Source: Chthoniobacterales bacterium
GTDB taxonomy: Bacteria > Verrucomicrobiota > Verrucomicrobiia > Chthoniobacterales > UBA10450
Direction: 5' to 3'
DNA length: 64,000 bases
NCBI GenBank assembly: GCA_035948375.1
Contig: DASZJH010000092.1
Location: 4,557-68,556, forward strand
The notes under the pieces: model-generated
The model's input: only the letters and a program-made list of their open reading frames with translations
Databases searched by the model: none
What the model was told of the DNA's origin: nothing
Position numbers and translations under genes: made by a program
Part shown: positions 1 through 64,000 of the stretch, piece after piece
How positions within the stretch are numbered: position 1 is the stretch's first letter
Layout of the letters: every line of letters begins with the position of its first letter

Positions 1-1111
1 CAACGTAAACCGTGCCGACCGGTTTCTCCGCTGAACCACCGTCCGGCCCGGCAATCCCAGTGGTTGCCAGCAGATATGTCGATCTTGCGCGTTTGCGCGC
101 GCCTTCCGCCATCGCCCGCGCTACTTCCTCACTGACCGCGCCATGTTCCTCGATCAATTTTGGATCGATCCCGAGGATGTCGATCTTTGCCTCGTTCGCA
201 TAACAAATGTAGCCGGCTAGCAGAACCGCTGATGAACCGGGCACGTTGGTGATTCGGTTGGCAAGCAAACCGCCGGTGCACGATTCCGCAATCGCCAGCG
301 TTTCTTTTCTTTTCGTCAGTAATTCGACCAAAACTTCTTCCAGCGTTTTGTCACTGGCAGTGAAAATCACGTCGCCAAGCTCAGCCCGAACAATCTGATT
401 CGCTTGATCCAGCGCGTCGCGTTCGCCGATAATCCTTACATCTACTTCGCCCGGCCGCGCGCAATAACCCAGTTCGACACCTGGAATCGCGAGAATCTTC
501 TCTCCGATTTTTTCTTCGATGACCGATTCGCCCATCACTGCAATCTTGTAAAAGCGGCGCTCAATCTTTGTTGGGCCTTTGACGATTGATCGCAAGATCG
601 ACATCGCATGCGCGCGAAACATCGGCTGCAGCTCGCGCGGCGGACCCGGCAACAGAAAAACGTGCGGCGAAGGAATTGCCGCATTGATGTTCGCCTTCAA
701 ATACAATCCAGACGCGCTGCCATTTTCGTTTGGAAGGATCTGCGCGTTTTTCGGAACTTGCGCCTGCCGCGCGATGCTGGAGACCCATTTGATTCCGCGG
801 AGCCGCAATCGCTCCTTCAGCGATGCCAGCAACTCGGCGTCCTCTTGCGATTTTAATCCGAGAAGCTCAGCGGCGACGTCGCGCGTGATGTCGTCGCTCG
901 TCGGCCCGAGTCCACCGGTAGCGAAAATGATTTCTGCGCGCGAAAATAACTCCTTCAGCGTTTCCCCGATCGCTGCGCCGTCACCGACAGTCCGCCGTTC
1001 TTCAATTCGAAGCCCGAGCGGAAAGATTTCGCGCGCGATGAACGCGAGGTGCGTATCGTCCACATCGCCCGCCAATAGCTCCGTACCGGTATTGAGAAGA
1101 GCCGCGCGCAT
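1..1111 (-). CDS. cinA: CinA-family competence/damage-inducible protein (MoCF-type N-domain plus PncC-like C-domain); 3' end runs off the window
   Basis: Absent from the ORF track because no stop lies in the window. Hand translation from ATG (1111-1109) gives MRAALLNTGTELLAGDVDDTHLAFIAREIFPLGLRIEE. The frame stays open to position 2 and reads ...ESCTGGLLANRITNVPGSSAVLLAGYICYANEAKIDILGIDPKLIEEHGAVSEEVARAMAEGARKR...TGIAGPDGGSAEKPVGTVYV, the CinA C-domain signature. Confidence 0.85.
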   Translation of the reverse strand, partial: MRAALLNTGTELLAGDVDDTHLAFIAREIFPLGLRIEERRTVGDGAAIGETLKELFSRAEIIFATGGLGPTSDDITRDVAAELLGLKSQEDAELLASLKERLRLRGIKWVSSIARQAQVPKNAQILPNENGSASGLYLKANINAAIPSPHVFLLPGPPRELQPMFRAHAMSILRSIVKGPTKIERRFYKIAVMGESVIEEKIGEKILAIPGVELGYCARPGEVDVRIIGERDALDQANQIVRAELGDVIFTASDKTLEEVLVELLTKRKETLAIAESCTGGLLANRITNVPGSSAVLLAGYICYANEAKIDILGIDPKLIEEHGAVSEEVARAMAEGARKRARSTYLLATTGIAGPDGGSAEKPVGTVYV

Positions 1112-1176
1112 TCAAGATCGACAATAGAACGTTCAATCGCGAACGCTCAACTGCGAACGCGTAGGCAATCCGCTGC

Positions 1177-2487
1177 TTAAGCTGCGTCTTTCTGCTGCTT
1201 CTTCCGGATCAGCGGAAGCCTTCTGCCTTCGACCACCGCGCGATTGATCGTCACTTCGGCTATGTCTTGCGGCTTCGGTGGCTTGCCCGGTTCCTCCGGT
1301 TCACCCGGCACATCGTACATGATGTCGAGCATGAGACGCTCGAGCATCGAACGCAGCGCGCGAGCGCCGGTTCCTTTGGTGACCGATTGAGCTGCCAGCG
1401 CACGCAAGGCGTCTTTCGTGACCGTCAACCGCACGCCTTCCATCGCAAAAAGCTTGGTGTATTGCTTGATCATCGCGTTCTTCGTTTCGGTGAGAATCGC
1501 GACCATCTCTTCTTCGGTGAGCGCGTCGAGAGACGCAACAACCGGCAAGCGCCCGATGAATTCAGGGATCATTCCGAACGAAAGCAAATCTTCCGGTTCG
1601 ACGTGTCGAATCGCTTCCTTCCGCGCGGATTCTTCCACTTCGAGCGTCGGACTACCGAACCCCATCACTTTATTGCCGAGTCGTTTCTGAACGATCTTAT
1701 CCAGTCCGATAAACGCACCGCCGCATATGAACAAAATTTTCTCAGTGTTGACCTGAATGTATTCCTGGTGCGGATGCTTGCGTCCGCCCTGTGGCGGGAC
1801 GTTGCATGTCGATCCTTCAAGAATTTTGAGCAACGCCTGTTGCACGCCTTCGCCTGAAACGTCACGCGTGATCGAAACGTTGTCAGTCTTGCGGCCGATC
1901 TTGTCGATCTCGTCGATGTAAACGATCCCGATCTCGGCCCGCTTCACATCGTAGTCCGCATTTTGTAGCAATCGCAAAATGATGTTCTCTACGTCTTCGC
2001 CGACGTAGCCCGCTTCGGTCAGCGTGGTCGCGTCCGCGATACAAAATGGAACATCGAGGATTCGCGCCAGGGTTTTTGCGAGAAGAGTTTTTCCGGAGCC
2101 GGTCGGTCCGATTAGGAGAATATTACTTTTTTCGATCTCAACATCCGCGAGTGGGTCGGGCTGAAACGCTGCCGACGAATCCGCCGATGTTGAAGTTTGT
2201 AGAACGCGTTTGAAATGATTGTGCACCGCCACCGAGAGCGTTTTCTTGGCGACGTCCTGCCCGATCACGTATTGATCGAGCGAGCGCCGAATCTCCGCCG
2301 GTTTGGGCACGCGAATGTTCGATGATTGCCGCCGCGCGTCTTCGTTCAGTTCCTTGTCGAGAATGCTTTTGCAGACATTGATGCAGCTGTCGCAAATATA
2401 AACGCCCGGGCCGGCGATGAGTTTGCGCACCTCGGCGTGGCTTTTGCCACAGAACGAGCACATCGTGAGGTTGGTCGCGCGCGCCAT
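1177..2487 (-). CDS. clpX: ATP-dependent Clp protease ATP-binding subunit ClpX
   Basis: 436-aa ORF with an N-terminal zinc ribbon (CSFCGK...CDSC), Walker A GPTGSGKT and Walker B VYIDEIDK. It lies directly downstream of clpP. Confidence 0.97.
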
Positions 2488-2510
2488 ATTTTGCCCTAAT
2501 TAAGCAGCTT

Positions 2511-3185
2511 CTATTCCTCCGATTTTCGGCCGCCGCGTTCTGACTCGCCCGAATTAGCGCCATCCAAGCCCTTCACTTCCTTGCGAGACTTGATCACTTC
2601 ATCCACCAGCCCATAGACCTTCGCCTCCTGCGCCGACATGTAATAATCGCGGTCTGAATCGAGCCGCACCTGGTCTTCCGGTTTGCCCGTGTGCTGCGAA
2701 ATGATTTTGATCAGGCGCTTTTTTAACTTGAACATGTAGTCGACTTGGCGCTCGACATCGCTAGCCGCGCCTTGCGCCCCGCCCGAAACCTGATGGATCA
2801 TGATGTCGGAATTCGGTAACGCGAATCGTTTGCCCTTTGTTCCGGCGCAAAGCAGAACCGCCGCCATACTCGCCGCCATCCCGAGGCAGTAGGTAGTCAC
2901 ATCACACGTCAGAAATTGCATCGTGTCGTAGACCGCGAGGCCCGATGTAACATTTCCGCCCGGCGAATTGATATAGATGTTGATGTCCTTCTTCGAATCC
3001 TCCATTTGAAGAAACAACAACTGCGCGATCACCAGGTTCGCGACGTGATCGTCGATCGGCGTTCCGATGAAAACAATCCGGTCTTTGAGCAAACGTGAAT
3101 AGATGTCGTAACTCCGTTCGCCCCGGCCGGTTTGCTCAACCACCATCGGAATCAGGATCGATTGCGATCTGTTTTCGTCACTCAT
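2511..3185 (-). CDS. clpP: ATP-dependent Clp protease proteolytic subunit ClpP
   Basis: 224-aa ORF with the ClpP core (GMAASMAA catalytic Ser region, IMIHQVSGG His region). It carries an extra ~25-aa G/E/S/K-rich C-terminal tail. Confidence 0.97.
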
Positions 3186-4507
3186 TTCTTTTGCTCTTCC
3201 GAAACCGGTTGGACGCTAACATTCGCCTTTAGGAAATCAAGAGTCTTGCCGAGCAGAATCTGTTCCGCGAGTGCGTTAAGTCCATCGTGCTCTTCGAGTT
3301 CCTTGCGCATTTTGTCGGCTGTAATGTTGTAGCGCTGGGCTTCCTGTCGGATGCGAAGATCGACATCCTCGGGGGTCACTTCGATTTTTTCCTGCTCGGC
3401 AATCCGCTCCAGAATGAAATTCGTTTTCAAACGATGGTGCGCCACGCTCGCCGCGGTCTCGATTAGCTCCTTTTCTTTTTCCTTCAACATTTCGTCCGGA
3501 ATACCGCGCGCGCGGTTGCGTTGAACGAGCTCCACCAGCGCACGCTTCGTCTCGTTACGCAATAACGGCGGCGGCACATCGAACTTTGTCTTCTCATGCA
3601 GCGATTTGATGATCTGTTCTTCTTTCGCGTGCTCGATCTGGTGTTCTTTTTCGTGCTCCAGATCGTGCTCGATCTCATGTCGTAGATCGGCCAGCGTCTT
3701 ACCTGGCAATAGTTTCACTGCAAACGCGTCGTCCACGACCGGCAGAACTTTTTCCTTAATTTCACGAAGCGTTACCGAGTAGCTCGCCTGTTTGCCGGCC
3801 AGCTCTTTTACCAGAAAATCCGCCGGAAAATCGACAGTCACAGTTTGTGTCTCGTCTTTTTTCCGGCCGACGATTTGCTCGCAAAACTTGGGAAGAAAAT
3901 TATCGGTCGCGAGACGTAGCCAGAATTTTTTCCCACCGTGCAAATTCTTGCTCGCGTTCGGAGCGATTTCGCTGATCGGCTTGCCGTCCATCGTCCCTTC
4001 GAAGTCGATCACTGCGAAATCTTCCATCTGCGCGGGGCGATCCGGAACATCGACAAAATCCGCCGTTTGATCGCGCAATCGTTCCAATGTCGCCCCGATT
4101 TCGGCTTCCGTGACTTTCGTATCCGGTAATTGCACCGAAATCTTTTTGTAATCGGGCAATTTGAATTCCGGCGCGGTCACCACGGTCGCCTGGAACCGCA
4201 TCGATTTATCTTCGCCAAACTGAACGTCTTCGAGATTCGTCAGTGACGCCACCCGTAATTTCTTTTGCTCGATCGCCTCGCGATAACTTTTCGATACGAG
4301 TTTCTTGGTGACTTCGTCCTGAATCTCTTTGCGAAATCGTTTGTCGATTACCGCGCGCGGCGCTTTGCCCGGCCGATATCCCGGAATCTTGGCGAACCGC
4401 ACGAAACTATTCGCGATCACGTCCCACTCTTTCGAAACTTCTTCCGCCGGCAATTCGATCCTCAGTGTCGAGACCGACTCCGGCTTTTTCTCTACCTGAA
4501 CCTTCAT
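3182..4507 (-). CDS. tig: Trigger factor
   Basis: 441-aa ORF with the N-terminal ribosome-binding signature [13 protein letters not shown]. It shows the classical tig-clpP-clpX order and a 4-nt overlap with clpP. Confidence 0.95.
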
Positions 4508-4555
4508 CGAGCAGCCACGCTACGCCGCGCGCAATTGGAGGGCAACCGGTCCAAC

Positions 4556-4990
4556 CTATTTCTTATCGAATTTTGTTAGCTGCGAAAACACGCACTGCCA
4601 GCGTCCGCCTTGTTTGATGAAAAAATCTGTCGCCCGTTCCTGCGTCGTAAATTCCTGGCCCATGAATTTTCCCTTCGACTTCGTGATCGCCGTGACCACG
4701 GCACTGGCTCCATAGCCGCGGACCTTCACATTCTCCGACTCCATCATCTCATGGGTCAGCTGACCTAATTTGATCACGCTCAGGAAACGCGCTTTGTCGA
4801 TAATGTTCCCGTCCGGATCGACGATTACCCAGTCGTCAGCAAGAAACTTTCCGACCGCGTCCGCGTCGTTGCTGACGACAGCGCTCGCGAAATCCTTTTC
4901 TAGTTTCGCGAGTTCCTGGTCCACATCATTGCTTCTTATCTGACAAGAAATTGTAAGCGCAGCTACGAGCAATGTGAGCGTTGGCTTCAT
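4556..4990 (-). CDS. Exported SnoaL-like / DUF4440 (NTF2-fold) lipoprotein
   Basis: The track ORF (to 5200) has an R-rich N-terminus that overlaps hutI. The internal ATG at 4990 forms an ATGA overlap with the hutI stop and gives [16 protein letters not shown] (lipobox), followed by a ~125-aa DUF4440-like domain (...[14 protein letters not shown]...[13 protein letters not shown]). Confidence 0.7.
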
Positions 4991-6216
4991 ACTTTCTCGC
5001 CGAGCACGTAAACCGAATGCGTCTGCGGAATTCCGAACCAATACGCGAGCTCGCGGTAATCTTCGCAATCGAACACCGCGATGTTGGCGAGCTTGCCCGG
5101 CTCCAACGACCCGACCTTGTCGCCGCGACTCAACGAATACGCGGCGTTGATCGTTGCCGCGGTGATCGCCTCCGCTGGTGACGCTTTCATTTGCGTGCAA
5201 GCAAGCGAAAGAATCATCGGCATCGATGGCGTCGGCGATGAGCCGGGATTGAAATCGGACGCGAGAACAACCGCCAGACCGACATCGATCATTTCTCTAG
5301 CGCGGGGATACGATGTCGATCCAATCGCGTAAACGGATCCCGGCAGCAAAACCGGCTGCACGTTGGCGGATTTCAAGGCGGTGATACCGTGCCCGTCCGA
5401 TTTCTCCAAATGATCGGCAGTCGTCGCGCCAAGCTCCGCCATCAATCTCGCGCCGCCGGAATTCGAAAGTTGATCGACGTGACCACGCAACTTGAGCCCA
5501 AGTTTCCGGGATGCGCTCAAAATCTTGCGCGATTGCTCAATGTCGAAGTAACCGCGCTCGCAAAACACGTCGCAGAACTCGGCAAGCCTTTCTTTGCTAA
5601 CGCGCGGCAACATTTCGTTGATCACAAGATCGACATATTTTTCCGGCGACATTTCGCGCGGAACCGCATGAGAGCCGAGAAATGTGGGAACAATTTCCAG
5701 CGGCGTTTCAGAATTTAACCGCCGGATCACGCGCAAAATCTTTAGCTCGTCTTCGACCGTCAGTCCGTAGCCGGACTTCGCTTCGATCGTCGTCGTTCCG
5801 CATTTTAGAAACCAATCGGCGCGCTTCTTTGCTAACTGGAAAAGTTGTTCCTCACTCGCGGTCCGCGTTTTCTCGACCGTCGACCAGATTCCGCCGCCGG
5901 CTTTCGCGATTTGCTCATAAGTCTCGCCGCGCGCGCGCCGCTCGAAATCGTCCAATCGGTTTCCGCCGAAAACCAAATGGGTATGCGCATCGACAAACCC
6001 CGGCAGCGCGACTCGTCCGCCAAGATCGACAATCTCCGCACCCTTCGATTGCTTTTCGATTTCGTTACTCGGACCGACGTCGATCTTGCCTTCGCGAATT
6101 AGGATTCCGCCGTCGCGAATGATTCCTAGCTCGGATAATTCCTTGCCGATGCGAGGGCGCTTCGGTCCAGAAAGCGTTACGAGCTGCGACGCGTGAAGAA
6201 GAGCGAGCGACTTCAA
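4987..6216 (-). CDS. hutI: Imidazolonepropionase
   Basis: 409-aa ORF with the amidohydrolase metal motif [13 protein letters not shown]. It has a HutI-like layout and lies inside the hut operon. Confidence 0.93.
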
Positions 6217-7901
6217 GCGATTTTGCTCTGCACGATCTGATCGATCTTTTTGAACTGGGCTTCGGAATCCGCCTGAACCTTTCGAAGCTTCTCGTGCAGC
6301 GCTGTCTTGAACTTCTCGTCCTTCAATTGGCCGAGGTTGATTCGAACATTCAACGCCGCGCCATCGACGCAGGCCCGTGTTGCCAGCGCGCCGACGCCAA
6401 CGTCGGAAACGGACGCCGGGTTTCCCTTCTCCGCCATTTCCGCCAGCAGTTCGTAAGATTTCGCGGCGGTCTCCATCACTTTGAGCGGAATCTCCGCCGC
6501 GTACTTAGTCGCGGATTCGACTGCCGCGGCTCGCGCCTTTTTTTCTTCCTCGGATCCTTTCGGTAGTCCAAACGCGTCCATTACTTTGTTGAAAGCGTTC
6601 GTGTCTTCGTCGACCAGCGCAAGCAATTCATCTTTCAGCTTCTGCGCTTTCACCGCCCAATCGCTGAAATATTGAAGTTTATCGTCCCAGCCGCGTTTGC
6701 CGGCGGAAAGATTCGCGACCATGCCGCCGAGCGACGCACCGAGCGCGCCCATCAACGCCGCGACCGACCCGCCCCCGGGCGCGGGCGAATCGCTCAAAGT
6801 CTCATTGCAAAATTCGCGCAGATTCATTGTCACCGGCGATTTCGAATCGCTTTCGATCTTCAATTCAATCACTTTTTCTTTCGGATCGAAAGGTTTCAGC
6901 TCGCTCAATCCCATCGACCGGACGGCGATGTCGATCAATTCTTCCTCCGACGCGCCTTCCGACCACTTTTGCTTTCGCAAAAAGTAACGGCCAGCATCGG
7001 TCAGGCATTTCTTCGGAACCATGCCAACGATTTCCGAGCCAGTGACACGAAGACCGCGTTGGATTGCCGACTCAACGCAGGCATCAAACGCGACGTGCAG
7101 CGGTGTTTCGTCGATGTCGGTGAGGTTCATCGACACTTGGGCGATCCCGTACTCTTTCACGAACCAACCGATCGCCTTGACGTGTTTCAACATCCCGGGA
7201 ATGCGAACTGGTTCTCCCTTTTCATCCAGAACCTTTTTGCCCGAAGGCGTTCCATCTTCGGTTTTGAATCGCCCCTGCTCGCGAACGTCGAACGCAATCG
7301 AGTTCGCGCGCCGGACTGATTTCGTGTTCAGGTTTACGTTGTAAGCGACGAGAAATTCTCGCGCACCGATCGCCGTCGCGCCGGCTTTCTCGTTGAATTT
7401 CGCCGGCCCAAAATCCGGTTTCCATTCCGGCTTCTTGATTTTTTCGGCAAAGCCTTCGTATTCGCCGGCGCGGACCACCGCAAGATTGCTTCTCGATTTC
7501 TCCTTCGCCGCCTTTTCGTAGAGATAAACAGGGATTCCCAATTCGTCGCCGACGCGCTTTCCCAACTTCTTCGCGCACTCGATTGCTTCTTCCCAAGTGA
7601 CGCCGCTCACCGGGATGAACGGACAAACATCGGTCGCGCCCATACGCGGATGCGCACCTTTATGTTTGCGCATGTCGATTAATTCCGCCGCTTTCTTGAT
7701 CCCGCGAAACGCTGCTTCGATCGCCGCGTCCGGAGTTCCGACCAACGTGACAACAGTGCGGTTGGTGGTCGCACCAGGATCGACATCAAGCAACGAGACG
7801 CCGTCAGTCGATTTAATCGCGTCCGTTATTTGCCGGATTATGTTTTCGTCGCGCCCTTCCGAAAAATTCGGCACACACTCGATCAGCTCTTGCATGCTCA
7901 A
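6213..7901 (-). CDS. ftcD: Bifunctional glutamate formimidoyltransferase / formimidoyltetrahydrofolate cyclodeaminase (FTCD-like fusion)
   Basis: 562-aa ORF. The N-terminus has the formiminotransferase signature [10 protein letters not shown]. The C-terminal ~200 aa is a helical cyclodeaminase-type domain ([28 protein letters not shown]). It overlaps hutU and hutI by 4 nt each. Confidence 0.88.
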
Positions 7902-9565
7902 TCGCGCGCCTTGGGCTGCATCGGAATGTCGATTTTACTTTTGGCGGCGAAATCGATAGCGCGTGAGTAACCGGCGTCGGCGTGACGCAGCACGCCCATC
8001 CCTGGATCGCTGGTGAGAGCGCGTTCCAATCGTCGTTTCGAATTTTCGCTGCCGTCGGCCACGACAACCATCCCCGCGTGTTGGGAGAACCCGATTCCGA
8101 CACCGCCGCCGTTGTGAATTGAAATCCATGACGCGCCCGCAGCGGTATTAATTAATGCGTTGAGCAGCGGCCAATCCGCGATCGCATCGCTGCCGTCGAT
8201 CATTCCTTCAGTTTCGCGGTTAGGGGAAGCGACCGAACCAGCATCGAGATGATCGCGCCCGATGACGATCGGCGCCTTGATCTCACCACGTTTCACGAGT
8301 TCGTTCATCGCAACGCCAAATTCGGCGCGCTCGCCATAACCGAGCCAGCAGATCCGAGCGGGCAATCCTTGGTAATGGATCCGTTCTTTCGCGAGCTTCA
8401 TCCAACGCGACAGGGTTTTGTTTTCGGGAAACAACTCTAGCGCCAGCTTATCGGTGCGCGCGATATCGTCCGGTTCGCCACTTAATGCGACCCAACGGAA
8501 CGGACCGCGGCCTTCACAAAAAAGCGGACGGATGTATTCCGGAACGAAACCCGGAATATCGAAGGCGTTTTTCACACCTGCTTTCTGCGCCTGTGCGCGA
8601 ATGTTGTTGCCGTAATCGAAAGTCACTGCGCCTTTCTTTTGCAACGCCAGCATCGCTTCGACGTGCGTCCCCATCGTCTGCATTGAACGCTCGACATATT
8701 CGTCTGGATTTTTCCGGCGCAGCGCCAACGCATCTTCCAGGGACATACCGTTCGGCACGTAACCGTTGAGGGCGTCGTGCGCGCTGGTTTGATCCGTTAG
8801 AACATCGGGAACAACCCCACGTTTCACAATTTCGCGCAAAACATCGGCGCAATTGCCAACGAGACCTACCGACACCGATTGTCGATCTTTGCGCGCCCGC
8901 TCGATCATTTTGAGCGCTTCATCGAGCGAGCGGGCAATATTATCGCAATAGCCACTCTTCAGCCGTTTCTCGATTCGCGCCGGATCGACGTCGACGCCGA
9001 GGAAAACAGCACCGTTCATCGTAGCGGCGAGAGGTTGGGCACCGCCCATCCCGCCGAGGCCGCCGGTCAGGACGAATTTTCCTTCAAGTGAGCCGCCAAA
9101 ATGTTTTCGACCTGCCGCGGCGAAAGTCTCAAACGTGCCCTGAACGATCCCCTGACTGCCGATGTAAATCCACGAACCGGCGGTCATTTGTCCGTACATC
9201 GTCAACCCGAGTCGCTCGAGCTTGTTGAACTCGGCGTAGTTGTTCCACTGGCCGACTAGGTTCGAGTTCGCGATTAGAACACGTGGCGCTTCATCATGTG
9301 TTCGAAATTTTCCAACCGGCTTGCCGGATTGAACCAAGAGCGATTCGTCATCTTCCAATTCGCGAAGCGAACGCACGATCGCATCAAACGCATCCCAGCT
9401 ACGCGCCGCCCGGCCCGTGCCGCCATAAATGATTAGTTGATCGGGATTTTCTGCGACGTCGGGATCGAGATTGTTCATCAGCATCCGCATCGCGGCTTCC
9501 TGATGCCAGCCTTTGCAGCTCAGCTCGCAACCCCGCGGCGCGCGAATGCTCCGATTTCCACTCAT
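7898..9565 (-). CDS. hutU: Urocanate hydratase
   Basis: 555-aa ORF, urocanase-like throughout, with the NAD-site motif [13 protein letters not shown]. Confidence 0.96.
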
Positions 9566-11061
9566 AAGTCATCGAATTTACCCACACGAATCATTTCAGC
9601 CACCCGCGCAATGTCGCCAGACAACGAACGATCGGTCATTAAGCGGGGCGCGACTTCTCGTACTAGTCGGAACGCGCGCTCAACTCCTTTCCCCGCTTTC
9701 AACGGATGACGATGTTCGAGCGCTTCCGCGCCGGCGAGCAGTTCGATCGCCAAGAGATTCTCCGCAAGGTCGACAATCGACCGCAGTTTGAGCGCGCCGG
9801 TCATTCCCATCGAAACGTGATCCTCTTTTCCACCGGACGTGGTCACGTTGTCCGAGCTCGCGGGGTGTGCGAGGACGCGCGCTTCGCTCACTAGGGATGC
9901 CGCCGCGACCTGCGCGATCATAAAACCGGATTCAACGCCGGGTTTGGGCGCGAGAAACGCCGGAAGTCCTTCGCTTTTATCGGGATTGGTCAGCCGATCG
10001 ATGCGCCGTTCGCTGATGTTCATAAGATCCGTCAGCGCAATCGCGGTGTAATCGAAAGCGAAAGCGAGTGGCGCGCCGTGAAAATTTCCGCCCGAGATCA
10101 CGTCTCCACTCTCAGCAAAAACAAGCGGATTATCGGTGGCCGAGGCCGATTCAATCTCCAAAATCCGTTCACAATGCGCGATGACATCGCGAACCGCACC
10201 GTGCACCTGCGGCATGCAACGAATGCTGTAGGCGTCCTGCACGCGCGGGTCGTTCTTGCGATGCGATTCCCGGATCTCGCTGGTTTTCAAAAGCGACCGC
10301 AAATGGGCCGCCGCAGCTTTTTGTCCGGCATGCGGTCGCGCGGCGTGCAATCGCGGATCAAATGCCGCCGGCGTATCGCGCAATCCTTCCAACGTCATGG
10401 CACCGGCTACGTCGGCAAGATTCGTGAGTCGTTCCGCTCGCAAGATCGACAATCCACCAACCGCGTGCATCGCCTGGGTTCCATTGAGAAGCGCGAGCCC
10501 TTCCTTCGCCGCCAGCTTCACCGGTTTCAACTTCACCCGCTTGAGTGCGTCGGCGCTTTCCTTTCGTTTGCCATCGAGAAACGCCTCGCCTTCGCCGATC
10601 AAGCTCAGCGCGAGATGCGCGAGTGGGGCGAGATCGCCACTGGCGCCGACCGAACCCTTTTCGGGCACGACCGGATGAACGCGATGATTCAACATTTCGC
10701 AGAGCAGTTCGACCACTTCCGGACGAATGCCGCTGAATCCCAGCGCGAGCACGTTTCCGCGCAACAACATCATCGCGCGGACTTCCGCCTCGGAAAGCAG
10801 CGGACCAATGCCGCAAGCATGGCTGCGAACGAGATTCAGTTGAAGCGCACCAATCTCTTCGTGCGGGATCCGCATATCGGCGAGTTTGCCAAACCCGGTG
10901 TTTACGCCGTAGACGACGCTGTCGCGTGCGACGATTCCGTCGATGACCTTTCGAGACGCAGTCATTCGTTTTCTGGCGGCGGATGCGATTTGAACTCGCT
11001 CATCGCCATAAGCTACCCCAGCGACTTCCGATAACGACAAGGCCTGGCCGCTTAATTCCAT
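9562..11061 (-). CDS. hutH: Histidine ammonia-lyase
   Basis: 499-aa ORF with the MIO-forming Ala-Ser-Gly in [14 protein letters not shown]. It is the first gene of the coupled hut operon. Confidence 0.96.
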
Positions 11062-11101
11062 CTGTCCGATGTTAGCGACAAGTCGGGCAAATGAAAGGCG
11101 G

Positions 11102-11755
11102 CTAGCGGTCGGCGATTCTTTTGCGCGCGGAATGTGCTTTCCGCTTCGGCTCCGACATTGCCGGAAGCGGCGGCGGCTGAAGCGCGGCGGTTTCCTCCAA
11201 GTCCTCTTTCCATGCGGTTATTCCAGTGCGCGCACGCCCTCCAAGGTGACCAAGAAAGCCGTGACGCCCCGCTTCATATTCGGCGTCATCTTTGACCGGG
11301 CACCAGAAGAGGCGGCCGGCGCGCCGCCAACCGTCGAGAACAATCCCGTCGAGGAATGGCTGATTTCTCGCGGTTATGACCAGCGCGTTGTTCTCTTCGG
11401 ACTCCTTTGCCCAAGCTGTGCCCCAATGAAGGACAAGCGTCTTGAATCGCATTTCCCGTAGACGCGCGCCGATATCGCGCGTGTAATCGGCGCAGATGCC
11501 TTTCTTCTTTAGGCCAATGTTAATCAAATAATTGTGAAAAGCGGGGTCACCACTGACGCCGTATTCGCGGGCGAGCTGCACCGAAGTTGCATGGGCCGTC
11601 GTCGACAACAGCTCGGCCTCGCGAGGATCGACAGTGTGCGGCGAAAGAGCAATCAGCGCATTGCGCAAGTTGTAGATCGATTCTTTGTCCTGTGCTGAAG
11701 CAGAAAGCCTAAAGCAAAGGCTGAGCGCAACGGTTAGTGCGAATCTCGAATTCAC
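11102..11755 (-). CDS. Hypothetical secreted protein
   Basis: GTG at 11755 with AGGAG 7 nt upstream. The N-terminus VNSRFALTVALSLCFRLSASAQD looks like a signal peptide. No family recognised; KKGICADY is only faintly transglutaminase-like. It ends 40 nt upstream of hutH. Confidence 0.6.
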   Translation of the reverse strand: MNSRFALTVALSLCFRLSASAQDKESIYNLRNALIALSPHTVDPREAELLSTTAHATSVQLAREYGVSGDPAFHNYLINIGLKKKGICADYTRDIGARLREMRFKTLVLHWGTAWAKESEENNALVITARNQPFLDGIVLDGWRRAGRLFWCPVKDDAEYEAGRHGFLGHLGGRARTGITAWKEDLEETAALQPPPLPAMSEPKRKAHSARKRIADR

Positions 11756-11782
11756 AGTCGAACTCCTCGTTGACGTTAAAAT

Positions 11783-11818
11783 AAAAAGGCCAGGCCGCAA
11801 AGCGACCCGGCCTTTTTT
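11783..11818. terminator. Bidirectional-looking intrinsic terminator hairpin
   Basis: GGCCAGG (11788-11794) pairs with CCCGGCC (11806-11812) with one mismatch. An A-run (11783-11787) and a T-run (11813-11818) flank the stem. It lies just downstream of the small lipoprotein gene. Confidence 0.55.
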
Positions 11819-11858
11819 GTCAAAGCCGTCCCAAAATGGGACAGCGCGGACGAAGGGG

Positions 11859-11987
11859 TTACTTGCCGTAATGGGTAGTACTTGCTCCGGTCGTGGTGGT
11901 AGCCGCTTCCTTGTGTTGAGCGCACGCTCCCAAACTTAACGCACCGGCCAAAACGGCCATGATCATGATCACTTTTAATAGTTTCAA
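11859..11987 (-). CDS. Very small lipoprotein (about 42-aa precursor, ~21-aa mature lipopeptide)
   Basis: TTG at 11987 lies 10 nt after GGAGG. The product (M)KLLKVIMIMAVLAGALSLGAC|AQHKEAATTTTGASTTHYGK has a textbook lipobox LGAC. The longer ATG form (12053) adds an R/K/S-rich non-signal N-terminus. Confidence 0.55.
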   Translation of the reverse strand: MKLLKVIMIMAVLAGALSLGACAQHKEAATTTTGASTTHYGK

Positions 11988-12080
11988 TCTAATTTCGCCT
12001 CCTTTCCGTGCAGGTTGCTTCGACGTTCTAGGCGATGAACATATTTGACGCAACGCCTTTTTTGAAAGGCGCTTGATCTA

Positions 12081-12542
12081 TTATTCGCGGATGACCACCG
12101 GCGTGGTTTCATCCACCAGCTCAAATAGTTCGACCACGTCGTCATTTCGCATCCGGATGCAACCGTGGCTCGCCGGCGTTCCGATGTTGTCCTCGTGCTT
12201 AGTCCCATGAATATAGATGAATCGATCTCGCGTGTTGGCATTATGCTCGTCAAGACCATCCAGCCAGAGAATCCGCGACATGACCAAATCCTCGGTCGAC
12301 GGAAGCGGGTCCTCCGGGCCTAAAGCAACTCGGCTGCGGAAAATCGTTCCGCTCGGCATGGCGCCGCCGATTTTCTGCAAGATACGAAAATTTCCAGTCG
12401 GCGTCTTGAAGCTGCCTTCTTGAGTTCCAATACCGAAACGCGAGCTGGAAATGGGATACGATCGGAGTGTTTCGCCATCCCGAGTCAGGGTGAGCTGCTG
12501 ATCGCGAATCGAGATGTCGATCTTTGTTCGTGGACTTTGCAT
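12081..12542 (-). CDS. L,D-transpeptidase (YkuD) catalytic-domain protein
   Basis: 153-aa ORF with the YkuD active-site motif IHGT...ASHGCIRM. No N-terminal signal peptide is visible. Confidence 0.85.
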   Translation of the reverse strand: MQSPRTKIDISIRDQQLTLTRDGETLRSYPISSSRFGIGTQEGSFKTPTGNFRILQKIGGAMPSGTIFRSRVALGPEDPLPSTEDLVMSRILWLDGLDEHNANTRDRFIYIHGTKHEDNIGTPASHGCIRMRNDDVVELFELVDETTPVVIRE

Positions 12543-12573
12543 CGATACGGACCGGCCTTACAATTCGCCGGCG

Positions 12574-13572
12574 GTGAAAAAAGAATATCATATTGCAATC
12601 GCTGGCGCGACTGGCGCCGTCGGGGCCGAGCTGTTGCGTGTGCTGGAGCGCAGAAATTTTCCGGTCGCGAGAATTCGCGCACTGGCGTCACGGAAGTCTG
12701 TAGGGAAAAAAGTTTCGTTTCGAAACCAATCCGTCCCTGTCGAAGAGCTCAGCGCCAATTCGTTTGATAAAATCGACATCGCGTTCTTCAGCGCCGGCGG
12801 AGATAGATCGCGAAAGTTCGTACCGATCGCGCAAAAGGCTGGCGCGATCGTGATCGACAATTCATCGGTCTTTCGAATGAACCCCGACGTGCCACTGGTG
12901 ATCCCCGAAATAAACGGCCAGGATGTGAAACAGCATCGCGGTGTCATCGCCAATCCGAACTGCACCACCGCGGTCGCGCTGATGGCGATTTATCCTTTGC
13001 ACCGGGCATTCGGAGTTCGTCGCGTGTTCGCAGCGAGTTACCAGGCTGTTTCTGGCAGCGGCGCGCGCGCGATTGCTGAATTGAAAGAACAGGTGCAGGC
13101 AGCCGCCGCAGATCGACAGTCGTCGCCGCAAGTTTATCCACACCCGATCGCGTTCAATGTGTTGCCGCATGTCGATGTTTTCCTGGAGGATGGCTACACC
13201 AAGGAAGAAATGAAAATGCAGAACGAGGGGCGCAAGATCATGCACCTGCCCGAATTCCGCGCGTCGGTCACTTGCGTGCGAGTGCCGGTTTATCGCGCTC
13301 ATTCGGTCGCGCTCAGCGCGGAATTTGAAAAACCAGTTTCAGTAGATCAAGCGCGTGAAGTTTTGGCCAAGGCTCCCGGTCTCGAATTGGTCGATGAGCC
13401 GCACAATAACCGCTATCCCATGCCGCTCGATGTCGCCGGCAAAGACAATTGCCAGGTCGGGCGCGTTCGGCTCGATTGCGCGTTTGAAAACGGTCTCGCC
13501 TTTTGGGTTTCAGGCGATCAACTACTCAAAGGCGCGGCGTTAAACGCTGTCCAGATTGCCGAGCTTCTCTGA
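12574..13572 (+). CDS. asd: Aspartate-semialdehyde dehydrogenase
   Basis: GTG at 12574 gives VKKEYHIAIAGATGAVG (Rossmann motif). The active-site region reads IANPNCTT. The longer 12514 start would overlap the divergent ldt gene. Confidence 0.93.
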   Translation: MKKEYHIAIAGATGAVGAELLRVLERRNFPVARIRALASRKSVGKKVSFRNQSVPVEELSANSFDKIDIAFFSAGGDRSRKFVPIAQKAGAIVIDNSSVFRMNPDVPLVIPEINGQDVKQHRGVIANPNCTTAVALMAIYPLHRAFGVRRVFAASYQAVSGSGARAIAELKEQVQAAAADRQSSPQVYPHPIAFNVLPHVDVFLEDGYTKEEMKMQNEGRKIMHLPEFRASVTCVRVPVYRAHSVALSAEFEKPVSVDQAREVLAKAPGLELVDEPHNNRYPMPLDVAGKDNCQVGRVRLDCAFENGLAFWVSGDQLLKGAALNAVQIAELL

Positions 13573-13643
13573 TTTCATAGTCGCCTTGACGCTTGTCGAT
13601 GCCTGCCCGCCGTAGCCTTTAACGGAGGCGGGTACACAAGACA

Positions 13644-13662
13644 GCCCCGGACTTGCCGGGGC
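13644..13662. terminator. GC-rich hairpin in a convergent intergenic region
   Basis: GCCCCGG-acttg-CCGGGGC is a perfect 7-bp stem between the asd stop and the stop of the 13678 gene. A second hairpin pairs CCCGCC (13606-13611) with GGCGGG (13627-13632). Neither has a clear U-tract. Confidence 0.4.
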
Positions 13663-13677
13663 CGTTCGTGAACTAAC

Positions 13678-15354
13678 TTATCGAGGAGTCGGAGCAGGCG
13701 ACTCGCCGCTTTCCTTTTTGCCCTGGTGTTTACGTTCGCCGCCCTGTTGTCCTGCGCCGGTCGGTTCTGCGCCTGCGGGTGCCGTCACGGATTCAGCTTG
13801 GTGCTTTCCGCGCGCTTCGCTGGCGGCGGATCCACCTTGCGGCTCTGAACTCATTGTTGAGCCAGATTGACCAGAAGGTGACGTTCCCGGCTGTTGTTGC
13901 TCGAGCTTCTTATGTTTGCCGCCGCGCGGCTCATTTGAACTTTCCGGACTCGAAGCGTTGCCAGCCGGCGGCTGCACGTTCTGTTGCTCAAGACCTTTGC
14001 GTTCACGTTTGCCTTCCGGCGCAGTCATTCCCCGAGGACCAGCCGTGGGACCAGTAGTTGGTGGTGTGCCCCCAAATTGCTCGCTGCGTTTGCCCTTGCC
14101 GCCCTTGCCTGGTTTTCCGGTCTCGGTTGTACCCGGCGACATTTCTGTTCCGGCGCCGGTGCCCGGCGAAGTCATCGCATTTGGCTGACCTTGTTCAGCG
14201 CGTTTGTTCTTTTTCTTCTTTCCCCCTTCCGGAACTACGGGAGTGGTTCCCGGCGAAGTTGCTGCGCCGGGGCTGGTGGTTTGCATTTCCTCAGCGGCCT
14301 TAATCTTGTTCTTAGCCTTACCTTTTCCCTTTTCAAACGGAGAGACGGACGTTCCGGGCGCGGGCGATTGGCCCGGCGACACTGAAGCATTTGCTCTAGC
14401 GGAGTCTTTTGCTGTGCCGGCGCCGATCGTCGGAGGCGGAACGTTTTTCAAGTCCTGTGTCTTGATCTTCTCCTTCAGTTGAGTCTGCGCATTGGCGTCT
14501 CCTACCTCCGACCAGCCTTTCTCGACCTTCGGTTGTGCCACTCTCGTTTTCACCGTTGGCGGAGCGATCTCTTTCGCCGGCTTACTGAGTCTTGTCGGAG
14601 CAGCGACGACGAGTGCATTGCCCTGCACTTTCGTCAGGCCACCGGACTTTGCGGCAGCGGAAACATCGACATTCGTTTGCCGTTCGAGTTTCAGTTTTTG
14701 AATCGGACGACTGGAATATTGATTAACCACGTTGATGTCGGGCCCGTAGTTGTAAACGGTTTTGTTTTTGTAGGTAATGTTGGTCACGTTGACCGTTTGA
14801 GTGACGTAGATCACGTTCTGTTGGTACGGAACCAGCCGGGTTCGAAGCACCGGCTCGCCGATATAGCGCACGTCGCAGAAATTGTAATACGCGGGACCGA
14901 TGTCGAACTCGACATCGAGGTGACCCGTCAGCGGCCGACTTTCGTAAACGTTTTCGGTTTCAGGAGGTAGCGGCGCCCAGCCTATGTAGTTGCCGCCCGT
15001 ACGCCATGATACCCAGGCCGGGCCCCATTCGTAACCGGGCTTCCAAACCCACCCGTAATCACCTAATTTGACCCAACGGCCATAGTGATACGTGGCCCAG
15101 CCCCAATCCTCATAGGAAATCCACGTCCAGCCGTCGTCGGTATAGGCCCAATAACCGTCCGCGTACGGTCGCCATGACGAATCGCTTGCCGCAACGTCGG
15201 GCTGCCAGCAATAGCCGTAATTGCCCACTTCGATCCAGCTGCCGCCGTTCAAGTTGTTATAGAAAAAATCGACCGAAATCTCCTGACTCCTTGCTTGAGA
15301 CACGAAGGAAAGCAGGAGAGCCGTCATCGCAAAAACCGAAAGTAATCTTTTCAT
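13678..15354 (-). CDS. Secreted protein with a W/Y-rich repeat N-domain and a long disordered P/G/T/S/K-rich tail
   Basis: 558-aa ORF with signal peptide MKRLLSVFAMTALLLSFVSQARSQ. Aromatic repeats follow (YGYCWQPD...GYWAYTDDGWTWISYEDWGWATYHYGRWVKLGDYGWVWKPGYEWGPAWVSWR). The last ~230 aa are low complexity with recurring basic-patch/EQ units. Confidence 0.8.
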   Translation of the reverse strand: MKRLLSVFAMTALLLSFVSQARSQEISVDFFYNNLNGGSWIEVGNYGYCWQPDVAASDSSWRPYADGYWAYTDDGWTWISYEDWGWATYHYGRWVKLGDYGWVWKPGYEWGPAWVSWRTGGNYIGWAPLPPETENVYESRPLTGHLDVEFDIGPAYYNFCDVRYIGEPVLRTRLVPYQQNVIYVTQTVNVTNITYKNKTVYNYGPDINVVNQYSSRPIQKLKLERQTNVDVSAAAKSGGLTKVQGNALVVAAPTRLSKPAKEIAPPTVKTRVAQPKVEKGWSEVGDANAQTQLKEKIKTQDLKNVPPPTIGAGTAKDSARANASVSPGQSPAPGTSVSPFEKGKGKAKNKIKAAEEMQTTSPGAATSPGTTPVVPEGGKKKKNKRAEQGQPNAMTSPGTGAGTEMSPGTTETGKPGKGGKGKRSEQFGGTPPTTGPTAGPRGMTAPEGKRERKGLEQQNVQPPAGNASSPESSNEPRGGKHKKLEQQQPGTSPSGQSGSTMSSEPQGGSAASEARGKHQAESVTAPAGAEPTGAGQQGGERKHQGKKESGESPAPTPR

Positions 15355-15460
15355 AAGTTAGGCGAGCTCGAGCGTTGGACTTGAGAGTGCGAGGGTTTAT
15401 TCACACCGCCAATACGGTTCGCAAACCGCACGCCCCGAGTCCTTATCGCATTTGGCGCAA

Positions 15461-16957
15461 TCAGCGCGGGCGTAGAACCAAAAAGGAACGCGCTCGGTGC
15501 CGGCAAACCGAAAGCACCTGTGGCTGACTCGGGTCGAGCGAACCGACGACCTTGTTGTAATCCGCCACCGAAGTGACCGGTTGCTGATTCACTTGCTCGA
15601 TGACGTCACCTTTTTGCAAATCCGCAACGCCCGCGGCTGGATCGACATCCGTCACCACGACGCCGTGGACGCCATTCGGCAGGTCCAATTGACCGGCAAG
15701 TTGTGGAGTTAGGTCGCCGACGTGAACTCCGGAAAGTCCAGTTGGTTCTTCGTTATCTTGGTCAGGAGCCGGCTGAAGAGGAGTTTGCCGCGGGACCACC
15801 TGACCGGTCCGGTATCCAGCCGGCTGTTCTTTTATTTGAGTCGAAACCGTCATTGCTTTCCCACCGCGAACAATTTCCAGATCCACTTTTTTGTTGAGGC
15901 CGGCTTGCGCAACCAGCTTCCGCAAATCGTCGAAATTCTTGACATCGTGGCCATCGAACTTGCGGATCATGTCGCCTTTTTGAAGGTGTGCATCTTCGGC
16001 TGGAGATCCGGGAACGATTTCATCCACGACTACGCCGTCGCCCGATAACTGTGGCTGACCTGGTTGGGAGACGCGCATTTGCACTCCAAGATATCCGCGA
16101 ATGATTCGCCCTTGTTTCAATAAACTTTCCAGCGCTGTGCGCGCCATGTTTGAAGGAATTGCAAGTCCGACACCAGCCGAGGTGCCACTGGCGGATATGA
16201 TGGCGGTGTTTATTCCTACGACTTCGCCGCGGAGATTTATCAGTGGTCCGCCACTGTTGCCAGGGTTAATTGCAGCGTTGGTCTGCAACAATTCGCCAAT
16301 ATCACTCGTGCGACCTTTGTAGCTGATAATTCCATCCGTTACCGTCTCTTCGAAGCCAAACGGATTGCCGATCGCGAGAACAAAATCGCCCACCTGCACC
16401 GAGTCGGAATCGGCGAAAACAAGAGGCTTCACGCCTGGATTGTCGATCTTGAGCACGGCGAGATCCATTTGCGAGTCCGCTCCGATGAGCCGCGCTTTCT
16501 CCGTGCGCCCATCGCTCAATTGCACTTCAATCTCGTCTACCTGACTGACCACGTGATTGTTCGTGATAATGTGGCCCTCATTGGTCACGATCACGCCGGA
16601 CCCGAGCGAATTTTGAACCAAGGCTTCATCCCGCCCGCGATACTGGCTTCTCGGATTTCCAAAGAAGAATTCGAATGGATCCATTCCGTTCTGCCGGCGA
16701 ATTCCGATCTTCTTGGAAGTTTTCACAGCCACGACTGACGGAACCACGCTTCTAACCAATGCGCGCCGCTCCTGGTTCAGTGCGTCTAACGAAGCGACCT
16801 GCTTCGGATCGACATTGGACGATTTAGCGAGCGTGTATTTTTCCGGAGTTCGCTCCAGAGTGCCCAACCCACCGCGCTTCAAACGGTAATCATAGAGCGC
16901 CGAGATCGCGAGGCTGAGAAGCGCTACAAATAGAAAAAATTTGAAGAGGTTTTTCAT
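15461..16957 (-). CDS. htrA: HtrA/DegP-family periplasmic serine protease (trypsin-like domain plus two PDZ domains)
   Basis: ATG at 16957 (ATGA overlap with the recG stop) gives the signal anchor MKNLFKFFLFVALLSLAISALY. Catalytic motifs include GNSGGPL, and two PDZ-like regions follow. Confidence 0.93.
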   Translation of the reverse strand: MKNLFKFFLFVALLSLAISALYDYRLKRGGLGTLERTPEKYTLAKSSNVDPKQVASLDALNQERRALVRSVVPSVVAVKTSKKIGIRRQNGMDPFEFFFGNPRSQYRGRDEALVQNSLGSGVIVTNEGHIITNNHVVSQVDEIEVQLSDGRTEKARLIGADSQMDLAVLKIDNPGVKPLVFADSDSVQVGDFVLAIGNPFGFEETVTDGIISYKGRTSDIGELLQTNAAINPGNSGGPLINLRGEVVGINTAIISASGTSAGVGLAIPSNMARTALESLLKQGRIIRGYLGVQMRVSQPGQPQLSGDGVVVDEIVPGSPAEDAHLQKGDMIRKFDGHDVKNFDDLRKLVAQAGLNKKVDLEIVRGGKAMTVSTQIKEQPAGYRTGQVVPRQTPLQPAPDQDNEEPTGLSGVHVGDLTPQLAGQLDLPNGVHGVVVTDVDPAAGVADLQKGDVIEQVNQQPVTSVADYNKVVGSLDPSQPQVLSVCRHRARSFLVLRPR

Positions 16958-19017
16958 CAGCTCACGTTCGAAAACGTTCGTCCCTGTTGTTCGACAATCA
17001 ACTCCCTGAAACGTTGATTCTGCGGCCATTCCAGTCCCGGATCAGTCTCAAAGATCAGAATTGCCGCGACGCGGGCGCGCTGCATTAATTCCGAGTCGCG
17101 CCTGAGATTGCCAATTTTTAAGGCGGGGAGTCCGCTCTGCGCCGTACCCAGCAAATCGCCCGGACCACGCATTTCCCAATCGGCCTCGGCCACGGCAAAG
17201 CCGTCGGTGGTTTTCTCCAGCACCGCTAACTTCTCCGCCGCTTCCGACGACACCTCCGAAGTAAGCAAAATGCAATACGATTTATGCTCGCCGCGACCGA
17301 TCCGTCCTCGCAATTGATGGAGCTGGGCAAGTCCGAATCGCTCCGCGTTTTCAATCAACATGACGGTCGCGTTCGCAACATCGACACCAACCTCGATCAC
17401 AGTCGTGCTTATCAGGACTTTCGTTTCGCCGCGGCGAAAGCGGTCCATGATTTCCTGCTTCTCCGGCCCCGGAATTCGACCGTGCAACAATTCGCAAGCG
17501 ATCGGGTGCAACCGCTCACGCCAGCGCTCATACTCTGCCGCCGCCGCCTTCGCCTCCAGTTTTTCGCTTTCCTCGATGAGCGGATAGACGACGTAGACTT
17601 GTCGTCCTGCTTCCAGTTGCGCCCGCAAGAAACTCAACACTTCGCCGAGTTTCGCTGCATCTCGAACCGCGGTGACGATTTTGCCGCGATTGCGCGGCAT
17701 TTCGTCCAACGTCGAAACATCGAGATCGCCATAGACGGTCATGGTGATTGTGCGCGGAATCGGCGTTGCCGTCATTACCAACACGTCCGGCGCCGGTTCA
17801 CGACTGGCCAGGCGCGCGCGCTGGGCAACGCCGAACTTGTGTTGCTCGTCAATAACCACGAGTCCGAGATTCGAAAACGACACTTTTTCGTAAAGCAACG
17901 CGTGCGTGCCGATGATCACGTCGGCTTTTTCATCGCCTTCAACCAATGGCAGAAAACTTTCTTCCTGTCGTGCGGCAGTACGGATCGACAACTTCACTCC
18001 GAGCGGATCGAGCCAGCGCCGCAGCACGGCATAATGTTGCTCAGCCAAGATTTGGGTCGGCGCCATGAACGCTGCTTGATAACCCGCTTCGACTGCCAGC
18101 AGTGTCGCTGCGATTGCAACGACGGTTTTTCCCGAGCCGACGTCGCCATGCAACAAACGATTCATCGGGAATTTCGACGCAAGATCATGCTTAATTTCCC
18201 CGATTACTTTTTTCTGCGCGCCAGTCAGCTCAAACGGCAGCGATCGCAAGAATTTCTCTATCAATTGCCCTCGCCCGCAGTGCGCACCGCCCAGCCGCAC
18301 GTGCGAATCGTTCCGCCGGGAAGCAATCAGCATTTGCATCGCAAAAAATTCGGAGAGCACCAGATGCTCGCGGGCAGAATTGAGCGATTGCCAGCTCTCC
18401 GGAAAGTGAATCGCCCGGATTGCTTCGCCGCGATCTCCATTTTGCAATTTGTCTGGCAACAAAGGTTCGATCGGTTCGGTGTCCAGCTCCTGCAACAGCC
18501 GGTAAATGGTGCTGCGCAACATGCGTTGCGACAGGCCTTCCGTCGCAGGATAAATCGGTGTGATTCCCCGTAAGTGGATCGATCGCTCCTCGTCGTTCTC
18601 GATCACTTCAAACTCGGGATGGTCCATGCAAATTCGCTGGCCGCGAAGCTTCGGCTTCCCAAAGACGACCAGCTGCTGCCCGGTGGCGATCATTTTTTGG
18701 ATGTAGTGCAAATTGAACCAGCGACAGACTAGCGGCTGGCTCAGCGCGTTTGCGTTTGGCTCCTGTAACGTCGCCTCAAAGATCTTTTTCCAACCGCCAA
18801 ATCGCCGGAGCGACGTTTTGATGACCTCGCCGGACAAACAAATCGGCGTGTCGCTTTCCTCGCGCGGGAACCGCGGGAATTGATGTCGATCTTCGTGGCG
18901 CCGTGGAAAATGAGTCAGCAGATCTTCCGCGGTTATGATGCCAAGCCGCCGCAACGCCAGGATTTTCGGGCGCGGAATCCAATCAAGTTCTTCGAGCGGC
19001 TGCGAGATTTCCATCAA
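16957..19017 (-). CDS. recG: ATP-dependent DNA helicase RecG
   Basis: 686-aa ORF with SF2 helicase motifs GDVGSGKT and VVIDEQHKFG and a RecG-like N-terminal wedge region. Confidence 0.95.
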   Translation of the reverse strand: MMEISQPLEELDWIPRPKILALRRLGIITAEDLLTHFPRRHEDRHQFPRFPREESDTPICLSGEVIKTSLRRFGGWKKIFEATLQEPNANALSQPLVCRWFNLHYIQKMIATGQQLVVFGKPKLRGQRICMDHPEFEVIENDEERSIHLRGITPIYPATEGLSQRMLRSTIYRLLQELDTEPIEPLLPDKLQNGDRGEAIRAIHFPESWQSLNSAREHLVLSEFFAMQMLIASRRNDSHVRLGGAHCGRGQLIEKFLRSLPFELTGAQKKVIGEIKHDLASKFPMNRLLHGDVGSGKTVVAIAATLLAVEAGYQAAFMAPTQILAEQHYAVLRRWLDPLGVKLSIRTAARQEESFLPLVEGDEKADVIIGTHALLYEKVSFSNLGLVVIDEQHKFGVAQRARLASREPAPDVLVMTATPIPRTITMTVYGDLDVSTLDEMPRNRGKIVTAVRDAAKLGEVLSFLRAQLEAGRQVYVVYPLIEESEKLEAKAAAAEYERWRERLHPIACELLHGRIPGPEKQEIMDRFRRGETKVLISTTVIEVGVDVANATVMLIENAERFGLAQLHQLRGRIGRGEHKSYCILLTSEVSSEAAEKLAVLEKTTDGFAVAEADWEMRGPGDLLGTAQSGLPALKIGNLRRDSELMQRARVAAILIFETDPGLEWPQNQRFRELIVEQQGRTFSNVS

Positions 19018-20714
19018 CTCACCGGCGCAGATTCGCGCACTGCTTCCACTCGCATTTCCAAACGGGTCTCGCCCTCGTATTCATCAGGGCGGATGCGAAA
19101 AGCGACGTCCCACGGCTGCTGCGGCAGGGAATTTCCCCCTGCTCCGAAAAAGATGGCGCGGCGCTGATAATTCTGTTGTCGCAACACCAGAGCCAAATGG
19201 TCTTCGCCGACCACACGCGGCGCAACGACCGATTCAACTCCACGCGCAAAGAAGAACGGCTGCGGATTGCCGTTGCCAAACGGTTGCAGCATCTCGTGCC
19301 ATCCGAGGAAATCGTAATTCAATTCCGCAAAACTGATCTCGTGATCCAGCCGCAACCTCGGCTGCAAATCCTCATCCGACAAGAGCTCCCGTGCGATACC
19401 GCGGAATTGTTCCGCGAAAACATCGACATCCTTTTCCTGGATAGTCAGGCCGGCGGCCATTTCGTGTCCGCCGTACTTCTCAAGCTTTTCCGCGCAGCGA
19501 TTCAGCGCCTGCACCAGGTTTAATCCTTCAATGCTGCGGCCGCTCCCTTTGCCGACTCCATTGTCGTCAAAACCAATGACGATCGCCGGGCGATGATATT
19601 TGTGCACGATCCGTGATGCGACAATGCCCAATACACCGGCGTGCCAGCCGCGCGCCGACACAACAATTGCAGCGTCACCAGAAGAATCGAACTCTTTGGC
19701 AATCTTTTCCTCCGCTGCGGCGAAAATCTGTTTCTCGACCTCTTGCCGCTCCCGGTTTTGTTTGTCCAGAAACTCGGCCAGCTCGGTCGCGTCGCTTTCA
19801 TTTTGCGTCAATAAGAGCCGGAGTGATTTTTCGGCGGTGCTCAAACGGCCGGCTGCATTTAATCTCGGACCGAGTCGATATCCGATGTGGTCCGTGAAGA
19901 TCGGCCGTTTCACTCCACTGACTGCGATTAACTTCTTCAAACCCGGTCGGCTCGATCGCGCGATCTCGATCGCGCCGCGCTGAACAAATGTGCGGTTCTC
20001 ACCGCAAAGCGGAACGATGTCGGCAACAGTCGCAAGTGCGACCAGATCGAGTCGTGATTTCAGATCGAACTCGATAGGGCGCGCTTTGAGCAGAGCGTGA
20101 CAGAGTTTGAAAACGATTCCTGCGGTGCACAAATAGTGAAACGCGGATGTTGGATCGATTTTCGGATTCACGATCGCGACACATTCCGGCAACGCGGACT
20201 TTGGCTCGTGATGATCCACCACGATTACGTCCACGCCGCGCCCACGAAGATCGACAATCTCCGCGGCCGATGAGGTTCCGCAGTCGAGTGCGATGAGAAG
20301 CTGCGGACGATGCTGCTCGACGCAACGCTCCACGCTTTCGCGGCTAAGCCCGTAGCCCTCTTCCATTCGCAATGGCAGAAACAAATCGGGCGCCGCGCCG
20401 TAAGCGCGCAACGTTTCCGTCAGCAACGCGAGAGAGGTAACTCCGTCGACATCGTAATCGCCGAACAAAACGATCCGCTCGCGTCGATCCAGCGCGGCGA
20501 AAATGCGGGCGACGGCGATTTCCATACCTGGGAGCAAGAAGGGATCGCTCAGGGTCTTAAGTTGCGGCCGCAGGAAAGTCTGAACCTGATCGCGATTTGT
20601 GAAACCTTTGCGCAAAAGCAATCGGGCGACGCAGTCGCAGCCACAGACTTCGTTCCACGCGATCGTGGAGCCATTGAGCGGTTCGGGAGGGAGAATAATC
20701 CAGCGACTCTGCAC
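19014..20714 (-). CDS. recJ: Single-stranded-DNA-specific exonuclease RecJ
   Basis: 566-aa ORF with DHH-family motifs (DYDVDG, VVDHHEP) and the DHHA1 motif GGHEMAAG. Confidence 0.95.
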   Translation of the reverse strand: MQSRWIILPPEPLNGSTIAWNEVCGCDCVARLLLRKGFTNRDQVQTFLRPQLKTLSDPFLLPGMEIAVARIFAALDRRERIVLFGDYDVDGVTSLALLTETLRAYGAAPDLFLPLRMEEGYGLSRESVERCVEQHRPQLLIALDCGTSSAAEIVDLRGRGVDVIVVDHHEPKSALPECVAIVNPKIDPTSAFHYLCTAGIVFKLCHALLKARPIEFDLKSRLDLVALATVADIVPLCGENRTFVQRGAIEIARSSRPGLKKLIAVSGVKRPIFTDHIGYRLGPRLNAAGRLSTAEKSLRLLLTQNESDATELAEFLDKQNRERQEVEKQIFAAAEEKIAKEFDSSGDAAIVVSARGWHAGVLGIVASRIVHKYHRPAIVIGFDDNGVGKGSGRSIEGLNLVQALNRCAEKLEKYGGHEMAAGLTIQEKDVDVFAEQFRGIARELLSDEDLQPRLRLDHEISFAELNYDFLGWHEMLQPFGNGNPQPFFFARGVESVVAPRVVGEDHLALVLRQQNYQRRAIFFGAGGNSLPQQPWDVAFRIRPDEYEGETRLEMRVEAVRESAPVS

Positions 20715-20808
20715 TGATCATTTTAATCTGCCGGACATTTGCTGACAACTCGCGCAAACAAGTCTTTATCAGTTGACTAGTGGCGCTACACTCAAATAGA
20801 CAAGACGC

Positions 20809-21213
20809 GTGAAAGTAATAGCCGGTTTGCTCTTGTGTTGCTCGTTCGCTTTGTCTGGATGCGCTCTTGGGAAAAAAATGTTGGAGCAGCCCAGCGGGCC
20901 GCCCCAGAAGGAGTCTCCCAAGCTCGAACGCAAAACCGAGGTATTCACCGGAAAAGTCGTCCTAGTGGATGGTGCATATCGACTCCAACTCTCAAAAGAT
21001 CCGGACACGCTGTTGCGTCTGACACGTGCGCGAAAGGAAAGCGAATTTGCCAAAGAGCAAATCAATTTGCGGAAGTATTACGAGAAAACAGTCTCGGTGA
21101 ACGGCACGCTGCACGACGACTGGATTTTTGGAGCCGACATCGTCGGGCAATGGACGCCTCCGGGCGGCGATACCGGCCCGAACATGAACGCTCCAAAGGC
21201 GAGCAGGCCGTAG
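20809..21213 (+). CDS. Hypothetical lipoprotein
   Basis: GTG start. MKVIAGLLLCCSFALSGC carries the lipobox LSGC. No family recognised. Confidence 0.65.
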   Translation: MKVIAGLLLCCSFALSGCALGKKMLEQPSGPPQKESPKLERKTEVFTGKVVLVDGAYRLQLSKDPDTLLRLTRARKESEFAKEQINLRKYYEKTVSVNGTLHDDWIFGADIVGQWTPPGGDTGPNMNAPKASRP

Positions 21214-21238
21214 CCTTTAACCCTGAACGCGCCGTCGC

Positions 21239-22006
21239 TTAGACGAGATCGAACACGAGATCGCGTTTTGTCAGCAGCTCGTGTTCTTGGCATAACTTGG
21301 CGAAGGCACGCAGGCCTTTCTTCTCACCGGCTCCAAAGTTGAATCGGAGATGCTGCCGGTAATAACGGTCGCAAAAAGCATGATCGAACTCCTTCTCGTC
21401 GGCAATCAGATCGTCGAGATGAGAAAGATTCTGGTCACGTAGCGTGCGCAACCGATCGGCGATGGACTTCGGATTTTTCACTTCGGGTCGAACCAGCCAA
21501 AGCGCATAAACGAACGGAACGCCGCAAAGTCTTTTCCATTGGTCGCCGAGATCCCAGAATTGAAAATCATTCGCTTCCTTTTGCCGGAATTGAATTGCCT
21601 GATCGCCAATGAGCAGTCGCGCAGATGATTCGGCGCCGGACGATGTCGATCCAATGCGCGGACCAAGATTCAGTTCGTTGAGCAAACAGCGAAGGAGGTT
21701 ACCGGACGTTTCGGCGGCTGGATCGAGCGCGATCTCCTTTACGGCTGCGAACTCGCCCCGATGGGCGACAACGACACTGTAAACCGGGCCGTCGGATGAA
21801 ATCGAAACGCCGTCGACGATTCGGTAGACCGGGTTCCTAAGAAATTCGAAACTGGACACAAGCGCGAGATCGAGATTGCCGTGCGCAAGTTGCGAGCAAA
21901 GCGCTGAAGGGTGATCGAGCACAACCTCGCCGGACCAGCCGTGAATTAGCGGACGCGCGTTGAGGTACTTAACGCAACCGATCCGTAGCGATTGTCGATC
22001 CTGCAC
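21239..22006 (-). CDS. mqnA: Chorismate dehydratase MqnA (futalosine pathway of menaquinone synthesis)
   Basis: 255-aa ORF with an MqnA-type N-terminus LRIGCVKYLNARPL...LDLALVSS. It is adjacent to a radical-SAM mqn gene. Confidence 0.85.
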   Translation of the reverse strand: MQDRQSLRIGCVKYLNARPLIHGWSGEVVLDHPSALCSQLAHGNLDLALVSSFEFLRNPVYRIVDGVSISSDGPVYSVVVAHRGEFAAVKEIALDPAAETSGNLLRCLLNELNLGPRIGSTSSGAESSARLLIGDQAIQFRQKEANDFQFWDLGDQWKRLCGVPFVYALWLVRPEVKNPKSIADRLRTLRDQNLSHLDDLIADEKEFDHAFCDRYYRQHLRFNFGAGEKKGLRAFAKLCQEHELLTKRDLVFDLV

Positions 22007-22009
22007 TCG

Positions 22010-23161
22010 TTAGGCGCAAGCGAGCTCAGCTCCGGGACGCGGCCGAGCGGATGTCGATTCGTTTTCCCCATTGTTGAGATGGCGATAATGACTGTCGCGT
22101 TGAATCGGAATGCGTCCCGCTTCACGAATGGCGTGCTCCAGTGCTGCGATCGATTGCTGCTGTGGAGTTGTCGCGCCGGCCATGTGAAAGATTTTTTCCT
22201 CCATGATCGTGCCGTGCAGATCATCAACGCCGTAACTCAAGGAGATCTGAGCCAGCGGCAGGCCAGTGCTCACCCAGTAGGCAGTGAGATGATCGATGTT
22301 ATCGAGATAAATCCGGCAGACAGCGAGGTTACGCAGTTGGTCGATAGCGGACGCGCGTTTGATATGAGCAAGCGCGGTGGTCTGCGGTTCAAACGCGAAG
22401 GGAACAAAGCCGCTAAAGCCGCCAGTTTCATCCTGAAGCTGAAGAAGCTGCCGCAAGTGGTCGACGCGATGTTCGAGCGTCTCAACGTGGCCGTAGAGCA
22501 TCGTGCAGGTGCTTCGACCGCCCATCTGATGCCAGATTCGATGGACATCAAGCCATTCCTCGGCTGTCTCTTTACCGCGGCAAATCCGGTCACGCACTTC
22601 GGCATCAAAAATTTCCGCGCCGCCGCCAGTGATAGAGCCCAGTCCGTGTTCGCGCAATAGCTGGAGCGTATCCTTGATCGACATCTTGAAAATTCTGTCC
22701 GCGAGATGGCGCACCTCGATCGCGGTGAAAGCCTTGATGTGCAGGCGGGGATGCAGAGCGCGCAAACCATCCAAAAGTTCAAGGTACCACTCCTTTTTCA
22801 GGGTCGGGTGCAGACCGCCAACCATGTGCACTTCCGTGATCCCAAGTGGCAGCGCGTCGGCGACTGCTTGAATAATTTCTCTCGTTGCGTGCTCAAACGC
22901 GTGGGCGTCGCGTTTCTTGGCCGCAAAGGCACAGAATTGGCACGATAAAACGCAGATGTTCGAATAGTTGATGTAACGATTGTGGATGTAACTCGCGAAA
23001 TTCCCATTCTTCCGCTCGCGCACGACGTTAGCCATGATTCCAAGCGCGTTCAGGTCAGTTGCCCGATAAAGCACAAGAGCGTCCGCCTCCGAGACGCGCT
23101 GGGCCGCCTCGATTTTCTCAGCGATCGGCCTAAGTTGCGTTGGAATAAGTGTGTAATTCAT
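22010..23161 (-). CDS. Radical-SAM enzyme of the MqnE/MqnC family (aminofutalosine synthase-like)
   Basis: ATG at 23161 gives MNYTLIP. The radical-SAM cluster motif is CVLSCQFCAF, with further family motifs GGLHP and TMLYGHVE. I cannot separate MqnE from MqnC by eye. Confidence 0.85.
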   Translation of the reverse strand: MNYTLIPTQLRPIAEKIEAAQRVSEADALVLYRATDLNALGIMANVVRERKNGNFASYIHNRYINYSNICVLSCQFCAFAAKKRDAHAFEHATREIIQAVADALPLGITEVHMVGGLHPTLKKEWYLELLDGLRALHPRLHIKAFTAIEVRHLADRIFKMSIKDTLQLLREHGLGSITGGGAEIFDAEVRDRICRGKETAEEWLDVHRIWHQMGGRSTCTMLYGHVETLEHRVDHLRQLLQLQDETGGFSGFVPFAFEPQTTALAHIKRASAIDQLRNLAVCRIYLDNIDHLTAYWVSTGLPLAQISLSYGVDDLHGTIMEEKIFHMAGATTPQQQSIAALEHAIREAGRIPIQRDSHYRHLNNGENESTSARPRPGAELACA

Positions 23162-23319
23162 CCGTCGAACCGATGCTGAATCGTATGGCCTACCATGCAC
23201 AGACGCCTCTGGAGTTGCAACAAAAAGCACCGCGATCGGCTGGACCAGAAAGGGGCTTCTCTCCAGGAACCGCGCGGTAACCGCCGAATCGCGCATCGTC
23301 CACCCACCTCTCTTTACCA

Positions 23320-23919
23320 ATGGCCGATCCAGAAGCACGGACGAGTTCGGACGATGACGCCGAGGACGTTCGCCTCATGCATCTGGTCGCTAGCGGGGAC
23401 ACTGTTGCCTTCGAAACATTGATCGAGCGACATCAGGCGTTGATCGCCGGGACCGTTGCACGAATGCTGGGCAGCAATTCCGATGTCGAAGATATCGCGC
23501 AGCAGGTTTTCATCAGGGTCTGGAAGAGTGCGAGCCGCTATGTGGCCCGCGCGAAATTCACCACCTGGCTGCTCAAGATCACCCGCAACTTGGTGTTTAA
23601 CGAGATGCGGCGGGCCAAGCGTCACCCGCATGTGCCGGTTCAAATCGACCCGGAAGCCGAAGAGCTCCCGCTAAGAGATGAGATGACGGCGACACCAGAC
23701 GCAACGCTGCTTCAAGAGGAATTGCAAAGTAAGATCGACAGCGCCATCGCCCAACTTCCGGATACTCAACGGATGGCCCTGGTTCTTCGCCGCTATCAGG
23801 AACTCAGCTACGAGGAAATCGCGGAAGTTCTGGAGTTATCGGTCCCGGCGGTGAAGAGCTTGCTTTTTCGCGCCCGAACAGAATTGCGCGAGCGACTGCA
23901 AGATTACCTGAACAAATAA
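23320..23919 (+). CDS. ECF-type RNA polymerase sigma factor (sigma-70 family group 4)
   Basis: 199-aa ORF with region 2 (DIAQQVFIRVWKS) and a region 4 HTH (LSYEEIAEVLELSVPAVKSLLFRAR). Confidence 0.92.
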   Translation: MADPEARTSSDDDAEDVRLMHLVASGDTVAFETLIERHQALIAGTVARMLGSNSDVEDIAQQVFIRVWKSASRYVARAKFTTWLLKITRNLVFNEMRRAKRHPHVPVQIDPEAEELPLRDEMTATPDATLLQEELQSKIDSAIAQLPDTQRMALVLRRYQELSYEEIAEVLELSVPAVKSLLFRARTELRERLQDYLNK

Positions 23920-23924
23920 ACAAA

Positions 23925-23958
23925 GAGGGCGGGCTCCTGCGCGGAAACCCGCCCCCTC
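23925..23958. terminator. GC-rich hairpin between convergent genes
   Basis: GAGGGCGGG (23925-23933) pairs with CCCGCC..CTC (23948-23958). On the minus strand the stem is followed by the T-rich CTCTTTGTTTATTTG, so it is best placed to terminate the secretin gene. Confidence 0.55.
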
Positions 23959-23983
23959 TCAACCCCACATTCCCTAGAAATTC

Positions 23984-25717
23984 TTACTCCTCGCGGTCCT
24001 TAACGTCGCTCTTGAACTGGACTTGCGTCGCTTCTTCAGGCGGTGGCGGCTCGCCTGGCTTGGCGTAATCGGCCGCGAGCTGACGGTGTGACGTCGGCGT
24101 TAAACGCACGGCGCCTTTGGCGTTGTTTCGCCAACCATTTGGGTCGGCATATTCCTCGCCGACATGGCGAACTCCGGATACTTGGTCTTCCAAACCTGTA
24201 CCGTAGCGTTGATCGATGATCGTCGGCGTTACGAAGATAAGCAGATTGCGTTTGTGGCGCTCGTTATCGTGACTCTGGAACGCGTATCCCAGCACCGGAA
24301 TATCGCCGAGAATCGGCACTTTAGTTCGAGCTTTCGAAACCTGATCGGAAAGTAATCCGCCAATCGCTAGCGTATCGCCACTCTTGATCAACACGTTCGA
24401 ATCGAGCGAGCGCTTGTCGATAATCGGGCTGGTAACATCAGCGGTGGCAAAACTAAAATGAAAGTCGCCAACTTTATTGCTGATCTCCGGCCGGACTGAA
24501 AGAGTAATGAAATTGTCTTTGTTCACAGACGGCCGCACGACGAGCGTGTTGCCGAAAACCTTGTCCTGAAAGCCGCCAAACACGGCGGTCGCTGTTTGCT
24601 CGTTGAAATTGAGCTGTGGCACCGGCTGGTTCCGAATGACTTCGATCTTGGCCTGCTGATTGTCGGCCGTAACAATTCGCGGATTGGCGAGGAACTCTGC
24701 ATCCGAGTCCTCATTCAATGCCGTCAACGCCGCACTAAATTGCGGCACAGACAGAATCGCGAATTGGCCGAAAGCCAGTTTGTCGAGAGTGCCGAACAAG
24801 TTTTGGCTTAGAGGATTGCCCAAAGCGAACGGTGAAGTTGTACCGGTAAATGTCGACGTTGCCTTACCCGTAGAGTCCACAGTACTCGTCGTGGGCGCAC
24901 CATATTGGAAGGTTTTTGGCGCCGATGCGCTTCCAACCGTTCCCGCCCAATTGATTCCGTAGGCCTGAATTGGATCGGCGCTTACTTCCACCAGTCGTGC
25001 TTCGATCATGACTTGCCTAGTCGGTTTGTCGATCTGCACCAGAACCTTCCGGATGTTGTCGATGTTGCTACGGGTCTCGCTGAAAAACATCGTGTTTGTC
25101 CGCTCGTCGATTTGCGGAGCGATTTTGCTTTGCAGCTGCGAAGCGACCAACGGCGAAATATCCTTGGCCCGGGCGTAACTGAATTGATAACTGTCGCTCT
25201 CGGTTGGCTCCGCCGTCTTTTCTGCAGCGGTCTTGATGTAAAAAACGTTGTCGATCTTGTCCATGAACAGCCCTTTGGCTTTCACGATGATCGAGATCGC
25301 CTGGATGGCGGTCACATCTTCCAAACGCATTGTTACCGTGCCGGTAACTGCGTCACTTACCACCATATTGACCTTGGCCTGGCGAGCGAGCAGTCGGAGC
25401 ACTTGGCCGACGTCGTCGCCCTGAAATTCGCGAACCCCGACTCCGCCGCTTTCGACATTCGCATCGGCTTCGGTTAACACTGGACTTGTCACAGTTGACG
25501 GTGCGGCCGGCTTTGCCGCAGGACTCCCGGCTTGGACTGGGGCTTGGACCACCATCATAGGTGGATGATCGCCTGGCGCAGGTTGAACCTGAGCCGGCTC
25601 TTGAGTGGGCGCGGCTGGCGCCGCCTGAGGCGGATTGGTTTGAGCCTGAGAGAGAGAAAGCGTGGCTAGGAATGCCACCGCTGCGACGCTTCCCCGTTGC
25701 TTGAAAAATATAAACAT
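23984..25717 (-). CDS. Outer-membrane secretin (type II secretion / type IV pilus secretin family)
   Basis: C-terminal secretin domain (VPILGDIPVLGYAFQS...LLIFVTPTII). ATG at 25717 gives the signal peptide MFIFFKQRGSVAAVAFLATLSLSQAQ, then a P/A/Q-rich linker and an N0/STN-like domain. No pil or gsp partner genes are nearby. Confidence 0.88.
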   Translation of the reverse strand: MFIFFKQRGSVAAVAFLATLSLSQAQTNPPQAAPAAPTQEPAQVQPAPGDHPPMMVVQAPVQAGSPAAKPAAPSTVTSPVLTEADANVESGGVGVREFQGDDVGQVLRLLARQAKVNMVVSDAVTGTVTMRLEDVTAIQAISIIVKAKGLFMDKIDNVFYIKTAAEKTAEPTESDSYQFSYARAKDISPLVASQLQSKIAPQIDERTNTMFFSETRSNIDNIRKVLVQIDKPTRQVMIEARLVEVSADPIQAYGINWAGTVGSASAPKTFQYGAPTTSTVDSTGKATSTFTGTTSPFALGNPLSQNLFGTLDKLAFGQFAILSVPQFSAALTALNEDSDAEFLANPRIVTADNQQAKIEVIRNQPVPQLNFNEQTATAVFGGFQDKVFGNTLVVRPSVNKDNFITLSVRPEISNKVGDFHFSFATADVTSPIIDKRSLDSNVLIKSGDTLAIGGLLSDQVSKARTKVPILGDIPVLGYAFQSHDNERHKRNLLIFVTPTIIDQRYGTGLEDQVSGVRHVGEEYADPNGWRNNAKGAVRLTPTSHRQLAADYAKPGEPPPPEEATQVQFKSDVKDREE

Positions 25718-25829
25718 AATCAGTGGAAGTGAGATACGTGCTGGCCGAATAAAAGCAGGAAGCAGACCAGCCCTCGGGAACTTTCCCGCCGCTGGGTACG
25801 GGAACACCTCGTTGGCAGAGTCCTTTTGC

Positions 25830-26510
25830 CTAGCTCGCGGCTCCTCGAGCCACCGCAACGAACGCCTTCATCAGGCGATGATTCTTTCGCCCCGGAGCAA
25901 CTTCCACTCCGCTTGTAACGTCGACTCCGCGCGGACAAACAACGCGGACAGCCTCTGTCACGTTTTCCGGGTTCAATCCGCCAGCTAGAATCACTGTAAG
26001 TCCCGGATTTTCACTCACGAACCCTTGCGCCTGTTTCCACGGAAAAGACTTGCCTGTTCCGCCAAATTCGCCGGTCAAAGCTGTGTCCAAGACTAAAGTG
26101 TCAGTCCGGAAATCGGGAATCTCTTTTAACGATGTCGAATTCGCTACCGGCACGGCCTTTGCGAATTGAACTCCAACGTCGGCTAATCGGCGGCAGAAGT
26201 CGGTTGATTCGTTGCCGTGCAACTGGAGCGCATTGATGAAAGGCAATCGGCTGATCCGAAGAGCGTCCTCCCAGGTTGGATCCGTCAGTACCGCAACCTT
26301 GCCGATTTCCAGCGGTAATCTGCGGATCCACTCGGCGGCGTTATTGATGTCTATGTAGCGCTTGCTTCGGCGAACAAGATTAAACCCCAGCGCGTCCGCG
26401 CCGGCATCGATCGCAGCCCGGGCGTCCGATTCGTTCGTGATTCCGCAGACTTTGACGAAAACGTGACCCCCGGATCGCGGCTTCCCGCCAAACATCGCGT
26501 CGGCTTTCAC
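25830..26510 (-). CDS. trpF: Phosphoribosylanthranilate isomerase
   Basis: The core VKVCGITNESDARAAIDAGADALGFN...LQLHGNE is a PRAI signature. GTG at 26510 forms a GTGA overlap with the upstream stop; ATG at 26495 is an alternative start. Confidence 0.9.
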   Translation of the reverse strand: MKADAMFGGKPRSGGHVFVKVCGITNESDARAAIDAGADALGFNLVRRSKRYIDINNAAEWIRRLPLEIGKVAVLTDPTWEDALRISRLPFINALQLHGNESTDFCRRLADVGVQFAKAVPVANSTSLKEIPDFRTDTLVLDTALTGEFGGTGKSFPWKQAQGFVSENPGLTVILAGGLNPENVTEAVRVVCPRGVDVTSGVEVAPGRKNHRLMKAFVAVARGAAS

Positions 26511-26923
26511 TCGCCCGGTTCGATGACGCGACCGCGAACCTGCTTAATTTGGCCGTGATGCGTCAGCACGTGAACCCGACCATCACTGCCACGGAAGAAC
26601 GCACTCAGTAACCAGCTCACAAAGGAAATGATGATCGCGCCAAAAACCGCGCTCCAGAATCCGTGAACTTGAAAACACGGCACAATCACACTGACGAACT
26701 TCAACATCAGCGCGTTGATGATGAAAATGAACAGGCCGAGCGTAATCAGAATCAACGGAAAGCTCAGCAGCAGCAGAATCGGCCGAACAAAAGCATTGAT
26801 GATTCCGAGCAGAAGCGCTGCGCCGAGCAGGCAGCCGATGCCGCTGTATTCGATCCCGACGATTGGCGAGGCCACGAACACCGCGAACGCCGTGATAAAC
26901 CAGCGAAAAACGAAGTGCCGCAT
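26507..26923 (-). CDS. Four-TM membrane protein of the DUF360 / phage-holin-4_2-like family
   Basis: 138-aa ORF with four hydrophobic helices. The motif GIINAFVRPILLLLSFPLILITLGLFIFIINALML matches my memory of DUF360. Confidence 0.72.
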   Translation of the reverse strand: MRHFVFRWFITAFAVFVASPIVGIEYSGIGCLLGAALLLGIINAFVRPILLLLSFPLILITLGLFIFIINALMLKFVSVIVPCFQVHGFWSAVFGAIIISFVSWLLSAFFRGSDGRVHVLTHHGQIKQVRGRVIEPGE

Positions 26924-27027
26924 GCCTCAGACTATTATCTTTCACCGAAATTTGCACAAATAAACGCACGGAGGGTTGCAACTGACCCTGAGCGCGCTAA
27001 ATCGTAATTCAGGGAGGAATTTTAGTT

Positions 27028-27315
27028 GTGGCTAGGAAAAGTAAAGTTGACGCATCGAGTTCGGACAAAATCCGCAAGACGAGACGAACCGGAAGATCGA
27101 CATCTGTAAAGAAATCGACCTCGCGAAAGAATAGCGCAGTTCGAATCCCACGAGAAGTCGTGGCGGCCTCAGTAGAGTTCGATCCGACCGACGAGCAGAT
27201 CTCGATGCGCGCCTATTTTATTTCCGAGCGCCGCCACCGGCTTGCTCTTCCCGGCGACGCCAACTCCGATTGGATCGAAGCCAAGCGCCAGCTTCTCTCT
27301 GAAACTCGGCATTAA
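27028..27315 (+). CDS. DUF2934-domain small basic protein
   Basis: GTG start with AGGGAGG 11 nt upstream. K/R/S-rich N-terminal half, then ISMRAYFISERRHRLALPGDANSDWIEAKRQL (DUF2934 pattern). Confidence 0.7.
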   Translation: MARKSKVDASSSDKIRKTRRTGRSTSVKKSTSRKNSAVRIPREVVAASVEFDPTDEQISMRAYFISERRHRLALPGDANSDWIEAKRQLLSETRH

Positions 27316-27368
27316 CGTCGTAGCTGCCGATGTCCTCACCGTCAGGTCCACCGCCGAGACGGCGGCAG

Positions 27369-27797
27369 CTACAATTTCTGAGCGTCCTCGACGCCGGGAA
27401 CGCAGGTTTTGATCTTTTCGACCAGTCGATTGATCGCGAACGGTTTCGCGACTAAGCCGGCGACGCCCGGTTCCTTCAACAACTCCTGCGCTCGCGCTTC
27501 TTCTGCTTTTCCGGACGCGAGAATCAGCGGTGGAATCTCTCTGATTGGCTCAATGCTTTGATAAACCTTGCCGATCAAAAAAAATAATATCGCGCCGTCG
27601 ATCATCGGCATCTGGAAATCGAAGATGAAGAGATCGTACTTCTTTTTCAGCGCTAGTTCGAACGCGTATTCCGGTTTCGGCGACGTATCCACTTCGCACT
27701 TCAACGTCGCCACCAGCGCCTCGCGCACCACGCGCAGCAGCGCGACATCGTCATCCACCATCAGAAACCGCTTTGGCTCGCAGGGCACAGCAGGCAT
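27369..27797 (-). CDS. Stand-alone response-regulator receiver domain (CheY-like)
   Basis: 142-aa ORF with acidic pocket MVDDD, phospho-acceptor context LFIFDFQMPMIDG and a conserved Lys in VAKPF. No output domain and no kinase nearby. Confidence 0.85.
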   Translation of the reverse strand: MPAVPCEPKRFLMVDDDVALLRVVREALVATLKCEVDTSPKPEYAFELALKKKYDLFIFDFQMPMIDGAILFFLIGKVYQSIEPIREIPPLILASGKAEEARAQELLKEPGVAGLVAKPFAINRLVEKIKTCVPGVEDAQKL

Positions 27798-27887
27798 TTA
27801 ACCACGAATAGACACGAAAGAAGCGCCAATTGTTTCAATTTTGGGGAGCGCTTGCCGTCCTTCATTAGTGTCGATTAGTGTCCGTTC

Positions 27888-28115
27888 GTGGTTAATTCGA
27901 CTTCCGATCTCGCCGCCGCATTGCGCGAACGCCTCAGCATCATCGGAGATGCAAACAGCCGCCGCGATCCAGACAAACACATCGCGCGACTCCGCGCTAT
28001 TTCAGCAAAGATCGACAACCTCGCCGCTGCCTTACCTAAACCGATCGATCCGCAGCTCGCCCACTTTCTCCAGCGGAAGAGCTACGACAAAGCCCTCGAG
28101 TTTCTACAGCACTAG
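27888..28115 (+). CDS. Hypothetical small helical protein
   Basis: 75-aa ORF with a GTG start. No family recognised. Its stop overlaps the convergent NUDIX gene stop by 4 nt. Confidence 0.45.
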   Translation: MVNSTSDLAAALRERLSIIGDANSRRDPDKHIARLRAISAKIDNLAAALPKPIDPQLAHFLQRKSYDKALEFLQH

Positions 28116-28495
28116 GCTTGGTCAATCCACTTCTCGACCGAGCGACGATACCCGACCGGTAAATTAAGCTCAGACAAACGATCAACCGGCCACAAACAGT
28201 GTTCAGTATGTTCGCTACTCAGCCTCGGATTGAATTCACCAGACAGCGCACAGCCGTACGTAGTTATAACGACATTGTGCCCCGGAATCACTTCGAAAAG
28301 ATACGAATCAATTTGGTTGCCGACCGCAACCTGAACGGAAAGTTCTTCTGCAAATTCGCGCGATAGCGTTTTGGTGTGATCTTCTCCCGGCTCAGATCGA
28401 CCGCCGGGGAGCTCCCACTCGCAACGCGGATTTTTGACGAGCAATACCTTCCCATCCACGAGCAACACTCCTTTAATCGAAGTTGCATAGCTCAT
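28112..28495 (-). CDS. NUDIX hydrolase
   Basis: 127-aa ORF with Nudix box GGRSEPGEDHTKTLSREFAEELSV (GX5EX7REUXEEXGU). Confidence 0.9.
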   Translation of the reverse strand: MSYATSIKGVLLVDGKVLLVKNPRCEWELPGGRSEPGEDHTKTLSREFAEELSVQVAVGNQIDSYLFEVIPGHNVVITTYGCALSGEFNPRLSSEHTEHCLWPVDRLSELNLPVGYRRSVEKWIDQA

Positions 28496-28567
28496 CAGTT
28501 TAATTGCAGCATTGCACGAATGTTCGTAATGAACACGGATGCTCCGCAGATTGGTTTTAGATCAGCC

Positions 28568-29179
28568 TTAGCGCGAGTACAACTCGACGATCAACTGCTC
28601 GTTGACGATCGGTTGCATTTCTTCGCGTGACGGAATGTGCGCAACTTTGCCCTTGAGCCCGTCGCGATCGACGGTCAGCCAGTCCGGAACCGGAACGATT
28701 TGGGTCAGCTCAAGATTGCGGACCGCAAGCTGGCGCGATTTCGGTTTGTCTTTGACCGCAATTTCGTCGCCGGCTTTCACATTGTAAGAGGCCACGTTGA
28801 CGCCGCGACCGTTGACCTGGACGTGTCCGTGCGACACGAGCTGGCGCGCGGCATTGCGCGTATTAGCAAAACCGAGCCGGTAAATCACGTTGTCGAGCCG
28901 CGTCTCAAGAAGTTGGAGCAGCGTTTCGCCGGTCACACCGCGTTTGCGCAGGGCGTGCTGAAAAATCCGGCGGAACTGGCGCTCGAGCAGACCGTACTGA
29001 TAACGAAGCTTTTGTTTTTCGCCGAGCGCGATCGCGTACTCGGATTGTTTCCGGCGCGAGCCTTTTGGCCCGTGCATTCCCGGCGGATAATTTTTCCGCT
29101 CGAGCGATTTCGATGGTCCAAAAATCTGCACGCCGTAACGGCGGCTGACTCTTGTTTTCGGTCCAGTGTATCTACCCAT
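28568..29179 (-). CDS. rpsD: 30S ribosomal protein S4
   Basis: 203-aa ORF with N-terminus MGRYTGPKTRVSRRYG and an S4 RNA-binding domain. Confidence 0.97.
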   Translation of the reverse strand: MGRYTGPKTRVSRRYGVQIFGPSKSLERKNYPPGMHGPKGSRRKQSEYAIALGEKQKLRYQYGLLERQFRRIFQHALRKRGVTGETLLQLLETRLDNVIYRLGFANTRNAARQLVSHGHVQVNGRGVNVASYNVKAGDEIAVKDKPKSRQLAVRNLELTQIVPVPDWLTVDRDGLKGKVAHIPSREEMQPIVNEQLIVELYSR

Positions 29180-29213
29180 GAAAAAAGTTGAGAGGTTGAG
29201 AAGTTGAGTAGAA

Positions 29214-29822
29214 TCAGACGCGGCGTTGTTTCGGTGGCCGGCAACCGTTGTGCGGAACCGGAGTCACGTCGCGAATCAACGTGAGATCGAGCCCGATCGC
29301 TTGTAGCGCGCGCACCGCCGATTCGCGGCCAGCGCCCGGACCTTTAACGAGAACCTGAACTTCCTTGAGTCCGTGACCCATCGCCTGCCGCGACGCGTCC
29401 TGCGCGACCAACTGCGCCGCGTAGGCTGTGCTCTTGCGCGAACCTTTGAATCCAACTTTGCCAGCGCTCGACCAGCCGATCACGTTGCCGTTCAAATCCG
29501 TAATCGTGACGATGGTATTGTTGAAGGTCGCATAAACGTGCGCGATGCCGGAGTGAATGTTCTTGGCGCCTTTGGCCTTAACAATTTTCGGTGCTTCCAC
29601 CGCGTCGGCATCGAGCGAAAGATTTTCGGGAGCCTTCTCGGCCGCAGCCGCAACTTTTTCCTGAGGTTTGGCGGCCGGTTTCTTCTGGTTTGGTTCGGCC
29701 GTAGCCGAAGCTTCAGGAGTCGGCTTTTCTGGATCAGCCGTTTTGACCGCCGGCTTTTTATCGGCCTTCTCCGCCTTCGGCTTTTCCTCTTTCGCCTTCG
29801 CTGGTTTCTTGTGTTCGGCCAT
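29214..29822 (-). CDS. rpsK: 30S ribosomal protein S11 with a ~75-aa K/A/E/P-rich N-terminal extension
   Basis: The C-terminal ~125 aa is S11 ([15 protein letters not shown]...[11 protein letters not shown]...[13 protein letters not shown]). The N-terminus reads [27 protein letters not shown]. Confidence 0.95.
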
Positions 29823-29824
29823 TT

Positions 29825-30220
29825 TTAGACTTTTCCTGCTTTAGCTTCTGGATTGCGAATTACGCCGACTGTTTTGCGAGGCCCCTTGCGCGTGCGCGCA
29901 TTTGTCGATGTTCGCTGTCCGCGCACCGGCAATCCGCGGCGATGGCGCTGCCCGCGATAACAATTGATTGCCTGTAAGCGTTTCAAATTTCCCTGAATGT
30001 CGCGGCGAAGATCGCCCTCGATTTTGATCTTGTTATTGCTGATGGCGTGAATGATTTCGTTAACCTGCTGCGGCGTGAGTTTGTTGGCCCGCAGGTTCGG
30101 ATCGATGTTCGTCTGTTCCAAAATTTTCCGGGCAGTGCTGAACCCGATGCCGTAAATGTAGGTCAGCGACGCTTCGATACGCTTGTCCGCTGGAATTTCA
30201 ACTCCAAGTAATCGTGGCAT
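29825..30220 (-). CDS. rpsM: 30S ribosomal protein S13
   Basis: 131-aa ORF starting [26 protein letters not shown]. Confidence 0.97.
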
Positions 30221-30227
30221 GTAAAAT

Positions 30228-30341
30228 TTATCCCTGGCGCTGTTTGTGACGCGGATTTTTGCAAATCACGCGCACCACATTCTTGCGCTTCACAATTTTG
30301 CAGCTTTCACAAAGTCTTCTAACTGAGGGTCGCACTTTCAT
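30228..30341 (-). CDS. rpmJ: 50S ribosomal protein L36
   Basis: Below the ORF-track length cutoff. Hand translation gives [37 protein letters not shown] then TAA. It sits in the expected infA-rpmJ-rpsM position. Confidence 0.93.
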
Positions 30342-30392
30342 AAAAATTCCATTGTCGATCGAAACAAAAAACGCGGAGCCATATCCGCGTTG

Positions 30393-30611
30393 TCACTTCT
30401 GGCGGAAGGTGATCCGCCCCTTCGACAAATCGTAGGGAGATACCTCTAGCATAACTTTGTCGCCGGGCAAGATACGAATGAAATGGAGCCGCATTCTTCC
30501 CGAAATATGTGCCAAGACGCGGTGCTTGTTCGGCAGCTCGACCCGAAACATGGTGTTCGGAAGCAGCTCGACGACAGTGCCTTCTACTTCAATTGCGTCT
30601 TTCCGCGCCAT
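30393..30611 (-). CDS. infA: Translation initiation factor IF-1
   Basis: 72-aa ORF: [41 protein letters not shown]...[13 protein letters not shown]. Confidence 0.97.
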
Positions 30612-31360
30612 GTCAGAATTTCCGGCCCGTCTTTCGTGATCAGGACCGTGTGTTCAAAATGAGCCGATCGGGTGCCGTCAGCAGTGCGGACCGTCCAGCC
30701 GTCATCGAGAAGACGAACATCGGGTCCGCCAATGTTGATCATCGGCTCGATCGCGAGCGTCATTCCCGCTCTCAATTTTGGGCCGCTGCCGCGCCGACCA
30801 TAATTCGGGATTTGCGGTTCCTCGTGCAATTTGCGGCCAACGCCGTGACCAACAAACTCGCGCACAACCGAAAAATTATTGCGCGCAGCTTCCTCTTCGA
30901 TCACTGCACAAATATCGCCTAGGCGCCGGCCTTCATCGGCAACGTTGATCGCAAGCTCCAAAGCTTTTTCGGTGACGTGTAGCAATTGATCGGTGCGTTC
31001 ATCGACCACCCCGACCGGAACGGTTTGCGCCGTGTCCCCTACCCAACCATCCTGAATCACGCCGATGTCCAGCTTCACAATGTCGCCATACTGAACCCGA
31101 CGCTGGCTGCCGATTCCGTGAACGACCTCGTCGTTTAGCGAAATACAGATATTTCCCGGATAGACGCGATGACCAAGTCGATAACCGAGGAACGCGCTCT
31201 TCACCTTCGCTTCATTCATGAAATCGGCCGCTGCTTCATCCACTTCTTTCGTCGTGATTCCGGGCCGAATCAGCTCGCTCACGCGATCGAGAATTTCGCT
31301 CGCAGTCCGGCAGGACTGCCGCATCTTTTCGATTTCTTTGGCGCTCTTGATCGGAATCAT
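30584..31360 (-). CDS. map: Type I methionine aminopeptidase
   Basis: 258-aa ORF with MetAP pita-bread motifs ([31 protein letters not shown]). It overlaps infA by 28 nt. Confidence 0.95.
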
Positions 31361-32016
31361 GCCGGCACTTTGTCTTCAATTAATCTCGATATATCGGCAA
31401 ACACCGTTTCGCGGTCGCGGTTTCCATCAATGCGCCGCAAAATCGACATTTTCCCGTAGTAATCCGCCAGTGGCTGCGTCTTCGTATTGTATTCGCGCAA
31501 GCGCTGTTGCAACACGCTCATGTCGTCATCCATTCTGCGCTCGAGCCGGCCTTCGCAATACGGACAGATCGGGCGATTGGCGAATTGCGCGCTGTCCACA
31601 CTGGTCGTGAAACCGCAGGTCCGGCATTGAAGACGTCCAGAAATTCGTGACCGGACAGTCTCTTCCGAAACTTCCAGCCAAATCGCGGCATCGAGCGATG
31701 TGCGCAAACTCTTTAGAATGGACGCCAAGCTCTCGGCCTGTGGAAGCGTTCGGGGAAAACCGTCGAACACAAAACCGTAGCCGCCGTGCAGATGCAGCCA
31801 GTCCTCGATCAGCTTCACGATAATTTTGTCCGGAACCAAATCGCCACGCTGCAAGGTCTCCGCCGTTTCCAATCCCAGTGGCGTGTCCAAATCTCTTTCC
31901 CGGCGCAAAATCGCTCCCGGCGAAGTTACCGGAATCCCGAAGTGGCGGGTGATCATTTCCGCCTGCGTTCCTTTGCCGGAACCAGGCGCGCCGAGTAAAA
32001 CGAGTCGCCGCTTCAC
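31357..32016 (-). CDS. adk: Adenylate kinase (Zn-lid type)
   Basis: GTG at 32016 (GTGA overlap with the secY stop) gives VKRRLVLLGAPGSGKGTQ (P-loop). The lid has four cysteines (CRTCG...CPYCEG). Confidence 0.93.
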   Translation of the reverse strand: MKRRLVLLGAPGSGKGTQAEMITRHFGIPVTSPGAILRRERDLDTPLGLETAETLQRGDLVPDKIIVKLIEDWLHLHGGYGFVFDGFPRTLPQAESLASILKSLRTSLDAAIWLEVSEETVRSRISGRLQCRTCGFTTSVDSAQFANRPICPYCEGRLERRMDDDMSVLQQRLREYNTKTQPLADYYGKMSILRRIDGNRDRETVFADISRLIEDKVPA

Positions 32017-33521
32017 TTCGACGCCAAAAACGCCGCCACTCCGCCGATCACGATGATGGCGATGCCGACATACAGCCACATCAGCGTGCGCTGCGCGGCC
32101 GCTTCGCCGCGAACATAAGCCGAGCGACCGGTAAATCCGCCTCGCACGCGACCTTTGCGCAGGAACCCGTCGTAATGCCGCTGGATCAAATGCGTCTCGA
32201 CCTGGCGCATTGTATCCAACATGACGCCTACGATAATGAGCAAACTCGTGCCGCCGAAAAATTGCGCCGTCACTTGCGGAACGTGCAGGCCCTGGCTTAA
32301 CAAACTCGGCAGCACCGCAATCAGCGTTAAGAAAACTGCGCCGGCAAAAGTCAGGCGCGTCATGGTGAAATCTAGAAAATCCGCCGTCGGCTTTCCCGGA
32401 CGCACTCCTGGAATGTAACCGCCGTACTTTTTGAGATCGTCCGCGATCTGCGCCGGTTGAAATTGGGTCGCGACCCAGAAATAGCTGAAGAAGAAAATCA
32501 TCGCCGCCAGGACCACGTAATGCAGCCAGCCGGTGGACAACATTTCCGAGATTTGGCGCGCCGTCGGACTATTCGGAAACGCCCAGCTCACGATTTGATT
32601 CGGGAAAAGCAACAGCGCCCATGCGAAAATGATCGGCATCACGCCTGGATAATTCACCTTCAGCGGCATGTATTGGGTGTTGCCGCCATATTGTTTTCGG
32701 CCGACCACGCGCTTGGCGTACTGAACTGTGATCTTTCGGACGGCTTGCGTAATCGAGATCACGCTCGCGATCACTATGAATAGAAACGCCACCATCAAGA
32801 CTAAAATCGCCGGATTTACCTGACTCGTGCCGGTTTGAGACGAGGGCACGAACGTCTTCCACGCCTGCGCCAGAGCCGCGGGCAATCGCGCGACGATACC
32901 GATAGTGATGATCAACGAAATACCGTTGCCGATTCCGCGCTCAGTAATTTGATCGCCGAGCCACATCAACATGAGCGTGCCGGTCGTCAGCGAGATCACC
33001 GTGACGACGCGAAACACCCATCCTGGGTCATCGACCAGCGGAATGCCGAGCCGCTGAATGGTCTCTGAAATTCCCGGCAATGCGACGCGATATGCTTCCG
33101 GATGTTGGAAGGAAATCGCGAGCAGGTAGCCTTGGAAAATGCAAAGACCGACGGTCATGAACCGCGTGTATTGCATGATCTTCTGCCGGCCGCCGTCTTC
33201 CCGCGCGAGTCTTCCCAATTGCGGAATCACCGCCGACAAGAGCTGCATCATGATCGACGCGCTGATGTACGGCATAATGCCGAGCGAGAAGATCGCGCAG
33301 TTTTCCAGCGCGCCGCCGCTGAACAAATTCAGCAGCGCGGCGAGATTGCCGCCCGACTTTTCGGTCAACGCACTGCGAAACCATTCCTGTAACACCGCCT
33401 GATTAACCCCCGGCGTCGTGATCGCGGCGCCGAGTCGCACAATGACAACGACAGCCAGCGTGAAAAGAATTCGGCGCCGTAGCTCCGGAATCTTGAGCGT
33501 GTTAACAAAGGCCGAGACCAT
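32013..33521 (-). CDS. secY: Preprotein translocase subunit SecY with a ~40-aa C-terminal extension
   Basis: 502-aa ORF, SecY-like throughout (...HYDGFLRKGRVRG is the usual end). It then continues GFTGRSAYVRGEAAAQRTLMWLYVGIAIIVIGGVAAFLASK. Confidence 0.96.
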   Translation of the reverse strand: MVSAFVNTLKIPELRRRILFTLAVVVIVRLGAAITTPGVNQAVLQEWFRSALTEKSGGNLAALLNLFSGGALENCAIFSLGIMPYISASIMMQLLSAVIPQLGRLAREDGGRQKIMQYTRFMTVGLCIFQGYLLAISFQHPEAYRVALPGISETIQRLGIPLVDDPGWVFRVVTVISLTTGTLMLMWLGDQITERGIGNGISLIITIGIVARLPAALAQAWKTFVPSSQTGTSQVNPAILVLMVAFLFIVIASVISITQAVRKITVQYAKRVVGRKQYGGNTQYMPLKVNYPGVMPIIFAWALLLFPNQIVSWAFPNSPTARQISEMLSTGWLHYVVLAAMIFFFSYFWVATQFQPAQIADDLKKYGGYIPGVRPGKPTADFLDFTMTRLTFAGAVFLTLIAVLPSLLSQGLHVPQVTAQFFGGTSLLIIVGVMLDTMRQVETHLIQRHYDGFLRKGRVRGGFTGRSAYVRGEAAAQRTLMWLYVGIAIIVIGGVAAFLASK

Positions 33522-33530
33522 TGCCGGAAC

Positions 33531-34103
33531 TTATTTCCGCGAAGATTTCTTCTTCGCTTTCGGCTGCGACTTCGCTGTCGATCTTTTCTTCGGCGTTTCT
33601 TCCTTCGCCGTTTGATCGACATCCTCTGTGGCCGCGGTTGGTTTTTCCGAAGCGCGGTCCCGCATCGTAACGCTTCCGCCCGCTCTCTCGATCTTTACCT
33701 TCGCAGATTCGCTGATTTTGTCGGCTTCGATCTTGAGCGCGTGTTTCAATTCGCCATCACCCAGAATCTTGATTCCCACGAACTCGCCGCGGACGAGCTT
33801 CGATTCGCGCAACAACTGTTCGTTCACGACGGTTCCAGCCTTGAAATCATTCAGATCGCTCAGATTCACGATCGCGTAATTCTTATGAAACGCCGCGTTG
33901 TTGAATCCGCGTTTTGGCAAACGCCGAATCAACGGCATTTGTCCACCTTCGAACCCAAGACGAATGCTGCCGCCCGAACGCGCCTTCTGACCTTTGTGAC
34001 CTTTGCCGCTCGTTTTTCCGTGACCGGAACTTTCACCGCACCCAAGTCGCTTGACGCGGTGGCGCGCACCGGGACGCGGTCTGAGATTATGTAGCCGCAT
34101 CAT
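33531..34103 (-). CDS. rplO: 50S ribosomal protein L15 with a basic C-terminal extension
   Basis: 190-aa ORF starting [45 protein letters not shown]. The tail beyond ~aa 145 is K/E/T/A-rich. Confidence 0.96.
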
Positions 34104-34657
34104 GATGGTACTGCCGCTGCCTTTCCGTCGCCGCTCTTGATTCCGCGCACTTTGAAAATCTCATCCTTCCGTCGCAACAATTTCAATGCCGCGATCGTAG
34201 CCTTCACCACGTTGGCGTGATTGCTCGAGCCTAGCGATTTTGCTAGAACGTCGCGAATCCCGGCCGCTTCGACGACCGCGCGCACGCCACCGCCGGCGAT
34301 GACGCCGGTTCCGGGCGATGCCGGTCGCAACAACACGCGGCCACCGCCAAATTCGCCGACCACTTCGTGCGGAATCGTGTTCTCGTAGAGCGAAACTTTT
34401 TCCATCGACTTCTTCGCCGACTCGGACGCTTTGCGGATCGCTTCCGAAACTTCGTTCGCTTTTCCGAATCCCACGCCGACCGAGCCATCGTGATCGCCGG
34501 CCACAATAAGCGCGCTGAAACTAAAGCGGCGTCCGCCTTTCACAACCTTGGCGCAACGATTGATGAACACGACTTTCTCGGTCGTATCGCCTCTTTGCGC
34601 CGGCGTTCTGTCCTGATTGCGTGAATCTTGTCGTCCGCGTTGTCCTGGTGCTGCCAT
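34100..34657 (-). CDS. rpsE: 30S ribosomal protein S5
   Basis: 185-aa ORF with the S5 core ([42 protein letters not shown]). Confidence 0.97.
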
Positions 34658-34661
34658 GAAA

Positions 34662-35024
34662 TTAAAACTTTAGTCCCCCTTCGCGCGCCGCGTCGGCGAG
34701 CGCTTTCACTTTGCCTTGATATTGAAAGCCGCCGCGATCGAACACGACGTTTTCTATTTTCTTGCCGCGCGCCCGTTCCGCAATCGTCTTGCCGACAACT
34801 TCCGCGCTGGCGCGATTAGCGCCGGGCTTGCTTTTTCCAAGCACACTTTTCTCCGCAGTCGAAGCCGCAATTATCGTTTTGCCCGCGTCATCGTCGATGA
34901 CTTGAGCATAAACGTGCTTGCCTGAAAAATAGATCGCCAATCGCGGGCGCGCGGCCGTCCCCGAAACTTTTTTCCGGATTCGCTGATGCAATCGCTCCCG
35001 AGCTGCTTTTCGATTGAACGCCAT
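34662..35024 (-). CDS. rplR: 50S ribosomal protein L18
   Basis: 120-aa ORF: ...[31 protein letters not shown]...[26 protein letters not shown]. Confidence 0.97.
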
Positions 35025-35027
35025 AAA

Positions 35028-35567
35028 TTACTGGACCGTCTTGCCCTCCTTGCGACGGATTTGTTCGCCGGCGTAACGAACACCCTTTCCCTTGTACGGC
35101 TCTGGCGGGTAATAACGGCGAATGTCGGCCGCGACCTGGCCAACGACTTTTTTGTCCGGCCCCTGAATCGAGATCTTTGTGTTGTCGGTCACGGTGATCT
35201 TGATGTCCTTTGGAATCGGAAAGAGAATTGGGTGGGAAAATCCGAGACTGAGATTGACGTTCTGTCCCTGGACTGCGGCTTTGAAACCGACGCCCTCGAT
35301 CTCGAGATTTTTGGTGAAGCCTTCACTCACGCCCACAACCATGTTGTGAACGAGTGCGCGGGAAAGTCCGTGCAACGCTTTCACGCTGCGCGTCTCCGCG
35401 CCGCGCGCGAGCGAGACATGATTGTCTTTCACGCTCGCTTTGATTTGGCGCGGTAATTTCCAGCTCAGCTTGCCTTTTGGCCCTTCCACCGAGACTCCGC
35501 CGTCATTGTCGATGTTAACTTTGACTTTGTCTGGAATGTCGACCGGTTTATTTCCAATTCGCGACAT
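35028..35567 (-). CDS. rplF: 50S ribosomal protein L6
   Basis: The internal ATG at 35567 gives the canonical MSRIGNKPVDIPDKVKV. The longer track ORF (to 35759) overlaps rpsH and is not L6-like. Confidence 0.96.
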   Translation of the reverse strand: MSRIGNKPVDIPDKVKVNIDNDGGVSVEGPKGKLSWKLPRQIKASVKDNHVSLARGAETRSVKALHGLSRALVHNMVVGVSEGFTKNLEIEGVGFKAAVQGQNVNLSLGFSHPILFPIPKDIKITVTDNTKISIQGPDKKVVGQVAADIRRYYPPEPYKGKGVRYAGEQIRRKEGKTVQ

Positions 35568-35572
35568 AAAAA

Positions 35573-35971
35573 TTACCAAACGTAGGCCAGCAATTCGCCG
35601 CCCACTTTTTGTTTCTTCGCTTCCCGGCCTGACATCAAGCCGCGCGAGGTCGACAAAATCGCCGTCCCCATTCCACCAAGCACGCGCGGAATCTCGTCCG
35701 CACCGACATAACGGCGTAAACCAGGACGGCTCACCCGTTTCAAGCCAGTGATCGCGCAAGTGTGATCAACGAGTTTGTTCGTAATCTTGATCCGCGGATG
35801 CGCCGCCTTGGTGTCCACTTCGTAATCGGCGATGTAGCCCTCGTTCTTAAAAATGCGCACCACTTCGGCTTTGAGTTTCGAATACGGCACAAAGACTTCC
35901 ATCTTCTGCGCGCGCGCACCGTTGCGCATGCGAGCAAGCAAATCTGCAATTGGATCAGTAACAGTACTCAT
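35573..35971 (-). CDS. rpsH: 30S ribosomal protein S8
   Basis: 132-aa ORF: [23 protein letters not shown]...GGELLAYVW. Confidence 0.97.
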
Positions 35972-36579
35972 GAAATTGAGGCGGCTTCAGCGGGTCCGCC
36001 ATTGGACGGAGCCGCCGCGGCGGGCTTTTTCGCGCGATCGGCAAAAGGCATTCCCAGCTCGCTCAAAAGCGACTTGGCCTCTTCATCCGTTTGCGCGGTG
36101 GTCACGATTGTAACATCAAAACCGATGTTGCGCTTAATTTTGTCCATCTCGATCTCGGGGAAAATTGTCTGGTCTGGAACGCCGAGCGTGTAATTGCCGT
36201 GTCCGTCAAAAGAACGCGGCGACACTCCGCGAAAATCGCGGATTCGCGGCAGCGCTGCTTTGATTAAGCGCTCGAGAAATTCGTACATCCGATCGCCGCG
36301 CAACGTCACTTTCGCGCCGATGATTTGATCTTTGCGCAATTTGAAATTAGCGATGCTCTTTTTCGCGCGCGTTTCGGCCGCTTGCTGACCGGTGATCAGG
36401 GCGAGCTCCGCTTTCGCTTCCTCCATCGCTTGCTTCAAGTCCGCCTGCGATCCGACTGAAGTATTGACCACAACTTTCACGACACGCGGAATCTGATGCA
36501 CGTTCTTGTACTTGTGCCGTTCGCGGAGCTTCGGCACCACGCGATCTTTGTAATGACGATAAAATTCGTTGTCCATCAC
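35968..36579 (-). CDS. rplE: 50S ribosomal protein L5 (with a ~22-aa A/P-rich tail)
   Basis: 203-aa ORF with the L5 core ([11 protein letters not shown]...[28 protein letters not shown]...) and tail [23 protein letters not shown]. It overlaps rpsH by 4 nt. Confidence 0.96.
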
Positions 36580-36872
36580 GCCGCTTTCTCCTCAGGCTCT
36601 GTCTTCGTCTTCGACTTGGTTTTCTTGTCCGCCTTCTTCTCGATCAATTTCACATTCGAGATGTGGATCGGACCTTCGCGTTCGGCGATCTTACCCTGCG
36701 GATTATCCTGCGACTTGCGCAGATGTTTCTTAATAATACGCACACCTTCGATCAACACCCGGTGTTTGCCTGGAATCACTTCCAGAATTTTACCTGAGGA
36801 GCCTTTGAAGTTTCCGCAAATCACTTCGACCTCGTCGCCTTTCTTGACGTGAAACTTTGGCCGGTTGTTCAT
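36576..36872 (-). CDS. rplX: 50S ribosomal protein L24
   Basis: 98-aa ORF with a KOW motif ([24 protein letters not shown]) and a basic tail. Confidence 0.95.
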
Positions 36873-37234
36873 AGCACCTCCGGAGCGAGCGAAACGATCT
36901 TCATGAAATTGCGTTCGCGTAGTTCGCGCGCCACCGGGCCGAAAATGCGCGTGCCACGCGGATTCAAATCTTTGTCGATGATCACGATCGCGTTGTTGTC
37001 GAAGCGGAGGAACGAACCGTCATCGCGACGAATCGGTTGCCGTGTGCGAACTAACACCGCTCGCACAACCTCGCCTTTTTTAACAGCGCCGGTTGCGCTC
37101 GCTTCTTTCACGTTCGCCGTGATCACATCTCCGATCCGGGCATAGAGTGTCGCCTTACCGATCACGCCGATCATCGTCGCCATCCGCGCGCCGGTATTGT
37201 CCGCCACCTCAAGTCTGGATCGAATCTGCACCAT
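36869..37234 (-). CDS. rplN: 50S ribosomal protein L14
   Basis: The internal ATG at 37234 gives [17 protein letters not shown], the canonical L14 start. Confidence 0.96.
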
Positions 37235-37239
37235 AGAAA

Positions 37240-37551
37240 CTATTTCTGGAGGACCTCCACCAATCGCCACCGTTTCAGTTTGCTCAATGGCCGCGCCTCC
37301 ATGATTCGCACTCTGTCGCCGATCTTTGCCTTGTTCTCCTCATCATGCGCGTAGAAACGGCGGATCTGTTTCACGATCTTGCCGAACTTCGGGTGCGGCA
37401 CGCGCGTCGTGGTTTGAACAACGATCGTCTTATTCATCCGATCGGAAATCACTTCGCCGACCCGCGTTTTGCGCGCGGCGCGAGTGTATCTCGCGGGGAG
37501 CGGTGGCGGTGTCGCTGCTGGTTGCTGAGGTTGTGTCCCTGCTTCGGCCAT
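37240..37551 (-). CDS. rpsQ: 30S ribosomal protein S17 (with a ~25-aa P/Q/A-rich N-terminal extension)
   Basis: 103-aa ORF with the S17 core [45 protein letters not shown]. Confidence 0.95.
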
Positions 37552-37554
37552 AAA

Positions 37555-37791
37555 TTATTTTTTCTTCTTCGCTTTCGGCTCTTCGGCCGGAACGGTCTTC
37601 GGCTGGTTTGCCCGATGAGTGAGGATCGTTTCGATACGCGCCACATCACGTTGGATCAAACGCAAACGGCTTGGCTGCTCGAGCTGGCCGCTCTGCTGTT
37701 GCAACCGCAAATGTAAACGCTCCTGGCGAAGATCGCGTCGCTTCGTCAGTAACTCATCCGTGCTCATCTCCACAATTTCTTTGATCTTCAT
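37555..37791 (-). CDS. rpmC: 50S ribosomal protein L29
   Basis: 78-aa ORF: MKIKEIVEMSTDELLTKRRDLRQERLHLRLQQQSGQLEQPSRLRLIQRDVARIETIL, plus a basic tail. Confidence 0.93.
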   Translation of the reverse strand: MKIKEIVEMSTDELLTKRRDLRQERLHLRLQQQSGQLEQPSRLRLIQRDVARIETILTHRANQPKTVPAEEPKAKKKK

Positions 37792-37796
37792 GTTCG

Positions 37797-38222
37797 TTAG
37801 GCCGCAGCTACGTGATGCCGGCTGACAAATTTTGTCCGCACGGGCAACTTGTCCGCTGCGAGTCGCAACGATTCGCGCGCGACTGATTCAGTCAGACCAT
37901 CCAACTCAAACAAAATGTTTCCGGGTTTCACCGTCGCGACCCAAAACTCCGGCTGGCCTTTTCCTTTTCCCATTCGTGTTTCCGGCGGACGCGCGGTAAC
38001 CGACTTGTCCGGGAAAATCCGGATCCAAAGTTTGCCTTTGCGCTTCATGTTGCGAGTCAACGCCACGCGTGCCGCTTCAATTTGCGTGTTTGTAATCCAC
38101 GCGCGCTCGAGCGTTTGCAGTCCGAACTCGCCGAAGTTGATGCGAAGATTGCGCGTAGCGGTTCCCTTGCGGCTTCCCCGCTGGGACTTCCGATACTTCA
38201 CTCGTTTTGGCATCAACGGCAT
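37797..38222 (-). CDS. rplP: 50S ribosomal protein L16
   Basis: 141-aa ORF: [20 protein letters not shown]... Confidence 0.97.
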
Positions 38223-38231
38223 AAAAATCTC

Positions 38232-38930
38232 CTAGGCTTCGACCGGTTCAGTTGGCGGTGGCGGAGGAGGCGGGAGCGTGGAGGCGGCCTGCTGCTCACT
38301 CACTTCTTCTTGCTTCTTACAGATCCAGCATTTCACGCCGATCTTTCCGTAAACCGTGTTCGCTTCGGCAAAGCCGTAATCGATTCCGGTTCGCAACGTG
38401 TGCAGCGGCACTTTCCCTTCGCGGTACCATTCCGAGCGGGAAATCTCCGCGCCGTTCAATCGACCCGAGCAGCGCAAACGAATTCCTTCTGCGCCAAAAT
38501 CCATTGCGACCTGCACCGCTTTTTTCATCGCTCGGCGATAAGCAATTCGGCGTTCGATCTGCAGAGCGACGTTTTCAGCGACTAATTGCGCGTCGAGCTC
38601 AGGCGTCTTGATCTCTTGGATATCGATCTTGATTTGTTTGCCCTGCGCCATTTTGGAAATCTCTTCCGTCATCTTCTCGATCTCGGCGCCTTTGCGTCCA
38701 ATCACGATGCCAGGACGCGCCGTATGAATCGTTACGCGAATCGAGTTCCAGGCGCGCTCGATCACAATCTTCGCGACCGCTGCGAACTGAAGTTTTTTCT
38801 TCACGTAAGCGCGAATCTCCAGATCGCTGTGCAGAAACGCGGGGAGCTCCTGCGGCGACGCGTACCAGCGCGACCGCCAGTCCCGATTCACTCCAAGTCT
38901 AAATCCAATCGGATTAACTTTTTGTCCCAT
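38232..38930 (-). CDS. rpsC: 30S ribosomal protein S3
   Basis: 232-aa ORF starting [24 protein letters not shown], with a KH domain and a poly-Pro C-terminal tail. Confidence 0.97.
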
Positions 38931-38935
38931 AAAAA

Positions 38936-39370
38936 TTATTTCTTCGCCGCAGCTTTCGCGGTCTTCTTCGGCTTCTTCTCTTTTTTCTCAGCCGCACTTG
39001 CCGACTTCTCTTCCATCTTTTGCTCGGCCTTCTCCGGCTTCTCGTCTGTCAAAACGATCCGAATGTGACTCGTGCGTTTCAAAATCTGCGCTCCACTTCC
39101 CCGCGCGCGGGTCTTCATTCGTTTAATAGTCGGACCTTCGCCGACGACCGCTTCTTTCACGACCAAACCATCGGGCTTCAAATTCGCGTTGTTCTCCGCG
39201 TTCGCGATCGCGCTCTTGAGCGTTTGATTGATCAAGAGCGCAGCCTTCTTCGGCGTGAAAGCTAGAATATCCAGCGCTGCCGAGACGGGCAGACCCTGGA
39301 TCTCTCGCGTGACTTCGCGCGCCTTGAACGGCGAAATCCGCGCGTACCTGTGTATCGATCTAATTTCCAT
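38936..39370 (-). CDS. rplV: 50S ribosomal protein L22 (with a K/E/A-rich C-terminal extension)
   Basis: 144-aa ORF: [36 protein letters not shown]...[11 protein letters not shown], then a basic tail. Confidence 0.96.
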
Positions 39371-40153
39371 TTATTTTAAACTCACTTTCGAGGCATCGAC
39401 CTGGAGCCGATCCCCCACTTTAATTTTTTCCTTTCCAGAATCCTCAATCACCGCGCCGCAAATCCGCTGGCGCACATCCACCACGCGCAACGTCGCAATT
39501 TTTTGTTCACCGCGCATCACTCGCAGCGGCATTCCAATTTTCACCCCTTGCTGCTCGCCGATGTTCGCCACGACAAACGACCACTCGTCCTTCACGCTGA
39601 GCACGCTCGCGTCCATCAAACTAGCTTGCGGCTCCTTTAAGTCCGTAGATGTCGATCTTCCCACCAGCTCGTTCGTCTTTCGCAATTGCGTTTCTACATC
39701 CGCTCGCCCTTGCGCGTCGCCGCCTTGCGAAGTTTTCAAATATCGCAGAAGCGCTTCGTTTAGGCCCAGCAATTGATCACGCAACTCATCGCGTTTTTTC
39801 TGCGCAAGGCGCAGATCGCTTACTGCAGCGAGCAAACGTTGCTCGAGCTTCGCCCGATCTTTGCTCGCTGACGCGAGCCCCAGCGCTTCCATTCGCGCTT
39901 CCAACTCCGCGAACTTGCGCCGGAACACTTCGGCTTCCGCGTTCGACTCCGCCAGGCTCGCCGTCAAAGTCTTGAGCGACTCCTTTGCCGTCGCCAATTG
40001 CCCGCGCAATTCTTCATTCTGCGTCAGCAGCGCTTCCGCGGTGACTTTCGTCTCCGCGCTTTCAATCTTGGATTCTGTCAAAGAACTATTTCCCTGCGCC
40101 TGCGCGACCGAAGCCGCGACGGCGCACCCGCAAACTACCAAAAAAATTCTCAA
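39371..40153 (-). CDS. Non-ribosomal ORF inside the S10 operon: signal peptide, long coiled coil and a small beta-rich C-terminal domain
   Basis: 260-aa ORF. The TTG start (40153-40151) directly abuts the rpsS stop TAG (40156-40154). The stop TAA (39373-39371) directly abuts the rplV ATG (39370-39368). The N-terminus MRIFLVVCGCAVAASVAQAQG is a signal peptide, followed by A/E/L/K/Q heptad-rich sequence. Confidence 0.75.
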   Translation of the reverse strand: MRIFLVVCGCAVAASVAQAQGNSSLTESKIESAETKVTAEALLTQNEELRGQLATAKESLKTLTASLAESNAEAEVFRRKFAELEARMEALGLASASKDRAKLEQRLLAAVSDLRLAQKKRDELRDQLLGLNEALLRYLKTSQGGDAQGRADVETQLRKTNELVGRSTSTDLKEPQASLMDASVLSVKDEWSFVVANIGEQQGVKIGMPLRVMRGEQKIATLRVVDVRQRICGAVIEDSGKEKIKVGDRLQVDASKVSLK

Positions 40154-40432
40154 CTACTTCGTGACCTTCGCCGTGTGCGAACCGTGTTTCTTAAAGATCC
40201 GCGTGGCCGAAAACTCGCCGAGCTTATGCCCGACCATGTTCTCGGTGATAAAAACGGAATTGAACGTCTTTCCGTTGTGCACCAGGAACGTGTGGCCGAC
40301 AAAATCCGGCGTCACCATCGAGCGGCGCGACCAGGTCTTGATCGCCTTTTTTGAGCCCGAGGCGTTCATCTTGTCGATCTTCTCGAGAAGATGCGATTCG
40401 ACGAAGGGTCCTTTCTTTAGTGATCTTCCCAT
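40154..40432 (-). CDS. rpsS: 30S ribosomal protein S19
   Basis: The internal ATG at 40432 gives [19 protein letters not shown], the canonical S19 start. The longer track ORF overlaps rplB. Confidence 0.96.
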
Positions 40433-40437
40433 AAAAA

Positions 40438-41286
40438 TCAAACTTTCTTCTTGTCGCGCTTGCGCTCTAAAATGAATCGGTCGCTCGGTTTGCGTTTCGA
40501 GCGCGTCTTGAATCCCTTTGCCAGTTGTCCCCATGGACTCACTGGATGGTGACGACCACCGCCACCTTTCGATTTGCCCTGACCACCGCCCATCGGGTGA
40601 TCGATCGGGTTCATCACCATACCGCGAACGTGCGGCCGGCGTCCCTGCCAGCGCGTGCGACCAGCTTTGCCGCTGGCGACGTTCATGTGATCGACGTTTC
40701 CAACCTGGCCGACGGTCGCGAAACAATTCTCATGGATCCGGCGCACTTCGCCCGATGGCATTTTCACCAGCGCGTAACCGCCTTCGAGATTGTTCAACGT
40801 CGCTTGCTGGCCAGCGCTGCGAGCAACCTGTCCACCGCGGCCAGGGCTGAGCTCGATGTTGTGAATGTTCGTGCCGAGCGGGATCGCGCGCAGCGGCAAT
40901 GAATTGCCCAGTTCCGGTGCGACATCATTGCCGGCGACAACTTTCGCGCCGACCTGAAGTCCGTTGGGGGCGAGGATGTAGCTTAGCTCGCCGTCGGTGT
41001 ACTTAATAAGAGCAATGCGCGCCGAGCGGTTCGGATCGTACTCGATTCCGAGCACTTCGGCTGCGACACCGTGTTTGCGGCGTTTGAAATCAACTTTGCG
41101 GTAATGCTGTTTGTGTCCGCCACCGATGTGGCGCGAAGTCATGCGGCCGTAATTGTTGCGGCCGCCGGATTTTTTCTTAGGCTCCAGCAAGCTCTTCGCC
41201 GGAGTCCATTTGGTGATTTCATCAAACGCCGGCGTTTGTTTGAAACGCTGGATTGGCGTGAGCGGGCGATAGCTTTTTAACGCCAT
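40438..41286 (-). CDS. rplB: 50S ribosomal protein L2
   Basis: 282-aa ORF: [15 protein letters not shown]...GGGHKQHYR...HPMGGGQG. Confidence 0.97.
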
Positions 41287-41290
41287 AAAA

Positions 41291-41569
41291 TTAAACCAGC
41301 TCGATCTTCTCGCCTTCCGCGAGAGTCACGATCGCTTTCTTCCAATTCGGGCGACGTCCAAGCGGTCCACGGACGCGTTTCTGTTTGCCGGCGTAGTTGC
41401 AGGTGTTCACGTCGACCACTTTCTTTTGGAACAAACGCTGCACCGCGTCTTTGATTTGAGTCTTATTCGCGCGCGGGCTGACGCGAAAAACGTATTTGTT
41501 AAACTTTTCGCCCAGCAGCGTCGATTTCTCGGTCAGCGACGCGGTCTCAATAATTTCGTGCTCGGTCAT
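41291..41569 (-). CDS. rplW: 50S ribosomal protein L23
   Basis: 92-aa ORF: ...[36 protein letters not shown]... Confidence 0.95.
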
Positions 41570-42174
41570 TGCAATCTCTCCGCTAGTTTCTCGAGCGCCT
41601 TCGGAGTCACCAAAATCTTCTGGAACGCGAGCAATTGCTCGGTATTCACGTCCGCAGCGGTCGCCAGTTTCACCGGCTTCACGTTCCGCGCCGATTTGTA
41701 GGTCTTGTCATCGAACGAATCGGAAACAATGAGCACCTTTTCGGCGTCGGTCTGTTTTCGGACAAGATCGACAAACGCTTTGGTTTTGATTTCCGAGACG
41801 GCGAACTTGTCGATCGTCAGAACGTCGCCGGCTTTGATCCGCTCACTCAGCACTTTTTGCAGAGCGAGACGACGAACTGACTTGGAAACTTTCTTGGAGT
41901 AATCGCGCGGCTTCGGTCCAAACACCACGCCACCGCCGCGCCAGATCGGCGAAGAAACGTAACCCGCCCGAGCGCGGCCGGTTCCCTTTTGCCGCCAAGG
42001 TTTCGCGCCTGACATATCGACTTCGGCCTTCGTTTTCGTGTTGGCCGAACCAGAACGCCGCGCCGCGCGCATCGCGACTACGACATCGTGAACGGCCTGC
42101 GAACCGCGACCATCCTCGATGATGTCGATCTTCGCTTCCTTGGCGGCAGCTTTGGTTAAAACTTTCGCGCTCAT
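41566..42174 (-). CDS. rplD: 50S ribosomal protein L4
   Basis: 202-aa ORF: ...KPWRQKGTGRARAGYVSSPIWRGGGVVFGPKPRDYS... Confidence 0.96.
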   Translation of the reverse strand: MSAKVLTKAAAKEAKIDIIEDGRGSQAVHDVVVAMRAARRSGSANTKTKAEVDMSGAKPWRQKGTGRARAGYVSSPIWRGGGVVFGPKPRDYSKKVSKSVRRLALQKVLSERIKAGDVLTIDKFAVSEIKTKAFVDLVRKQTDAEKVLIVSDSFDDKTYKSARNVKPVKLATAADVNTEQLLAFQKILVTPKALEKLAERLQ

Positions 42175-42926
42175 TTCCTCTGGGCTTCTTTAGCTTGAGC
42201 CTTCCTCTCTTCGGCCAATTCCCCTGCTTTCTTGGGCTTCTTGGCGTGAGCGGCCTGGTCTGCCTTCGCGTGTTGCTGATGCAACGCGATTAGCGCACCC
42301 GGATTCTTGATCGCCGGCCTAACGACAACGTAGCTGCCGTTGCACCCAGGTACCGCGCCACTGATCAAAATCACTTTCTCCGCTTCGCGCACCTGCATGA
42401 CGCGCAGGTTCTGTACGGTCACACGTTCGTCGCCCAAATGGCCAGGCATGCCCATGTTTTTCCAAATGCGTCCCGGCGTTGAACGATTTCCGACCGCGCC
42501 GTTGCGGCGATGCGTCTTCGAACCGTGCGCGGCGCCCTGGCCGTCGAAATTGTGTTTCTTCATCACGCCTTGGAAACCTTTTCCCTTCGAACGGCCGATC
42601 ACATCGACGAAATCACCCGGCTGAAATTGGGTAACAGTGAGATTCACTTCACCCTCGGAAAGATCGGCCTTTAAACGAAACTCGCGGACGAATCGTTTCG
42701 GTTCGGAGTTGGCCTTCTTGAAATTGCCGAGCTCGGCTTTGCTCACTCGCGACTCTTTTTGCGAATCGAACCCGACTTGAACCGCCGAGTAGCCATCGTT
42801 GTCGTTCGTTAGGCGCCGCAGAACAACGTTATCGCTGGCCGCAATCACGGTCACAGGATGGAGCCGACCATTGGCGTCGTAGACGCTGGTCATGCCGATT
42901 TTTTGTCCTAGTAAACCGATGCTCAT
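42171..42926 (-). CDS. rplC: 50S ribosomal protein L3 (with a ~40-aa basic C-terminal extension)
   Basis: 251-aa ORF starting MSIGLLGQKIGMTSVYD, with FQGVMKKHNF...HGS..HRR.G in the core and tail ...HAKKPKKAGELAEERKAQAKEAQRK. Confidence 0.96.
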   Translation of the reverse strand: MSIGLLGQKIGMTSVYDANGRLHPVTVIAASDNVVLRRLTNDNDGYSAVQVGFDSQKESRVSKAELGNFKKANSEPKRFVREFRLKADLSEGEVNLTVTQFQPGDFVDVIGRSKGKGFQGVMKKHNFDGQGAAHGSKTHRRNGAVGNRSTPGRIWKNMGMPGHLGDERVTVQNLRVMQVREAEKVILISGAVPGCNGSYVVVRPAIKNPGALIALHQQHAKADQAAHAKKPKKAGELAEERKAQAKEAQRK

Positions 42927-42955
42927 GTTGGCGACGTGGAAAATTTCTCAAGCAG

Positions 42956-43267
42956 TTAAATCTTAATCGTAATATCAACGCCCGCGGGTAGGTTCAGTTT
43001 CTTCAACTCATCCACCGTCTTCGCGGTCGGCTCGATAATGTCGAGCAACCGTTTGTGCGTGCGGATCTCAAATTGCTCCATCGATTTCTTGTCGACGTGG
43101 GGAGAACGATTGACCGTGAACTTCTCGATCAACGTCGGCAGCGGAATCGGGCCGGCCACGCGAGCGCCGGTGCGTTTCGCCGTCTCAACGATCTCGACCG
43201 CGGATTGATCGAGCATGCGATGATCGAACGCTTTCAAGCGAATCCGGATTTTTTGTCCTTCCGCCAT
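42956..43267 (-). CDS. rpsJ: 30S ribosomal protein S10
   Basis: 103-aa ORF: [45 protein letters not shown]... Confidence 0.97.
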
Positions 43268-45450
43268 TACTTCTTCTCCTTTTGATCAAGAATGGCTGCC
43301 ACCAGGTTCGCCGGCACAGGATCAAAATGCGACGGCTCCATCGAGTAGCTCGAGCGGCCTTTCGACAACGAACGGATCGCCGTGGCGTAACCGAAAAGTT
43401 CCGCGAGGGGAACGAGCGCATGAACGATCGCAAGATTGCCGCGCGATTCGATGCTTTGAATTGCGCCACGGCGACGGCTCAAGTCGCCGCAAATGTCGCC
43501 CTGATATTCTTCCGGCGTAATGTTTTCCACTTTCATGATCGGCTCGAGCAGGATCGGCTTCGCCGCTCTGAATCCGTCTTTCATCGCGAAGATGGCCGCC
43601 ATCTTGAACGCGAGCTCGTTCGAATCGACTTCGTGGAAGCTTCCGAAAACGATGTCGCACTCAACATCGACAACGGGATAACCGCCCAGAACGCCATCGA
43701 GCACCGCTTCTTCGATACCCTTTTTAACGGCCGGAATGTATTCGCGCGGAATAATTCCGCCGACGATCTTGTTCTCAACCACGAGGCCTTTGCTGCGCTC
43801 GCCCGGTCGAAGATCGACCTCGACGTGACCATATTGACCGCGACCGCCGGATTGTTTGATCAATTTGCCGACGCCGTGTGCGTTGGTGGTGATAGTTTCG
43901 CGATAAGCGATCTGCGGTTTGCCCGCGTTGGCGTCCACTTTGAATTCGCGGAACATGCGGTCGCGAATGATTTCCAAATGCAATTCGCCCATGCCCGCGA
44001 TGATTGTCTGGCCGGTATCTTCGTGAGTGTAAACGCGGAAAGTGGGATCTTCTTCGGCGAGTCGTTGCAGCGCAACGCCCATTTTTTCCTGGTCCAACTT
44101 CGTCTTCGGCTCAATCGCCATTGAAATGACTGGATCAGGGAAGGACGGTGGCTCGAGAAGAATTGGGTGGTCTTCGTCGCAAAGCGTGTCGCCCGTCGTG
44201 ATATTCTTAATGCCGACGATCGCGGCGATGTCGCCTGAATAACACGTCTCGATGTCTTCACGCTTGTCGGCTTGAATTTGGATCAGACGGGATATGCGTT
44301 CGCGTTTGTTCGTGCGTGGATTGTAAACGTTGTCGCCTTTGCTCAGCGTGCCTGAGTAAACGCGGAAGAAAACGAGTTTCCCGACGAACGGATCGCTCCA
44401 AAGTTTGAACGCGAGGGAGCAGAAGTTCCCATTGTCGTCTGTCGGCGCTTCCATTGGTTCGTGCGTGTCCGGCTCCATCCCTTTTGCTGGTGGAATGTCG
44501 AGCGGGCTCGGCAAATAATCGACGACCGCGTCGACCAGGTATTGCACACCGATGTTTTTCAACGCCGAGCCGCCAATGACCGGCACAAATTTGTTCGCAA
44601 TCGTTTGCCGGCGGATCGCCGCTTTCAAAAGCTGCGGCGTGACCAGTTTTTCTTCGAGAACGACTTCTGCAATCTCATCATCGATATTCGAAATCTGCTC
44701 GACGAGCTCTTTGTAAGCCTTATCCACGGCAGTGACATGTTCCTGGGGGACGTCCGTGACCTCGTATGTCGATCCAAGCTGGTCGCTGTCCGAATAAATG
44801 ATCGCCTTCTTATTAATAACGTCGAGCTGTCCGCGAAGTTGATCCTCACGACCAAGCGGCAACAGCACCGGCCAGGCGTTCGCGCCGAGTTTTTTGTGAA
44901 TGCTGTCCACCGACATCGCGAAATCGGCGCCGACGCGGTCCATCTTATTAATGAACGCGAGCTTTGGAACGTTGTACTTCGTCGCCTGCCGCCAAACCGT
45001 TTCGGATTGCGGTTGAACCCCGGCGACGCCGTCAAAAACGGCGATTGCGCCATCCAATACTCGCAGCGAACGCTCGACTTCTGCCGTGAAATCTACGTGA
45101 CCCGGCGTGTCGATGATGTTGATGCGTTGTTTGATCCCTTCGAAAATTTTGTAAACGCCTTCTTCTTTTTTCTGCGACCAACTGCATGTTGTCGCCGCGG
45201 AAGTTATCGTAATTCCGCGCTCGCGTTCCTGCTCCATCCAGTCGGTGACGGTGGTGCCTTCGTGCACCTCGCCCATCTTGTGGATCATTCCGGTGTAAAA
45301 CAGGACGCGTTCGGTAATCGTCGTTTTGCCGGCGTCGATGTGCGCGGCGATGCCGATGTTGCGCGTCCGTTCGAGCGGAAATTTCCGATTCGGCGAATTC
45401 GGACCTTTCGCCGCGGCTGTTTTTTTCTTTTCTACGGTCGCGGTCGCCAT
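43267..45450 (-). CDS. fusA: Elongation factor G
   Basis: 727-aa ORF with GTPase motifs [17 protein letters not shown] and NKMD, plus a ~25-aa basic N-terminal extension. Its stop overlaps the rpsJ ATG (TAATG). Confidence 0.97.
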
Positions 45451-45455
45451 AATCG

Positions 45456-45929
45456 TTACCAGCGGAAATGGGCAAACGCGCGGTTCGCTTGCGCCATTTT
45501 GTGCGTGTCTTCGCGTTTCTTGATCGCGTTGCCTTGACCTGCGGCCGCGTCTTTGATTTCGGCGGCCAGCGCCTGCGCCATTGGCATGCCTTTGCGAGTG
45601 TCGGCATATTGCACGATCCAGCGCATGGCAAGCGAGACCTGACGCGCGGGAGGAACTTCCAACGGCACTTGATAAGTCGCGCCGCCAACGCGACGTGATT
45701 TTACTTCCAAACGCGGCCGAACGTTTTCCAGCGCTTTATTTAAAACTTCGAGCGGATCGACTGAATCCGATCCTTCGCGCGATTTCTCAATCGCGGTATA
45801 GACAATGCGCTCGGCGAGCGATTTCTTGCCGCGCTGCATCACCGTGGTGATAAGACGCGCGACCGCCGGACTCCCATAACGGGAATCGACGCGCTCTTGC
45901 TTTTTGTAGACTCTCTTCCGTCGCGACAT
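45456..45929 (-). CDS. rpsG: 30S ribosomal protein S7
   Basis: 157-aa ORF: [20 protein letters not shown]...AHFRW. Confidence 0.97.
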
Positions 45930-45951
45930 TGTCGATCGTTTGTTTCAAAAT

Positions 45952-46389
45952 TTACTTTTTCTCTTCCTTGGCCGCAGTCGGCGCCGCTTTCGCTGCGCCG
46001 CCTCCGCCAGCCGCGCCACCTTTCGGGCGCTTCGCTCCGTACTTGGAGCGACTCCGTCGGCGTCCATCGACGCCGAGCGAGTCGAGCGTGCCCCGCACAA
46101 TGTGGTAGCGCACACCCGGCAAATCTTTCACTCGCCCCCCGCGCACAAGCACGATGGAATGCTCCTGCAAGTTGTGCCCTTCGCCTGGAATGTAGGCAAT
46201 CACTTCCTGGCCGTTCGTCAACCGCACTTTTGCCACTTTGCGCAGGGCGGAATTCGGCTTCTTCGGCGTGCGCGTCATCACCTGCACGCACACACCGCGG
46301 CGCTGGGGACAATTCGTCAGGGCCGGTGATTTCGATTTCACCGACATCTTCCGGCGTCCTTTCCGAATCAACTGGTTAATCGTTGGCAT
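45952..46389 (-). CDS. rpsL: 30S ribosomal protein S12 (with a G/A/K-rich C-terminal extension)
   Basis: The internal ATG at 46389 gives the canonical [14 protein letters not shown]. The core includes [17 protein letters not shown]. The tail reads [28 protein letters not shown]. Confidence 0.96.
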
Positions 46390-46577
46390 TTTTCTAAACA
46401 AAGCGCCGCCCGAACGGGTTGAAATCCGGCCGACAAAAAAACCCGCTCAAACGCGTTAACACACTGTCACGCGCCTGATGCGGTGAGGCGCGACTATAGA
46501 GGAGAAAATCGCGCCCCGCAAAGAATATTTTGCGTCTGAATTTGTTTTGGGCCGCGATCACGCGGAATCTGTTGCGA

Positions 46578-47750
46578 ATGCAAAAAACGTTCGAACTTTT
46601 GGCGCAAGATCGAGAATCCAAAGCGCGGCGCGGTCGGCTTGTGACCGTGCGTGGCGCGATTGAGACGCCAGCGTTCATGCCGATCGGAACCCAAGGATCC
46701 GTGAAGGCGGTGAGTCCGCGCGAACTGCGTGAGTTGAACGCCCAGATCATTCTCGGCAACACGTATCATTTGTTCGTCCGACCGGGGCTTGAAGTGATCA
46801 AACATTTCGACGGACTGCACAAATTCATGAATTGGGATGGCCCAATTCTGACCGACAGCGGCGGTTACCAAATCTTTTCACTGGCGAAGTTGCGGAAGAT
46901 CACTGAAGACGGCGTCCATTTTCAAAATCATCTCGATGGAACACCCGCGTTTATTTCGCCAGAGATCGCGATGGAAATTCAGGCCGCGCTGGGCAGCGAC
47001 ATCGCGATGGTGCTCGATGAATGTCCGCCCTGGCCGTGCGAGCGTGATTACGCCGCACGAAGTGCGGAAATGACGACGCGCTGGGCGGCGCGTTGCAAAA
47101 GGGCGCCGCGCAAAGATGGACAATTACTTTTTGGGATTGTGCAGGGCGCAACGTTTGAAGATCTGCGTAAGGAGTCGGCGCAGGCGATTGTCGATCTTGA
47201 TTTCGATGGCTACGCGATTGGCGGCGTCAGTGTCGGCGAGCCGGAAGAGGAAATGATTCGCGCGGTGGAATCGAGCCAACCGCTTTTGCCCAAAGACAAG
47301 CCGCGCTATGCGATGGGCCTCGGGACGCCGCCGCAGTTATTGGAAATGATCACTCGTGGAATGGACATGTTCGATTGCGTGTTGCCGACAAGACTGGCGC
47401 GCAATGGAACCGCATTTGCATCAACGGGCACGCTCAACTTGAAGAACGCTGAGTTCGCGAAAGATAAGCGGCCAATTGAAGAAGGTTGCAATTGCCCCAC
47501 CTGCGACGAATTCGGCCGCGGTTACATCCGTCACCTGGTAAAGGCTGAGGAGATTCTCGGGCTTCGTTTGATCACGCTGCACAATTTGCATTTCTATTTG
47601 GATCTGATGCGGCAAGCACGCGCAAAGATCGACAACGGAACGTTCGACAAGTTTCGGAACGATTTCGTCAACAATTACAAAAACGCGAGATGTCGAGGAA
47701 ACGTTGTAGCTACAGCGATTCTCGATTGCAGCGGAGGCGTTCGGGTTTAA
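46578..47750 (+). CDS. tgt: tRNA-guanine transglycosylase (queuine tRNA-ribosyltransferase)
   Basis: ATG at 46578 gives MQKTFELLAQDRESKARRGRL. TGT motifs are present: FMPIGTQGSVKAV, LTDSGGYQ and the zinc site CNCPTC...H. Confidence 0.95.
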   Translation: MQKTFELLAQDRESKARRGRLVTVRGAIETPAFMPIGTQGSVKAVSPRELRELNAQIILGNTYHLFVRPGLEVIKHFDGLHKFMNWDGPILTDSGGYQIFSLAKLRKITEDGVHFQNHLDGTPAFISPEIAMEIQAALGSDIAMVLDECPPWPCERDYAARSAEMTTRWAARCKRAPRKDGQLLFGIVQGATFEDLRKESAQAIVDLDFDGYAIGGVSVGEPEEEMIRAVESSQPLLPKDKPRYAMGLGTPPQLLEMITRGMDMFDCVLPTRLARNGTAFASTGTLNLKNAEFAKDKRPIEEGCNCPTCDEFGRGYIRHLVKAEEILGLRLITLHNLHFYLDLMRQARAKIDNGTFDKFRNDFVNNYKNARCRGNVVATAILDCSGGVRV

Positions 47751-47775
47751 ACTCCCGCTCGCCGAAAATTTTGCG

Positions 47776-48102
47776 ATGTCGATCCTAGCGATTCTTCTAG
47801 CTCAAGCACAGCCCGCCGCGCCTGGTCCTGGTCCGGCAGGCGGCTTCGGTGGCCTTTTCGTGCCGCTAATGTTGGTGATGGTCATCATGTATTTCATGAT
47901 GATTCGCCCGCAGAAGAAACGGCAGCAGGAGCAGCAGCGGCTGATTGCCAGCTTAAAAACCGGCGACAAAGTTGTGACCAACGCCGGCATTCATGGGTTG
48001 ATCGCGAACGTCAAGGAGACCACCCTGATGTTGAAAGTGGCCGACAACGTGAAGATCGAAGTGGAAAAATCGGCGATCACCAATCTTTTGAAGGAAAGTT
48101 AA
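47776..48102 (+). CDS. yajC: Preprotein translocase subunit YajC
   Basis: 108-aa ORF with a single TM helix then MIRPQKKRQQEQQRLIASLKTGDKVVTNAGIHG. It lies upstream of secDF. Confidence 0.92.
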   Translation: MSILAILLAQAQPAAPGPGPAGGFGGLFVPLMLVMVIMYFMMIRPQKKRQQEQQRLIASLKTGDKVVTNAGIHGLIANVKETTLMLKVADNVKIEVEKSAITNLLKES

Positions 48103-50495
48103 TGAGTCCTGCAGCCACATTTTTCGCAGGAATTGGCCTGTTGGTTTTGTTCGGCTGGTATTTTGCGACCGACAGCGAGCGGATTCGGCGAATGTTGGGA
48201 ACAGCTCTGACGATCGCAATCACGGCCTTTTGTCTCGCCTCGACATATCCGCCGTTCGACCAAAAACGTCCTGACGGAACGATCGTTCGTCCGGGGAAAA
48301 TTCATCTCGGTCTCGATTTGCAGGGCGGCACGTCATTTTTGATTCGGCTTGAGCCGGCGGCCGGCCCCGAAGGAACCAAGCGCCCGATTACGAAATCGAT
48401 GGTCGACCAAGCGATCGAGGCGATCAGAAAACGCGTTGATCAATTCGGAGTGAGCGAACCAATCATTACGCCACAAGGAACTGACAGGATCCTGGTTCAG
48501 ATCCCCGGCCTTGACGCCGGCAAAATCCAGGAAGCGCGCACACAGCTTCAGCGTGTAGCGAAGCTCGAATTCCGGATGGTGTATCCGGACAACGGCGACC
48601 GATTGGCCAAGATCGATCAAGGTCAGGAAGTAATTCCGCCCGACTACCGCATCGAAACCTACACAATGCGAGGCGAAGAAAATGAAAAGTCGCGCGAGGA
48701 ACGGTTATTGATCAAGAAAAAGGCCGATCTCGGAGGTGATCGCGTGACGGAATCTCATGCCTATTATGGCAATGAGGGCTGGACGGTGCAGATGAAGTTC
48801 GATGGCGAAGGGGCCAAGAAGTTTGGCGAGATCACAGCTGCCAACAAAGGTCACCGTTTTGCGATTGTGCTCGACGGCGTGGTTATATCCGCGCCGGTAA
48901 TTCGTGACGCTATTTACGGCGGCGACGCGATCATCACTGGCAAATTTGGCGAGGCGGAGGCGCGCGGGTTGGCGAGCGTGCTGGAAAATCCGCTACAGAC
49001 GCCCGTAAAGATTGAAGAGGAGCGCCAGGTCTCGGCCAGTCTCGGCAGCGATTCGATCAAGAGCGGAATTTACTCGGGCATTGCCGGCTTCGCGTTGGTC
49101 GTTGTGTTCATGATCATTTATTACCGGCTCGTGGGTTTGATTGCGGACATCGCGCTCGCAATCAACTGCATCATGGTGGTCGGCGCGCTCGGAATGTTCA
49201 ACAGCGTGCTAACCCTTCCCGGTATCGCCGGATTAATTCTGAGTCTTGGCATCGCGGTCGACGCCAACGTCCTGATTTACGAACGACTTCGCGACGAAAT
49301 TAAACAGGGCAAAACGCTGCGCACCGCGATCGATACGTCCTACGTGAAGGCATTTAGCGCGATCTTCGACGCGCACGTGACGCAGTTCCTCACCGCGGTC
49401 ATTCTGTTCTGGCTGGCGAGCGGACCAGTGAAAGGCTTCGCGCTGACGCTGACCATCGGCATCGTCGCGTCGATGTTTTCATCGCTGCTCGTCACCTACA
49501 CCTGCTTCTCGTGGGCATTCGCTCTCAATCTTTTGAAGCGCGTCTCAATGCTGCACCTCATTCGCTCGAAGGATTTCGATTTTCTCGGGAACGCCAAAAA
49601 ATTCATGCTCGTCTCGGGAATAGCGACGGTGGCGTGCCTTGCAGTCCTGTTTGTCCGCGGCAACCAAAATCTCGGCGCCGATTTTAGAGGTGGCGATTTA
49701 ATGGTGCTGTCCGCGAGCCAGAAACTCACTCCTGACCAAATCCGGATCGCCCTCGCCAATACTGGACTCCAGAACAGTGTGATCCAATCTGAGCGAGTTG
49801 CTAATCGCGACCTCATTAGCATCCGTTCCGACGCCGGAAACGCGGACAAAATTAAGGCGCGATTGCAGGAAGCGCTGCCAGGCGCCGGTTTGAAATTCGA
49901 ACAAACCGATCACGTCGGCGCGCTGGTTGGAAAGGAACTTGCGAGCAAGAGTGCGCTCGCCCTCACCCTGGGTCTAATCGGCATCTTCATTTACGTGAGC
50001 ATGCGCTTCGGAACCTCGTTCGCAGTTGGCTCACTCGCGGCTCTCGCGCACGATCTCATTATTACTCTTGGAATTTTCTCACTGAGCGGCCGCGAGCTCT
50101 CCTTGATCATGGTAGCTGCCGTCCTGACCATCGCCGGCTATTCGATTAACGATAAGATCGTTGTGTTCGACCGAATCCGGAGCGGTCTTCGAGACCGGCT
50201 TTCGGGTTCAATCGCCCAGGTAATGAACCACTCGATTAACGACACGTTGTCGCGAACGATTCTCACCGGCGGTACCGTTTTGCTCACTGTCCTAGCGCTT
50301 TATTTCTTTGGTGGTCCGGTTCTCAATGACTTCGCCTTCTCCTTTCTCGTGGGCGTCATCGTTGGCACTTATTCGTCGATCTTCATCGCGTCGCCGATCG
50401 TTCTTTGGTGGACGCGCGCTCGTGGCAAAGACACCGCTTCGCTTCGGCGCGAGGTCACGCAAGCGACTACCAGCGCGAATCCAATCGCCCGCTAG
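48102..50495 (+). CDS. secDF: Fused protein-export membrane protein SecDF
   Basis: 797-aa ORF. The SecD-like first ~500 aa has a large periplasmic loop and six TM helices. The SecF-like last ~300 aa follows. The start overlaps the yajC stop. Confidence 0.93.
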   Translation: MSPAATFFAGIGLLVLFGWYFATDSERIRRMLGTALTIAITAFCLASTYPPFDQKRPDGTIVRPGKIHLGLDLQGGTSFLIRLEPAAGPEGTKRPITKSMVDQAIEAIRKRVDQFGVSEPIITPQGTDRILVQIPGLDAGKIQEARTQLQRVAKLEFRMVYPDNGDRLAKIDQGQEVIPPDYRIETYTMRGEENEKSREERLLIKKKADLGGDRVTESHAYYGNEGWTVQMKFDGEGAKKFGEITAANKGHRFAIVLDGVVISAPVIRDAIYGGDAIITGKFGEAEARGLASVLENPLQTPVKIEEERQVSASLGSDSIKSGIYSGIAGFALVVVFMIIYYRLVGLIADIALAINCIMVVGALGMFNSVLTLPGIAGLILSLGIAVDANVLIYERLRDEIKQGKTLRTAIDTSYVKAFSAIFDAHVTQFLTAVILFWLASGPVKGFALTLTIGIVASMFSSLLVTYTCFSWAFALNLLKRVSMLHLIRSKDFDFLGNAKKFMLVSGIATVACLAVLFVRGNQNLGADFRGGDLMVLSASQKLTPDQIRIALANTGLQNSVIQSERVANRDLISIRSDAGNADKIKARLQEALPGAGLKFEQTDHVGALVGKELASKSALALTLGLIGIFIYVSMRFGTSFAVGSLAALAHDLIITLGIFSLSGRELSLIMVAAVLTIAGYSINDKIVVFDRIRSGLRDRLSGSIAQVMNHSINDTLSRTILTGGTVLLTVLALYFFGGPVLNDFAFSFLVGVIVGTYSSIFIASPIVLWWTRARGKDTASLRREVTQATTSANPIAR

Positions 50496-50571
50496 GCAGA
50501 TTTTGGCCGAATTTGACGGCGACCGATGGCCCGATTAGGGTCGGCCTCGCCCGGCAGGGCAGAAAATCTGC
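50496..50571 (+). repeat. Nested inverted repeats (branched stem-loop) between secDF and rpsU
   Basis: GCAGATTTT (50496-50504) pairs with AAAATCTGC (50563-50571), 9 bp. GGCCGA (50505-50510) pairs with TCGGCC (50541-50546), 6 bp. There is also a GCCC-ggca-GGGC mini-hairpin (50549-50560). Confidence 0.6.
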
Positions 50572-50592
50572 TAGGATTGGAGTTGAAACACC

Positions 50593-50787
50593 ATGCCAGA
50601 AGTACTCGTTCGCAAAGGTGAGCCAGTCGATCGCGCCTTGAAGCGCCTGAAGAACAAGCTCGACGCCGAGGGTATTCTCGAGGAAGTGCGCCGCCTGCGC
50701 GCTTTTGAGACCCCTTCGCAAAAATACCGCCGCAAGATGAAGGCAAACGCCAAGCGCGGTCGCACGAAGTTTCGTTTCAATCCGTAA
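50593..50787 (+). CDS. rpsU: 30S ribosomal protein S21
   Basis: 64-aa ORF: MPEVLVRKGEPVDRALKRLKNKLDAEGILEEVRRLRAFETPSQKYRRKMK. GGAG lies 11 nt upstream. Confidence 0.95.
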   Translation: MPEVLVRKGEPVDRALKRLKNKLDAEGILEEVRRLRAFETPSQKYRRKMKANAKRGRTKFRFNP

Positions 50788-50814
50788 GATCGACAATTAG
50801 CATTTGTTGATACA

Positions 50815-50843
50815 GGGGACACGCTACGGCGTGTCCTTTTTGT
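50815..50843 (+). terminator. Rho-independent terminator of rpsU
   Basis: GGACACGC (50817-50824), loop tacg, GCGTGTCC (50829-50836), followed by TTTTT (50837-50841). Confidence 0.8.
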
Positions 50844-50853
50844 TTCCAAACAC

Positions 50854-52455
50854 CTAATCGCATTCGCACACGATCCGGAATCCGAGATCGTTACAGGAAA
50901 AGTTGGGAGCGTTGGAGCTTCTGACCGTTGTCCGTAAACTGCTGAAGCGCGATTTCCAACTCCCGCCGCGGTGAACTCGCTTGGCGCCGATGGTCGGCCC
51001 GCGCGGGTTCACTTTTGGTCCCGGTCGATACGGTTCGTAATAATCCAGGCACCATTCCCAGATGTTGCCGGCCATGTCCTCGATTCCAAATGGACTGGCT
51101 CCAAGCGGGAACGCCCCAACCGGCGACGTTTCGGCGTAGCCGCAATCGATCTCATGATCGCTCCAGGCGAAAACGGTGTTCTTGTCGGCGAAGTTTGCCA
51201 GATCCCCGCGGCCATCCTGATTTCCCCAAGGAAATTTTCGGTTGTCGGTGCCTTTGGCGGCGTATTCCCATTCCGCTTCGGTTGGCAGGCGATACTTGCG
51301 ACGTTCGCGGGTACTAAGCCAGTTGCAAAACTTGGTCGCGTCCAGGCTGCTCACGTAAATAACAGGATGCCGATCGCCAGCGCCTGGCGCGCGTTTGCTG
51401 ACATGGGCGCGGTCGAACTGCTCGTACTCCGCGTTCGTGATTAAATAACGTGCAATATAAAAACGCGTGACAGTGACATGCGACGTCGGGTGTTCGTTCG
51501 GCGCGGCGTCGTCGGCTTCGCTGCCCATCGTAAATTCCGCCGACGGAACAAAGATCATCATTGCTCCGAGTGAGTTAGTGAAGTTGCTGTAACGCGAACG
51601 TTCCAGATCAGCGTTGTGTTCGAATTTTGCCGGCAACGGTTTCTCCTGAACCGGCGGCTGGGCCGCCGCCGTCTTGATCTCGATCTTCGGAGCCGCCGGC
51701 TTTGGCAGCGCGGCCATGGCTTTCTCGTCGGCTTCCTCGAGGTAAAGATCGACAAGATCCTCGGCTTCGCCCGGATCGAGGCCGAGGTTCTCGGCCATGT
51801 CGATGAAGGTGTCGCGCTGGTCGTCACTCATGCTCATGCTGTCGAGATTGCTCAGACGCAGCATGCGCAAGAATTCTTCCTGAGGATTTGAGGTCGCCGG
51901 TGTTGCGGAAAGCTCCGACAAGTGCGTCGTCGGCGACGCAACTACCGCGCGTTGAGCGCCTGTTTCATGCAATGCGTCCTCGATCAACGAAGTAACCTGC
52001 GCTTCGCTAAGGGCGCGATCGATTCCAAAGCGGATGAGATTTTTCTCCTCGTCAACGCTAAGGACACCGCCGGCCAGCGCAAATTCGAGATACTTTCGAA
52101 ATTCGGCTACCGCAGCATCGTGTTGTTGGGCAGCCAATTGCTCATCAACAAATTTGCGCCGTTCGGGGTCGAGAAGTTCCAGCCGCGCTTCGGTTAGATA
52201 CCGGGACGATTCCTCCAAGCCCACCCACAGCATCTGCGCCAGTGGATTGCTCGGTTGATTTTTGAGCGGCAGTTTTTTTTGCCACCAACGCATCAATTCG
52301 CGGCAATGCTCTTCGATCAGCTCATTGCTCGGATTGGCATAGGGATCGAGGCAGAGCCGATCATAAAAATTCGCTGATCGGTAGTTATTCCAGCCTTGCC
52401 ACTTTCGCGGGTCATCTGGGAGCGGAAGCGGAAAGGAAATATCGCACTTGCTCAT
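50854..52455 (-). CDS. J-like domain (no HPD), tandem helical repeats and a C-terminal FGE-sulfatase (C-type-lectin fold) domain lacking the catalytic cysteines
   Basis: 533-aa ORF. aa 28-107 are J-domain-like (NFYDRLCLDPYANPSNELIEEHCRELMRWWQKK...LLDPERRKFVDEQL). aa ~292-533 carry RLPTEAEWEYAAKG, GNIWEWCLD, RGGSW and LGFRIV. It starts 3 nt downstream of the Hsp70 gene. Confidence 0.85.
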   Translation of the reverse strand: MSKCDISFPLPLPDDPRKWQGWNNYRSANFYDRLCLDPYANPSNELIEEHCRELMRWWQKKLPLKNQPSNPLAQMLWVGLEESSRYLTEARLELLDPERRKFVDEQLAAQQHDAAVAEFRKYLEFALAGGVLSVDEEKNLIRFGIDRALSEAQVTSLIEDALHETGAQRAVVASPTTHLSELSATPATSNPQEEFLRMLRLSNLDSMSMSDDQRDTFIDMAENLGLDPGEAEDLVDLYLEEADEKAMAALPKPAAPKIEIKTAAAQPPVQEKPLPAKFEHNADLERSRYSNFTNSLGAMMIFVPSAEFTMGSEADDAAPNEHPTSHVTVTRFYIARYLITNAEYEQFDRAHVSKRAPGAGDRHPVIYVSSLDATKFCNWLSTRERRKYRLPTEAEWEYAAKGTDNRKFPWGNQDGRGDLANFADKNTVFAWSDHEIDCGYAETSPVGAFPLGASPFGIEDMAGNIWEWCLDYYEPYRPGPKVNPRGPTIGAKRVHRGGSWKSRFSSLRTTVRSSNAPNFSCNDLGFRIVCECD

Positions 52456-52458
52456 CGC

Positions 52459-54021
52459 CTAGGTGACGTGGAGTTCGTCCAACCCAGACGTGGCTTTATC
52501 GATATCTTTTGGATCCAGACCGGTGTTGCGGTCTATTGTCACCTGGGCGCTGTTGCCGGCGGCTTCTACCTGTACTTCCAACACCTGGTTGGCGTTATAT
52601 TGATAAGTCAATTGGACCGGAGAGCCCTTCGGCAAATATGGAGGCAGCTTAATGTCACAAACTCCCAGCGGAGTACATTCCGCGGGCACAGTGCTCTCAC
52701 CTTCCACAACTTTGACGATGGCGTGCTGCATGTTTGCGTCGGCTGTGCCAAACGAATTCTTCAACGTCGCCGGAATTGGCGTCATCTTGCGAATCATCGG
52801 GAACACGTATTCATTAAGGTGCTTTTCGTCCCAAAGCACGACGCCCAGCGTGTGCGAGGTGATGTCGGTAACTTCGATCAATCCACCATCAAGCCCCGAA
52901 AATCGTCGACGGACATCCGCGTCTACGACCCGCGCGCCGGATACGTTTTCCTCGGCCAAGATTGACAAAATGCCCTGAATCGCGGCGCCGCGTGCCACCA
53001 CTTCGTCAGGATTCAATTGATCGACCAGTGGCACGGAAGCAAAATTCGACATCATCGCGCGGATCATCGGCATTCGTGTCATGCCGCCGGCCAGAAGCAC
53101 CTTGTCGATCTTGTCCCATTTCAATTTCGCTTCCTGCATCACCATTTCGCAGATGGTTTTGCATTTCTCGACCAGGTGACGCGTTCGCTTCTCAAAATCC
53201 TTGCGCGTCAACGTCAACTTCACGCTCTTGCCGCCGTGGTGGTAAACGATGGTTGTGCTGTTGCGACTGGAGAGCTGGATCTTGGCCGACAGGGCGCGAT
53301 TGTGCAGATCCTGATAGCTGTGCAAATCTAGCAACGGATTCTCGCCGTGAAGGTGATCAAATTCCTCCGCGATCAGATTTACAATTACATCGTCCCAATC
53401 TTTTCCGCCCAACCGATGATCGCCGTTGGTCGCCACCATCTCGATCTTGTGATCGATGATGCGCATGATCGTGACGTCGAACGTGCCGCCGCCGAGATCG
53501 AAAACAAATACGGTCTGGTTTTCATCGAGCTTATCCAGGCCATAAGCCAGTGCTGCGGCCGTGGGCTCGTTGATAATTTGAAGAACATTCAGCCCGGCCA
53601 ATTGACCGGCAGTAATCGTGGCGGTGCGTTCGGCGTCGTTGAAGTAGGCCGGCACCGTGATGACGGCGTCCGTCACCTTCTGATCGAGATATTTTTCCGC
53701 GTCGGCCTTTAGCTTCCTGATGATCAGTGCCGAAAGCTCTTCGGCTGAATAAACCTTGCCGTTAAATTCGCGGTGAAATTGGTCTTTCGGTTTGCCGATT
53801 TCGCGCTTCACAAAATCGACAATCTTCTCCGGCTCGGCGACCGCATTGTTCTTGGCCACGGTGCCGACGATTACGTTACTGCCATCGAAGAAAATCACTG
53901 ACGGAGTGATCCGTTCGGTTTCTGAGTTGGGAATGATTTGCGGTTTGCCGTAACTATCAATGTGGGCAATGGCGGAAAAGGTCGTGCCGAGATCAAGTCC
54001 AACTACTTTGCGTGCACTCAT
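52459..54021 (-). CDS. Hsp70-family ATPase paralogue (HscC-like, lacking the C-terminal helical lid)
   Basis: 520-aa ORF with motifs DLGTTFS, VITVPAYFNDAER, INEPTAAALAYG, VFDLGGGTFDV and LAGGMTRMP. It ends shortly after a beta-sandwich region. Confidence 0.93.
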   Translation of the reverse strand: MSARKVVGLDLGTTFSAIAHIDSYGKPQIIPNSETERITPSVIFFDGSNVIVGTVAKNNAVAEPEKIVDFVKREIGKPKDQFHREFNGKVYSAEELSALIIRKLKADAEKYLDQKVTDAVITVPAYFNDAERTATITAGQLAGLNVLQIINEPTAAALAYGLDKLDENQTVFVFDLGGGTFDVTIMRIIDHKIEMVATNGDHRLGGKDWDDVIVNLIAEEFDHLHGENPLLDLHSYQDLHNRALSAKIQLSSRNSTTIVYHHGGKSVKLTLTRKDFEKRTRHLVEKCKTICEMVMQEAKLKWDKIDKVLLAGGMTRMPMIRAMMSNFASVPLVDQLNPDEVVARGAAIQGILSILAEENVSGARVVDADVRRRFSGLDGGLIEVTDITSHTLGVVLWDEKHLNEYVFPMIRKMTPIPATLKNSFGTADANMQHAIVKVVEGESTVPAECTPLGVCDIKLPPYLPKGSPVQLTYQYNANQVLEVQVEAAGNSAQVTIDRNTGLDPKDIDKATSGLDELHVT

Positions 54022-54148
54022 GAGTCGAAAAAAATCGCGTGGATCCTGTGGGATTGAATTCTGCGGGGTTGGTAGTGCAGTTTTCGTGCCTCAGAGGAGG
54101 CGGAATTTTCGTAAACTCCGCAAGTAGACCGACAAGCGCCGGACCGCC

Positions 54149-54844
54149 TCAGCCGAAGCGTTTTGCGATGACTTCCTCAGGGCGGATCAGTTTGCCGCGC
54201 CAGATGAACCCGCGTTTCACCCGCATTACGATTGTGCCGTCTTCTTCGGGGAAGTCTGCCGGTTCGTAGCTCAGTACGCGATGGTAGGCGCGATCAACCC
54301 GTTCCCGCGCCTCGATCTCTCGTACATCGAAGCGATGCAGGATTTCGACCAGCGAATGGATGGCGTTCTCCAGATTGTCGCGCCACTGTGAGACGCGGCT
54401 GCGCTTTCCTTTTTCTTGTGCCGCACTCGAGAGCTGTTCGCACAACCCGTTCAGATGGTCGTAGAGATAAACGAGATCGTGAATGAACGGTTTCTGGAGC
54501 GATTCGTGCAGAAAATTGTCGCGATACTTGCGCAGCTCGGAATGCAGCGAATCGAACAATTGCTGATTGACGCTCTCAGTGTTGCGAATCAAAGACAGTT
54601 GTTCGTCGATCTTGCGTAGTTGCTTTTCAAGGGCGGTCGCGTGTGAGGTTTCCATGGCCGCTGCAAACGCTTCGAATCTGCCGAGCAAATTTTTCTCCAG
54701 CGTCCGGAGCTGTTCCGCCACCGGCTCCGCAGACTGGTCGTCCCCCACAATCATTGGGGACGTGGGCAACGTTTTCTCAGCCTCAGCGCTCAGCTGCTGC
54801 ATCGCGGCCGTAAAATCTTCTTCGACTTTAATGGCTTTACTCAC
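54149..54844 (-). CDS. GrpE-like nucleotide exchange factor
   Basis: 231-aa ORF with a GTG start in a GTGA overlap with the cobA/hemD stop. Its helical part (LHSELRKYRDNFLHE...LVYLYDHLNGL) and beta-domain (RFDVREIEARERVDRAYHRVLSYEP...GTIVMRVKRGFIWRGKLIRPEEVIAKR) are colinear with GrpE. Confidence 0.8.
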   Translation of the reverse strand: MSKAIKVEEDFTAAMQQLSAEAEKTLPTSPMIVGDDQSAEPVAEQLRTLEKNLLGRFEAFAAAMETSHATALEKQLRKIDEQLSLIRNTESVNQQLFDSLHSELRKYRDNFLHESLQKPFIHDLVYLYDHLNGLCEQLSSAAQEKGKRSRVSQWRDNLENAIHSLVEILHRFDVREIEARERVDRAYHRVLSYEPADFPEEDGTIVMRVKRGFIWRGKLIRPEEVIAKRFG

Positions 54845-56370
54845 GGCGCTTTCTCAGCTGCGAAAAATTTTCGGATCGCTTCAACCAAGCCTTCGATGTC
54901 GTGGCGCCGCGCTTCGATGTCGATCTTCAGCCCACGGTCGCGCGCAGTTTTGGATGTAATTGGCCCAATGCTCGCCACTCGAATTCCTTTTGGCCAGGCC
55001 AGGCCCAGCGCGAGAAAATTTTCCACCGTGGAAGAGCTGGTGAAGGTGATCAAATCCGCCCCCTCTTCCAAAAAACGGCGACGCGCGCCAGTAATGTCGC
55101 GCGTTTCCGGAACAGTTCGATACGCAGATGCTTCATCGACAATGGCCCCCAGCTTGGACAATTCCCTCGGTAGCACGTCCCGCGCCTTTTCCGCCCGCGC
55201 TATCAGGATTCGCAAATTTTCCACGCCTCCCTGCTTTCGAAATTCGCCCACCACAGCCTCTGCCACGAATTCATCCGGCTGAACATCGACATGCAGATGA
55301 AAATCTCGCACGCGCTGCGCAGTCGCCGGCCCGATTGCGGCGATCTTTGCCGCGCCAATCTCGCGCGCGTCGTCGTAAAGCTTGAAGAACATCTCGAAGA
55401 AGGCGTCGACGCCGTTTGGACTCGTGAACACGATCCAGTCGTAGGTGTGCGCGTCCTGAACCAGCTCGCCGAATTCGCGCAAGTCGGTTGGCGGGTCGAT
55501 TCGAATCGTTGGTAATTCGATAACATCCGCGCCGAGCACGCGAAGCTGACTGGTCAGCGCGCCAGCCTGCTTTCGGGTTCGCGTAACCACGATTCGTTTC
55601 CCCGACAGCGGCCGCTGCTCGTACCAATTTAAGTGTTTGCGCAGCCCGACCACATCTCCGAACACGGCGACGGCCGGCGCCTCGAATTCCGCTTCAATCG
55701 CGCGCCTAGCAATGTTTTCCAAAGTTCCCGTCAACGTTTGTTGGCGACCGGTCGTTGCCCAACGTACCAGCGCCACCGGCAGATCAGGTCGCACTCCCTT
55801 CCCCATCATCTCGCGCGTAATCGACTCAAGTCTCTCAACGCCCATCATCATCACTTGCGTCCCGCCCAACTTCGCCAGCGCCGAATAATCAATCGCGCTC
55901 TCTAATTTAGAAGGATCCTCATGGCCGGTGAAAAATGTGACGTGGGAATTTTCGGCGCGATGAGTCACCGGAATTCCGGCATAAGCAGGTCCGGCGATCG
56001 CCGACGTGATTCCTGGAACAATCTCGAAGGCAATTCCCGCATCGACAATCGCCTTGGCCTCCTCAGCGCCCCTACCGAAAACGAACGGGTCCCCGCCTTT
56101 CAATCGGACGACTTCTTTTCCCGCGCGCGCCTTTTCGGTGAGCAGTTTGTTGATTTCATCCTGACTCAGCGCGTGCTCGCCCGCTTTTTTCCCGGCATAA
56201 ATAATTTCCGCGGCGTCGCGCGCCCACCCCAGCATCTCCGGATTCGCGAGATGATCGTAAACAATGACGTCTGCGTGCTCCATGCACTCCTTTGCCCGCA
56301 ACGTGACCAGTCCAAGATCGCCCGGGCCAGCGCCTACTAAGTAAACTCTTCCACTCTTAGTCGTACTCAT
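54841..56370 (-). CDS. cobA/hemD: Fused uroporphyrinogen-III C-methyltransferase / uroporphyrinogen-III synthase
   Basis: 509-aa ORF. The N-terminal half has the SUMT signature VYLVGAGPGDLGLVTLRA...VRLKGGDPFVFGRG. The C-terminal half is HemD-like (GKRIVVTRTRKQAGALTSQL...). Confidence 0.92.
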   Translation of the reverse strand: MSTTKSGRVYLVGAGPGDLGLVTLRAKECMEHADVIVYDHLANPEMLGWARDAAEIIYAGKKAGEHALSQDEINKLLTEKARAGKEVVRLKGGDPFVFGRGAEEAKAIVDAGIAFEIVPGITSAIAGPAYAGIPVTHRAENSHVTFFTGHEDPSKLESAIDYSALAKLGGTQVMMMGVERLESITREMMGKGVRPDLPVALVRWATTGRQQTLTGTLENIARRAIEAEFEAPAVAVFGDVVGLRKHLNWYEQRPLSGKRIVVTRTRKQAGALTSQLRVLGADVIELPTIRIDPPTDLREFGELVQDAHTYDWIVFTSPNGVDAFFEMFFKLYDDAREIGAAKIAAIGPATAQRVRDFHLHVDVQPDEFVAEAVVGEFRKQGGVENLRILIARAEKARDVLPRELSKLGAIVDEASAYRTVPETRDITGARRRFLEEGADLITFTSSSTVENFLALGLAWPKGIRVASIGPITSKTARDRGLKIDIEARRHDIEGLVEAIRKFFAAEKAP

Positions 56371-57311
56371 GCTCTTACTCGGATTTGCTCGAGTACCTGT
56401 GCAGCCAATTTCTCCGCATCCTCGCTTGGCCCGTTAACGAAAGCCTGCCGCGGCGCGGTTGCTCCCGGATCAAAGATTTGCCCATGGATTTTCATTGTCG
56501 ATCCTTCGATCGTTGCCAAGACCCCGACGGGTTGATTGCAATCAGCGTCTACCAACCGCAAGAACTCGCGTTCTGCTCGCAAGCTCAGCCGCGTGTCGAA
56601 ATCGTTGATCGGCTCGAGCATTTCTCGGAGTTGTTGATTGTCGGAGCGAATTTGCATTGCCACAACGCCTTGCCCGCCCGCGGGCACGAAAATTTCAGGC
56701 GAAAGAAGTGTCGTGAAAAATTCATTGTTCTCGAACTCGATTCGCCGGCGTTCGGCTTTCAGCCCGAGCCGTTGCAAACCGGCGTTAGCCAGGATAATCG
56801 CGTGCCAACGATCAGTCGCCAGCTTGCGCAAACGAGTCGGCACGTTGCCCCGAAGATCGACAATCTCCAGGTCCGGCCGTTTCCAGCGGAGCTGATGTTG
56901 TCGCCGAACACTTCCCGTCGCGACGATTCCGTCTTTAGGTAGCGATTCCAGATCGCTCTGCGTTGTCGCCACCAATACATCATCGACCACTGCCCGCGGC
57001 AGGACAGCTGCGATTTCGGTGCGCGGCGACAATCTGCTCGGCAGGTCTTTCGCGCTATGCACCGCCAGATCGATCTGCTTTTCAACCAGACTGCGCTCAA
57101 TTGAGTCGGTAAATAATCCCTTCCGGCCGGCCCTAACATCAACAATCGCCGTTTTTTCGTCGTCACCGCGCGTCTTAATGATTTCGATCTCGAACTTCAA
57201 ATCGGCCCACCGTGCCTGCAACGCATCAACCACCAGGCCGGTCTGCCGCAGCGCAAGCTCGCTTCCGCGCGTGCCAACTACGATTTTGATCCGGTGTGGA
57301 CGCTTCACCAC
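56367..57311 (-). CDS. hemC: Hydroxymethylbilane synthase (porphobilinogen deaminase)
   Basis: 314-aa ORF: IKIVVGTRGSELALRQT...IKTRGD...HSAKDLP...RGNV.TRL.KL. Confidence 0.95.
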   Translation of the reverse strand: MVKRPHRIKIVVGTRGSELALRQTGLVVDALQARWADLKFEIEIIKTRGDDEKTAIVDVRAGRKGLFTDSIERSLVEKQIDLAVHSAKDLPSRLSPRTEIAAVLPRAVVDDVLVATTQSDLESLPKDGIVATGSVRRQHQLRWKRPDLEIVDLRGNVPTRLRKLATDRWHAIILANAGLQRLGLKAERRRIEFENNEFFTTLLSPEIFVPAGGQGVVAMQIRSDNQQLREMLEPINDFDTRLSLRAEREFLRLVDADCNQPVGVLATIEGSTMKIHGQIFDPGATAPRQAFVNGPSEDAEKLAAQVLEQIRVRA

Positions 57312-57353
57312 GTTCCTGTAGCGGCGGTCTATGACCGCCGCAAACGCGGCCGC

Positions 57354-58424
57354 CTACAACTCCGACGCGCGCAGTGATCCGTCTCCGACTGCTGGATGTT
57401 CGGCCGTTCCTTTCGCCCGATTCAGGCCGCCCGCCATCGATTGTTCGAACTCGCCGACGTGCTGGGCAATGATCTCTTCCGCCGCGGCGATTTGTTCGCG
57501 CCGCATGGCCAACGATTGTTCGGCGATCGATTGCAACGAATCGATATCGTAAAGATAAACGCCCGCCAGATCATTCACTCCGATGTCGACGTTGCGCGGC
57601 ACGGCGATGTCGACGATGAAGAGCGGCCGATCGATCCGATCACGCAGTGTTGGCGCAAGCTTCTCCCGCGAAAGCAACGGCACTTCGGAGGATGTCGATG
57701 TAATCAGAATATCGATCTCGCGGCATTCGTTAGGCCAGGTTTCAAACGGAACGGCACGAGCCGCAGTCAATTGTGCAAGACTCTCAGCGCGTTCGCCGGA
57801 ACGATTACTCACGCGCAGATCGGCCACGCCGCGGGAAACCAATGCGCGCGCCGTCCTTTCGCTCGTTTCCCCGGCGCCAAGCACGAGCACTTTGCAGTTC
57901 CGAAGGTCGCCAAAAATCTTCTGAGCAAGATCGACCGCGACCGACCCGACCGACACCGCACCGCGGGTAATGTCAGTGTGCGTCCGAACTTGTTTGGCCA
58001 CACGAAAAGCGCGTTGAAACAGTCGGTGCAGGTGCGAACCAGCCGCGCCTGATGAGCTCGCCGCTTCATAAGCCTTTTTTGCCTGACCGAGAATTTCCGT
58101 TTCACCAACAACCATCGAATCGATTCCACACGTCACACGAAACAGATGACGAACACATTGCGCGTCTTCATATCGATAGAACGGGGCCGATTCGCGCGAA
58201 GCGTGGATGTCGATCTTCCGATCGAGACAGCGCGCAATGTCCAATGTCGAAACGCGTGATTCCGATGCGCCGTAGACTTCAACCCGATTACATGTCGCCA
58301 ATAGCAGCGCTTCAGCGCAACCAGACTTTCGCAACAGGGAATCGATCTCGGCGTTGCCGCCAAAACGTTCCAATGTCGCGACATCCGCTGTGTGATAGCT
58401 CACGCCGACACAAAAAAGATTCAT
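57354..58424 (-). CDS. hemA: Glutamyl-tRNA reductase (short form, 356 aa)
   Basis: ATG at 58424 (ATGA overlap with the upstream stop) gives MNLFCVGVSYHTADVATLERF. The catalytic Cys lies in LLATCNRVEVY and the NADPH motif is VLVLGAGETSE. Confidence 0.93.
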   Translation of the reverse strand: MNLFCVGVSYHTADVATLERFGGNAEIDSLLRKSGCAEALLLATCNRVEVYGASESRVSTLDIARCLDRKIDIHASRESAPFYRYEDAQCVRHLFRVTCGIDSMVVGETEILGQAKKAYEAASSSGAAGSHLHRLFQRAFRVAKQVRTHTDITRGAVSVGSVAVDLAQKIFGDLRNCKVLVLGAGETSERTARALVSRGVADLRVSNRSGERAESLAQLTAARAVPFETWPNECREIDILITSTSSEVPLLSREKLAPTLRDRIDRPLFIVDIAVPRNVDIGVNDLAGVYLYDIDSLQSIAEQSLAMRREQIAAAEEIIAQHVGEFEQSMAGGLNRAKGTAEHPAVGDGSLRASEL

Positions 58425-59212
58425 GGCGTGTGCGTTTGGGCCGTGAACGTAATTCCCCACAAGAGTGTCAAGGCCGCGCTAAAGCCGACGATGCAAAGTG
58501 CCGCCACACGTTTTGGGGCAAACCAGCGCAGATAGCGGCCCTGCAAAATCAGCGCATACAAGATCCAGACGCCGATTGCGCAGATGATTTGCGGCCACGG
58601 CAATGGCTCGCCCACAAAAAATCCGCTGATTAATCCGAGCGTATAAAGAACGAAACCCCACCACAGAAGTCGCGTGATCGCCGCGAAAAGGTCGGTCAGC
58701 GGCGGCAAATGAAAAAAGATCGAGTGGAGATGGTGAGTCTTGAGCTGACGCTCTTGGACGAGATACATCACGCCGGCGATGCCGGACAACGCGAAAGCCC
58801 CGTAAGCGACCAGCGACATAGACGCATGAAATTCCAGCCACGAATTCGCCGGCAACTTCGGCCGATGTGGATGATCGATCGGCGCGATTAGCGCAAAAAT
58901 TTGGAGTAAGGCAACGACCGGCGCGGTGAATGCGCCCATGAGCGACAGCCGATACGCCGGACCCACTACGATGTAGAAAAGCGCCACCGACCACGCGACG
59001 AAAATGATGACTTCAAACAAATTTGTGATCGGGCAGCGGCCGAGTTCGCGTCCACGGATCGACAGAAACGCGGTTTGAAGAATGAAGCCGAGACCGACCG
59101 CAAAAAAATTGAACCGCATCGGCCGAAAGATGCCGCCACGGATCTGGACAACAGTGTGCGCAATCGCCGCCAGAAAACAGACAGTTGAAGCAATGAGAAG
59201 ATATCGATCCAC
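58421..59212 (-). CDS. Cytochrome c assembly (CcsA/HemX-like) integral membrane protein
   Basis: 263-aa ORF with about 8 TM helices. Its position directly upstream of hemA recalls B. subtilis hemX. Confidence 0.75.
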   Translation of the reverse strand: MDRYLLIASTVCFLAAIAHTVVQIRGGIFRPMRFNFFAVGLGFILQTAFLSIRGRELGRCPITNLFEVIIFVAWSVALFYIVVGPAYRLSLMGAFTAPVVALLQIFALIAPIDHPHRPKLPANSWLEFHASMSLVAYGAFALSGIAGVMYLVQERQLKTHHLHSIFFHLPPLTDLFAAITRLLWWGFVLYTLGLISGFFVGEPLPWPQIICAIGVWILYALILQGRYLRWFAPKRVAALCIVGFSAALTLLWGITFTAQTHTP

Positions 59213-59263
59213 CGGAGCGTTCTAGTTTAGGTCGGCGGCGCAGGTTGGCAATGCAGCGCTTGC

Positions 59264-59358
59264 CGGATAACCGGTGCGGCCGCTTTTAGTTTGGAGCGAG
59301 CGGGATCAGGAGATTGCAATCCGCCCGCTGATGACGACCGCACCGGCGGACTTATCCG
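59264..59358. repeat. Long imperfect stem-loop with an internal hairpin in the largest intergenic region
   Basis: CGGATAA (59264-59270) pairs with TTATCCG (59352-59358). CCGGTGCGG (59271-59279) pairs with CCGCACCGG (59338-59346). AGCGGG (59299-59304) pairs with CCCGCT (59324-59329). Confidence 0.6.
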
Positions 59359-59477
59359 CATGTGAAGTGACCGATTCGACCAAACTCCCAATTGCCGAAA
59401 ACGTTCTCACATCGACTAATACGAGATTGGAACGGTGAAGTTCGGGAAAATCTAGTATGCGAAAAATTCCGGCGGCG

Positions 59478-59505
59478 TTGACCTCCCGCGCGCTCCCGCT
59501 AGCAT
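59478..59505 (+). promoter_or_regulatory. Candidate sigma-70-type promoter of apt (possibly leaderless)
   Basis: TTGACC (59478-59483), a 16-nt spacer, then TAGCAT (59500-59505). The apt GTG follows 7 nt later at 59513 and no SD is visible. Confidence 0.3.
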
Positions 59506-59512
59506 CGTCTTC

Positions 59513-60043
59513 GTGAACTCCGATGCCCTCGACAAACTCCGCGCTGGTGTGCGCGACGTGCCGGATTTTCCAAAGAAGGGTATCATCTTTAAAGACATCA
59601 CGCCGATCTTGAAAGATGGCGCGTTGTTTCGCTCATCCGTCGATCTTTTTCTTGAGCAATGCGCCGGCAAGAAGATCGACAAAATCGTTGGAATCGACGC
59701 CCGCGGCTTTCTATTTGGCTCCGCTGTCGCCTACGAGCTCGGCATCGGCTTTGTTCCGCTTCGCAAGAAAGGGCGGCTCCCCTACAAAACCGAAAGTGCG
59801 AAATACTCGCTCGAGTACGGCGAAGCCGAGATGGAATTGCACGTCGACGCGGTCGTTCGCGGCGAGCGAATCATTTTAATCGACGATTTGCTCGCGACCG
59901 GCGGAACCTCAGCGTCGGCGGCAACGCTGATCGAAAAAGTCGGCGGCGAGCTGGTCGCCGCGATTTTCTTGATCGAGCTGGAGTTCTTGAACGGCCGGGA
60001 AAAGCTCAAACCAATCCCGATCGTCTCATTTCTTAAGTACTAG
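59513..60043 (+). CDS. apt: Adenine phosphoribosyltransferase
   Basis: 176-aa ORF with a GTG start. Motifs: VPDFPKKGIIFKDITPIL and the PRPP-binding ILIDDLLATGGT. Confidence 0.95.
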   Translation: MNSDALDKLRAGVRDVPDFPKKGIIFKDITPILKDGALFRSSVDLFLEQCAGKKIDKIVGIDARGFLFGSAVAYELGIGFVPLRKKGRLPYKTESAKYSLEYGEAEMELHVDAVVRGERIILIDDLLATGGTSASAATLIEKVGGELVAAIFLIELEFLNGREKLKPIPIVSFLKY

Positions 60044-60390
60044 GCGGCTTCTTTCACGACCACCTGCACATCGATCTCCTGATGCGCGAGCTGTTGGCGA
60101 ATCTGGCCGAGTAGTTCGATCGCCCGCGCCAGCGGCATGTGCGCGCACCGCACTTCGATTCGCGCGCGTTTTTGCGCAAGCTTTGGATCCGACTCCGCAA
60201 ACTCGCCATCGAGCAAGAACGAAATGTAGGCATTGAACCGCTCCTGTAGGTGGAACAACTGCTCGTCGGAATCATTCCACGGTTCAGGCTCGTTCATCAC
60301 CAGCACCGCCTCGTCAGTTTTTAGGTCGTGCGCGATCACATCGATCACGCCGACGCGGCTCTCATGATGTTCACGCTGCGGAGCGTCCAT
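60040..60390 (-). CDS. Hypothetical acidic protein (116 aa)
   Basis: ATG at 60390 gives MDAPQREHHESRVGVIDVIAHDLKTDEAVLVMNEPEPWNDSDEQLFHLQERFNAYISFLLDGEF. The longer track ORF (to 60798) runs antisense through queF and is rejected. Confidence 0.55.
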   Translation of the reverse strand: MDAPQREHHESRVGVIDVIAHDLKTDEAVLVMNEPEPWNDSDEQLFHLQERFNAYISFLLDGEFAESDPKLAQKRARIEVRCAHMPLARAIELLGQIRQQLAHQEIDVQVVVKEAA

Positions 60391-60402
60391 AGGATTTGAA
60401 GG

Positions 60403-60435
60403 TTGAACGTTGGCTTGTGCACGTTGAACGTTCAA
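60403..60435. repeat. Two TTGAACGTT copies 21 bp apart; the second lies in the 12-bp palindrome TTGAACGTTCAA
   Basis: The copies are at 60403-60411 and 60424-60432, and the perfect palindrome is at 60424-60435. They lie in the 48-bp divergent spacer before queF. Confidence 0.6.
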
Positions 60436-60438
60436 GCA

Positions 60439-60885
60439 ATGAAGCGGACGAAACCGGCGGGCGGATCCCTCACGTTGCTCGGCCGGAGCGAAACAAAATT
60501 GCCAGCGGCACCGTCCGAAGCGCGATTGGAAACATTTCCGAATCCGACGCGACGTAATTACCACATTCATTTCGAGACAGATGATTTTACCTGTCTTTGT
60601 CCGGTCACCGGCCAGCCCGATTTCGCCAGGATCGACATCGACTACGTGCCGGACCGTCTTTGCGTCGAAAGCAAATCGCTGAAGTTTTATCTCGCGTCCT
60701 ATCGAAACGAGCGCGCTTTTAACGAAGCGGTTACCAATCGGATTCTCGACGATTTCGTGAAAGCATGCGCGCCCCGCGAAACTGTCGTGACCGCGCAATT
60801 CTCCGCGCGCGGCGGCATCGCGCTCACCGTGCGGGCTGAGTATCCCGACGTCGCCGAGAAAAGAATTGGCCGTGATGGCCGATGA
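60439..60885 (+). CDS. queF: NADPH-dependent 7-cyano-7-deazaguanine reductase (type I QueF)
   Basis: Contains the QueF motif and catalytic Cys (FTCLCPVTGQPDFARIDIDYVP...ESKSLKFYL). The ATG at 60439 is preferred; TTG at 60403 is possible. Confidence 0.92.
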   Translation: MKRTKPAGGSLTLLGRSETKLPAAPSEARLETFPNPTRRNYHIHFETDDFTCLCPVTGQPDFARIDIDYVPDRLCVESKSLKFYLASYRNERAFNEAVTNRILDDFVKACAPRETVVTAQFSARGGIALTVRAEYPDVAEKRIGRDGR

Positions 60886-61565
60886 AGCACGCGATTGTTC
60901 TCCTCAGCGGCGGCCTTGATTCGGCCACCACACTCGCGATTGCCCGCTCGCAAGATTACGAAACCTACGCGCTCTCGTTCGATTACGGACAGCGTCACAA
61001 ACGCGAGCTCGACGCCGCGAAGAAAATTGCGAGATCGTTGGGCGCGAAAAAACATCTCGTCGTTGAGATCGACAATCAGATCTTTGCCGGCTCTGCCTTG
61101 ACCGGCGATGTCGATGTTCCGAAATCGCGGTCGGACAAAGAAATCGAAACCGGCATTCCGGTGACCTACGTTCCCGCCAGAAACACGATCTTTCTGGCGC
61201 ACGCGCTGGCCTGGGCGGAAACGATTCCGGCCGGCCACATTTTCATCGGCGCCAATGCGATCGATTACAGCGGTTATCCCGATTGCCGGCCGGAATTCAT
61301 CGCGCTCTTCGAAACATTGGCGAACATCGCGACCAAAGGGGGCGTTGAAGGCGCGCGGCTCCAGATCCACGCGCCGCTGATCAAAATGTCGAAAGCAGAC
61401 ATTGTTCGAAAGGCTGTCGAGCTCGATGTCGATCTTTCGCTCACTCACAGTTGCTACGATCCGTCGCCGAACGGGCGGGCGTGTGGGCAATGCGATTCTT
61501 GCCAGCTGCGCCAAAGAGGTTTTCGCGAAGCCGGAATCAAAGATCCGATTCGCTACGCGGCCTGA
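60882..61565 (+). CDS. queC: 7-cyano-7-deazaguanine synthase
   Basis: 227-aa ORF with PP-loop LLSGGLDS and C-terminal zinc cysteines (C...CGQCDSC). It has an ATGA overlap with queF. Confidence 0.95.
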   Translation: MKHAIVLLSGGLDSATTLAIARSQDYETYALSFDYGQRHKRELDAAKKIARSLGAKKHLVVEIDNQIFAGSALTGDVDVPKSRSDKEIETGIPVTYVPARNTIFLAHALAWAETIPAGHIFIGANAIDYSGYPDCRPEFIALFETLANIATKGGVEGARLQIHAPLIKMSKADIVRKAVELDVDLSLTHSCYDPSPNGRACGQCDSCQLRQRGFREAGIKDPIRYAA

Positions 61566-61753
61566 TGCGCAACATTTTCGAGCTGACCAAGCGCGAACAA
61601 CGCATCGTCATTGTGATCGTTGCGGCCTTGGTCTTGTTCGCATTGGCAAAACACTTGTGGCAAACCAAGCCGCAACCGGTTCCGGCCGCAACGACATCGA
61701 CAACATCACAGACTCCGCCGCCCCAAAAAGAAGAGACTGAGTCGGATGATTAG
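61565..61753 (+). CDS. Small single-pass membrane protein
   Basis: The ATG overlaps the queC stop (TGATG). The product MRNIFELTKREQRIVIVIVAALVLFALAKHLW has one TM helix, then a P/T/Q-rich acidic tail. Confidence 0.5.
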   Translation: MRNIFELTKREQRIVIVIVAALVLFALAKHLWQTKPQPVPAATTSTTSQTPPPQKEETESDD

Positions 61754-62937
61754 GGATGACTTTGTTTCGAGGACAAATCTGGAATGCGTCCGTAACCTAC
61801 AAACACCGCCGTGGTTTCTTTACCCGGTTTCGATGATGCCCGACCGACTTTGAAATCGAACACGCTCACTCCGGATTTTGTTTGTCCTTTGAATGTGCCG
61901 CGCTCGCTCGCGCCCATCATCAACCGCGCGTTCGTCGTTTTATCGCGACCGATGTAAATCATTGTTTGCACTATCTCCGGATCGCGACTGACTCCAAAGT
62001 TGCTCGCCCAAAAGAGAAGATCGCCCGGCTGTAATTCGTCCAATTCGAAAGTGTCGTCGCGCTGAGCCAGAACAGCTTTGAAGTTTCCCGATTTGCGAAC
62101 CCAAGCGTATTGCTCGCGCGCATCGCGCGGCGCATCCGTTATTCCGGATTGAGTCAGCACATAATGAATGAAGCCTGAACAATCCATCCCGCCCTTCGCA
62201 GGATCCGTCGATGCATATTTATAAGTGAGATGGCGCGCGCCTAGGTAAAGTCCAAAATCGACAATCTTCCGAATTTGCGCTGGATAACTCGGAGACTCGG
62301 CGATCTGGTCCGTTGCGATAACCGGTTTGAGTTCTTCCATCTTCTTTGCGACCGGCGTGGCGGTCGATTTCGGCGTCGCGGACGGTGTTGGAGTTTTGGA
62401 CGACAATGGCGAAGCTGTAACCATCGGCGGCAAACTCGGCACCGGTCTCGTCGTCTCTTCCGGCGTTACAGTGATTTCGGGAATCGCCGTTCCACTCGGC
62501 ACCGGCGGCGTTGGCGTTTCTCTGATTGCTTTGGAACCACCGCGCGATCGGGAGCGCGGACCCGGACTGATTGCACGCACCGGCTCGAAGTAATGAGGTT
62601 GAACGTCTTCGCGTCGAGTTGGCGCCTGAGTCGGAGCAGTCGCCGCAGCGGCTGCTGACGACGCTTCCCTCGGCGATGGCGCAACCGACGCGACCGGAGT
62701 TTCAGTTGGCGAAGTCGACGGCGTTTCGCTCGGCGATTTAGTCGACTTTGGCGAACTCGTCGGCGCCGCAGTCGGTTTCTTTTTCTTGCGAGGCTTCGGA
62801 GTAGGCGTCGGATGAGAAAAGAGGCCCTTTAACCTATCGTAAAGACTTTCATCTTGTTCCTGCGTTGCACGCGTGACCGAGACGCCCATCGCGACCGCGA
62901 TCGCAACTACTAAAAGGAAACGCAGGTTTCTCCTCAC
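61750..62937 (-). CDS. NlpC/P60 (C40) cell-wall peptidase with a long P/T/S-rich N-terminal region
   Basis: 395-aa ORF with a signal anchor and ~200 aa of P/T/S/A low complexity. The C40 domain has catalytic Cys in GGMDCSGFIHYV and a later MIYIG region. Confidence 0.88.
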   Translation of the reverse strand: MRRNLRFLLVVAIAVAMGVSVTRATQEQDESLYDRLKGLFSHPTPTPKPRKKKKPTAAPTSSPKSTKSPSETPSTSPTETPVASVAPSPREASSAAAAATAPTQAPTRREDVQPHYFEPVRAISPGPRSRSRGGSKAIRETPTPPVPSGTAIPEITVTPEETTRPVPSLPPMVTASPLSSKTPTPSATPKSTATPVAKKMEELKPVIATDQIAESPSYPAQIRKIVDFGLYLGARHLTYKYASTDPAKGGMDCSGFIHYVLTQSGITDAPRDAREQYAWVRKSGNFKAVLAQRDDTFELDELQPGDLLFWASNFGVSRDPEIVQTMIYIGRDKTTNARLMMGASERGTFKGQTKSGVSVFDFKVGRASSKPGKETTAVFVGYGRIPDLSSKQSHP

Positions 62938-62951
62938 CCGAACATCATACT

Positions 62952-64000
62952 TCAGCTGGCAAGCTCCTGCAGGACAGCCTGGTTCATTCGAATACCGGCT
63001 TCGAAATTTTCCAGCGGGAAATTCTCATTCGGCGAATGTGCGCGGCAATTCGCCAGCGCCAATCCCAGCAACAATGTCTCCACTCCGAGAATTTTACGGA
63101 AATCGGAGACGATCGGAATGCTGCCGCCTTCGCGAATCAGCGCGGCGTCTTTGTTGAAAGTTTTCTTCAACGCGCGCTGAGCCGCCTTTCCGAATTGGTT
63201 ATTCGGATCTGTCAGATACCACGGGCCGGAATGGCCGCTGACCATTTCCACGGTCACTCCCGATGGCAGATTCTTTTGAAAATGTTTCTTCACAAGATCG
63301 CCAATCCTGTCGCCGTTCTGATTTGGAACTAATCGAAACGTCAGCTTCGCCATAGCGTGACTTGGCAGAACGGTTTTCGTTCCGGGGCCCTGGTAGCCGC
63401 TGCCCATCCCGTTGATTTCCGCAGTCGGCCGCCCCCAAATCCGCTCCAGCGTGCTGAATCCAGCTTCACCAAAAAGCGCGGGCGAGCCGGATTCACCCAA
63501 TATTTCGGCGTCGCCATCAAGCGGTAACTTCTTCCAGGCTTCACGTTCCCAATCCTGTAACGGCACGACGTCGTCATAAAAGCCATCGACTGCGATGTGG
63601 CCATTTTTATCGTGAAGCGTCGCCAGCATTTTGGCCAACGTGGTCGCCGGATTGGCGACGGCGCCGCCGAAAATTCCAGAATGCAGATCGATTTTCGGTC
63701 CGGTGACTTTGATTTCCAACGCCGCGACTCCGCGAAGTCCATAGCTCATCGTCGGCGTCTTTGGCGCAACCATTCCGGTGTCGGACACGAGCACGACGTC
63801 GCATTTCAACGCATCGCGATTGTCGGTGAGGAATTTTCCGAGATTCTGGCTGCCGACTTCTTCTTCGCCCTCGACCACAAGATCGAGATTCACCGGCAGA
63901 TCTCCGCTTTTCTGCAGCGTTTCCTGAATTCCGATGACGTGCGAAAAGATCTGGCCCTTGTTGTCGGTCGCGCCGCGGGCGAAAACGTAGCCATCTTTCA
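62952..64000 (-). CDS. M20-family metallopeptidase (dipeptidase/deacylase-like); 5' end lies beyond the window
   Basis: Hand translation upstream of the track ORF stays open to 64000 and reads ...KDGYVFARGATDNKGQIFSHV...VNLDLVVEGEEEVGS. These are the M20 metal-ligand motifs. Confidence 0.88.
   Translation of the reverse strand, partial: KDGYVFARGATDNKGQIFSHVIGIQETLQKSGDLPVNLDLVVEGEEEVGSQNLGKFLTDNRDALKCDVVLVSDTGMVAPKTPTMSYGLRGVAALEIKVTGPKIDLHSGIFGGAVANPATTLAKMLATLHDKNGHIAVDGFYDDVVPLQDWEREAWKKLPLDGDAEILGESGSPALFGEAGFSTLERIWGRPTAEINGMGSGYQGPGTKTVLPSHAMAKLTFRLVPNQNGDRIGDLVKKHFQKNLPSGVTVEMVSGHSGPWYLTDPNNQFGKAAQRALKKTFNKDAALIREGGSIPIVSDFRKILGVETLLLGLALANCRAHSPNENFPLENFEAGIRMNQAVLQELAS

Follow-up and report, generated by a model that had tools for sequence, protein, structure and literature searches.

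The window, i.e. the whole 64,000-nt stretch of DNA that was analysed, carries an S10 operon in which the gene order is fusA-rpsJ-rplC-rplD-rplW-rplB-rpsS-X-rplV-rpsC-rplP-rpmC-rpsQ-rplN-rplX-rplE, where X designates the gene under study. Save for X, this order is canonical, as proposed in the initial annotation, and the ORF which that annotation had placed between rpsS and rplV, with no spacer on either side, was found with exactly the coordinates and protein sequence that it had given. The genes and junctions concerned are:

40154..40432, minus strand: rpsS (ribosomal protein S19), upstream neighbour of X, identified by its ORF and translation; its TAG stop codon is 40154-40156
40151..40156, minus strand: junction between the rpsS stop and the X start (TAG/TTG), spacer of 0 nt; the X start codon is 40153-40151
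39371..40153, minus strand: gene X, 260 codons plus TAA, TTG start; predicted exported coiled-coil and beta-barrel protein of an uncharacterised family
39368..39373, minus strand: junction between the X stop and the rplV start (TAA/ATG), spacer of 0 nt; TAA is 39373-39371 and ATG 39370-39368
38936..39370, minus strand: rplV (ribosomal protein L22), downstream neighbour of X

The zero-nt spacers had been presented as remarkable. This was overstated, since all gaps between neighbouring gene pairs in the window operon lie between -4 and +9 nt; the start codon alone is unusual, X being the sole gene of this operon with a non-ATG start. A TTG or GTG directly follows the rpsS stop codon in about 30 of 80 relatives, and about half of these 80 close relatives have X and rplV either directly adjoining (gap 0) or overlapping as TAATG (gap -1). 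Overall, both gaps, rpsS-X and X-rplV, vary among relatives, the shortest being -1 and the longest about 120 nt or more. A spacer of 60-120 nt on one side of X or the other is seen in many of them, so that strict translational coupling is not a conserved requirement. In the window, rpsS and X share the same frame and are parted by the TAG codon alone, as they are in about 35 of the 80 relatives; synthesis of an S19-X fusion by stop-codon read-through was considered and rejected, the combination of shared frame and zero gap being restricted to those 35 or so.

No promoter-like or terminator-like site was detected on the coding strand around X, and Rfam gave no family for the window, nor for four related loci in which the X-rplV spacer is long; an internal promoter, a terminator or an RNA element was rejected on these grounds. 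Together with the compact spacing, the absence of promoter- and terminator-like sites supports the predicted co-transcription of X with the r-protein genes. X displays the features of an operon passenger, i.e. same strand, no promoter or terminator signal of its own and a position kept in relatives.

X is a true protein-coding gene and has been inherited vertically. Its homologues number 3957 at E ≤ 1e-3; at 50% identity, 923 clusters were counted at E ≤ 1e-3, 411 at E ≤ 1e-10 and 131 at E ≤ 1e-30, nearly all of them full-length (about 245-300 aa). Its dN/dS value is 0.145 overall, 0.074 for the barrel and 0.12 for the helices, to be compared with 0.133 for rplV and 0.068 for rpsS; the latter is 87-99% identical across 80 related loci (tblastn). 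Comparison with the neighbouring genes, a check proposed in the initial annotation, indicated that X is native in GC and GC3, with a codon use less optimised than that of the r-protein genes (e.g. 0.38 versus 0.05 for GGG), which fits a lower translation rate. Horizontal acquisition was rejected, both because GC, GC3 and codon use are native and because X distances follow L2 distances. The absence of a family annotation anywhere and the TTG start codon could be taken to mean that X is no gene, but an ORF due to chance or an intergenic spacer annotated by mistake; this view is already refuted by the thousands of homologues, the domain-specific purifying selection and the confident fold prediction, and its probability is virtually nil.

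The rpsS-X-rplV arrangement was observed in all 169 related loci examined (80 GTDB species loci, 9 loci of distant family members and 80 metagenome loci), with no exception and with ten loci cut by a contig end. It was present in 80 of the 80 GTDB species loci; both neighbours were seen in 79 of the 89 remaining loci (L081-L169), the other 10 being those cut by the contig end. A syntenic ORF, which the initial annotation had suggested looking for, thus exists in the relatives. Synteny holds down to about 28% identity for the X protein and 61% for L2. The divergence of X follows that of L2 (Spearman 0.85 for 8778 pairs, up to an L2 p-distance of 0.39), and the GC content of the hosts ranges from 39 to 65%. 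The loci carry Chthoniobacterales (including Ca. Udaeobacter) and Verrucomicrobiales taxon labels, and one of them (L087) comes from an isolate, Verrucomicrobiota bacterium sgz303538 (GCA_054456655.1). The phylum guessed in the initial annotation, Verrucomicrobiota, was correct. The family was seen only in sequences labelled Verrucomicrobiota, the one exception being L066, a short contig assigned to Limnocylindria and probably the result of mis-binning. We concluded that the insertion of X into the S10 operon, with rpsS on one side and rplV on the other, dates from an early ancestor common to much of the Verrucomicrobiota (at the least, lineages with a Chthoniobacterales or Verrucomicrobiales label), and that X has been kept in this slot since then, co-directional and packed like the other operon members. 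The S10 operon, with a gene order that is among the most stable features of bacterial genomes, is one of the most conserved in bacteria, and X is a rare non-ribosomal passenger of ancient origin within it: a protein predicted to be exported has been maintained there up to 39% amino-acid difference in L2, under a selection as strong as that exerted on L22.

The regions recognised in the X protein, from the N- to the C-terminus, are:

40097..40153, minus strand: residues 1-19, putative Sec-type (signal peptidase I) signal peptide, MRIFLVVCGCAVAASVAQA, with predicted cleavage before QG (heuristic criteria)
40049..40096, minus strand: residues 20-35, mature N-terminus, (Q)GNSSL(T/S)ESKIE..., near-invariant in Chthoniobacterales relatives
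39647..40048, minus strand: residues 36-169, helical coiled-coil region, three predicted helices arranged as a hairpin (AF2 pLDDT 85-97; dN/dS 0.12)
39875..39889, minus strand: residues 89-93, EALGL turn between helix 1 and helix 2, with G92 kept in 93% of diverse members
39611..39646, minus strand: residues 170-181, variable linker (pLDDT <60; dN/dS 0.53; low conservation)
39398..39610, minus strand: residues 182-252, predicted six-stranded beta-barrel of the FlgT_C / MreC / F1-ATPase N-terminal type (pLDDT about 95; dN/dS 0.074)

The N-terminus of X has the tripartite layout of Sec/SPase I secreted proteins, as judged by a heuristic test used in place of SignalP: M-R (n-region), IFLVVCGCAVAASV (h-region) and A-Q-A followed by Q (c-region). 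The best 10-mer reaches a Kyte-Doolittle value of 3.0 and belongs to the sole hydrophobic segment of the protein. Among 222 members of the family, 207 have a strongly hydrophobic N-terminal 10-mer, 186 have a K or R ahead of it and 217 have a small-x-small motif after it, just before the mature N-terminus, so that the signal peptide called in the initial annotation stands by these heuristics. The h-region is 10-15 residues long, and the position of the cleavage site is constant relative to the GNSSL motif of the mature protein. The dN/dS value of the signal peptide is 0.82; signal peptides typically combine, as here, a near-neutral sequence with a conserved architecture. In the mature N-terminal region (residues 20-35), local dS is low (0.52). 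A lipoprotein (SPase II) reading was rejected: Cys10 is invariant among close relatives only and missing in many other members, a lipobox-like motif ([LVI][ASTVI][GAS]C) occurs in just 18 of the 222 members, and the signal would be only 9 residues long in the window protein. These features suggest that X is exported by the Sec pathway and that a signal peptide of about 19 aa is removed by signal peptidase I, which would leave a mature protein of about 26 kDa.

The coiled coil of about 150 aa anticipated in the initial annotation was borne out, the heptad a and d positions being 87.5% hydrophobic over residues 36-133, in agreement with the AF2 helices (3-90, 97-144 and 147-169). The heptad-rich helical hairpin spans about 135 aa and contains the conserved motifs SLAxxNxEAExFRR, EALG and LEQRLLxAVxDL. 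Conserved residues of the barrel are G199, G203, G207-M208-P209, R214, D226-V227-R228, G233 and G247-D248. A usable AF2 model (mean pLDDT 87, about 95 in the barrel) was obtained only from a diverse alignment, A2; with a shallow alignment, A1 (20 sequences, ≥81% identity), the barrel was not predicted (pLDDT 30-45). For the barrel, the best Foldseek matches, all of them weak, were the FlgT/LPHT ring (1e-4), followed by the N-terminal barrel of F1-ATPase and MreC (8e-4). As for the C-terminal beta module, which had been likened to an MreC-type or SH3-like barrel, the barrel itself and the presence of MreC among its nearest relatives were upheld and the SH3-like label was left unsupported. No catalytic motif was found in X. 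Mature X is predicted to be an elongated antiparallel coiled-coil hairpin that carries, at its C-terminal end, a FlgT_C/MreC-type beta-barrel of six strands.

The window protein used alone in Pfam, NCBIfam and PDB sequence searches gave nothing significant. The family lies below every curated family threshold and is annotated ‘hypothetical’ everywhere, save that JGI pipelines have named some homologues MreC or EnvC. No description of X was found in the literature surveyed, which concerned gene insertions in the S10 operon of Verrucomicrobia, Udaeobacter, the rpsS-rplV pair and Amuc_0299/B2UMT5. The family is one with no Pfam or NCBIfam model, no literature and contradictory names given by automatic pipelines.

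The closest resemblance of the barrel is to the C-terminal domain of FlgT (PF16538), a component of the Vibrio flagellar H-ring (PDB 3w1e, 8z5n), which is also a small six-stranded beta-barrel located in the periplasm. The FlgT_C model scored at E = 0.054 with the window protein (14.4 bits, against a Pfam cut-off of 27); it matched 8 of 32 diverse members at E ≤ 0.01 (best 7.5e-5), below the gathering threshold. The barrel of TsaP gave a weak profile match. The FlgT_N and FlgT_M domains of FlgT have no Pfam match in X, the N-terminal two-thirds of which is a predicted coiled coil (135 aa) instead, and X has no flagellar gene neighbourhood, its neighbours always being rpsS and rplV.

MreC and EnvC resemble X in overall layout. 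MreC has the same order of elements (membrane anchor, coiled coil, barrel facing the periplasm), but with two beta-barrels where the model of X has a single one of about 75 aa, and with an uncleaved transmembrane anchor where X has a predicted cleavable signal peptide. EnvC, like X, starts with a signal peptide, continues with a long antiparallel coiled coil and ends in a beta-rich domain, which in EnvC is LytM; EnvC binds FtsX. MreC docks with PBP2, and EnvC onto the FtsEX ABC complex. X could accordingly be a divergent MreC/EnvC-type factor of morphogenesis or division, i.e. a membrane-proximal periplasmic coiled coil whose barrel or hairpin would dock on peptidoglycan synthases or on an FtsEX-like ABC complex. 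The shared layout (hydrophobic N-terminus, coiled coil, beta domain) and the JGI names point in this direction, as do the Foldseek matches to the MreC structures 2j5u and 7eft (E about 1e-3), the match of Pfam MreC (PF04085) to 1 of 32 members (E = 0.004) and those of NCBIfam MreC models (PRK13922) to at least 3 of 32 (E ≥ 2e-4). All these scores, however, are far under the curated cut-offs, and the MreC hallmarks (a core above threshold, tandem barrels, an uncleaved anchor, an mreB-mreC-mreD context) were not found in X: its h-region, 10-15 residues long and followed by a conserved cleavage site, does not qualify as a transmembrane anchor, and X never occurs in an mreBCD or ftsEX context in the 169 loci. 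On the EnvC side, the best PDB sequence match of the A2 profile is 8tzk_E, an EnvC-type ‘Peptidase M23’ chain (E = 5e-5). The match covers nothing but the signal peptide plus helix 1, and the alignment crosses the turn of the X hairpin, which makes it resemble generic similarity; other coiled-coil proteins came up in the same search at E values of 0.003-0.05. No M23/LytM domain was found by Pfam or NCBIfam among the 32 members, and homology to EnvC was rejected, the 8tzk_E match most likely reflecting coiled-coil and signal-peptide composition. We hold a role as an MreC/EnvC-type factor to be decidedly unlikely.

That the product is not ribosomal in character, as the initial annotation held, is supported. 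The median pI of the family is 5.5, versus 9.6-10.8 for the neighbouring r-proteins (all above 9.5), no r-protein family or RNA-binding domain match was found for X in Pfam and NCBIfam, and a signal peptide is predicted. X does not have the profile of a ribosomal protein (cytoplasmic, strongly basic, RNA-binding, near-universal). One might still suppose that it is a lineage-specific ribosome-associated or ribosome-biogenesis protein, cytoplasmic and with a hydrophobic N-terminus that is no export signal; the only points for this are the location between two r-protein genes and a selection as strong as on L22. Against it stand the signal-peptide architecture, which more than 90% of members have kept despite a near-neutral sequence, the low pI, the lack of an RNA-binding domain match and the periplasmic location of the fold relatives FlgT, TsaP and MreC. 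Such a function is highly improbable.

Other non-ribosomal genes are stably embedded in the S10-spc-alpha region and co-transcribed with r-protein genes, as X would be: secY, adk, map, infA and rpoA, the first three of which are present in the spc operon of the window. SecY is moreover an envelope and export component, and X is predicted to be exported to the envelope. These passengers are near-universal, have known functions and belong to the spc and alpha operons, whereas X is confined to one lineage, uncharacterised, apparently an exported soluble protein and located inside the S10 operon proper. The explanation that we favour, and regard on the whole as reasonably probable, combines an ancient insertion, export, transcription with the operon and a scaffold role. 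X would be transcribed with the S10 operon, and its translation would start by re-initiation or coupling at the weak TTG/GTG codon directly after rpsS, the rplV start then adjoining X. Once exported, the protein may bind envelope partners through a conserved charged face of the hairpin (E73, E89, G92, E104, R106, E133, R150, E154, R158) and a conserved charged face of the barrel (R214, D226, R228, D248). Placement in the S10 operon would scale its synthesis with that of ribosomes, i.e. with growth rate. The specific proposal that X is co-expressed with ribosomal proteins as an abundant periplasmic structural scaffold or adaptor, suggested by its architecture and position, is the likeliest reading of its role; it is put forward tentatively, and we would stop short of calling it probable.

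The position may also be devoid of regulatory meaning, X being a functional exported protein that landed once in a rarely rearranged operon and whose expression is tuned independently, for instance by its weak start codon, by mRNA stability or from an internal promoter. The variation of the flanking spacers among relatives (from -1 to more than 100 nt), the weak start codons and a codon use less optimised than that of the neighbours are in keeping with this possibility. Selected examples of gene insertion in operon cluster reconstructions are mostly located between operons and were often later lost (PMC8046335), which indicates a strong constraint on gene order. In Akkermansia muciniphila MucT, the slot between L22 (Amuc_0298) and S19 (Amuc_0300) is occupied by a transcribed ‘uncharacterized protein’, Amuc_0299 (UniProt B2UMT5), the change of which was only 2-fold where its r-protein neighbours showed changes of 7- to 41-fold (PMC6538878, Table S2). 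Its homology to X is presumed from the presence of X homologues in the same slot of Verrucomicrobiales-labelled MAGs; if it is homologous, this difference speaks against strict co-regulation. The supplementary data examined from the Akkermansia outer-membrane proteome, secretome and co-culture proteome papers did not contain Amuc_0299. Fortuitous residence is harder to reconcile with the absence of any exception in 169 loci, despite X identities down to about 28% and hosts of 39-65% GC, and with the packing of X in many lineages, as tight as that of true operon members; we consider it somewhat unlikely. This explanation overlaps the one that we favour and differs from it solely on whether the position is selected.

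A stronger version of the scaffold proposal can be formulated, in which X would be an essential, highly abundant and Verrucomicrobia-specific protein of periplasmic architecture (a spacer, a tether, or a ring- or elongasome-like scaffold acting through its FlgT/MreC-like barrel) and its residence in the S10 operon would have been selected as a hard-wiring of envelope construction to ribosome output. We consider this version unlikely. Were it true, it would constitute a natural, lineage-wide case of stoichiometric coupling between translation capacity and envelope growth, and relocating X out of the operon would uncouple envelope growth from ribosome output.

More generally, if the position is functional, X offers a natural system for the matching of envelope to ribosome synthesis; if it is not, X can still serve as a clean, synapomorphy-like marker in verrucomicrobial phylogeny, and its product is a well-defined envelope protein, probably abundant, that deserves characterisation. 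Among the carriers of X are Chthoniobacterales such as Ca. Udaeobacter, which rank with the most abundant bacteria in soil; Akkermansia muciniphila, a cultivable, genetically tractable and medically important species, is probably another.

The 260-codon ORF between the S19 and L22 genes, here called X, lies in a canonical str-S10-spc-alpha cluster on the minus strand of the window, in the order fusA, rpsJ, rplC, rplD, rplW, rplB, rpsS, X, rplV, rpsC, rplP, rpmC, rpsQ, rplN, rplX, rplE, then the genes for L6, S5 and L15, secY, adk, map and the genes for S11 and S4. The features around X are:

42171-42926, minus strand: rplC (L3)
40154-40432, minus strand: rpsS (S19), stop codon TAG
39371-40153, minus strand: X, start codon TTG at 40153, directly after the rpsS stop; stop codon TAA at 39373-39371
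38936-39370, minus strand: rplV (L22), start codon ATG at 39370, directly 3' of the X stop
38232-38930, minus strand: rpsC (S3)

The initial annotation had reported X as an exported coiled-coil protein with zero-nt spacers on both sides. Checked against the window, its coordinates, junctions and protein sequence are exact, and the description is essentially correct: the finding is real. What was not borne out is the exceptional character of the spacers. In the S10/spc stretch (35968-43267) every gene pair is separated by -4 to +9 nt, and X therefore resembles an ordinary operon member. Many genes have poor Shine-Dalgarno complementarity, and the gaps are often A/T-rich mini-spacers (several of the form TAA-TTTTT-ATG); this compactness suggests widespread termination-reinitiation coupling in the host. 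No sigma-70-like promoter or intrinsic-terminator-like site was found on the coding strand within or adjoining X, and Rfam gave no match, either in the window or in those relatives whose X-rplV spacer is long. Unusual, by contrast, is the TTG start codon of X: every other gene checked in the stretch has ATG. TTG or GTG directly follows the rpsS stop in about 30 of 80 close relatives; most others likewise offer TTG or GTG as their earliest in-frame start candidate, the true start being uncertain. Of these 80, about half have an X-rplV gap of 0 or -1 and most others one of 60-120 nt, and tight coupling is thus common, not obligatory. The same-frame rpsS-X arrangement, which could allow S19-X read-through, is not conserved among them.

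At least two verrucomicrobial orders carry X as a fixed element between rpsS and rplV. When one genome per GTDB species was scanned, 231 species had a relative, and the order rplB-rpsS-X-rplV-rpsC was present in all of the 80 loci kept. Individual look-ups of distant family members (28-41% identity to X) gave the same order in 9 loci out of 9, and 80 further loci came from metagenomes scanned with the most divergent subfamily as seed. Among these 89 loci (L081-L169), 79 had both neighbours and 10 were cut by a contig end yet kept one expected neighbour; there was no exception to rpsS-X-rplV. Their L2 proteins are 62-92% identical to that of the window, and the largest L2 p-distance between carriers is 0.39. 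Divergence in X follows divergence in L2 (Spearman 0.85, 8778 pairs) at about twice the L2 rate, which, on these comparisons, reads as the signature of a single old insertion followed by vertical inheritance. The names on L2 proteins identical or at least 90% identical to that of the window assign it to a Chthoniobacterales bacterium; the same approach places other carriers in Chthoniobacteraceae, Verrucomicrobiales and unclassified Verrucomicrobiota. A 7.83-Mb assembly at chromosome level is available for one of the carriers, Verrucomicrobiota bacterium sgz303538.

Homology and selection agree with this picture: X is an old, vertically inherited and strongly constrained gene of a new family. 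In 5.8 billion proteins, a word-indexed search identified 3957 homologues at E<=1e-3; the best 120 share 79-100% identity with X and measure about 255-290 aa. A profile search run exhaustively over 1.84 billion representatives of 50%-identity clusters gave 923 clusters at E<=1e-3, 411 at 1e-10 and 131 at 1e-30, and almost every match is full-length (245-300 aa). Over 81 orthologues, the Nei-Gojobori dN/dS was 0.145 for X, against 0.133 for rplV, 0.068 for rpsS, 0.063 for rplB and 0.049 for rpsC. Inside X it was 0.82 for the signal peptide, 0.12 for the helical region, 0.53 for the linker and 0.074 for the barrel, as an exported and folded product would lead one to expect. GC (0.557) and GC3 (0.642) are in line with the adjoining genes; codon choice is somewhat less optimised (GGG 0.38 versus 0.05 in r-protein genes).

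The N-terminus consists of M-R, a 15-residue hydrophobic stretch and A-Q-A|Q-G. Among relatives the signal segment varies in sequence, with the hydrophobic core and a small-x-small site persisting directly before a conserved mature N-terminus, (Q/E)GNSSL(S/T)ESK. A strongly hydrophobic N-terminal 10-mer is present in 207 of 222 members, preceded by K or R in 186; a small-x-small site follows the 10-mer in 217, and no second hydrophobic segment was found. A membrane anchor was set aside in view of the conserved site and core. A lipoprotein was rejected too: Cys10, invariant in close relatives, is absent from many wider ones, and a lipobox-like motif occurs in only 18 of the 222. Taken together, the core, the cleavage site, the rare lipobox and the variable Cys10 let X be read, by heuristic criteria, as a signal peptidase I substrate, and we infer with good support that its product is exported to the periplasm.

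The AF2 model computed with a diverse family alignment (mean pLDDT 87) has helices at 3-90, 97-144 and 147-169, and a six-stranded barrel at 182-252 (pLDDT about 95). Heptads run without a break in register through 36-91 and then through 92-133, with 87.5% of a/d positions hydrophobic. Conservation reaches its peaks to both sides of the turn, where G92 is conserved too (SLAxxNxEAExFRR...EALG...LEQRLLxAVxDL; charged residues E73, E89, E104, R106, E133, R150, E154 and R158), which suggests that residues 36-169 form a specific hairpin with a putative binding surface. In the barrel, G199, G203, G207-M208-P209, R214, D226-V227-R228, G233 and G247-D248 are the most conserved. Its top Foldseek matches in the PDB were the Vibrio H-ring protein FlgT (8z5n, 1.1e-4; 3w1e, 1.8e-4), followed by the N-terminal barrels of F1/V1-ATPase subunits (best-fitting rmsd 2.3-3 Å over 70-78 columns); MreC was also found (2j5u, 8e-4; 7eft, 2e-3). 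Among 32 diverse members, Pfam FlgT_C matched 8 (best 7.5e-5), Pfam MreC 1 and NCBIfam MreC models at least 3, all far under the curated cut-offs. A profile search of PDB sequences gave weak barrel matches to TsaP and a MexC-like adaptor. Its best match overall (E=5e-5) was to an EnvC-type "Peptidase M23" chain, over that chain's signal peptide and first helix; it was regarded as mostly compositional because the alignment passes straight through the hairpin turn. With good support, X is predicted to be a coiled-coil hairpin joined to a FlgT_C/MreC-like barrel, without catalytic signature.

FlgT, TsaP and MreC each build or organise periplasmic assemblies, and X may, more tentatively, serve as a structural envelope scaffold or adaptor whose production is tied to that of ribosomes through the S10 operon. 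Transcription with the r-protein genes would supply its mRNA at a high level that scales with growth; less favourable codon use and the weak start codon would hold its protein yield under that of the r-proteins. A divergent MreC/EnvC-type role is possible, but X fails the membership tests. A ribosomal role is very unlikely; the family median pI is 5.5 (8.6 for X in the window) and that of the flanking r-proteins 9.6-10.8.

The main rival to the scaffold proposal is that the position of X is a frozen accident, which the variable spacers around the gene favour. Data from Akkermansia muciniphila MucT point the same way. There, L22 (Amuc_0298) and S19 (Amuc_0300) flank an "uncharacterized protein", Amuc_0299 (B2UMT5), presumably a homologue of X. 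It is transcribed, with RNA-seq counts of 98 with and 196 without mucin; this 2.0-fold change compares with 7.4-fold for S19, 11-fold for L22, 22-fold for L2 and up to 41-fold for other cluster genes (PMC6538878 Table S2). Such a difference is a hint that the slot gene is controlled in part independently.

Non-ribosomal passengers of a known type, secY, adk and map, are present in the spc operon of the window. In reconstructions of this cluster for Gammaproteobacteria and Bacilli, the insertions chosen as examples lay mostly between operons and were not always retained (PMC8046335). Unlike the known passengers, X is lineage-specific, encodes an exported protein and has been retained within the S10 operon; it is a new variation on the passenger-gene theme, and its product a new family built from known modules. 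No mention of it was found in the literature searched. Homologues are named "hypothetical" or contradictorily (RNase H-like nuclease, myosin heavy subunit, EnvC, MreC, aminopeptidase N). The automatic JGI names on near-identical homologues (database entries P0002-P0087), chromosome segregation ATPase among them, also conflict, which shows misannotation driven by the coiled coil.

Other export or envelope genes occur in the 64-kb window, with no link to X evident within it:

23984-25858: secretin (Secretin and Secretin_N)
48102-50495: fused SecDF
15461-17029: DegP-like protease with PDZ domains

A few oddities were revealed. All the 80 species loci are labelled Chthoniobacterales, Ca. Udaeobacter, "Spartobacteria" or Verrucomicrobia except L066 (DATLPS010000068.1), a 4.3-kb contig in a "Candidatus Limnocylindria bacterium" (Chloroflexota) MAG; its rplB-rpsS-X-rplV-rpsC block is verrucomicrobial (r-proteins 87-94% identical to those of the window) and the contig is probably mis-binned. 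In locus L013 (DASQBB010000100.1), the usual X stop is lost and the frame extends 61 nt beyond the rplV start; either a genuine overlap or a misassembly could explain this. Some Udaeobacter-like relatives (L020, L048, L055, L057, L065, L071, L075, L078-L080 and protein P0083) have about 20-30 aa of inserted low-complexity sequence rich in Pro, Ser and Ala, directly after the mature N-terminal motif and ahead of the coiled coil. Median dS is markedly low at rpsS (0.67; 40154-40432, minus strand) and at X codons 20-35 (0.52; 40049-40096, minus strand) versus about 1.1-1.2 elsewhere in the operon; codon bias or an RNA-level constraint near the junction of rpsS and X could be the cause, and the GC3 of rpsS (0.76) is the operon maximum. 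Lastly, three r-proteins have unusual C-terminal tails: a Lys/Glu/Ala-rich extension of about 35 aa in L22, a poly-proline tail in S3 ([13 protein letters not shown]) and a Lys/Ala/Gln-rich tail in L3.

Follow-up and report, generated by a model that had tools for sequence, protein, structure and literature searches.

A conserved trio of GrpE-like, lid-less Hsp70 and J-like adaptor genes in Chthoniobacterales: a probable dedicated chaperone system

The 64-kb window analysed here, the whole stretch of Chthoniobacterales DNA, carries three consecutive minus-strand genes encoding a GrpE-family nucleotide-exchange-factor paralogue, a lid-less Hsp70 and a J-like adaptor. These genes probably constitute a dedicated, non-housekeeping and signal-induced Hsp70 system of a conserved family, in which the adaptor selects a ligand or client. 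The first-pass annotation had proposed a dedicated chaperone module; profile searches support its GrpE, Hsp70, J-like and FGE assignments, and every refutation test that could be run favoured the proposal. Its description of the module as private does not hold, as the adaptor N-module is encoded in at least 348 GTDB species.

Locus organization and the sigma-54-type element

The three open reading frames lie, exactly as annotated, at positions 54149-54844 (GrpE-like, 231 aa), 52459-54021 (Hsp70, 520 aa) and 50854-52455 (adaptor, 533 aa). Judged by hundreds of full-length homologues they are real genes, and chance reading frames are ruled out. The adaptor starts 3 nt past the Hsp70 stop (TAG gcg ATG), the spacing given earlier. 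Upstream, the cobA/hemD stop codon and the GTG start of the GrpE-like gene overlap (GTGA). The latter gene is appended, on the same strand, as the tail of a hem operon. This context (54841-59212, minus strand; named from Pfam matches of the identical contigs L001 and L002) consists of a hemX-like gene (Cytochrom_C_asm, 58421-59212), hemA (57354-58460), hemC (56367-57311) and the cobA/hemD fusion (54841-56370), all on the minus strand. On the other side, rpsU (50594-50788, plus strand) is convergent with the adaptor gene, and a G+C-rich hairpin between the two (50814-50839) probably serves as a terminator where the module ends on its 3′ side. Because its T-run follows on the plus strand only, termination of the minus-strand transcript there is presumed.

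A spacer of 127 nt (54022-54148) separates the GrpE-like and Hsp70 genes, and its sole conserved block among 24 aligned orthologous loci is a sigma-54-type -24/-12 promoter element, GGCACGAAAACTGCA (GG-N10-GC; 54076-54090, minus strand), recognized by motif match and conservation and situated 55-70 nt upstream of the Hsp70 ATG. The element precedes Hsp70 in all 69 related loci (64 exact, five one-base variants), with one further match elsewhere in 1.06 Mb, and it is the single match in the window, where 0.01 would be expected. This strong conservation places the Hsp70 and adaptor genes behind a predicted sigma-54-type promoter. No enhancer-binding protein gene was found within the window.

The lid-less Hsp70

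The Hsp70 matches PF00012 (E 2.4e-122) over profile positions 1-511 of 599, and since the match ends there, the helical lid is absent. The protein is sub-divided into a nucleotide-binding domain (aa 1-350; 52972-54021), a clade-specific insertion (aa 351-380; 52882-52971), an altered linker, LIEVTDITSHTLG (aa 381-393; 52843-52881), an SBD-beta (aa 394-495; 52537-52842) and a short tail that replaces the lid (aa 496-520). The ATPase motifs DLGTT, KREIG, NEPTAAALAYG and DLGGGTFD are intact, and the earlier description of intact ATPase motifs, a beta-sandwich domain and no lid is confirmed. Compared to DnaK, the protein has Q for R167 and F for N13 and has a deletion of the GrpE-signature loop. 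The R167 position, which in DnaK contacts the HPD aspartate, is variable across the clade.

By sequence, the lid-less Hsp70s form a clade of their own, apart from DnaK, HscA and HscC. With the Hsp70s of distant systems the window Hsp70 shares 41-50% identity, compared to 37% with E. coli DnaK, 31% with HscA and 30.5% with HscC, and the absence of a lid, the altered linker, N13F and the insertion before the linker are derived traits common to the clade. When 5.8 billion proteins were searched reciprocally, the best 120 matches were all 510-550 aa long. Against DnaK equivalog models the protein scores 417-423 bits, where the cut-offs are 648 and 822. Together with the missing lid and changed linker, these lengths and scores agree with the earlier statement that the genes do not resemble housekeeping dnaK-grpE-dnaJ.

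The GrpE-like protein

The 231-aa protein was called a GrpE-like exchange factor, and this assignment stands: it matches Pfam GrpE (PF01025) with E 9.5e-14 and 51.8 bits (cut-off 25.8) over profile positions 9-162 of 165, the match spanning aa 65-226 (54167-54652), and E. coli GrpE is colinear with it in alignment. Its C-terminal motif is RGFIWRGKLIRPEEV. A profile of its orthologs matches the solved GrpE structures 4ani (2e-6) and 3a6m (6e-6). Against NCBIfam GrpE equivalogs it scores 13-31 bits, far under every cut-off (137-231).

The J-like adaptor

The adaptor contains no transmembrane segment and has the architecture described earlier, with a J-like N-terminus, two helical repeats, a P/A linker and a C-terminal FGE domain. 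An N-terminal PLPDDPRKWxGW motif (aa 9-22) precedes a J-domain homologue (aa ~27-105; 52141-52377). Pfam DnaJ does not match this region of the window protein. A profile built from 14 N-modules matches ~30 PDB J-domain chains (best E 9e-5), each aligned across J-domain residues 3-70, and hhalign against E. coli J-domains gives a probability of 72% (E 3e-5). When aa 1-250 are modelled with AF2 (pLDDT 86.8), J-domains are the only high-probability Foldseek matches (6rzy_A, probability 0.98, target TM 0.74; 5nro_B, E. coli DnaJ, target TM 0.68), with E-values that are not significant. Profile and model evidence support an N-terminal J-domain homologue, which lacks HPD. The sequence WWQKK occupies the HPD position in the window adaptor, and the motif is found in none of the family's J-like domains. 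Canonical J-domain stimulation of the ATPase requires HPD.

Two helical units follow (aa ~110-170, 51946-52128; aa ~190-250, 51706-51888), which are probably TerB-like, a tentative assignment based on a profile match to 2ou3 (E 4.9e-4). A P/A-rich linker (aa 251-290) leads to an FGE-sulfatase/C-type-lectin-like domain (aa 299-529; 50869-51561; PF03781, E 1.6e-49), which is better conserved than any other part of the adaptor. The domain lacks the two copper-binding catalytic cysteines of FGE, with Ser at C336 and C341 lying within a deletion. It is read as non-catalytic and, as suggested earlier, probably ligand-binding.

Conservation and linkage of the trio

The trio recurs in several hundred soil Verrucomicrobia and in a few unrelated bacteria. 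The best 80 adaptor loci are all from Verrucomicrobiota. Hsp70 lies directly upstream of the adaptor in 79 of them, the contig of the 80th starting at the adaptor gene; the gap is 0-11 nt (55 loci measured), and 67 of the 80 carry the GrpE-like gene. In two related genomes (L025 and L038) Hsp70 and adaptor are kept, but no GrpE-like gene adjoins them. The linkage thus holds in related genomes and extends to distant lineages, where the same order of GrpE-like, lid-less Hsp70 and J-like adaptor recurs in unrelated genomic contexts, whether the anchor is the adaptor (L085, L086, L087 and L089) or the Hsp70 (L116-L119). With distant GrpE-like proteins as an independent anchor, the lid-less Hsp70 is immediately downstream wherever the contig is long enough among 21 metagenome loci, and the J-like adaptor comes next in eight of the eight with at least 1 kb of further sequence. 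The distant adaptors are multi-pass membrane proteins with 3-5 predicted transmembrane helices and C-terminal SH3b, PEGA, RodZ_C, LamG, TPR or FGE domains.

Median identities to the window proteins are 76.6% for Hsp70, 66.1% for the adaptor and 60.7% for the GrpE-like protein, next to 69.1% for HemA and 62.4% for HemC; by this measure all three genes evolve at housekeeping rates. The region from the hem operon to rpsU/secDF is syntenic across the order.

Alternative explanations

An anti-phage or conflict system, in which the FGE-like domain would sense an invader molecule and Hsp70/GrpE would act as an NTP-dependent thresholding switch, can be modelled on proposals for MoxR-vWA and GTPase-Hsp70 systems, and we consider it unlikely. 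FGE-sulfatase (“FGS”) domains act as sensors or as variable binding modules in conflict systems known from prediction, where Hsp70, GrpE and DnaJ-fusion genes also accompany GAP1-N2 GTPases (Kaur 2020, PMC7159879; PMC8195603). The TerB-like repeats weakly match the PADLOC candidate PDC-S48 (E 9e-6), an Hsp70-vWA fusion is added in four distant loci (L086, L087, L118 and L119), and a TPR-CHAT protein and a NERD-NACHT gene occur in L116 and near L086, respectively. However, the window's lineage lacks an effector, vWA or GTPase, and no PADLOC model convincingly matches any of the three proteins. The FGE domain is conserved rather than hypervariable, and at L112, another distant locus, the surrounding genes are lysS, dus, folP and holB. 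With the genes occupying a core region that is syntenic among the related species sampled, housekeeping rates of evolution, and no match to the N-module in 72,556 plasmids and 50,697 phage records, the evidence leans against the conflict role floated by the first-pass annotation, at least for the window's lineage. The hem neighbourhood invites a tetrapyrrole (heme/siroheme) accessory role at the tail of the operon, as a chaperone for one of the hem enzymes (glutamyl-tRNA reductase, for example) or in cofactor delivery. The start/stop overlap with cobA/hemD and the lack of a terminator-like site on the coding strand from the hem genes to the GrpE-like gene fit this idea, as does the hemX-hemA-hemC-cobA/hemD-GrpE-like-Hsp70-adaptor order kept in ~65 Verrucomicrobiota genomes and the more distant L117. 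Yet synteny confined to a single order says little about function, and trios of other lineages adjoin gcvPHT, zinc-ribbon/TPR, lysS/dus/folP or T9SS-cargo genes, never hem genes. L025 and L038 have Hsp70, adaptor and sigma-54 element sited away from hem. A conserved promoter element of their own precedes Hsp70 and adaptor, which leaves the GrpE-like gene as the one member of the trio linked to the hem operon. We regard such a role as quite unlikely.

The best solved-structure matches of the adaptor's C-terminal domain are formylglycine-generating enzymes (E 2e-31), FGE substrates are unfolded sulfatase peptides, and sulfatases are abundant in Verrucomicrobia. A sulfatase-maturation machine, with Hsp70 keeping nascent sulfatases unfolded for cysteine-to-formylglycine conversion, is nevertheless largely refuted by the absence of the catalytic residues (C336 and C341), and we hold it to be very improbable. 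In related systems the FGE position is taken by SH3b, PEGA, LamG, RodZ_C or TPR domains, which argues for a swappable binding module and not a fixed enzyme. It is just as improbable that the trio is the organism's own diverged housekeeping DnaK-GrpE-DnaJ set. The nearest solved structures of the Hsp70 are bacterial DnaKs (M. tuberculosis 4rtf, E 7e-92), JGI pipelines label its orthologs “molecular chaperone DnaK”, and no canonical dnaK, dnaJ or grpE is found elsewhere in the 64-kb window. Against this stand the scores far under the DnaK and GrpE equivalog cut-offs, the absence of a lid, DVLLLD linker, HPD, and DnaJ Zn-finger or C-terminal domains, and the NCBI name, which is only “Hsp70 family protein”. 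Moreover, a review of 130 genomes never found DnaK derivatives without a bona fide DnaK (PMC13580251).

Comparison with known systems

The trio shares its three protein families with DnaK-DnaJ-GrpE (an Hsp70 ATPase with SBD-beta, a GrpE-fold factor and a J-domain-derived partner), along with conserved ATPase motifs and best structural matches to DnaKs and GrpEs. It differs in the Hsp70 features given above (no lid, a replaced DVLLLD linker, N13F, R167Q, a deleted GrpE-signature loop and 37% identity to E. coli DnaK), in an adaptor without HPD, G/F region, Zn-finger or C-terminal client-binding domains, in a GrpE-like protein that scores far below the GrpE equivalog cut-offs, and in regulation that appears to be of sigma-54 type, not from a heat-shock promoter. 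The E. coli “third” Hsp70 system, HscC with DjlB/DjlC, similarly sets a specialised Hsp70 beside its own atypical, non-DnaJ co-chaperone, and the distant adaptors are, like DjlB/DjlC, membrane proteins. HscC and the window Hsp70 share the loop L1,2 insertion in SBD-beta and deletions of the GrpE-signature loop and NBD 76-101 (PMC8215388). However, the window Hsp70 is less identical to HscC than to DnaK, and HscC (550-580 aa) has a shortened lid rather than none. HscA and HscC, likewise without the GrpE-signature loop, do not use GrpE (Mayer 2021, PMC8215388), and HscC is believed to work without an exchange factor (PMC8215388); the trio family, by contrast, has a dedicated GrpE paralogue. E. 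coli DjlB retains HPE at the motif position, in contrast to the WWQKK-type sequence of the trio family.

DjlA, which is membrane-anchored like the window adaptor's relatives, also joins a J-type domain with TerB-type helical units. In the window adaptor the order is reversed (J-like first), HPD is lost, a C-terminal binding domain is added, the partner is a private Hsp70 and not DnaK, and the TerB assignment is tentative. TerB-DnaJ is one of twelve architecture classes in a census of J-domain proteins (PMC10410713). The GAP1-N2 GTPase systems of actinobacteria and firmicutes also contain a non-housekeeping Hsp70 that comes with a GrpE of its own and a J-domain fusion (Kaur et al. 2020), and in a subset the Hsp70s lack the peptide-binding domain (PMC7159879). 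These systems are built around GAP1-N2 GTPases accompanied by FNIII-repeat proteins, while no GTPase gene is called in any trio locus having gene calls, and the trio's J partner lacks HPD and bears other domains. Myxococcus xanthus provides a precedent for specialisation of a DnaK paralogue: its MxDnaK2 (MXAN_6671) functions in S-motility and sporulation with MXAN_6672 as one of two exchange factors (PMC11019930); the consecutive locus numbers suggest that the two genes are neighbours. MxDnaK2 differs in being a full-length PRK00290-type protein with a lid, 62% identical to E. coli DnaK, and in using HPD-bearing J-proteins shared with MxDnaK1.

Mitochondrial Pam16/Tim16 has a J-domain fold that has lost HPD, as in the window adaptor, and still works within an Hsp70 machine. 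It is paired with the HPD-bearing J-protein Pam18, and the module encodes no such partner.

Proposed mechanism and significance

In the dedicated system that we favour, an enhancer-binding protein and sigma-54 would relay a signal that turns on Hsp70 and adaptor. The FGE-like domain of the adaptor would bind one defined ligand or client class, and its J-derived domain may dock on Hsp70 via a co-evolved, HPD-independent interface. The lid-less Hsp70 could then bind and release its client quickly, or hold large or folded clients, and the private GrpE paralogue would reset the ADP state. The “full Hsp70 cycle” proposed earlier is thus matched by the families present, but the cycle itself is only presumed: with HPD gone, R167 changed to Q and the GrpE-signature loop deleted, neither co-chaperone interaction is assured.

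Because the distant adaptors are membrane proteins with envelope- or glycan-binding-type C-terminal domains, the ancestral adaptor was probably responsible for tethering or targeting Hsp70 activity at the membrane or envelope, much as DjlA does for DnaK and DjlB/DjlC do for HscC, and the Chthoniobacterales adaptor would have since become soluble. The predicted sigma-54-type promoter before Hsp70 and the overlap of the GrpE-like gene with cobA/hemD are new observations made here, and the trio differs from each of the three known bacterial Hsp70 systems.

Organization of the locus

The trio is encoded by three consecutive open reading frames on the minus strand, at exactly the positions of the first-pass annotation: a GrpE-like protein of 231 aa (54149-54844), an Hsp70 of 520 aa (52459-54021), and a J-like/FGE protein of 533 aa (50854-52455), here called the adaptor. 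As had been noted, only 3 nt separate the stop codon of the Hsp70 gene from the start codon of the adaptor gene. The GrpE-like gene begins with a GTG that overlaps the stop codon of the upstream cobA/hemD gene (GTGA), and this start is probably real because the N-terminal peptide that follows it is conserved among orthologs.

Upstream of the trio is a hem operon (54841-59212, minus strand), in which a Cytochrom_C_asm-family (HemX-like) membrane protein precedes hemA, a 509-aa fused uroporphyrinogen methyltransferase/synthase (cobA-hemD) is encoded, and the ORFs overlap or abut throughout. On the other side, rpsU (64 aa; region 50594-50839, plus strand) is convergent with the adaptor gene, and the 65-nt gap between the two contains a strong 11-bp hairpin with a T-run (50814-50839) that may serve as a shared terminator. 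No Rfam family was found in the 50.4-59.6 kb region of the window. The secDF gene is located downstream of the module, and across the Verrucomicrobiota loci L005-L084 the identities of SecDF to the window copy follow a bimodal distribution (79-94% in a handful, about 50-60% in most, and 71% in one), while genes neighbouring secDF vary smoothly in identity across the same loci, which suggests replacement or recombination at secDF. Further along, a 395-aa protein (61750-62937, minus strand) has a long, Ser/Thr/Pro-rich, low-complexity N-terminal half, and a C-terminal part equivalent to the NlpC/P60 gene of contig L001.

A lid-less Hsp70 and its GrpE paralogue

The 520-aa protein matches the Pfam Hsp70 profile (PF00012) with 409.6 bits (cut-off 20.6, E 2e-122), but the match ends at profile position 511 of 599. 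The actin-fold ATPase motifs are intact (DLGTT, KREIG, NEPTAAALAYG, and DLGGGTFD), while the protein terminates about 25 aa past the beta-sandwich domain (SBD-beta), so that the helical lid (SBD-alpha) is missing, in agreement with the initial reading of the gene as a lid-less paralogue. The interdomain linker is GLIEVTDITSHTLG in place of DVLLLD and is preceded by a 30-aa insertion. When the Hsp70s of homologous loci outside the order (distant systems) and the E. coli proteins DnaK, HscA, and HscC are aligned with the window Hsp70, several traits mark out a clade: the early end past SBD-beta, the linker without DVLLLD following an insertion of 10-30 aa, DLGTTF where DnaK has DLGTTN, deletion of the GrpE-signature loop, and an insertion in loop L1,2. 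Most members of the clade also differ from DnaK at R167, the residue that contacts the aspartate of the J-domain. The closest solved structures are bacterial DnaKs, and the window Hsp70 is 41-50% identical to the Hsp70s of the distant systems, and 37%, 31%, and 30.5% identical to E. coli DnaK, HscA, and HscC, respectively.

A reciprocal search was carried out against 5.8 billion proteins, with the Hsp70 of an unrelated organism's system (L086) as the query. After its own small clade, the best matches were the Verrucomicrobial 520-aa proteins, and the best 120 matches were all 510-550 aa in length and named by NCBI only as "Hsp70 family protein". At the level of sequence, this search settles the membership of the window Hsp70 in a separate lid-less clade.

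The 231-aa protein aligns with E. coli GrpE, with which it is colinear as claimed, and matches the Pfam GrpE profile (PF01025) over positions 9-162 of 165 with 51.8 bits (cut-off 25.8). A phmmer search of the PDB with the single sequence gave no match; an ortholog profile was required, and it matches the solved GrpE structures 4ani, 3a6m, and GRPEL1.

Neither protein scores as a housekeeping component. The Hsp70 reaches 417.5 and 422.8 bits against the NCBIfam DnaK equivalog cut-offs of 822.55 (TIGR02350) and 648 (PRK00290), and the best equivalog score of the GrpE-like protein is 31.3 bits, below all cut-offs (137-231). By these scores, both are Hsp70 and GrpE family members but not housekeeping proteins, which upholds the view that the trio is unlike a housekeeping set. 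With scores under the cut-offs, no helical lid, and no DVLLLD linker, assignment as the DnaK equivalog was rejected, and the idea that the trio is a diverged housekeeping DnaK set is very unlikely. There is no canonical dnaK, dnaJ, or grpE within the 64-kb window.

The two specialized Hsp70 types were also considered and rejected. The features common to HscC and the window Hsp70 are limited to the L1,2 insertion and the loop deletions; HscC is 550-580 aa long, with a shortened but present lid and no exchange factor, whereas the window protein is 520 aa, lid-less, adjoined by a GrpE paralogue, and less identical to HscC than to DnaK. HscA is found in an isc-operon context with HscB and carries an N-terminal extension; the window Hsp70 has neither, its neighbours being hem genes and rpsU/secDF, and it scores 326.8 bits against the HscA cut-off of 708.55.

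The adaptor combines a J-derived module with a binding domain

The adaptor N-terminus had been described as J-like from the sequence. Pfam DnaJ (PF00226) is not detected in the window protein, although other lines of evidence support the description. A search of 1.84 billion representative proteins with residues 1-265 gave matches to just 164 clusters. A profile built from 14 diverse N-modules (the N-terminal part of the adaptor) and searched against all PDB sequences placed about 30 J-domain chains at the top (best E 9e-5), all aligned over J-domain residues 3-70, and hhalign against E. coli J-domains gave a probability of 72%. In Foldseek, the AF2 model of aa 1-250 (pLDDT 86.8) has J-domains as its only high-probability matches, among them the J-domain of DnaJ in its complex with DnaK (5nro); the structural support consists of this probability and target TM-scores of 0.63-0.74 only, the E-values being non-significant for such a small helical domain. 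Pfam DnaJ does exceed its cut-off in some related adaptors: the match is N-terminal in L112, and lies behind the N-module, as a second domain, in P0228, P0270, and the L096 adaptor.

The His-Pro-Asp (HPD) motif between J-domain helices II and III is needed for stimulation of the Hsp70 ATPase. This motif is absent from every J-like domain of the adaptor family; WWQKK stands in its place in the window protein, and all members of the family share W57. Judged from profiles and models, the adaptor N-terminus is a J-domain in fold and sequence homology, but not by the presence of HPD.

Next come two helical repeats, probably units of the TerB type. A helical-repeat profile matches the TerB structure 2ou3 with an E-value of 4.9e-4 and covers both halves, and Pfam TerB (PF05099) is the commonest but weak match among the helical units (3 of 18, best E 0.057); Foldseek of the aa 1-250 model returned no TerB match. 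TerB-DnaJ is a known J-protein architecture (PMC10410713).

At the C-terminus, the predicted FGE-sulfatase domain (PF03781) was recovered at aa 299-529, with 169.3 bits against a cut-off of 23.3. In the full-length AF2 model, the C-terminal half is poorly predicted (pLDDT 62), and a fold search with this model gave FGE relatives only. Foldseek and phmmer matches of the domain comprise FGE, PvdO, ToxD, and PorK, and it aligns with human FGE at an E-value of 2e-31. Of the two copper-binding cysteines of human FGE, C336 is replaced by serine and C341 falls inside a 3-residue deletion. A catalytic role as a formylglycine-generating enzyme is excluded by the loss of both cysteines, and the domain is therefore a binding module rather than the enzyme.

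Linkage and distribution of the trio

Scanning one genome per GTDB species, we found relatives of the N-module in at least 348 species. The best 80 of the 348 are all Verrucomicrobiota, mostly labelled Chthoniobacterales, and the expected linkage of the three genes holds among them: the Hsp70 gene is directly upstream of the adaptor gene in 79 of the 80 loci (the remaining contig starts at the adaptor gene), with a gap of 0-11 nt in the 55 loci measured, and the GrpE-like gene and hem cluster are upstream in 67. In two Verrucomicrobiota genomes, one of them labelled Chthoniobacterales (L025 and L038), the Hsp70-adaptor pair is retained next to secDF, and unrelated genes replace the GrpE-like gene and hem cluster (upstream of about 6436).

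Because synteny inside one order proves little, distant relatives were examined. Their adaptors are only 24-34% identical in the N-module, yet the order GrpE-like, lid-less Hsp70, adaptor is kept, in surroundings as varied as gcvPHT (L085), rhomboid/TPR/NACHT genes (L086), and zinc-ribbon/TPR genes (L089). L085 was reached through one of just 2 proteins returned by a word-indexed protein search with a distant J-like profile. A metagenome scan anchored independently on distant GrpE-like proteins yielded 21 loci, with an Hsp70 of 507-542 aa next wherever the contig reached far enough, and a J-like adaptor next in all eight loci with at least 1 kb more sequence; four further loci found via the Hsp70 have the identical gene order. 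The exception is L090 (8001-10871), where a 956-aa LamG-type adaptor relative (P0275) has no recognisable adjacent Hsp70 or GrpE gene, and two overlapping unannotated ORFs of ~190 aa lie upstream; this may be a degraded or rearranged copy.

In the distant adaptors, 3-5 predicted transmembrane helices separate the J-like part from the C-terminal domain, which is SH3b, PEGA, RodZ_C, LamG, TPR, or FGE. No hydrophobic segment is found in the window adaptor.

Some distant loci carry additional genes. A second Hsp70 paralogue of 678-682 aa, with a vWA domain in place of the helical lid, accompanies the GrpE-like/Hsp70 pair in L086 (3743-5779), L087 (1994-4039), L118 (102-2147), and L119 (2734-4782); in L087 this fusion gene lies between the Hsp70 and adaptor genes, and no such paralogue is found in the lineage of the window. 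In the subgroup with LamG adaptors, a same-strand gene pair recurs upstream of the trio (L089 1479-3777; L099 3069-5349; L106 3388-5684), encoding a 253-aa protein, with a zinc-ribbon match in L089 and L099 and none in L106, and a double-zinc-ribbon/TPR protein of ~500 aa; these may be extra components there. Neighbours resembling those of conflict systems occur at some distant loci only: in L116, the gene immediately after the adaptor encodes a TPR-CHAT protein (caspase-like protease; 11619-14234), and in L086 a NERD-NACHT gene is situated some 4.5 kb downstream (15123-18482).

A sigma-54-type element precedes the Hsp70 gene

Alignment of the spacer between the GrpE-like and Hsp70 genes from 24 orthologous loci shows one conserved block, GGCA-G-AA--TGCAC, which fits the GG-N10-GC (-24/-12) pattern of sigma-54 promoters. 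In the window, this element (GGCACGAAAACTGCA; 54076-54090, minus strand) is the sole conserved block of the spacer (54022-54148), and the pattern has one match in the window against 0.01 expected. At 64 of 69 loci the exact element is found 57-74 nt 5′ of the ATG of the Hsp70 gene; the other five have one-base variants at the same site, and there is a single other match in 1.06 Mb. The element persists in L025 and L038, whose upstream neighbours do not include the GrpE-like or hem genes. From this pattern, we infer that the Hsp70 and adaptor genes make up a bicistron whose expression requires sigma-54 and an enhancer-binding protein, and that the GrpE-like gene would instead be translationally coupled to the hem operon. 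The sigma-54 activator signatures GAFTGA and ESELFG are absent from the window, which contains no activator gene, and a sigma-70 scan gave no convincing promoter for the module.

Interpretation and possible mechanism

The trio is most likely a dedicated, vertically inherited Hsp70 system, because it evolves at a housekeeping-like pace, is part of a syntenic core, has no plasmid or phage counterpart, and shows no convincing match to a defence model. Median identities to the window proteins are 76.6% for Hsp70, 66.1% for the adaptor, and 60.7% for the GrpE-like protein, alongside 69.1% for HemA and 62.4% for HemC. None of 72,556 plasmids and 50,697 phage records matches the N-module, and a PHROGs search returned nothing specific.

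A conflict or defence role has some backing: predicted conflict systems include sensors of the FGE type as well as Hsp70/GrpE modules (PMC7159879), and some distant loci have vWA, CHAT, and NACHT neighbours. In the Chthoniobacterales lineage, the location in the core genome, purifying selection, and the absence of an effector speak against such a role. No component has a convincing match in PADLOC-DB v2, which gave weak partial matches only (PDC-S48, E 9e-6, on the helical repeats; others E 0.008 or worse), so assignment to a known anti-phage defence system was rejected, as was assignment to the GAP1-N2 GTPase/Hsp70 conflict system (Kaur 2020), since no neighbouring GAP1-N2 TRAFAC GTPase or FNIII-repeat gene was called at loci with gene calls. 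A heme-specific role draws on order-level synteny and the start/stop overlap of the GrpE-like gene with cobA-hemD only, and is contradicted by the unrelated contexts of the homologous trios and by the separate Hsp70-adaptor promoter.

Within the dedicated Hsp70 system that we favour, a signal would switch on Hsp70 and adaptor, and the lectin-fold domain of the adaptor would bind a defined ligand or client. The J-derived domain may then dock the adaptor on Hsp70 via a co-diverged interface, lacking HPD on the adaptor side and altered in R167 and linker on the side of the Hsp70. The client bound by the adaptor would be acted on by the lid-less Hsp70, which the private GrpE paralogue would recycle. 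Since the distant adaptors span the membrane and carry envelope-binding ectodomains, they suggest that the system first worked at the membrane or the envelope, much like DjlA and DjlB/DjlC, and that the Chthoniobacterales adaptor has become soluble.

A bolder proposal, which we hold to be rather improbable, is that the family is a fourth, phylogenetically dispersed class of prokaryotic Hsp70. An HPD-less J-derived adaptor, which in its ancestral form would have crossed the membrane several times and carried an ectodomain that binds envelope or glycan, would couple a ligand cue to a lid-less Hsp70 with a private GrpE, and the Hsp70 would be a signal-transducing or thresholding NTPase, not a folding chaperone, wired in some lineages to vWA-fused Hsp70 paralogues, CHAT, or NACHT partners and induced through sigma-54 in Chthoniobacterales.

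Relation to known Hsp70 systems and significance

A 2021 review recognizes three prokaryotic Hsp70 types (DnaK, HscA, and HscC), and states that specialised Hsp70s have dispensed with the nucleotide-exchange factor (PMC8215388). A 2026 review describes many DnaK derivatives as unexplored "dark matter" of unknown function, including lid-less forms in Myxococcus with no function assigned (PMC13580251). The first-pass annotation knew of no experimentally characterised system of this composition, and we likewise found no description of the trio in the full-text literature on Hsp70 with FGE-sulfatase, GrpE, vWA, or Verrucomicrobia. In form, the trio is an Hsp70/exchange-factor/J-type system. It differs from the known ones by its own lid-less Hsp70 clade, a private GrpE, and an HPD-less adaptor with exchangeable binding domains, and, in the lineage of the window, by a sigma-54-type promoter.

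The family is a compact counter-example, in which a specialised lid-less Hsp70 keeps a co-evolving GrpE paralogue, and its adaptor is a J-domain relative without HPD, a motif regarded as indispensable. The C-terminal domains of the adaptor are swappable and therefore hint at how specificity is set, while the conserved sigma-54 element offers a regulatory handle on the system. The trio is small enough for reconstitution, allowing a direct test of how an Hsp70 acts without a lid and without HPD. Identification of its client would expose a lineage-wide process in abundant soil Verrucomicrobia.

Follow-up and report, generated by a model that had tools for sequence, protein, structure and literature searches.

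A J-like domain without HPD fused to a cysteine-less FGE-type domain, encoded beside a lidless Hsp70 in Chthoniobacterales: a putative targeting co-chaperone

The stretch of DNA analysed here (the window) comprises 64,000 nucleotides of a contig from a Chthoniobacterales bacterium, and carries on its reverse strand three consecutive genes in the order GrpE-like factor, lidless Hsp70 and the gene under study, here called the target (Table 1). The GTG start of the grpE-like gene overlaps the stop codon of the upstream cobA/hemD gene, and the stop codon of the Hsp70 gene lies 3 nt before the ATG of the target. A hairpin between the target and the convergent rpsU gene is likely the 3′ end of the operon, and a search of the window against Rfam gave no match, nor did a promoter scan yield any information. 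In public annotation the target protein is named “formylglycine-generating enzyme” or “SUMF1/EgtB/PvdO family nonheme iron enzyme”. Its sequence points to a co-chaperone gene so far unannotated as such, in which an HPD-less J domain is fused to an FGE-type domain, and this reading would correct a systematic mis-annotation as “formylglycine-generating enzyme”. No description of the architecture or of the operon was found in the literature.

Table 1. Positions of the genes, domains and motifs of the cassette in the window.
Feature	Positions	Strand	Remarks
Hairpin, 11-bp stem	50814..50839	.	between convergent rpsU and target; T-run follows on + strand
Target ORF, 533 aa	50854..52455	-	J-like domain, two TerB-like helical repeats, Pro/Ala-rich linker and Cys-less FGE-type domain
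C-terminal Cys-Glu-Cys (C530, C532)	50860..50868	-	invariant
FGE-sulfatase-type domain, aa 299-529	50869..51561	-	Pfam PF03781
Degenerate FGE active-site loop RGGSWKSRFSSLRTT, aa 496-510	50926..50970	-	
Pro/Ala-rich linker, aa 249-298	51562..51711	-	poorly conserved
Helical repeat 2, aa 191-248	51712..51885	-	copy of repeat 1
Helical repeat 1, aa 116-172	51940..52110	-	three-helix unit, weakly TerB-like
Divergent J domain, aa 28-107	52135..52374	-	profile comparison, PDB profile matches, AF2/Foldseek
Loop motif WWQKKLPLKNQPSNP, aa 57-71	52243..52287	-	at HPD-loop position
N-terminal extension FPxPLPDDPxKWxGW, aa 8-27	52375..52434	-	conserved
Cognate Hsp70, 520 aa	52459..54021	-	without alpha-helical lid
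GrpE-like nucleotide exchange factor, 231 aa	54149..54844	-	

The surroundings of the target were followed across genomes with the J-like domain encoded in the window (aa 1–114) as the query. Among 160 related verrucomicrobial loci, an Hsp70 gene adjoins the target in about 150 and a GrpE gene is found in about 125. Split by source, the Hsp70 immediately precedes the target in 79 of 80 loci from genomes and in 72 of 80 from metagenomes; a GrpE gene was found in 69 and 55 of the 80, respectively, and the loci lacking a match to either gene are mostly contigs too short to reach them. In most of the 160 loci the cassette has a fixed position, flanked by heme-synthesis genes on one side and rpsU/secDF on the other; it is embedded in a tetrapyrrole (hemA-hemC-hemD/cobA) operon throughout Chthoniobacterales, and in one locus (L003) the three genes sit together in another neighbourhood. 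The pair is present in at least 371 species-level genomes and is under strong purifying selection. The name “specificity subunit”, under which the target was filed in the first-pass annotation, fits this context of a minimal gap after the cognate Hsp70, a GrpE gene upstream, and an order kept in most of the 160 loci.

Distant relatives of the target, with 22–33% identity, carry other C-terminal domains (LamG, RodZ_C, or FGE behind a transmembrane segment) and likewise adjoin a short Hsp70 and GrpE; the J-like and TerB-like N-terminal module is an unannotated one, joined in other phyla to different sensor domains. The wider family forms 162 clusters at 50% identity, and its breadth is poorly sampled, a profile of the distant relatives alone having found 3 proteins. 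The neighbours of one distant relative (L005) are an Hsp70–vWA fusion, a DUF87 ATPase and a NERD/NACHT protein, and the Hsp70–vWA neighbour was seen beside distant relatives only. Such company would suit a conflict or anti-phage sensor, in which the FGE (“FGS”) domain would detect a molecule of the invader and the threshold would be set by an NTPase chaperone (Kaur et al. 2020), as would the sensor or effector role that FGS domains play in these systems, some of which contain Hsp70 and GrpE (PMC7159879), and the weak PADLOC matches of the target's repeats to the candidate PDC-S48 (E 9e-6). The Hsp70 and GrpE, however, gave no convincing match to a PADLOC system model, the ORFs near the locus look like housekeeping genes and include no vWA, MoxR or GTPase partner, and the window holds no template repeat. 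Neither a core of vWA-MoxR, GTPase or peptidase type among these ORFs nor the patchy distribution of NTP-dependent conflict systems was found; the selection is purifying, with no hypervariable region, and the fixed synteny led us to reject membership in a defence island for this lineage. A role as a conflict sensor is accordingly very improbable.

A J-like N-terminal fold had been proposed in the first-pass annotation, and its placement of the peptides was correct (aa 28–107 at nt 52135–52374, and RGGSW...CD at nt 50857–50970). Comparison of the family profile with a J-domain alignment (hhalign) gave a probability of 98.3% and an E value of 2.1e-14 over 71 columns, and a PDB search with the family profile matched J-domain chains almost exclusively, with E values from 7e-5 upward. 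With the single sequence (first 254 aa) the PDB search gave nothing significant (best E 0.21), and the target has no match to Pfam DnaJ (PF00226) even at E <= 1 and so stays below the gathering threshold; 5 of 18 family members match DnaJ individually (best E 4e-6). A full-length AF2 model returned only FGE-fold matches in Foldseek, and a separate model of aa 1–255 was then used, with a pLDDT of 87. Its top Foldseek match was the J domain 2och (probability 0.99, TM 0.70), followed by 2dn9 (0.69) and 5nro_B (0.68). Helices I (30–33), II (44–60), III (71–95) and IV (from 97 on) of the model make up the four-helix J fold with its helix II/III hairpin, in agreement between AF2, Foldseek and hhalign, and the N-terminal extension, whose W22 is invariant even in the distant relatives, is a high-confidence part of the same unit. 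The proposed fold is thus borne out: by sequence profiles and predicted structure, aa 28–107 qualify as a true but divergent J domain, with a likeness far beyond chance.

The HPD tripeptide, which the first-pass annotation had read as replaced, is absent from the whole target protein and from the first 130 aa of 120 homologues, and no alignment puts an HPD in register. What stands in its place is L62-P63-L64 (nt 52264–52272) by HMMER and the AF2 helix ends, or Q59-K60-K61 by hhalign, so that the loop register, LPL or QKK, is ambiguous. The replacement is itself conserved: no stretch of the protein is more conserved than the loop WWQKKLPLKNQPSNP, and “KLPLKNQPSN” within it is identical in 100% of 69 orthologues. 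Over helix II, the loop and helix III the majority fraction in these orthologues is 0.94–1.00, versus 0.3–0.5 in the linkers, as expected of an interface with a very conserved Hsp70. The charge of helix II is altered as well, the DnaJ residues R19, R22, K23 and R27 aligning with E45, E48, E49 and E53 of the target.

The partner Hsp70, whose orthologues are 73–96% identical, keeps the catalytic residues D8, K70, E171, D194, T199 and D201, which suggests that it is probably an active ATPase, and Pro143 and Asp148 (canonical positions) are also conserved. In the DnaK/DnaJ interface, D35 bonds R167 and Q378, K48 bonds D477, and the basic helix II faces the acidic subdomain IIa (PMC8215388; PMC7289447). 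In the partner Hsp70, Arg167 is replaced by Gln148 (nt 53578–53580), Asp477 by Gln, Asp481 by Asn and E206 by R, and the interdomain linker VLLLD has become IEVTD. The position of R167 is Q in 60 of 61 Hsp70 orthologues and Q, A or G in the Hsp70s beside distant relatives. With Gln at 167, an IEVT linker and no lid (the chain ends at 520), the protein departs from the canonical DnaK type, and its NCBIfam DnaK scores are about half of the cut-off. The loss of Arg167, which the first-pass annotation had not seen, is the stronger argument that the missing HPD co-evolved rather than decayed. To our knowledge, HPD and the contact Arg167 have been regarded as essential and invariant wherever an Hsp70/J system has been studied, and a widespread pair changed on both sides together would provide a natural case of an Hsp70 machine without the textbook switch.

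The J-like domain may stimulate the ATPase of the Hsp70 to which its gene is linked. Loss of HPD abolishes stimulation in every J protein tested (PMC8215388), so the domain may only tether or regulate, in the manner of Pam16. The adaptor would then be held permanently and 1:1 on the lidless Hsp70, as zuotin is on Ssz1, or the domain would act like the HPD-less Pam16; no ATPase triggering would pass through it, and the Hsp70 would be mainly a scaffold or holdase. The HPD Asp, Arg167 and the electrostatic recognition surfaces are all lost, the hydrophobic linker of the Hsp70 is changed, and a junction of only 3 nt between the genes suggests that the two proteins are made in equimolar amounts; canonical J proteins act as sub-stoichiometric catalysts, with DnaJ at 2.3 uM versus DnaK at 34 uM (PMC8215388). 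A precedent is found in the ribosome-associated complex, where the lidless, atypical Hsp70 Ssz1/HspA14 is stably partnered with the multidomain J-type adaptor zuotin (PMC13580251). There, however, the HPD of zuotin has its effect on another protein, Ssb, and Ssz1 does not cycle as an ATPase, whereas here the catalytic residues, with Pro143 and Asp148, are conserved, and the retention of a dedicated GrpE gene in the operon argues for real nucleotide cycling. A purely tethering J-like domain is therefore rather unlikely in our estimate, and it overlaps the explanation favoured below, from which it differs solely in whether hydrolysis is stimulated.

J folds without the catalytic tripeptide are known from Pam16/Tim16, DNAJB13 and plant CPP1/CDF1, and large surveys of J proteins dropped non-HPD sequences from their data sets (PMC10410713). 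Unlike the target these proteins are eukaryotic, and Pam16 acts paired with a true J protein. We know of none among them with a co-evolved Hsp70 that is missing Arg167.

Between the J-like domain and the linker lie two helical repeats, proposed earlier as a tandem duplication. The duplication is real, since the two repeats match each other in a profile–profile comparison (hhalign, E 5e-5 over 51 columns), and their bounds can now be set at aa 116–172 and 191–248. In the PDB the best match to the repeat profile was the TerB-family structure 2ou3 (E 0.0036), in which both halves of the profile match the motif “DG.L..E...L...A..LG”; Pfam TerB was matched marginally, by 3 of 24 repeat units at E >= 0.035, and in Foldseek with the N-terminal model the repeats had no structural match. 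The linker that follows has a low pLDDT over aa 251–276. A J-type domain together with TerB-like helical units is also found in DjlA; DjlA, however, is membrane-anchored, has a C-terminal J domain with an intact HPD and works with DnaK, and the TerB similarity of the target is marginal.

The C-terminal domain had been recognised by its FGE-sulfatase hallmarks, and these hold up: Pfam PF03781 is matched with an E value of 1.6e-49 (profile positions 4–254 of 255), and on this sequence evidence the FGE fold is certain. Both catalytic cysteines are missing, as had been stated. In the alignment with human FGE, “GGSYMCHRSYCYRYR” stands opposite “GGSWKSRFS---SLR” of the target, so that Cys336 corresponds to Ser502, invariant in 69 orthologues, Cys341 falls within a 3-residue deletion, and no pair of cysteines comes into register. 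Almost every residue of the loop RGGSWKSRFSSLRTT is nevertheless invariant in the family, and the equivalents of Trp299 and Ser333, which in FGE line the O2 pocket (PMC6676471), are kept and invariant. The domain has five invariant cysteines, among them those of a C-terminal CEC[DE]; C530 and C532 form with the invariant C469 and C521 a cysteine set specific to the family, which the first-pass annotation had not considered. In the C-terminal half of the domain, where AF2 gives a pLDDT below 50 and the model is unreliable, conservation among orthologues is about 90%.

The first-pass annotation had further drawn a likeness to the variable proteins of diversity-generating retroelements (DGR), and a search of the FGE-domain orthologues for hypervariable positions was run. 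It revealed strong conservation instead. Elsewhere in the window only chance matches of 11–13 nt were found, and the ORFs around the locus, which all look like housekeeping genes, include no evident reverse transcriptase. With neither hypervariability nor a template repeat, a DGR variable protein of the Mtd/TvpA type was rejected.

The W299/S333 equivalents and the five cysteines make a catalytic or metal-binding role of the domain possible. The domain would then be an enzyme or metal centre with a relocated site (C469, C521, C530 and C532 with W466 and S499), and the J-like/Hsp70 module would serve its maturation or the delivery of a substrate protein; the near-invariance of the old active-site loop and the database name “nonheme iron enzyme” agree with this. 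The Cu(I)-binding cysteine pair that defines FGE is missing, however, and so is a DinB-type iron domain as in EgtB/OvoA. A segment of about 50 residues also has no counterpart: between two aligned blocks the target has 12 residues and human FGE 61, and in tcFGE this segment includes W84, F86, W108 and W109, which together with S290 recognise Pro and Arg of CxPxR (PMC6676471). Mapped by sequence offsets, of these five only S290 (human S357) has an equivalent in the target, S520. Proteins of the same fold without the cysteine pair, namely pFGE/SUMF2, PvdO, PorK/GldK, the EgtB C-domain and TvpA, are all among the PDB sequence matches. An enzymatic role is for these reasons improbable, and the domain would be a binding module rather than an oxidase. 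Within this group the target stands apart, since its closest sequence matches are true FGEs (PDB, E 2.5e-31) and yet it has Ser at Cys336; it is a cytoplasmic protein with a fused J domain, is not hypervariable, unlike TvpA, and has no DinB partner domain, unlike EgtB.

As pFGE (1y4j) is a Cys-less paralogue of FGE, a sulfatase-maturation chaperone was also considered, in which the FGE fold would bind CxPxR of unfolded Cys-type sulfatases in the manner of pFGE/SUMF2 and pass them to Hsp70. In one locus (L089) the gene directly after that of the homologue P0126 encodes a secreted sulfatase whose motif reads CSPTR. Verrucomicrobial genomes are commonly reported to be rich in sulfatase genes, so that a single adjacency is expected by chance, and a sulfatase occurs within 6–7 kb in 0 of the 160 other loci. 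Together with the loss of the segment that recognises Pro and Arg, this count led us to largely reject such a role, which is extremely improbable.

Judged by the identity of its domains, the motifs they lack, the reciprocal changes on the Hsp70 and the conserved gene linkage, the target is probably the targeting (adaptor) co-chaperone of a three-gene Hsp70 system, made up of the GrpE-like factor, the lidless Hsp70 and the target, which we infer to be dedicated and insulated. Its J-type domain would dock on the cognate Hsp70 through the face formed by helix II, the loop and helix III. On the J side this interface would have been rewired by the change from HPD to (QKK)LPL and by the loss of the basic character of helix II, and on the Hsp70 side by Arg167 to Gln, by the loss of Asp477 and Asp481 and by neutralisation of the acidic IIa hairpin, and the rewiring would insulate the pair from DnaK/DnaJ of the housekeeping network. 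The flexible linker and the two TerB-like repeats may serve as a spacer or as a second interaction module, and the Cys-less FGE-fold domain would bind one conserved cytoplasmic ligand or client and present it to the lidless substrate-binding domain, with the cycle being reset by GrpE. The outcome of docking could be either that hydrolysis is still stimulated or that a stable 1:1 complex forms.

More tentatively, this adaptor reading can be carried a step further, to an Hsp70/J pair possessing neither half of the trigger (HPD Asp and Arg167) nor the charge complementarity between helix II and IIa. In this possible arrangement the hydrophobic WW...LPL loop would dock on the Gln167 lidless Hsp70, and the resulting stoichiometric machine would link its nucleotide cycle to one conserved ligand, sensed by the Cys-less FGE fold; this ligand may connect to the tetrapyrrole operon. 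A pair whose Hsp70 is lidless and which has its own GrpE would offer an experimental handle on alternative coupling between J fold and Hsp70, and on the insulation between paralogous Hsp70 networks.

Comparable insulation from DnaK/DnaJ, by a paralogous Hsp70 with its own J targeting factor, is known for HscC-DjlC/DjlB and HscA-HscB of E. coli and for DnaK1-DnaJ3-GrpE of Nostoc, and HscC, too, is shortened at its C-terminus and altered near the J-binding hairpin (PMC8215388; PMC9239167). The specialised bacterial J proteins, however, keep HPD (or HPE), whereas the target has none, and Arg167, which those reviews give as a conserved J contact of Hsp70, is lost in its partner. HscA and HscC have lost their dependence on GrpE, whereas the operon described here includes a dedicated GrpE gene and encodes an Hsp70 from which the lid is wholly absent.

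An identical copy of the target ORF product is on public record as HEV3393356.1, from a MAG assigned to Chthoniobacterales (Verrucomicrobiota), where it goes under the name “SUMF1/EgtB/PvdO family nonheme iron enzyme” or [quoted passage not shown]; Pfam places an FGE-sulfatase domain at aa 299–529 (E 1.6e-49) and finds no match in aa 1–298. The first-pass annotation, whose peptide positions were correct (aa 28–107 at nt 52135–52374, aa 496–533 at nt 50857–50970), had proposed a J-like domain without the His-Pro-Asp (HPD) motif at aa 28–107, and profiles and structure prediction bore this out. A PDB search with the single N-terminal sequence found nothing. N-terminal stretches of ~115 aa from 18 family members, some of them distant relatives retrieved by searching 1.84 billion cluster representatives exhaustively, were combined into a profile whose PDB matches were almost exclusively J-domain chains over the full J-domain span (E at least 7e-5); individually, 5 of the 18 members matched Pfam DnaJ (best E 4e-6). 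In hhalign, the family profile matched a small J-domain alignment, made of E. coli DnaJ, human DNAJB1 and, from distant relatives, their Pfam-positive second domains, with a probability of 98.3% and E 2.1e-14 over 71 columns. AF2 modelled aa 10–170 and 190–250 with pLDDT > 90, and Foldseek matched the N-terminal model in the PDB best to the J domain 2och (prob 0.99, target TM 0.70), then to 2dn9 (0.69) and 5nro_B, the DnaJ J domain of a DnaK complex (0.68), with E-values of 0.6–7 that are normal for a 70-residue helical domain and make this result supportive, not decisive alone. On these profiles and models, the N-terminal domain is an HPD-less J domain.

The HPD motif was absent from the target and from 120 close homologues. 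HMMER pairs KYHPDRNQ of DnaJ with KKLPLKNQ, placing HPD on L62-P63-L64 and making WWQ a one-turn extension of helix II, in accord with the AF2 model, where helix II stops at residue 60; the hhalign register differs, with HPD on Q59-K60-K61 and LPL as an insertion, and neither the His nor the Asp is present under either register. The replacement is not decay, because the loop is invariant (KLPLKNQPSN is 100% conserved in 69 full-length orthologues) and because helix II-loop-helix III (aa 41–100) is the best conserved part of the protein (0.91–1.00 vs 0.3–0.5 in the linkers, same 69 orthologues). In the same HMMER alignment, DnaJ R19, R22, K23 and R27 pair with E45, E48, E49 and E53. HPD-less J-like proteins are known from eukaryotes. 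Surveys of J-proteins left out non-HPD sequences (PMC10410713). At locus L090, homologue P0128 is directly followed by another, unrelated J-like protein that lacks HPD (MIDYYEVLQVSPDASEETIDEQYRFLLQAFEADPFEDD...; 9760..10893), with no Hsp70 nearby.

In the DnaK–DnaJ complex, D35 of HPD bonds R167 and Q378, H33 bonds the L391 backbone, K48 bonds D477, D481 clamps R167, and the basic helix II faces the acidic subdomain IIa (PMC8215388, PMC7289447). The Hsp70 encoded beside the target was aligned to E. coli DnaK, with the numbering checked at T199, E171, R167, D393 and K70. It retains D8, K70, P143, D148, E171, D194, T199 and D201, and carries Gln at Arg167 (“NVLQIINEPTAAA”), Gln for Asp477, Asn for Asp481 and Arg for Glu206; the acidic 206–217 hairpin is shorter and neutral, the linker VLLLD reads IEVTD and is preceded by a family-specific 22-residue insertion, and the alpha-helical lid is absent. 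Gln at 167 was found in 60 of 61 orthologues, and in the Hsp70s next to distant relatives this position is Q, A or G. Set against the canonical contacts, both “recognition” and “mechanistic” contacts are altered on both partners; judged from the sequences, the Hsp70 has changed reciprocally with the J-like domain.

Coordinates of the target, its cassette and the neighbouring features
Feature	Position (nt)	Strand	Remark
Target ORF	50854..52455	-	533 aa
C-terminal CEC[DE], C530 + C532	50860..50868	-	invariant in family
Hsp70 gene	52459..54021	-	520 aa, PF00012 E 2.4e-122
GrpE-like gene	54149..54844	-	Pfam GrpE E 9.5e-14
Tetrapyrrole cluster: CcsA/HemX-like membrane protein, hemA, hemC, cobA/hemD fusion	54841..59212	-	directly upstream of cassette
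Hairpin between target and convergent rpsU	50814-50839	.	separates both genes
EF-G, ribosomal proteins S7 and S12, tgt, yajC, secDF, rpsU	43267..50787		from translations and Pfam labels of syntenic locus L001

The target ATG lies 3 nt downstream of the TAG of the Hsp70 gene, and the GrpE gene start overlaps the stop of the cobA/hemD fusion, the last gene of its cluster; on the rpsU side the flanking genes are core housekeeping ones. No Rfam family scored above threshold anywhere in the 64-kb window. Among species-representative genomes, at least 371 held a relative, and the best 80, all Chthoniobacterales/“Spartobacteria”, were examined for neighbours: Hsp70 was directly upstream in 79, GrpE was present in 69, cobA/hemD in 69, hemC in 66 and downstream rpsU in 65, with losses mostly on short contigs. 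Gene order was the same in 80 metagenome loci, which include a more divergent clade (target 46–51% identity, Hsp70 ~70%), and hemA-hemC-cobA/hemD-grpE-hsp70-target was retained wherever contigs were long enough, down to 46% target identity. A functional tie between the cassette and heme synthesis is no more than possible: rpsU and secDF keep their place beside it about as well as the tetrapyrrole genes do, and at one locus (L003) the three cassette genes stand together in an unrelated neighbourhood.

The suggestion that the protein is a specificity subunit fits this gene context. On the most economical reading, which we consider probable, the target is the targeting subunit of an Hsp70 system that is dedicated and kept apart from the housekeeping machinery: a rewired interface would let the J-type domain bind its cognate lidless Hsp70, one conserved cytoplasmic ligand or client would be bound by the FGE fold, and GrpE would recycle the Hsp70. 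The retained catalytic residues and GrpE argue for real nucleotide cycling. The J-like domain may still trigger hydrolysis or may only tether, by analogy with Ssz1–zuotin or Pam16; the pure tether is the less likely version. Specialised bacterial pairs are known (HscA-HscB, HscC-DjlB/C, cyanobacterial DnaK1-DnaJ3-GrpE; PMC8215388, PMC9239167), and truncated DnaK paralogues have been described as uncharacterised (PMC13580251). We found no account of the target's architecture or operon in the literature.

The nearest solved relatives of the C-terminal domain are true FGEs (E 2.5e-31), and the reported loss of both catalytic cysteines was confirmed: human FGE ...KGGSYMCHRSYCYRYRC... pairs with RGGSWKSRFS and, after a 3-residue gap, SLRT, so that Cys336 becomes Ser502 and Cys341 falls inside the gap. 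Ser502 and nearly all of the former active-site loop are invariant in the family, as are W466 and S499, which correspond to the O2-pocket residues Trp299 and Ser333 of FGE (PMC6676471) and are retained in the target. In tcFGE, W84, F86, W108 and W109 hold the Pro and Arg of CxPxR (PMC6676471); the segment carrying them, placed by sequence offset and not by structure, is missing between two aligned blocks (12 residues vs 61 in human FGE), so the groove for the sulfatase motif has probably not been kept. The public enzyme names are not supported by the active-site residues and leave the J-like half unannotated; the protein clearly belongs to the J and FGE folds, yet lacks the motif that defines each. 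Five cysteines are invariant in the domain (C377, C469, C521, C530 and C532, the last two in CEC[DE]), which speaks for a residual enzymatic or metal role, a reading we rate as quite improbable; C469, C521, C530 and C532 form a family-specific set, in a region poorly modelled by AF2, that may be structural or a relocated metal site. A likeness to DGR variable proteins, also put forward at first, does not apply, since the C-terminal half of the domain is ~90% conserved and no second DNA copy lies within the window. At locus L089, a secreted Cys-type sulfatase (CSPTR, signal peptide; 2409..4160) lies just downstream of homologue P0126, a single case among ~165 loci examined. A role as sulfatase chaperone would draw on this adjacency, which recurs at 0 of 160 other loci, and is highly improbable.

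Distant relatives (22–33% identity in the J-like domain) also have a short Hsp70 and a GrpE as neighbours, in some cases together with an Hsp70-vWA fusion; several carry a second J domain, Pfam-positive and also HPD-less, along with a beta domain, TM segments and a LamG, RodZ_C or FGE C-terminus. What is conserved is thus a set of three: GrpE, a short Hsp70 and a J-like adaptor whose C-terminal domain is exchangeable. Hsp70-vWA fusions of 678 and 681 aa stand beside such genes at L005 (2743..4779) and L007 (1994..4039), and L005 also encodes a rhomboid, a DUF87 ATPase and a NERD/NACHT protein, resembling a conflict-system neighbourhood. That the target is a conflict-system sensor is very unlikely.

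Between the J and FGE domains, the tandem duplication noticed earlier was confirmed by hhalign (aa 108–172 vs 186–250, E 5e-5, 51 columns). Each unit comprises three helices in the AF2 model, with the pattern F..L...L.DG.L...E...L...A..LGL....AE.LI...L in one or two copies in all relatives. The best PDB match of the repeat profile was TerB-family 2ou3 (E 0.0036), pairing with both of its halves, and 3 of 24 units touched Pfam TerB weakly; “TerB-like” is a lead only, and the layout is reminiscent of DjlA, which combines TerB-like and J domains. Weak matches of aa 110–171 and 182–262 to the PADLOC candidate defence family PDC-S48 (E 9e-6, 2e-3) suggest that unrelated proteins contain this helical unit too. 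Truncation or frameshift splitting affects many of the homologues in databases, so short “FGE-less” versions are assembly artefacts and not a distinct architecture; P0055 (269 aa), from a long-read MAG, is followed by a separate 237-aa FGE ORF (L001 8001..9615).
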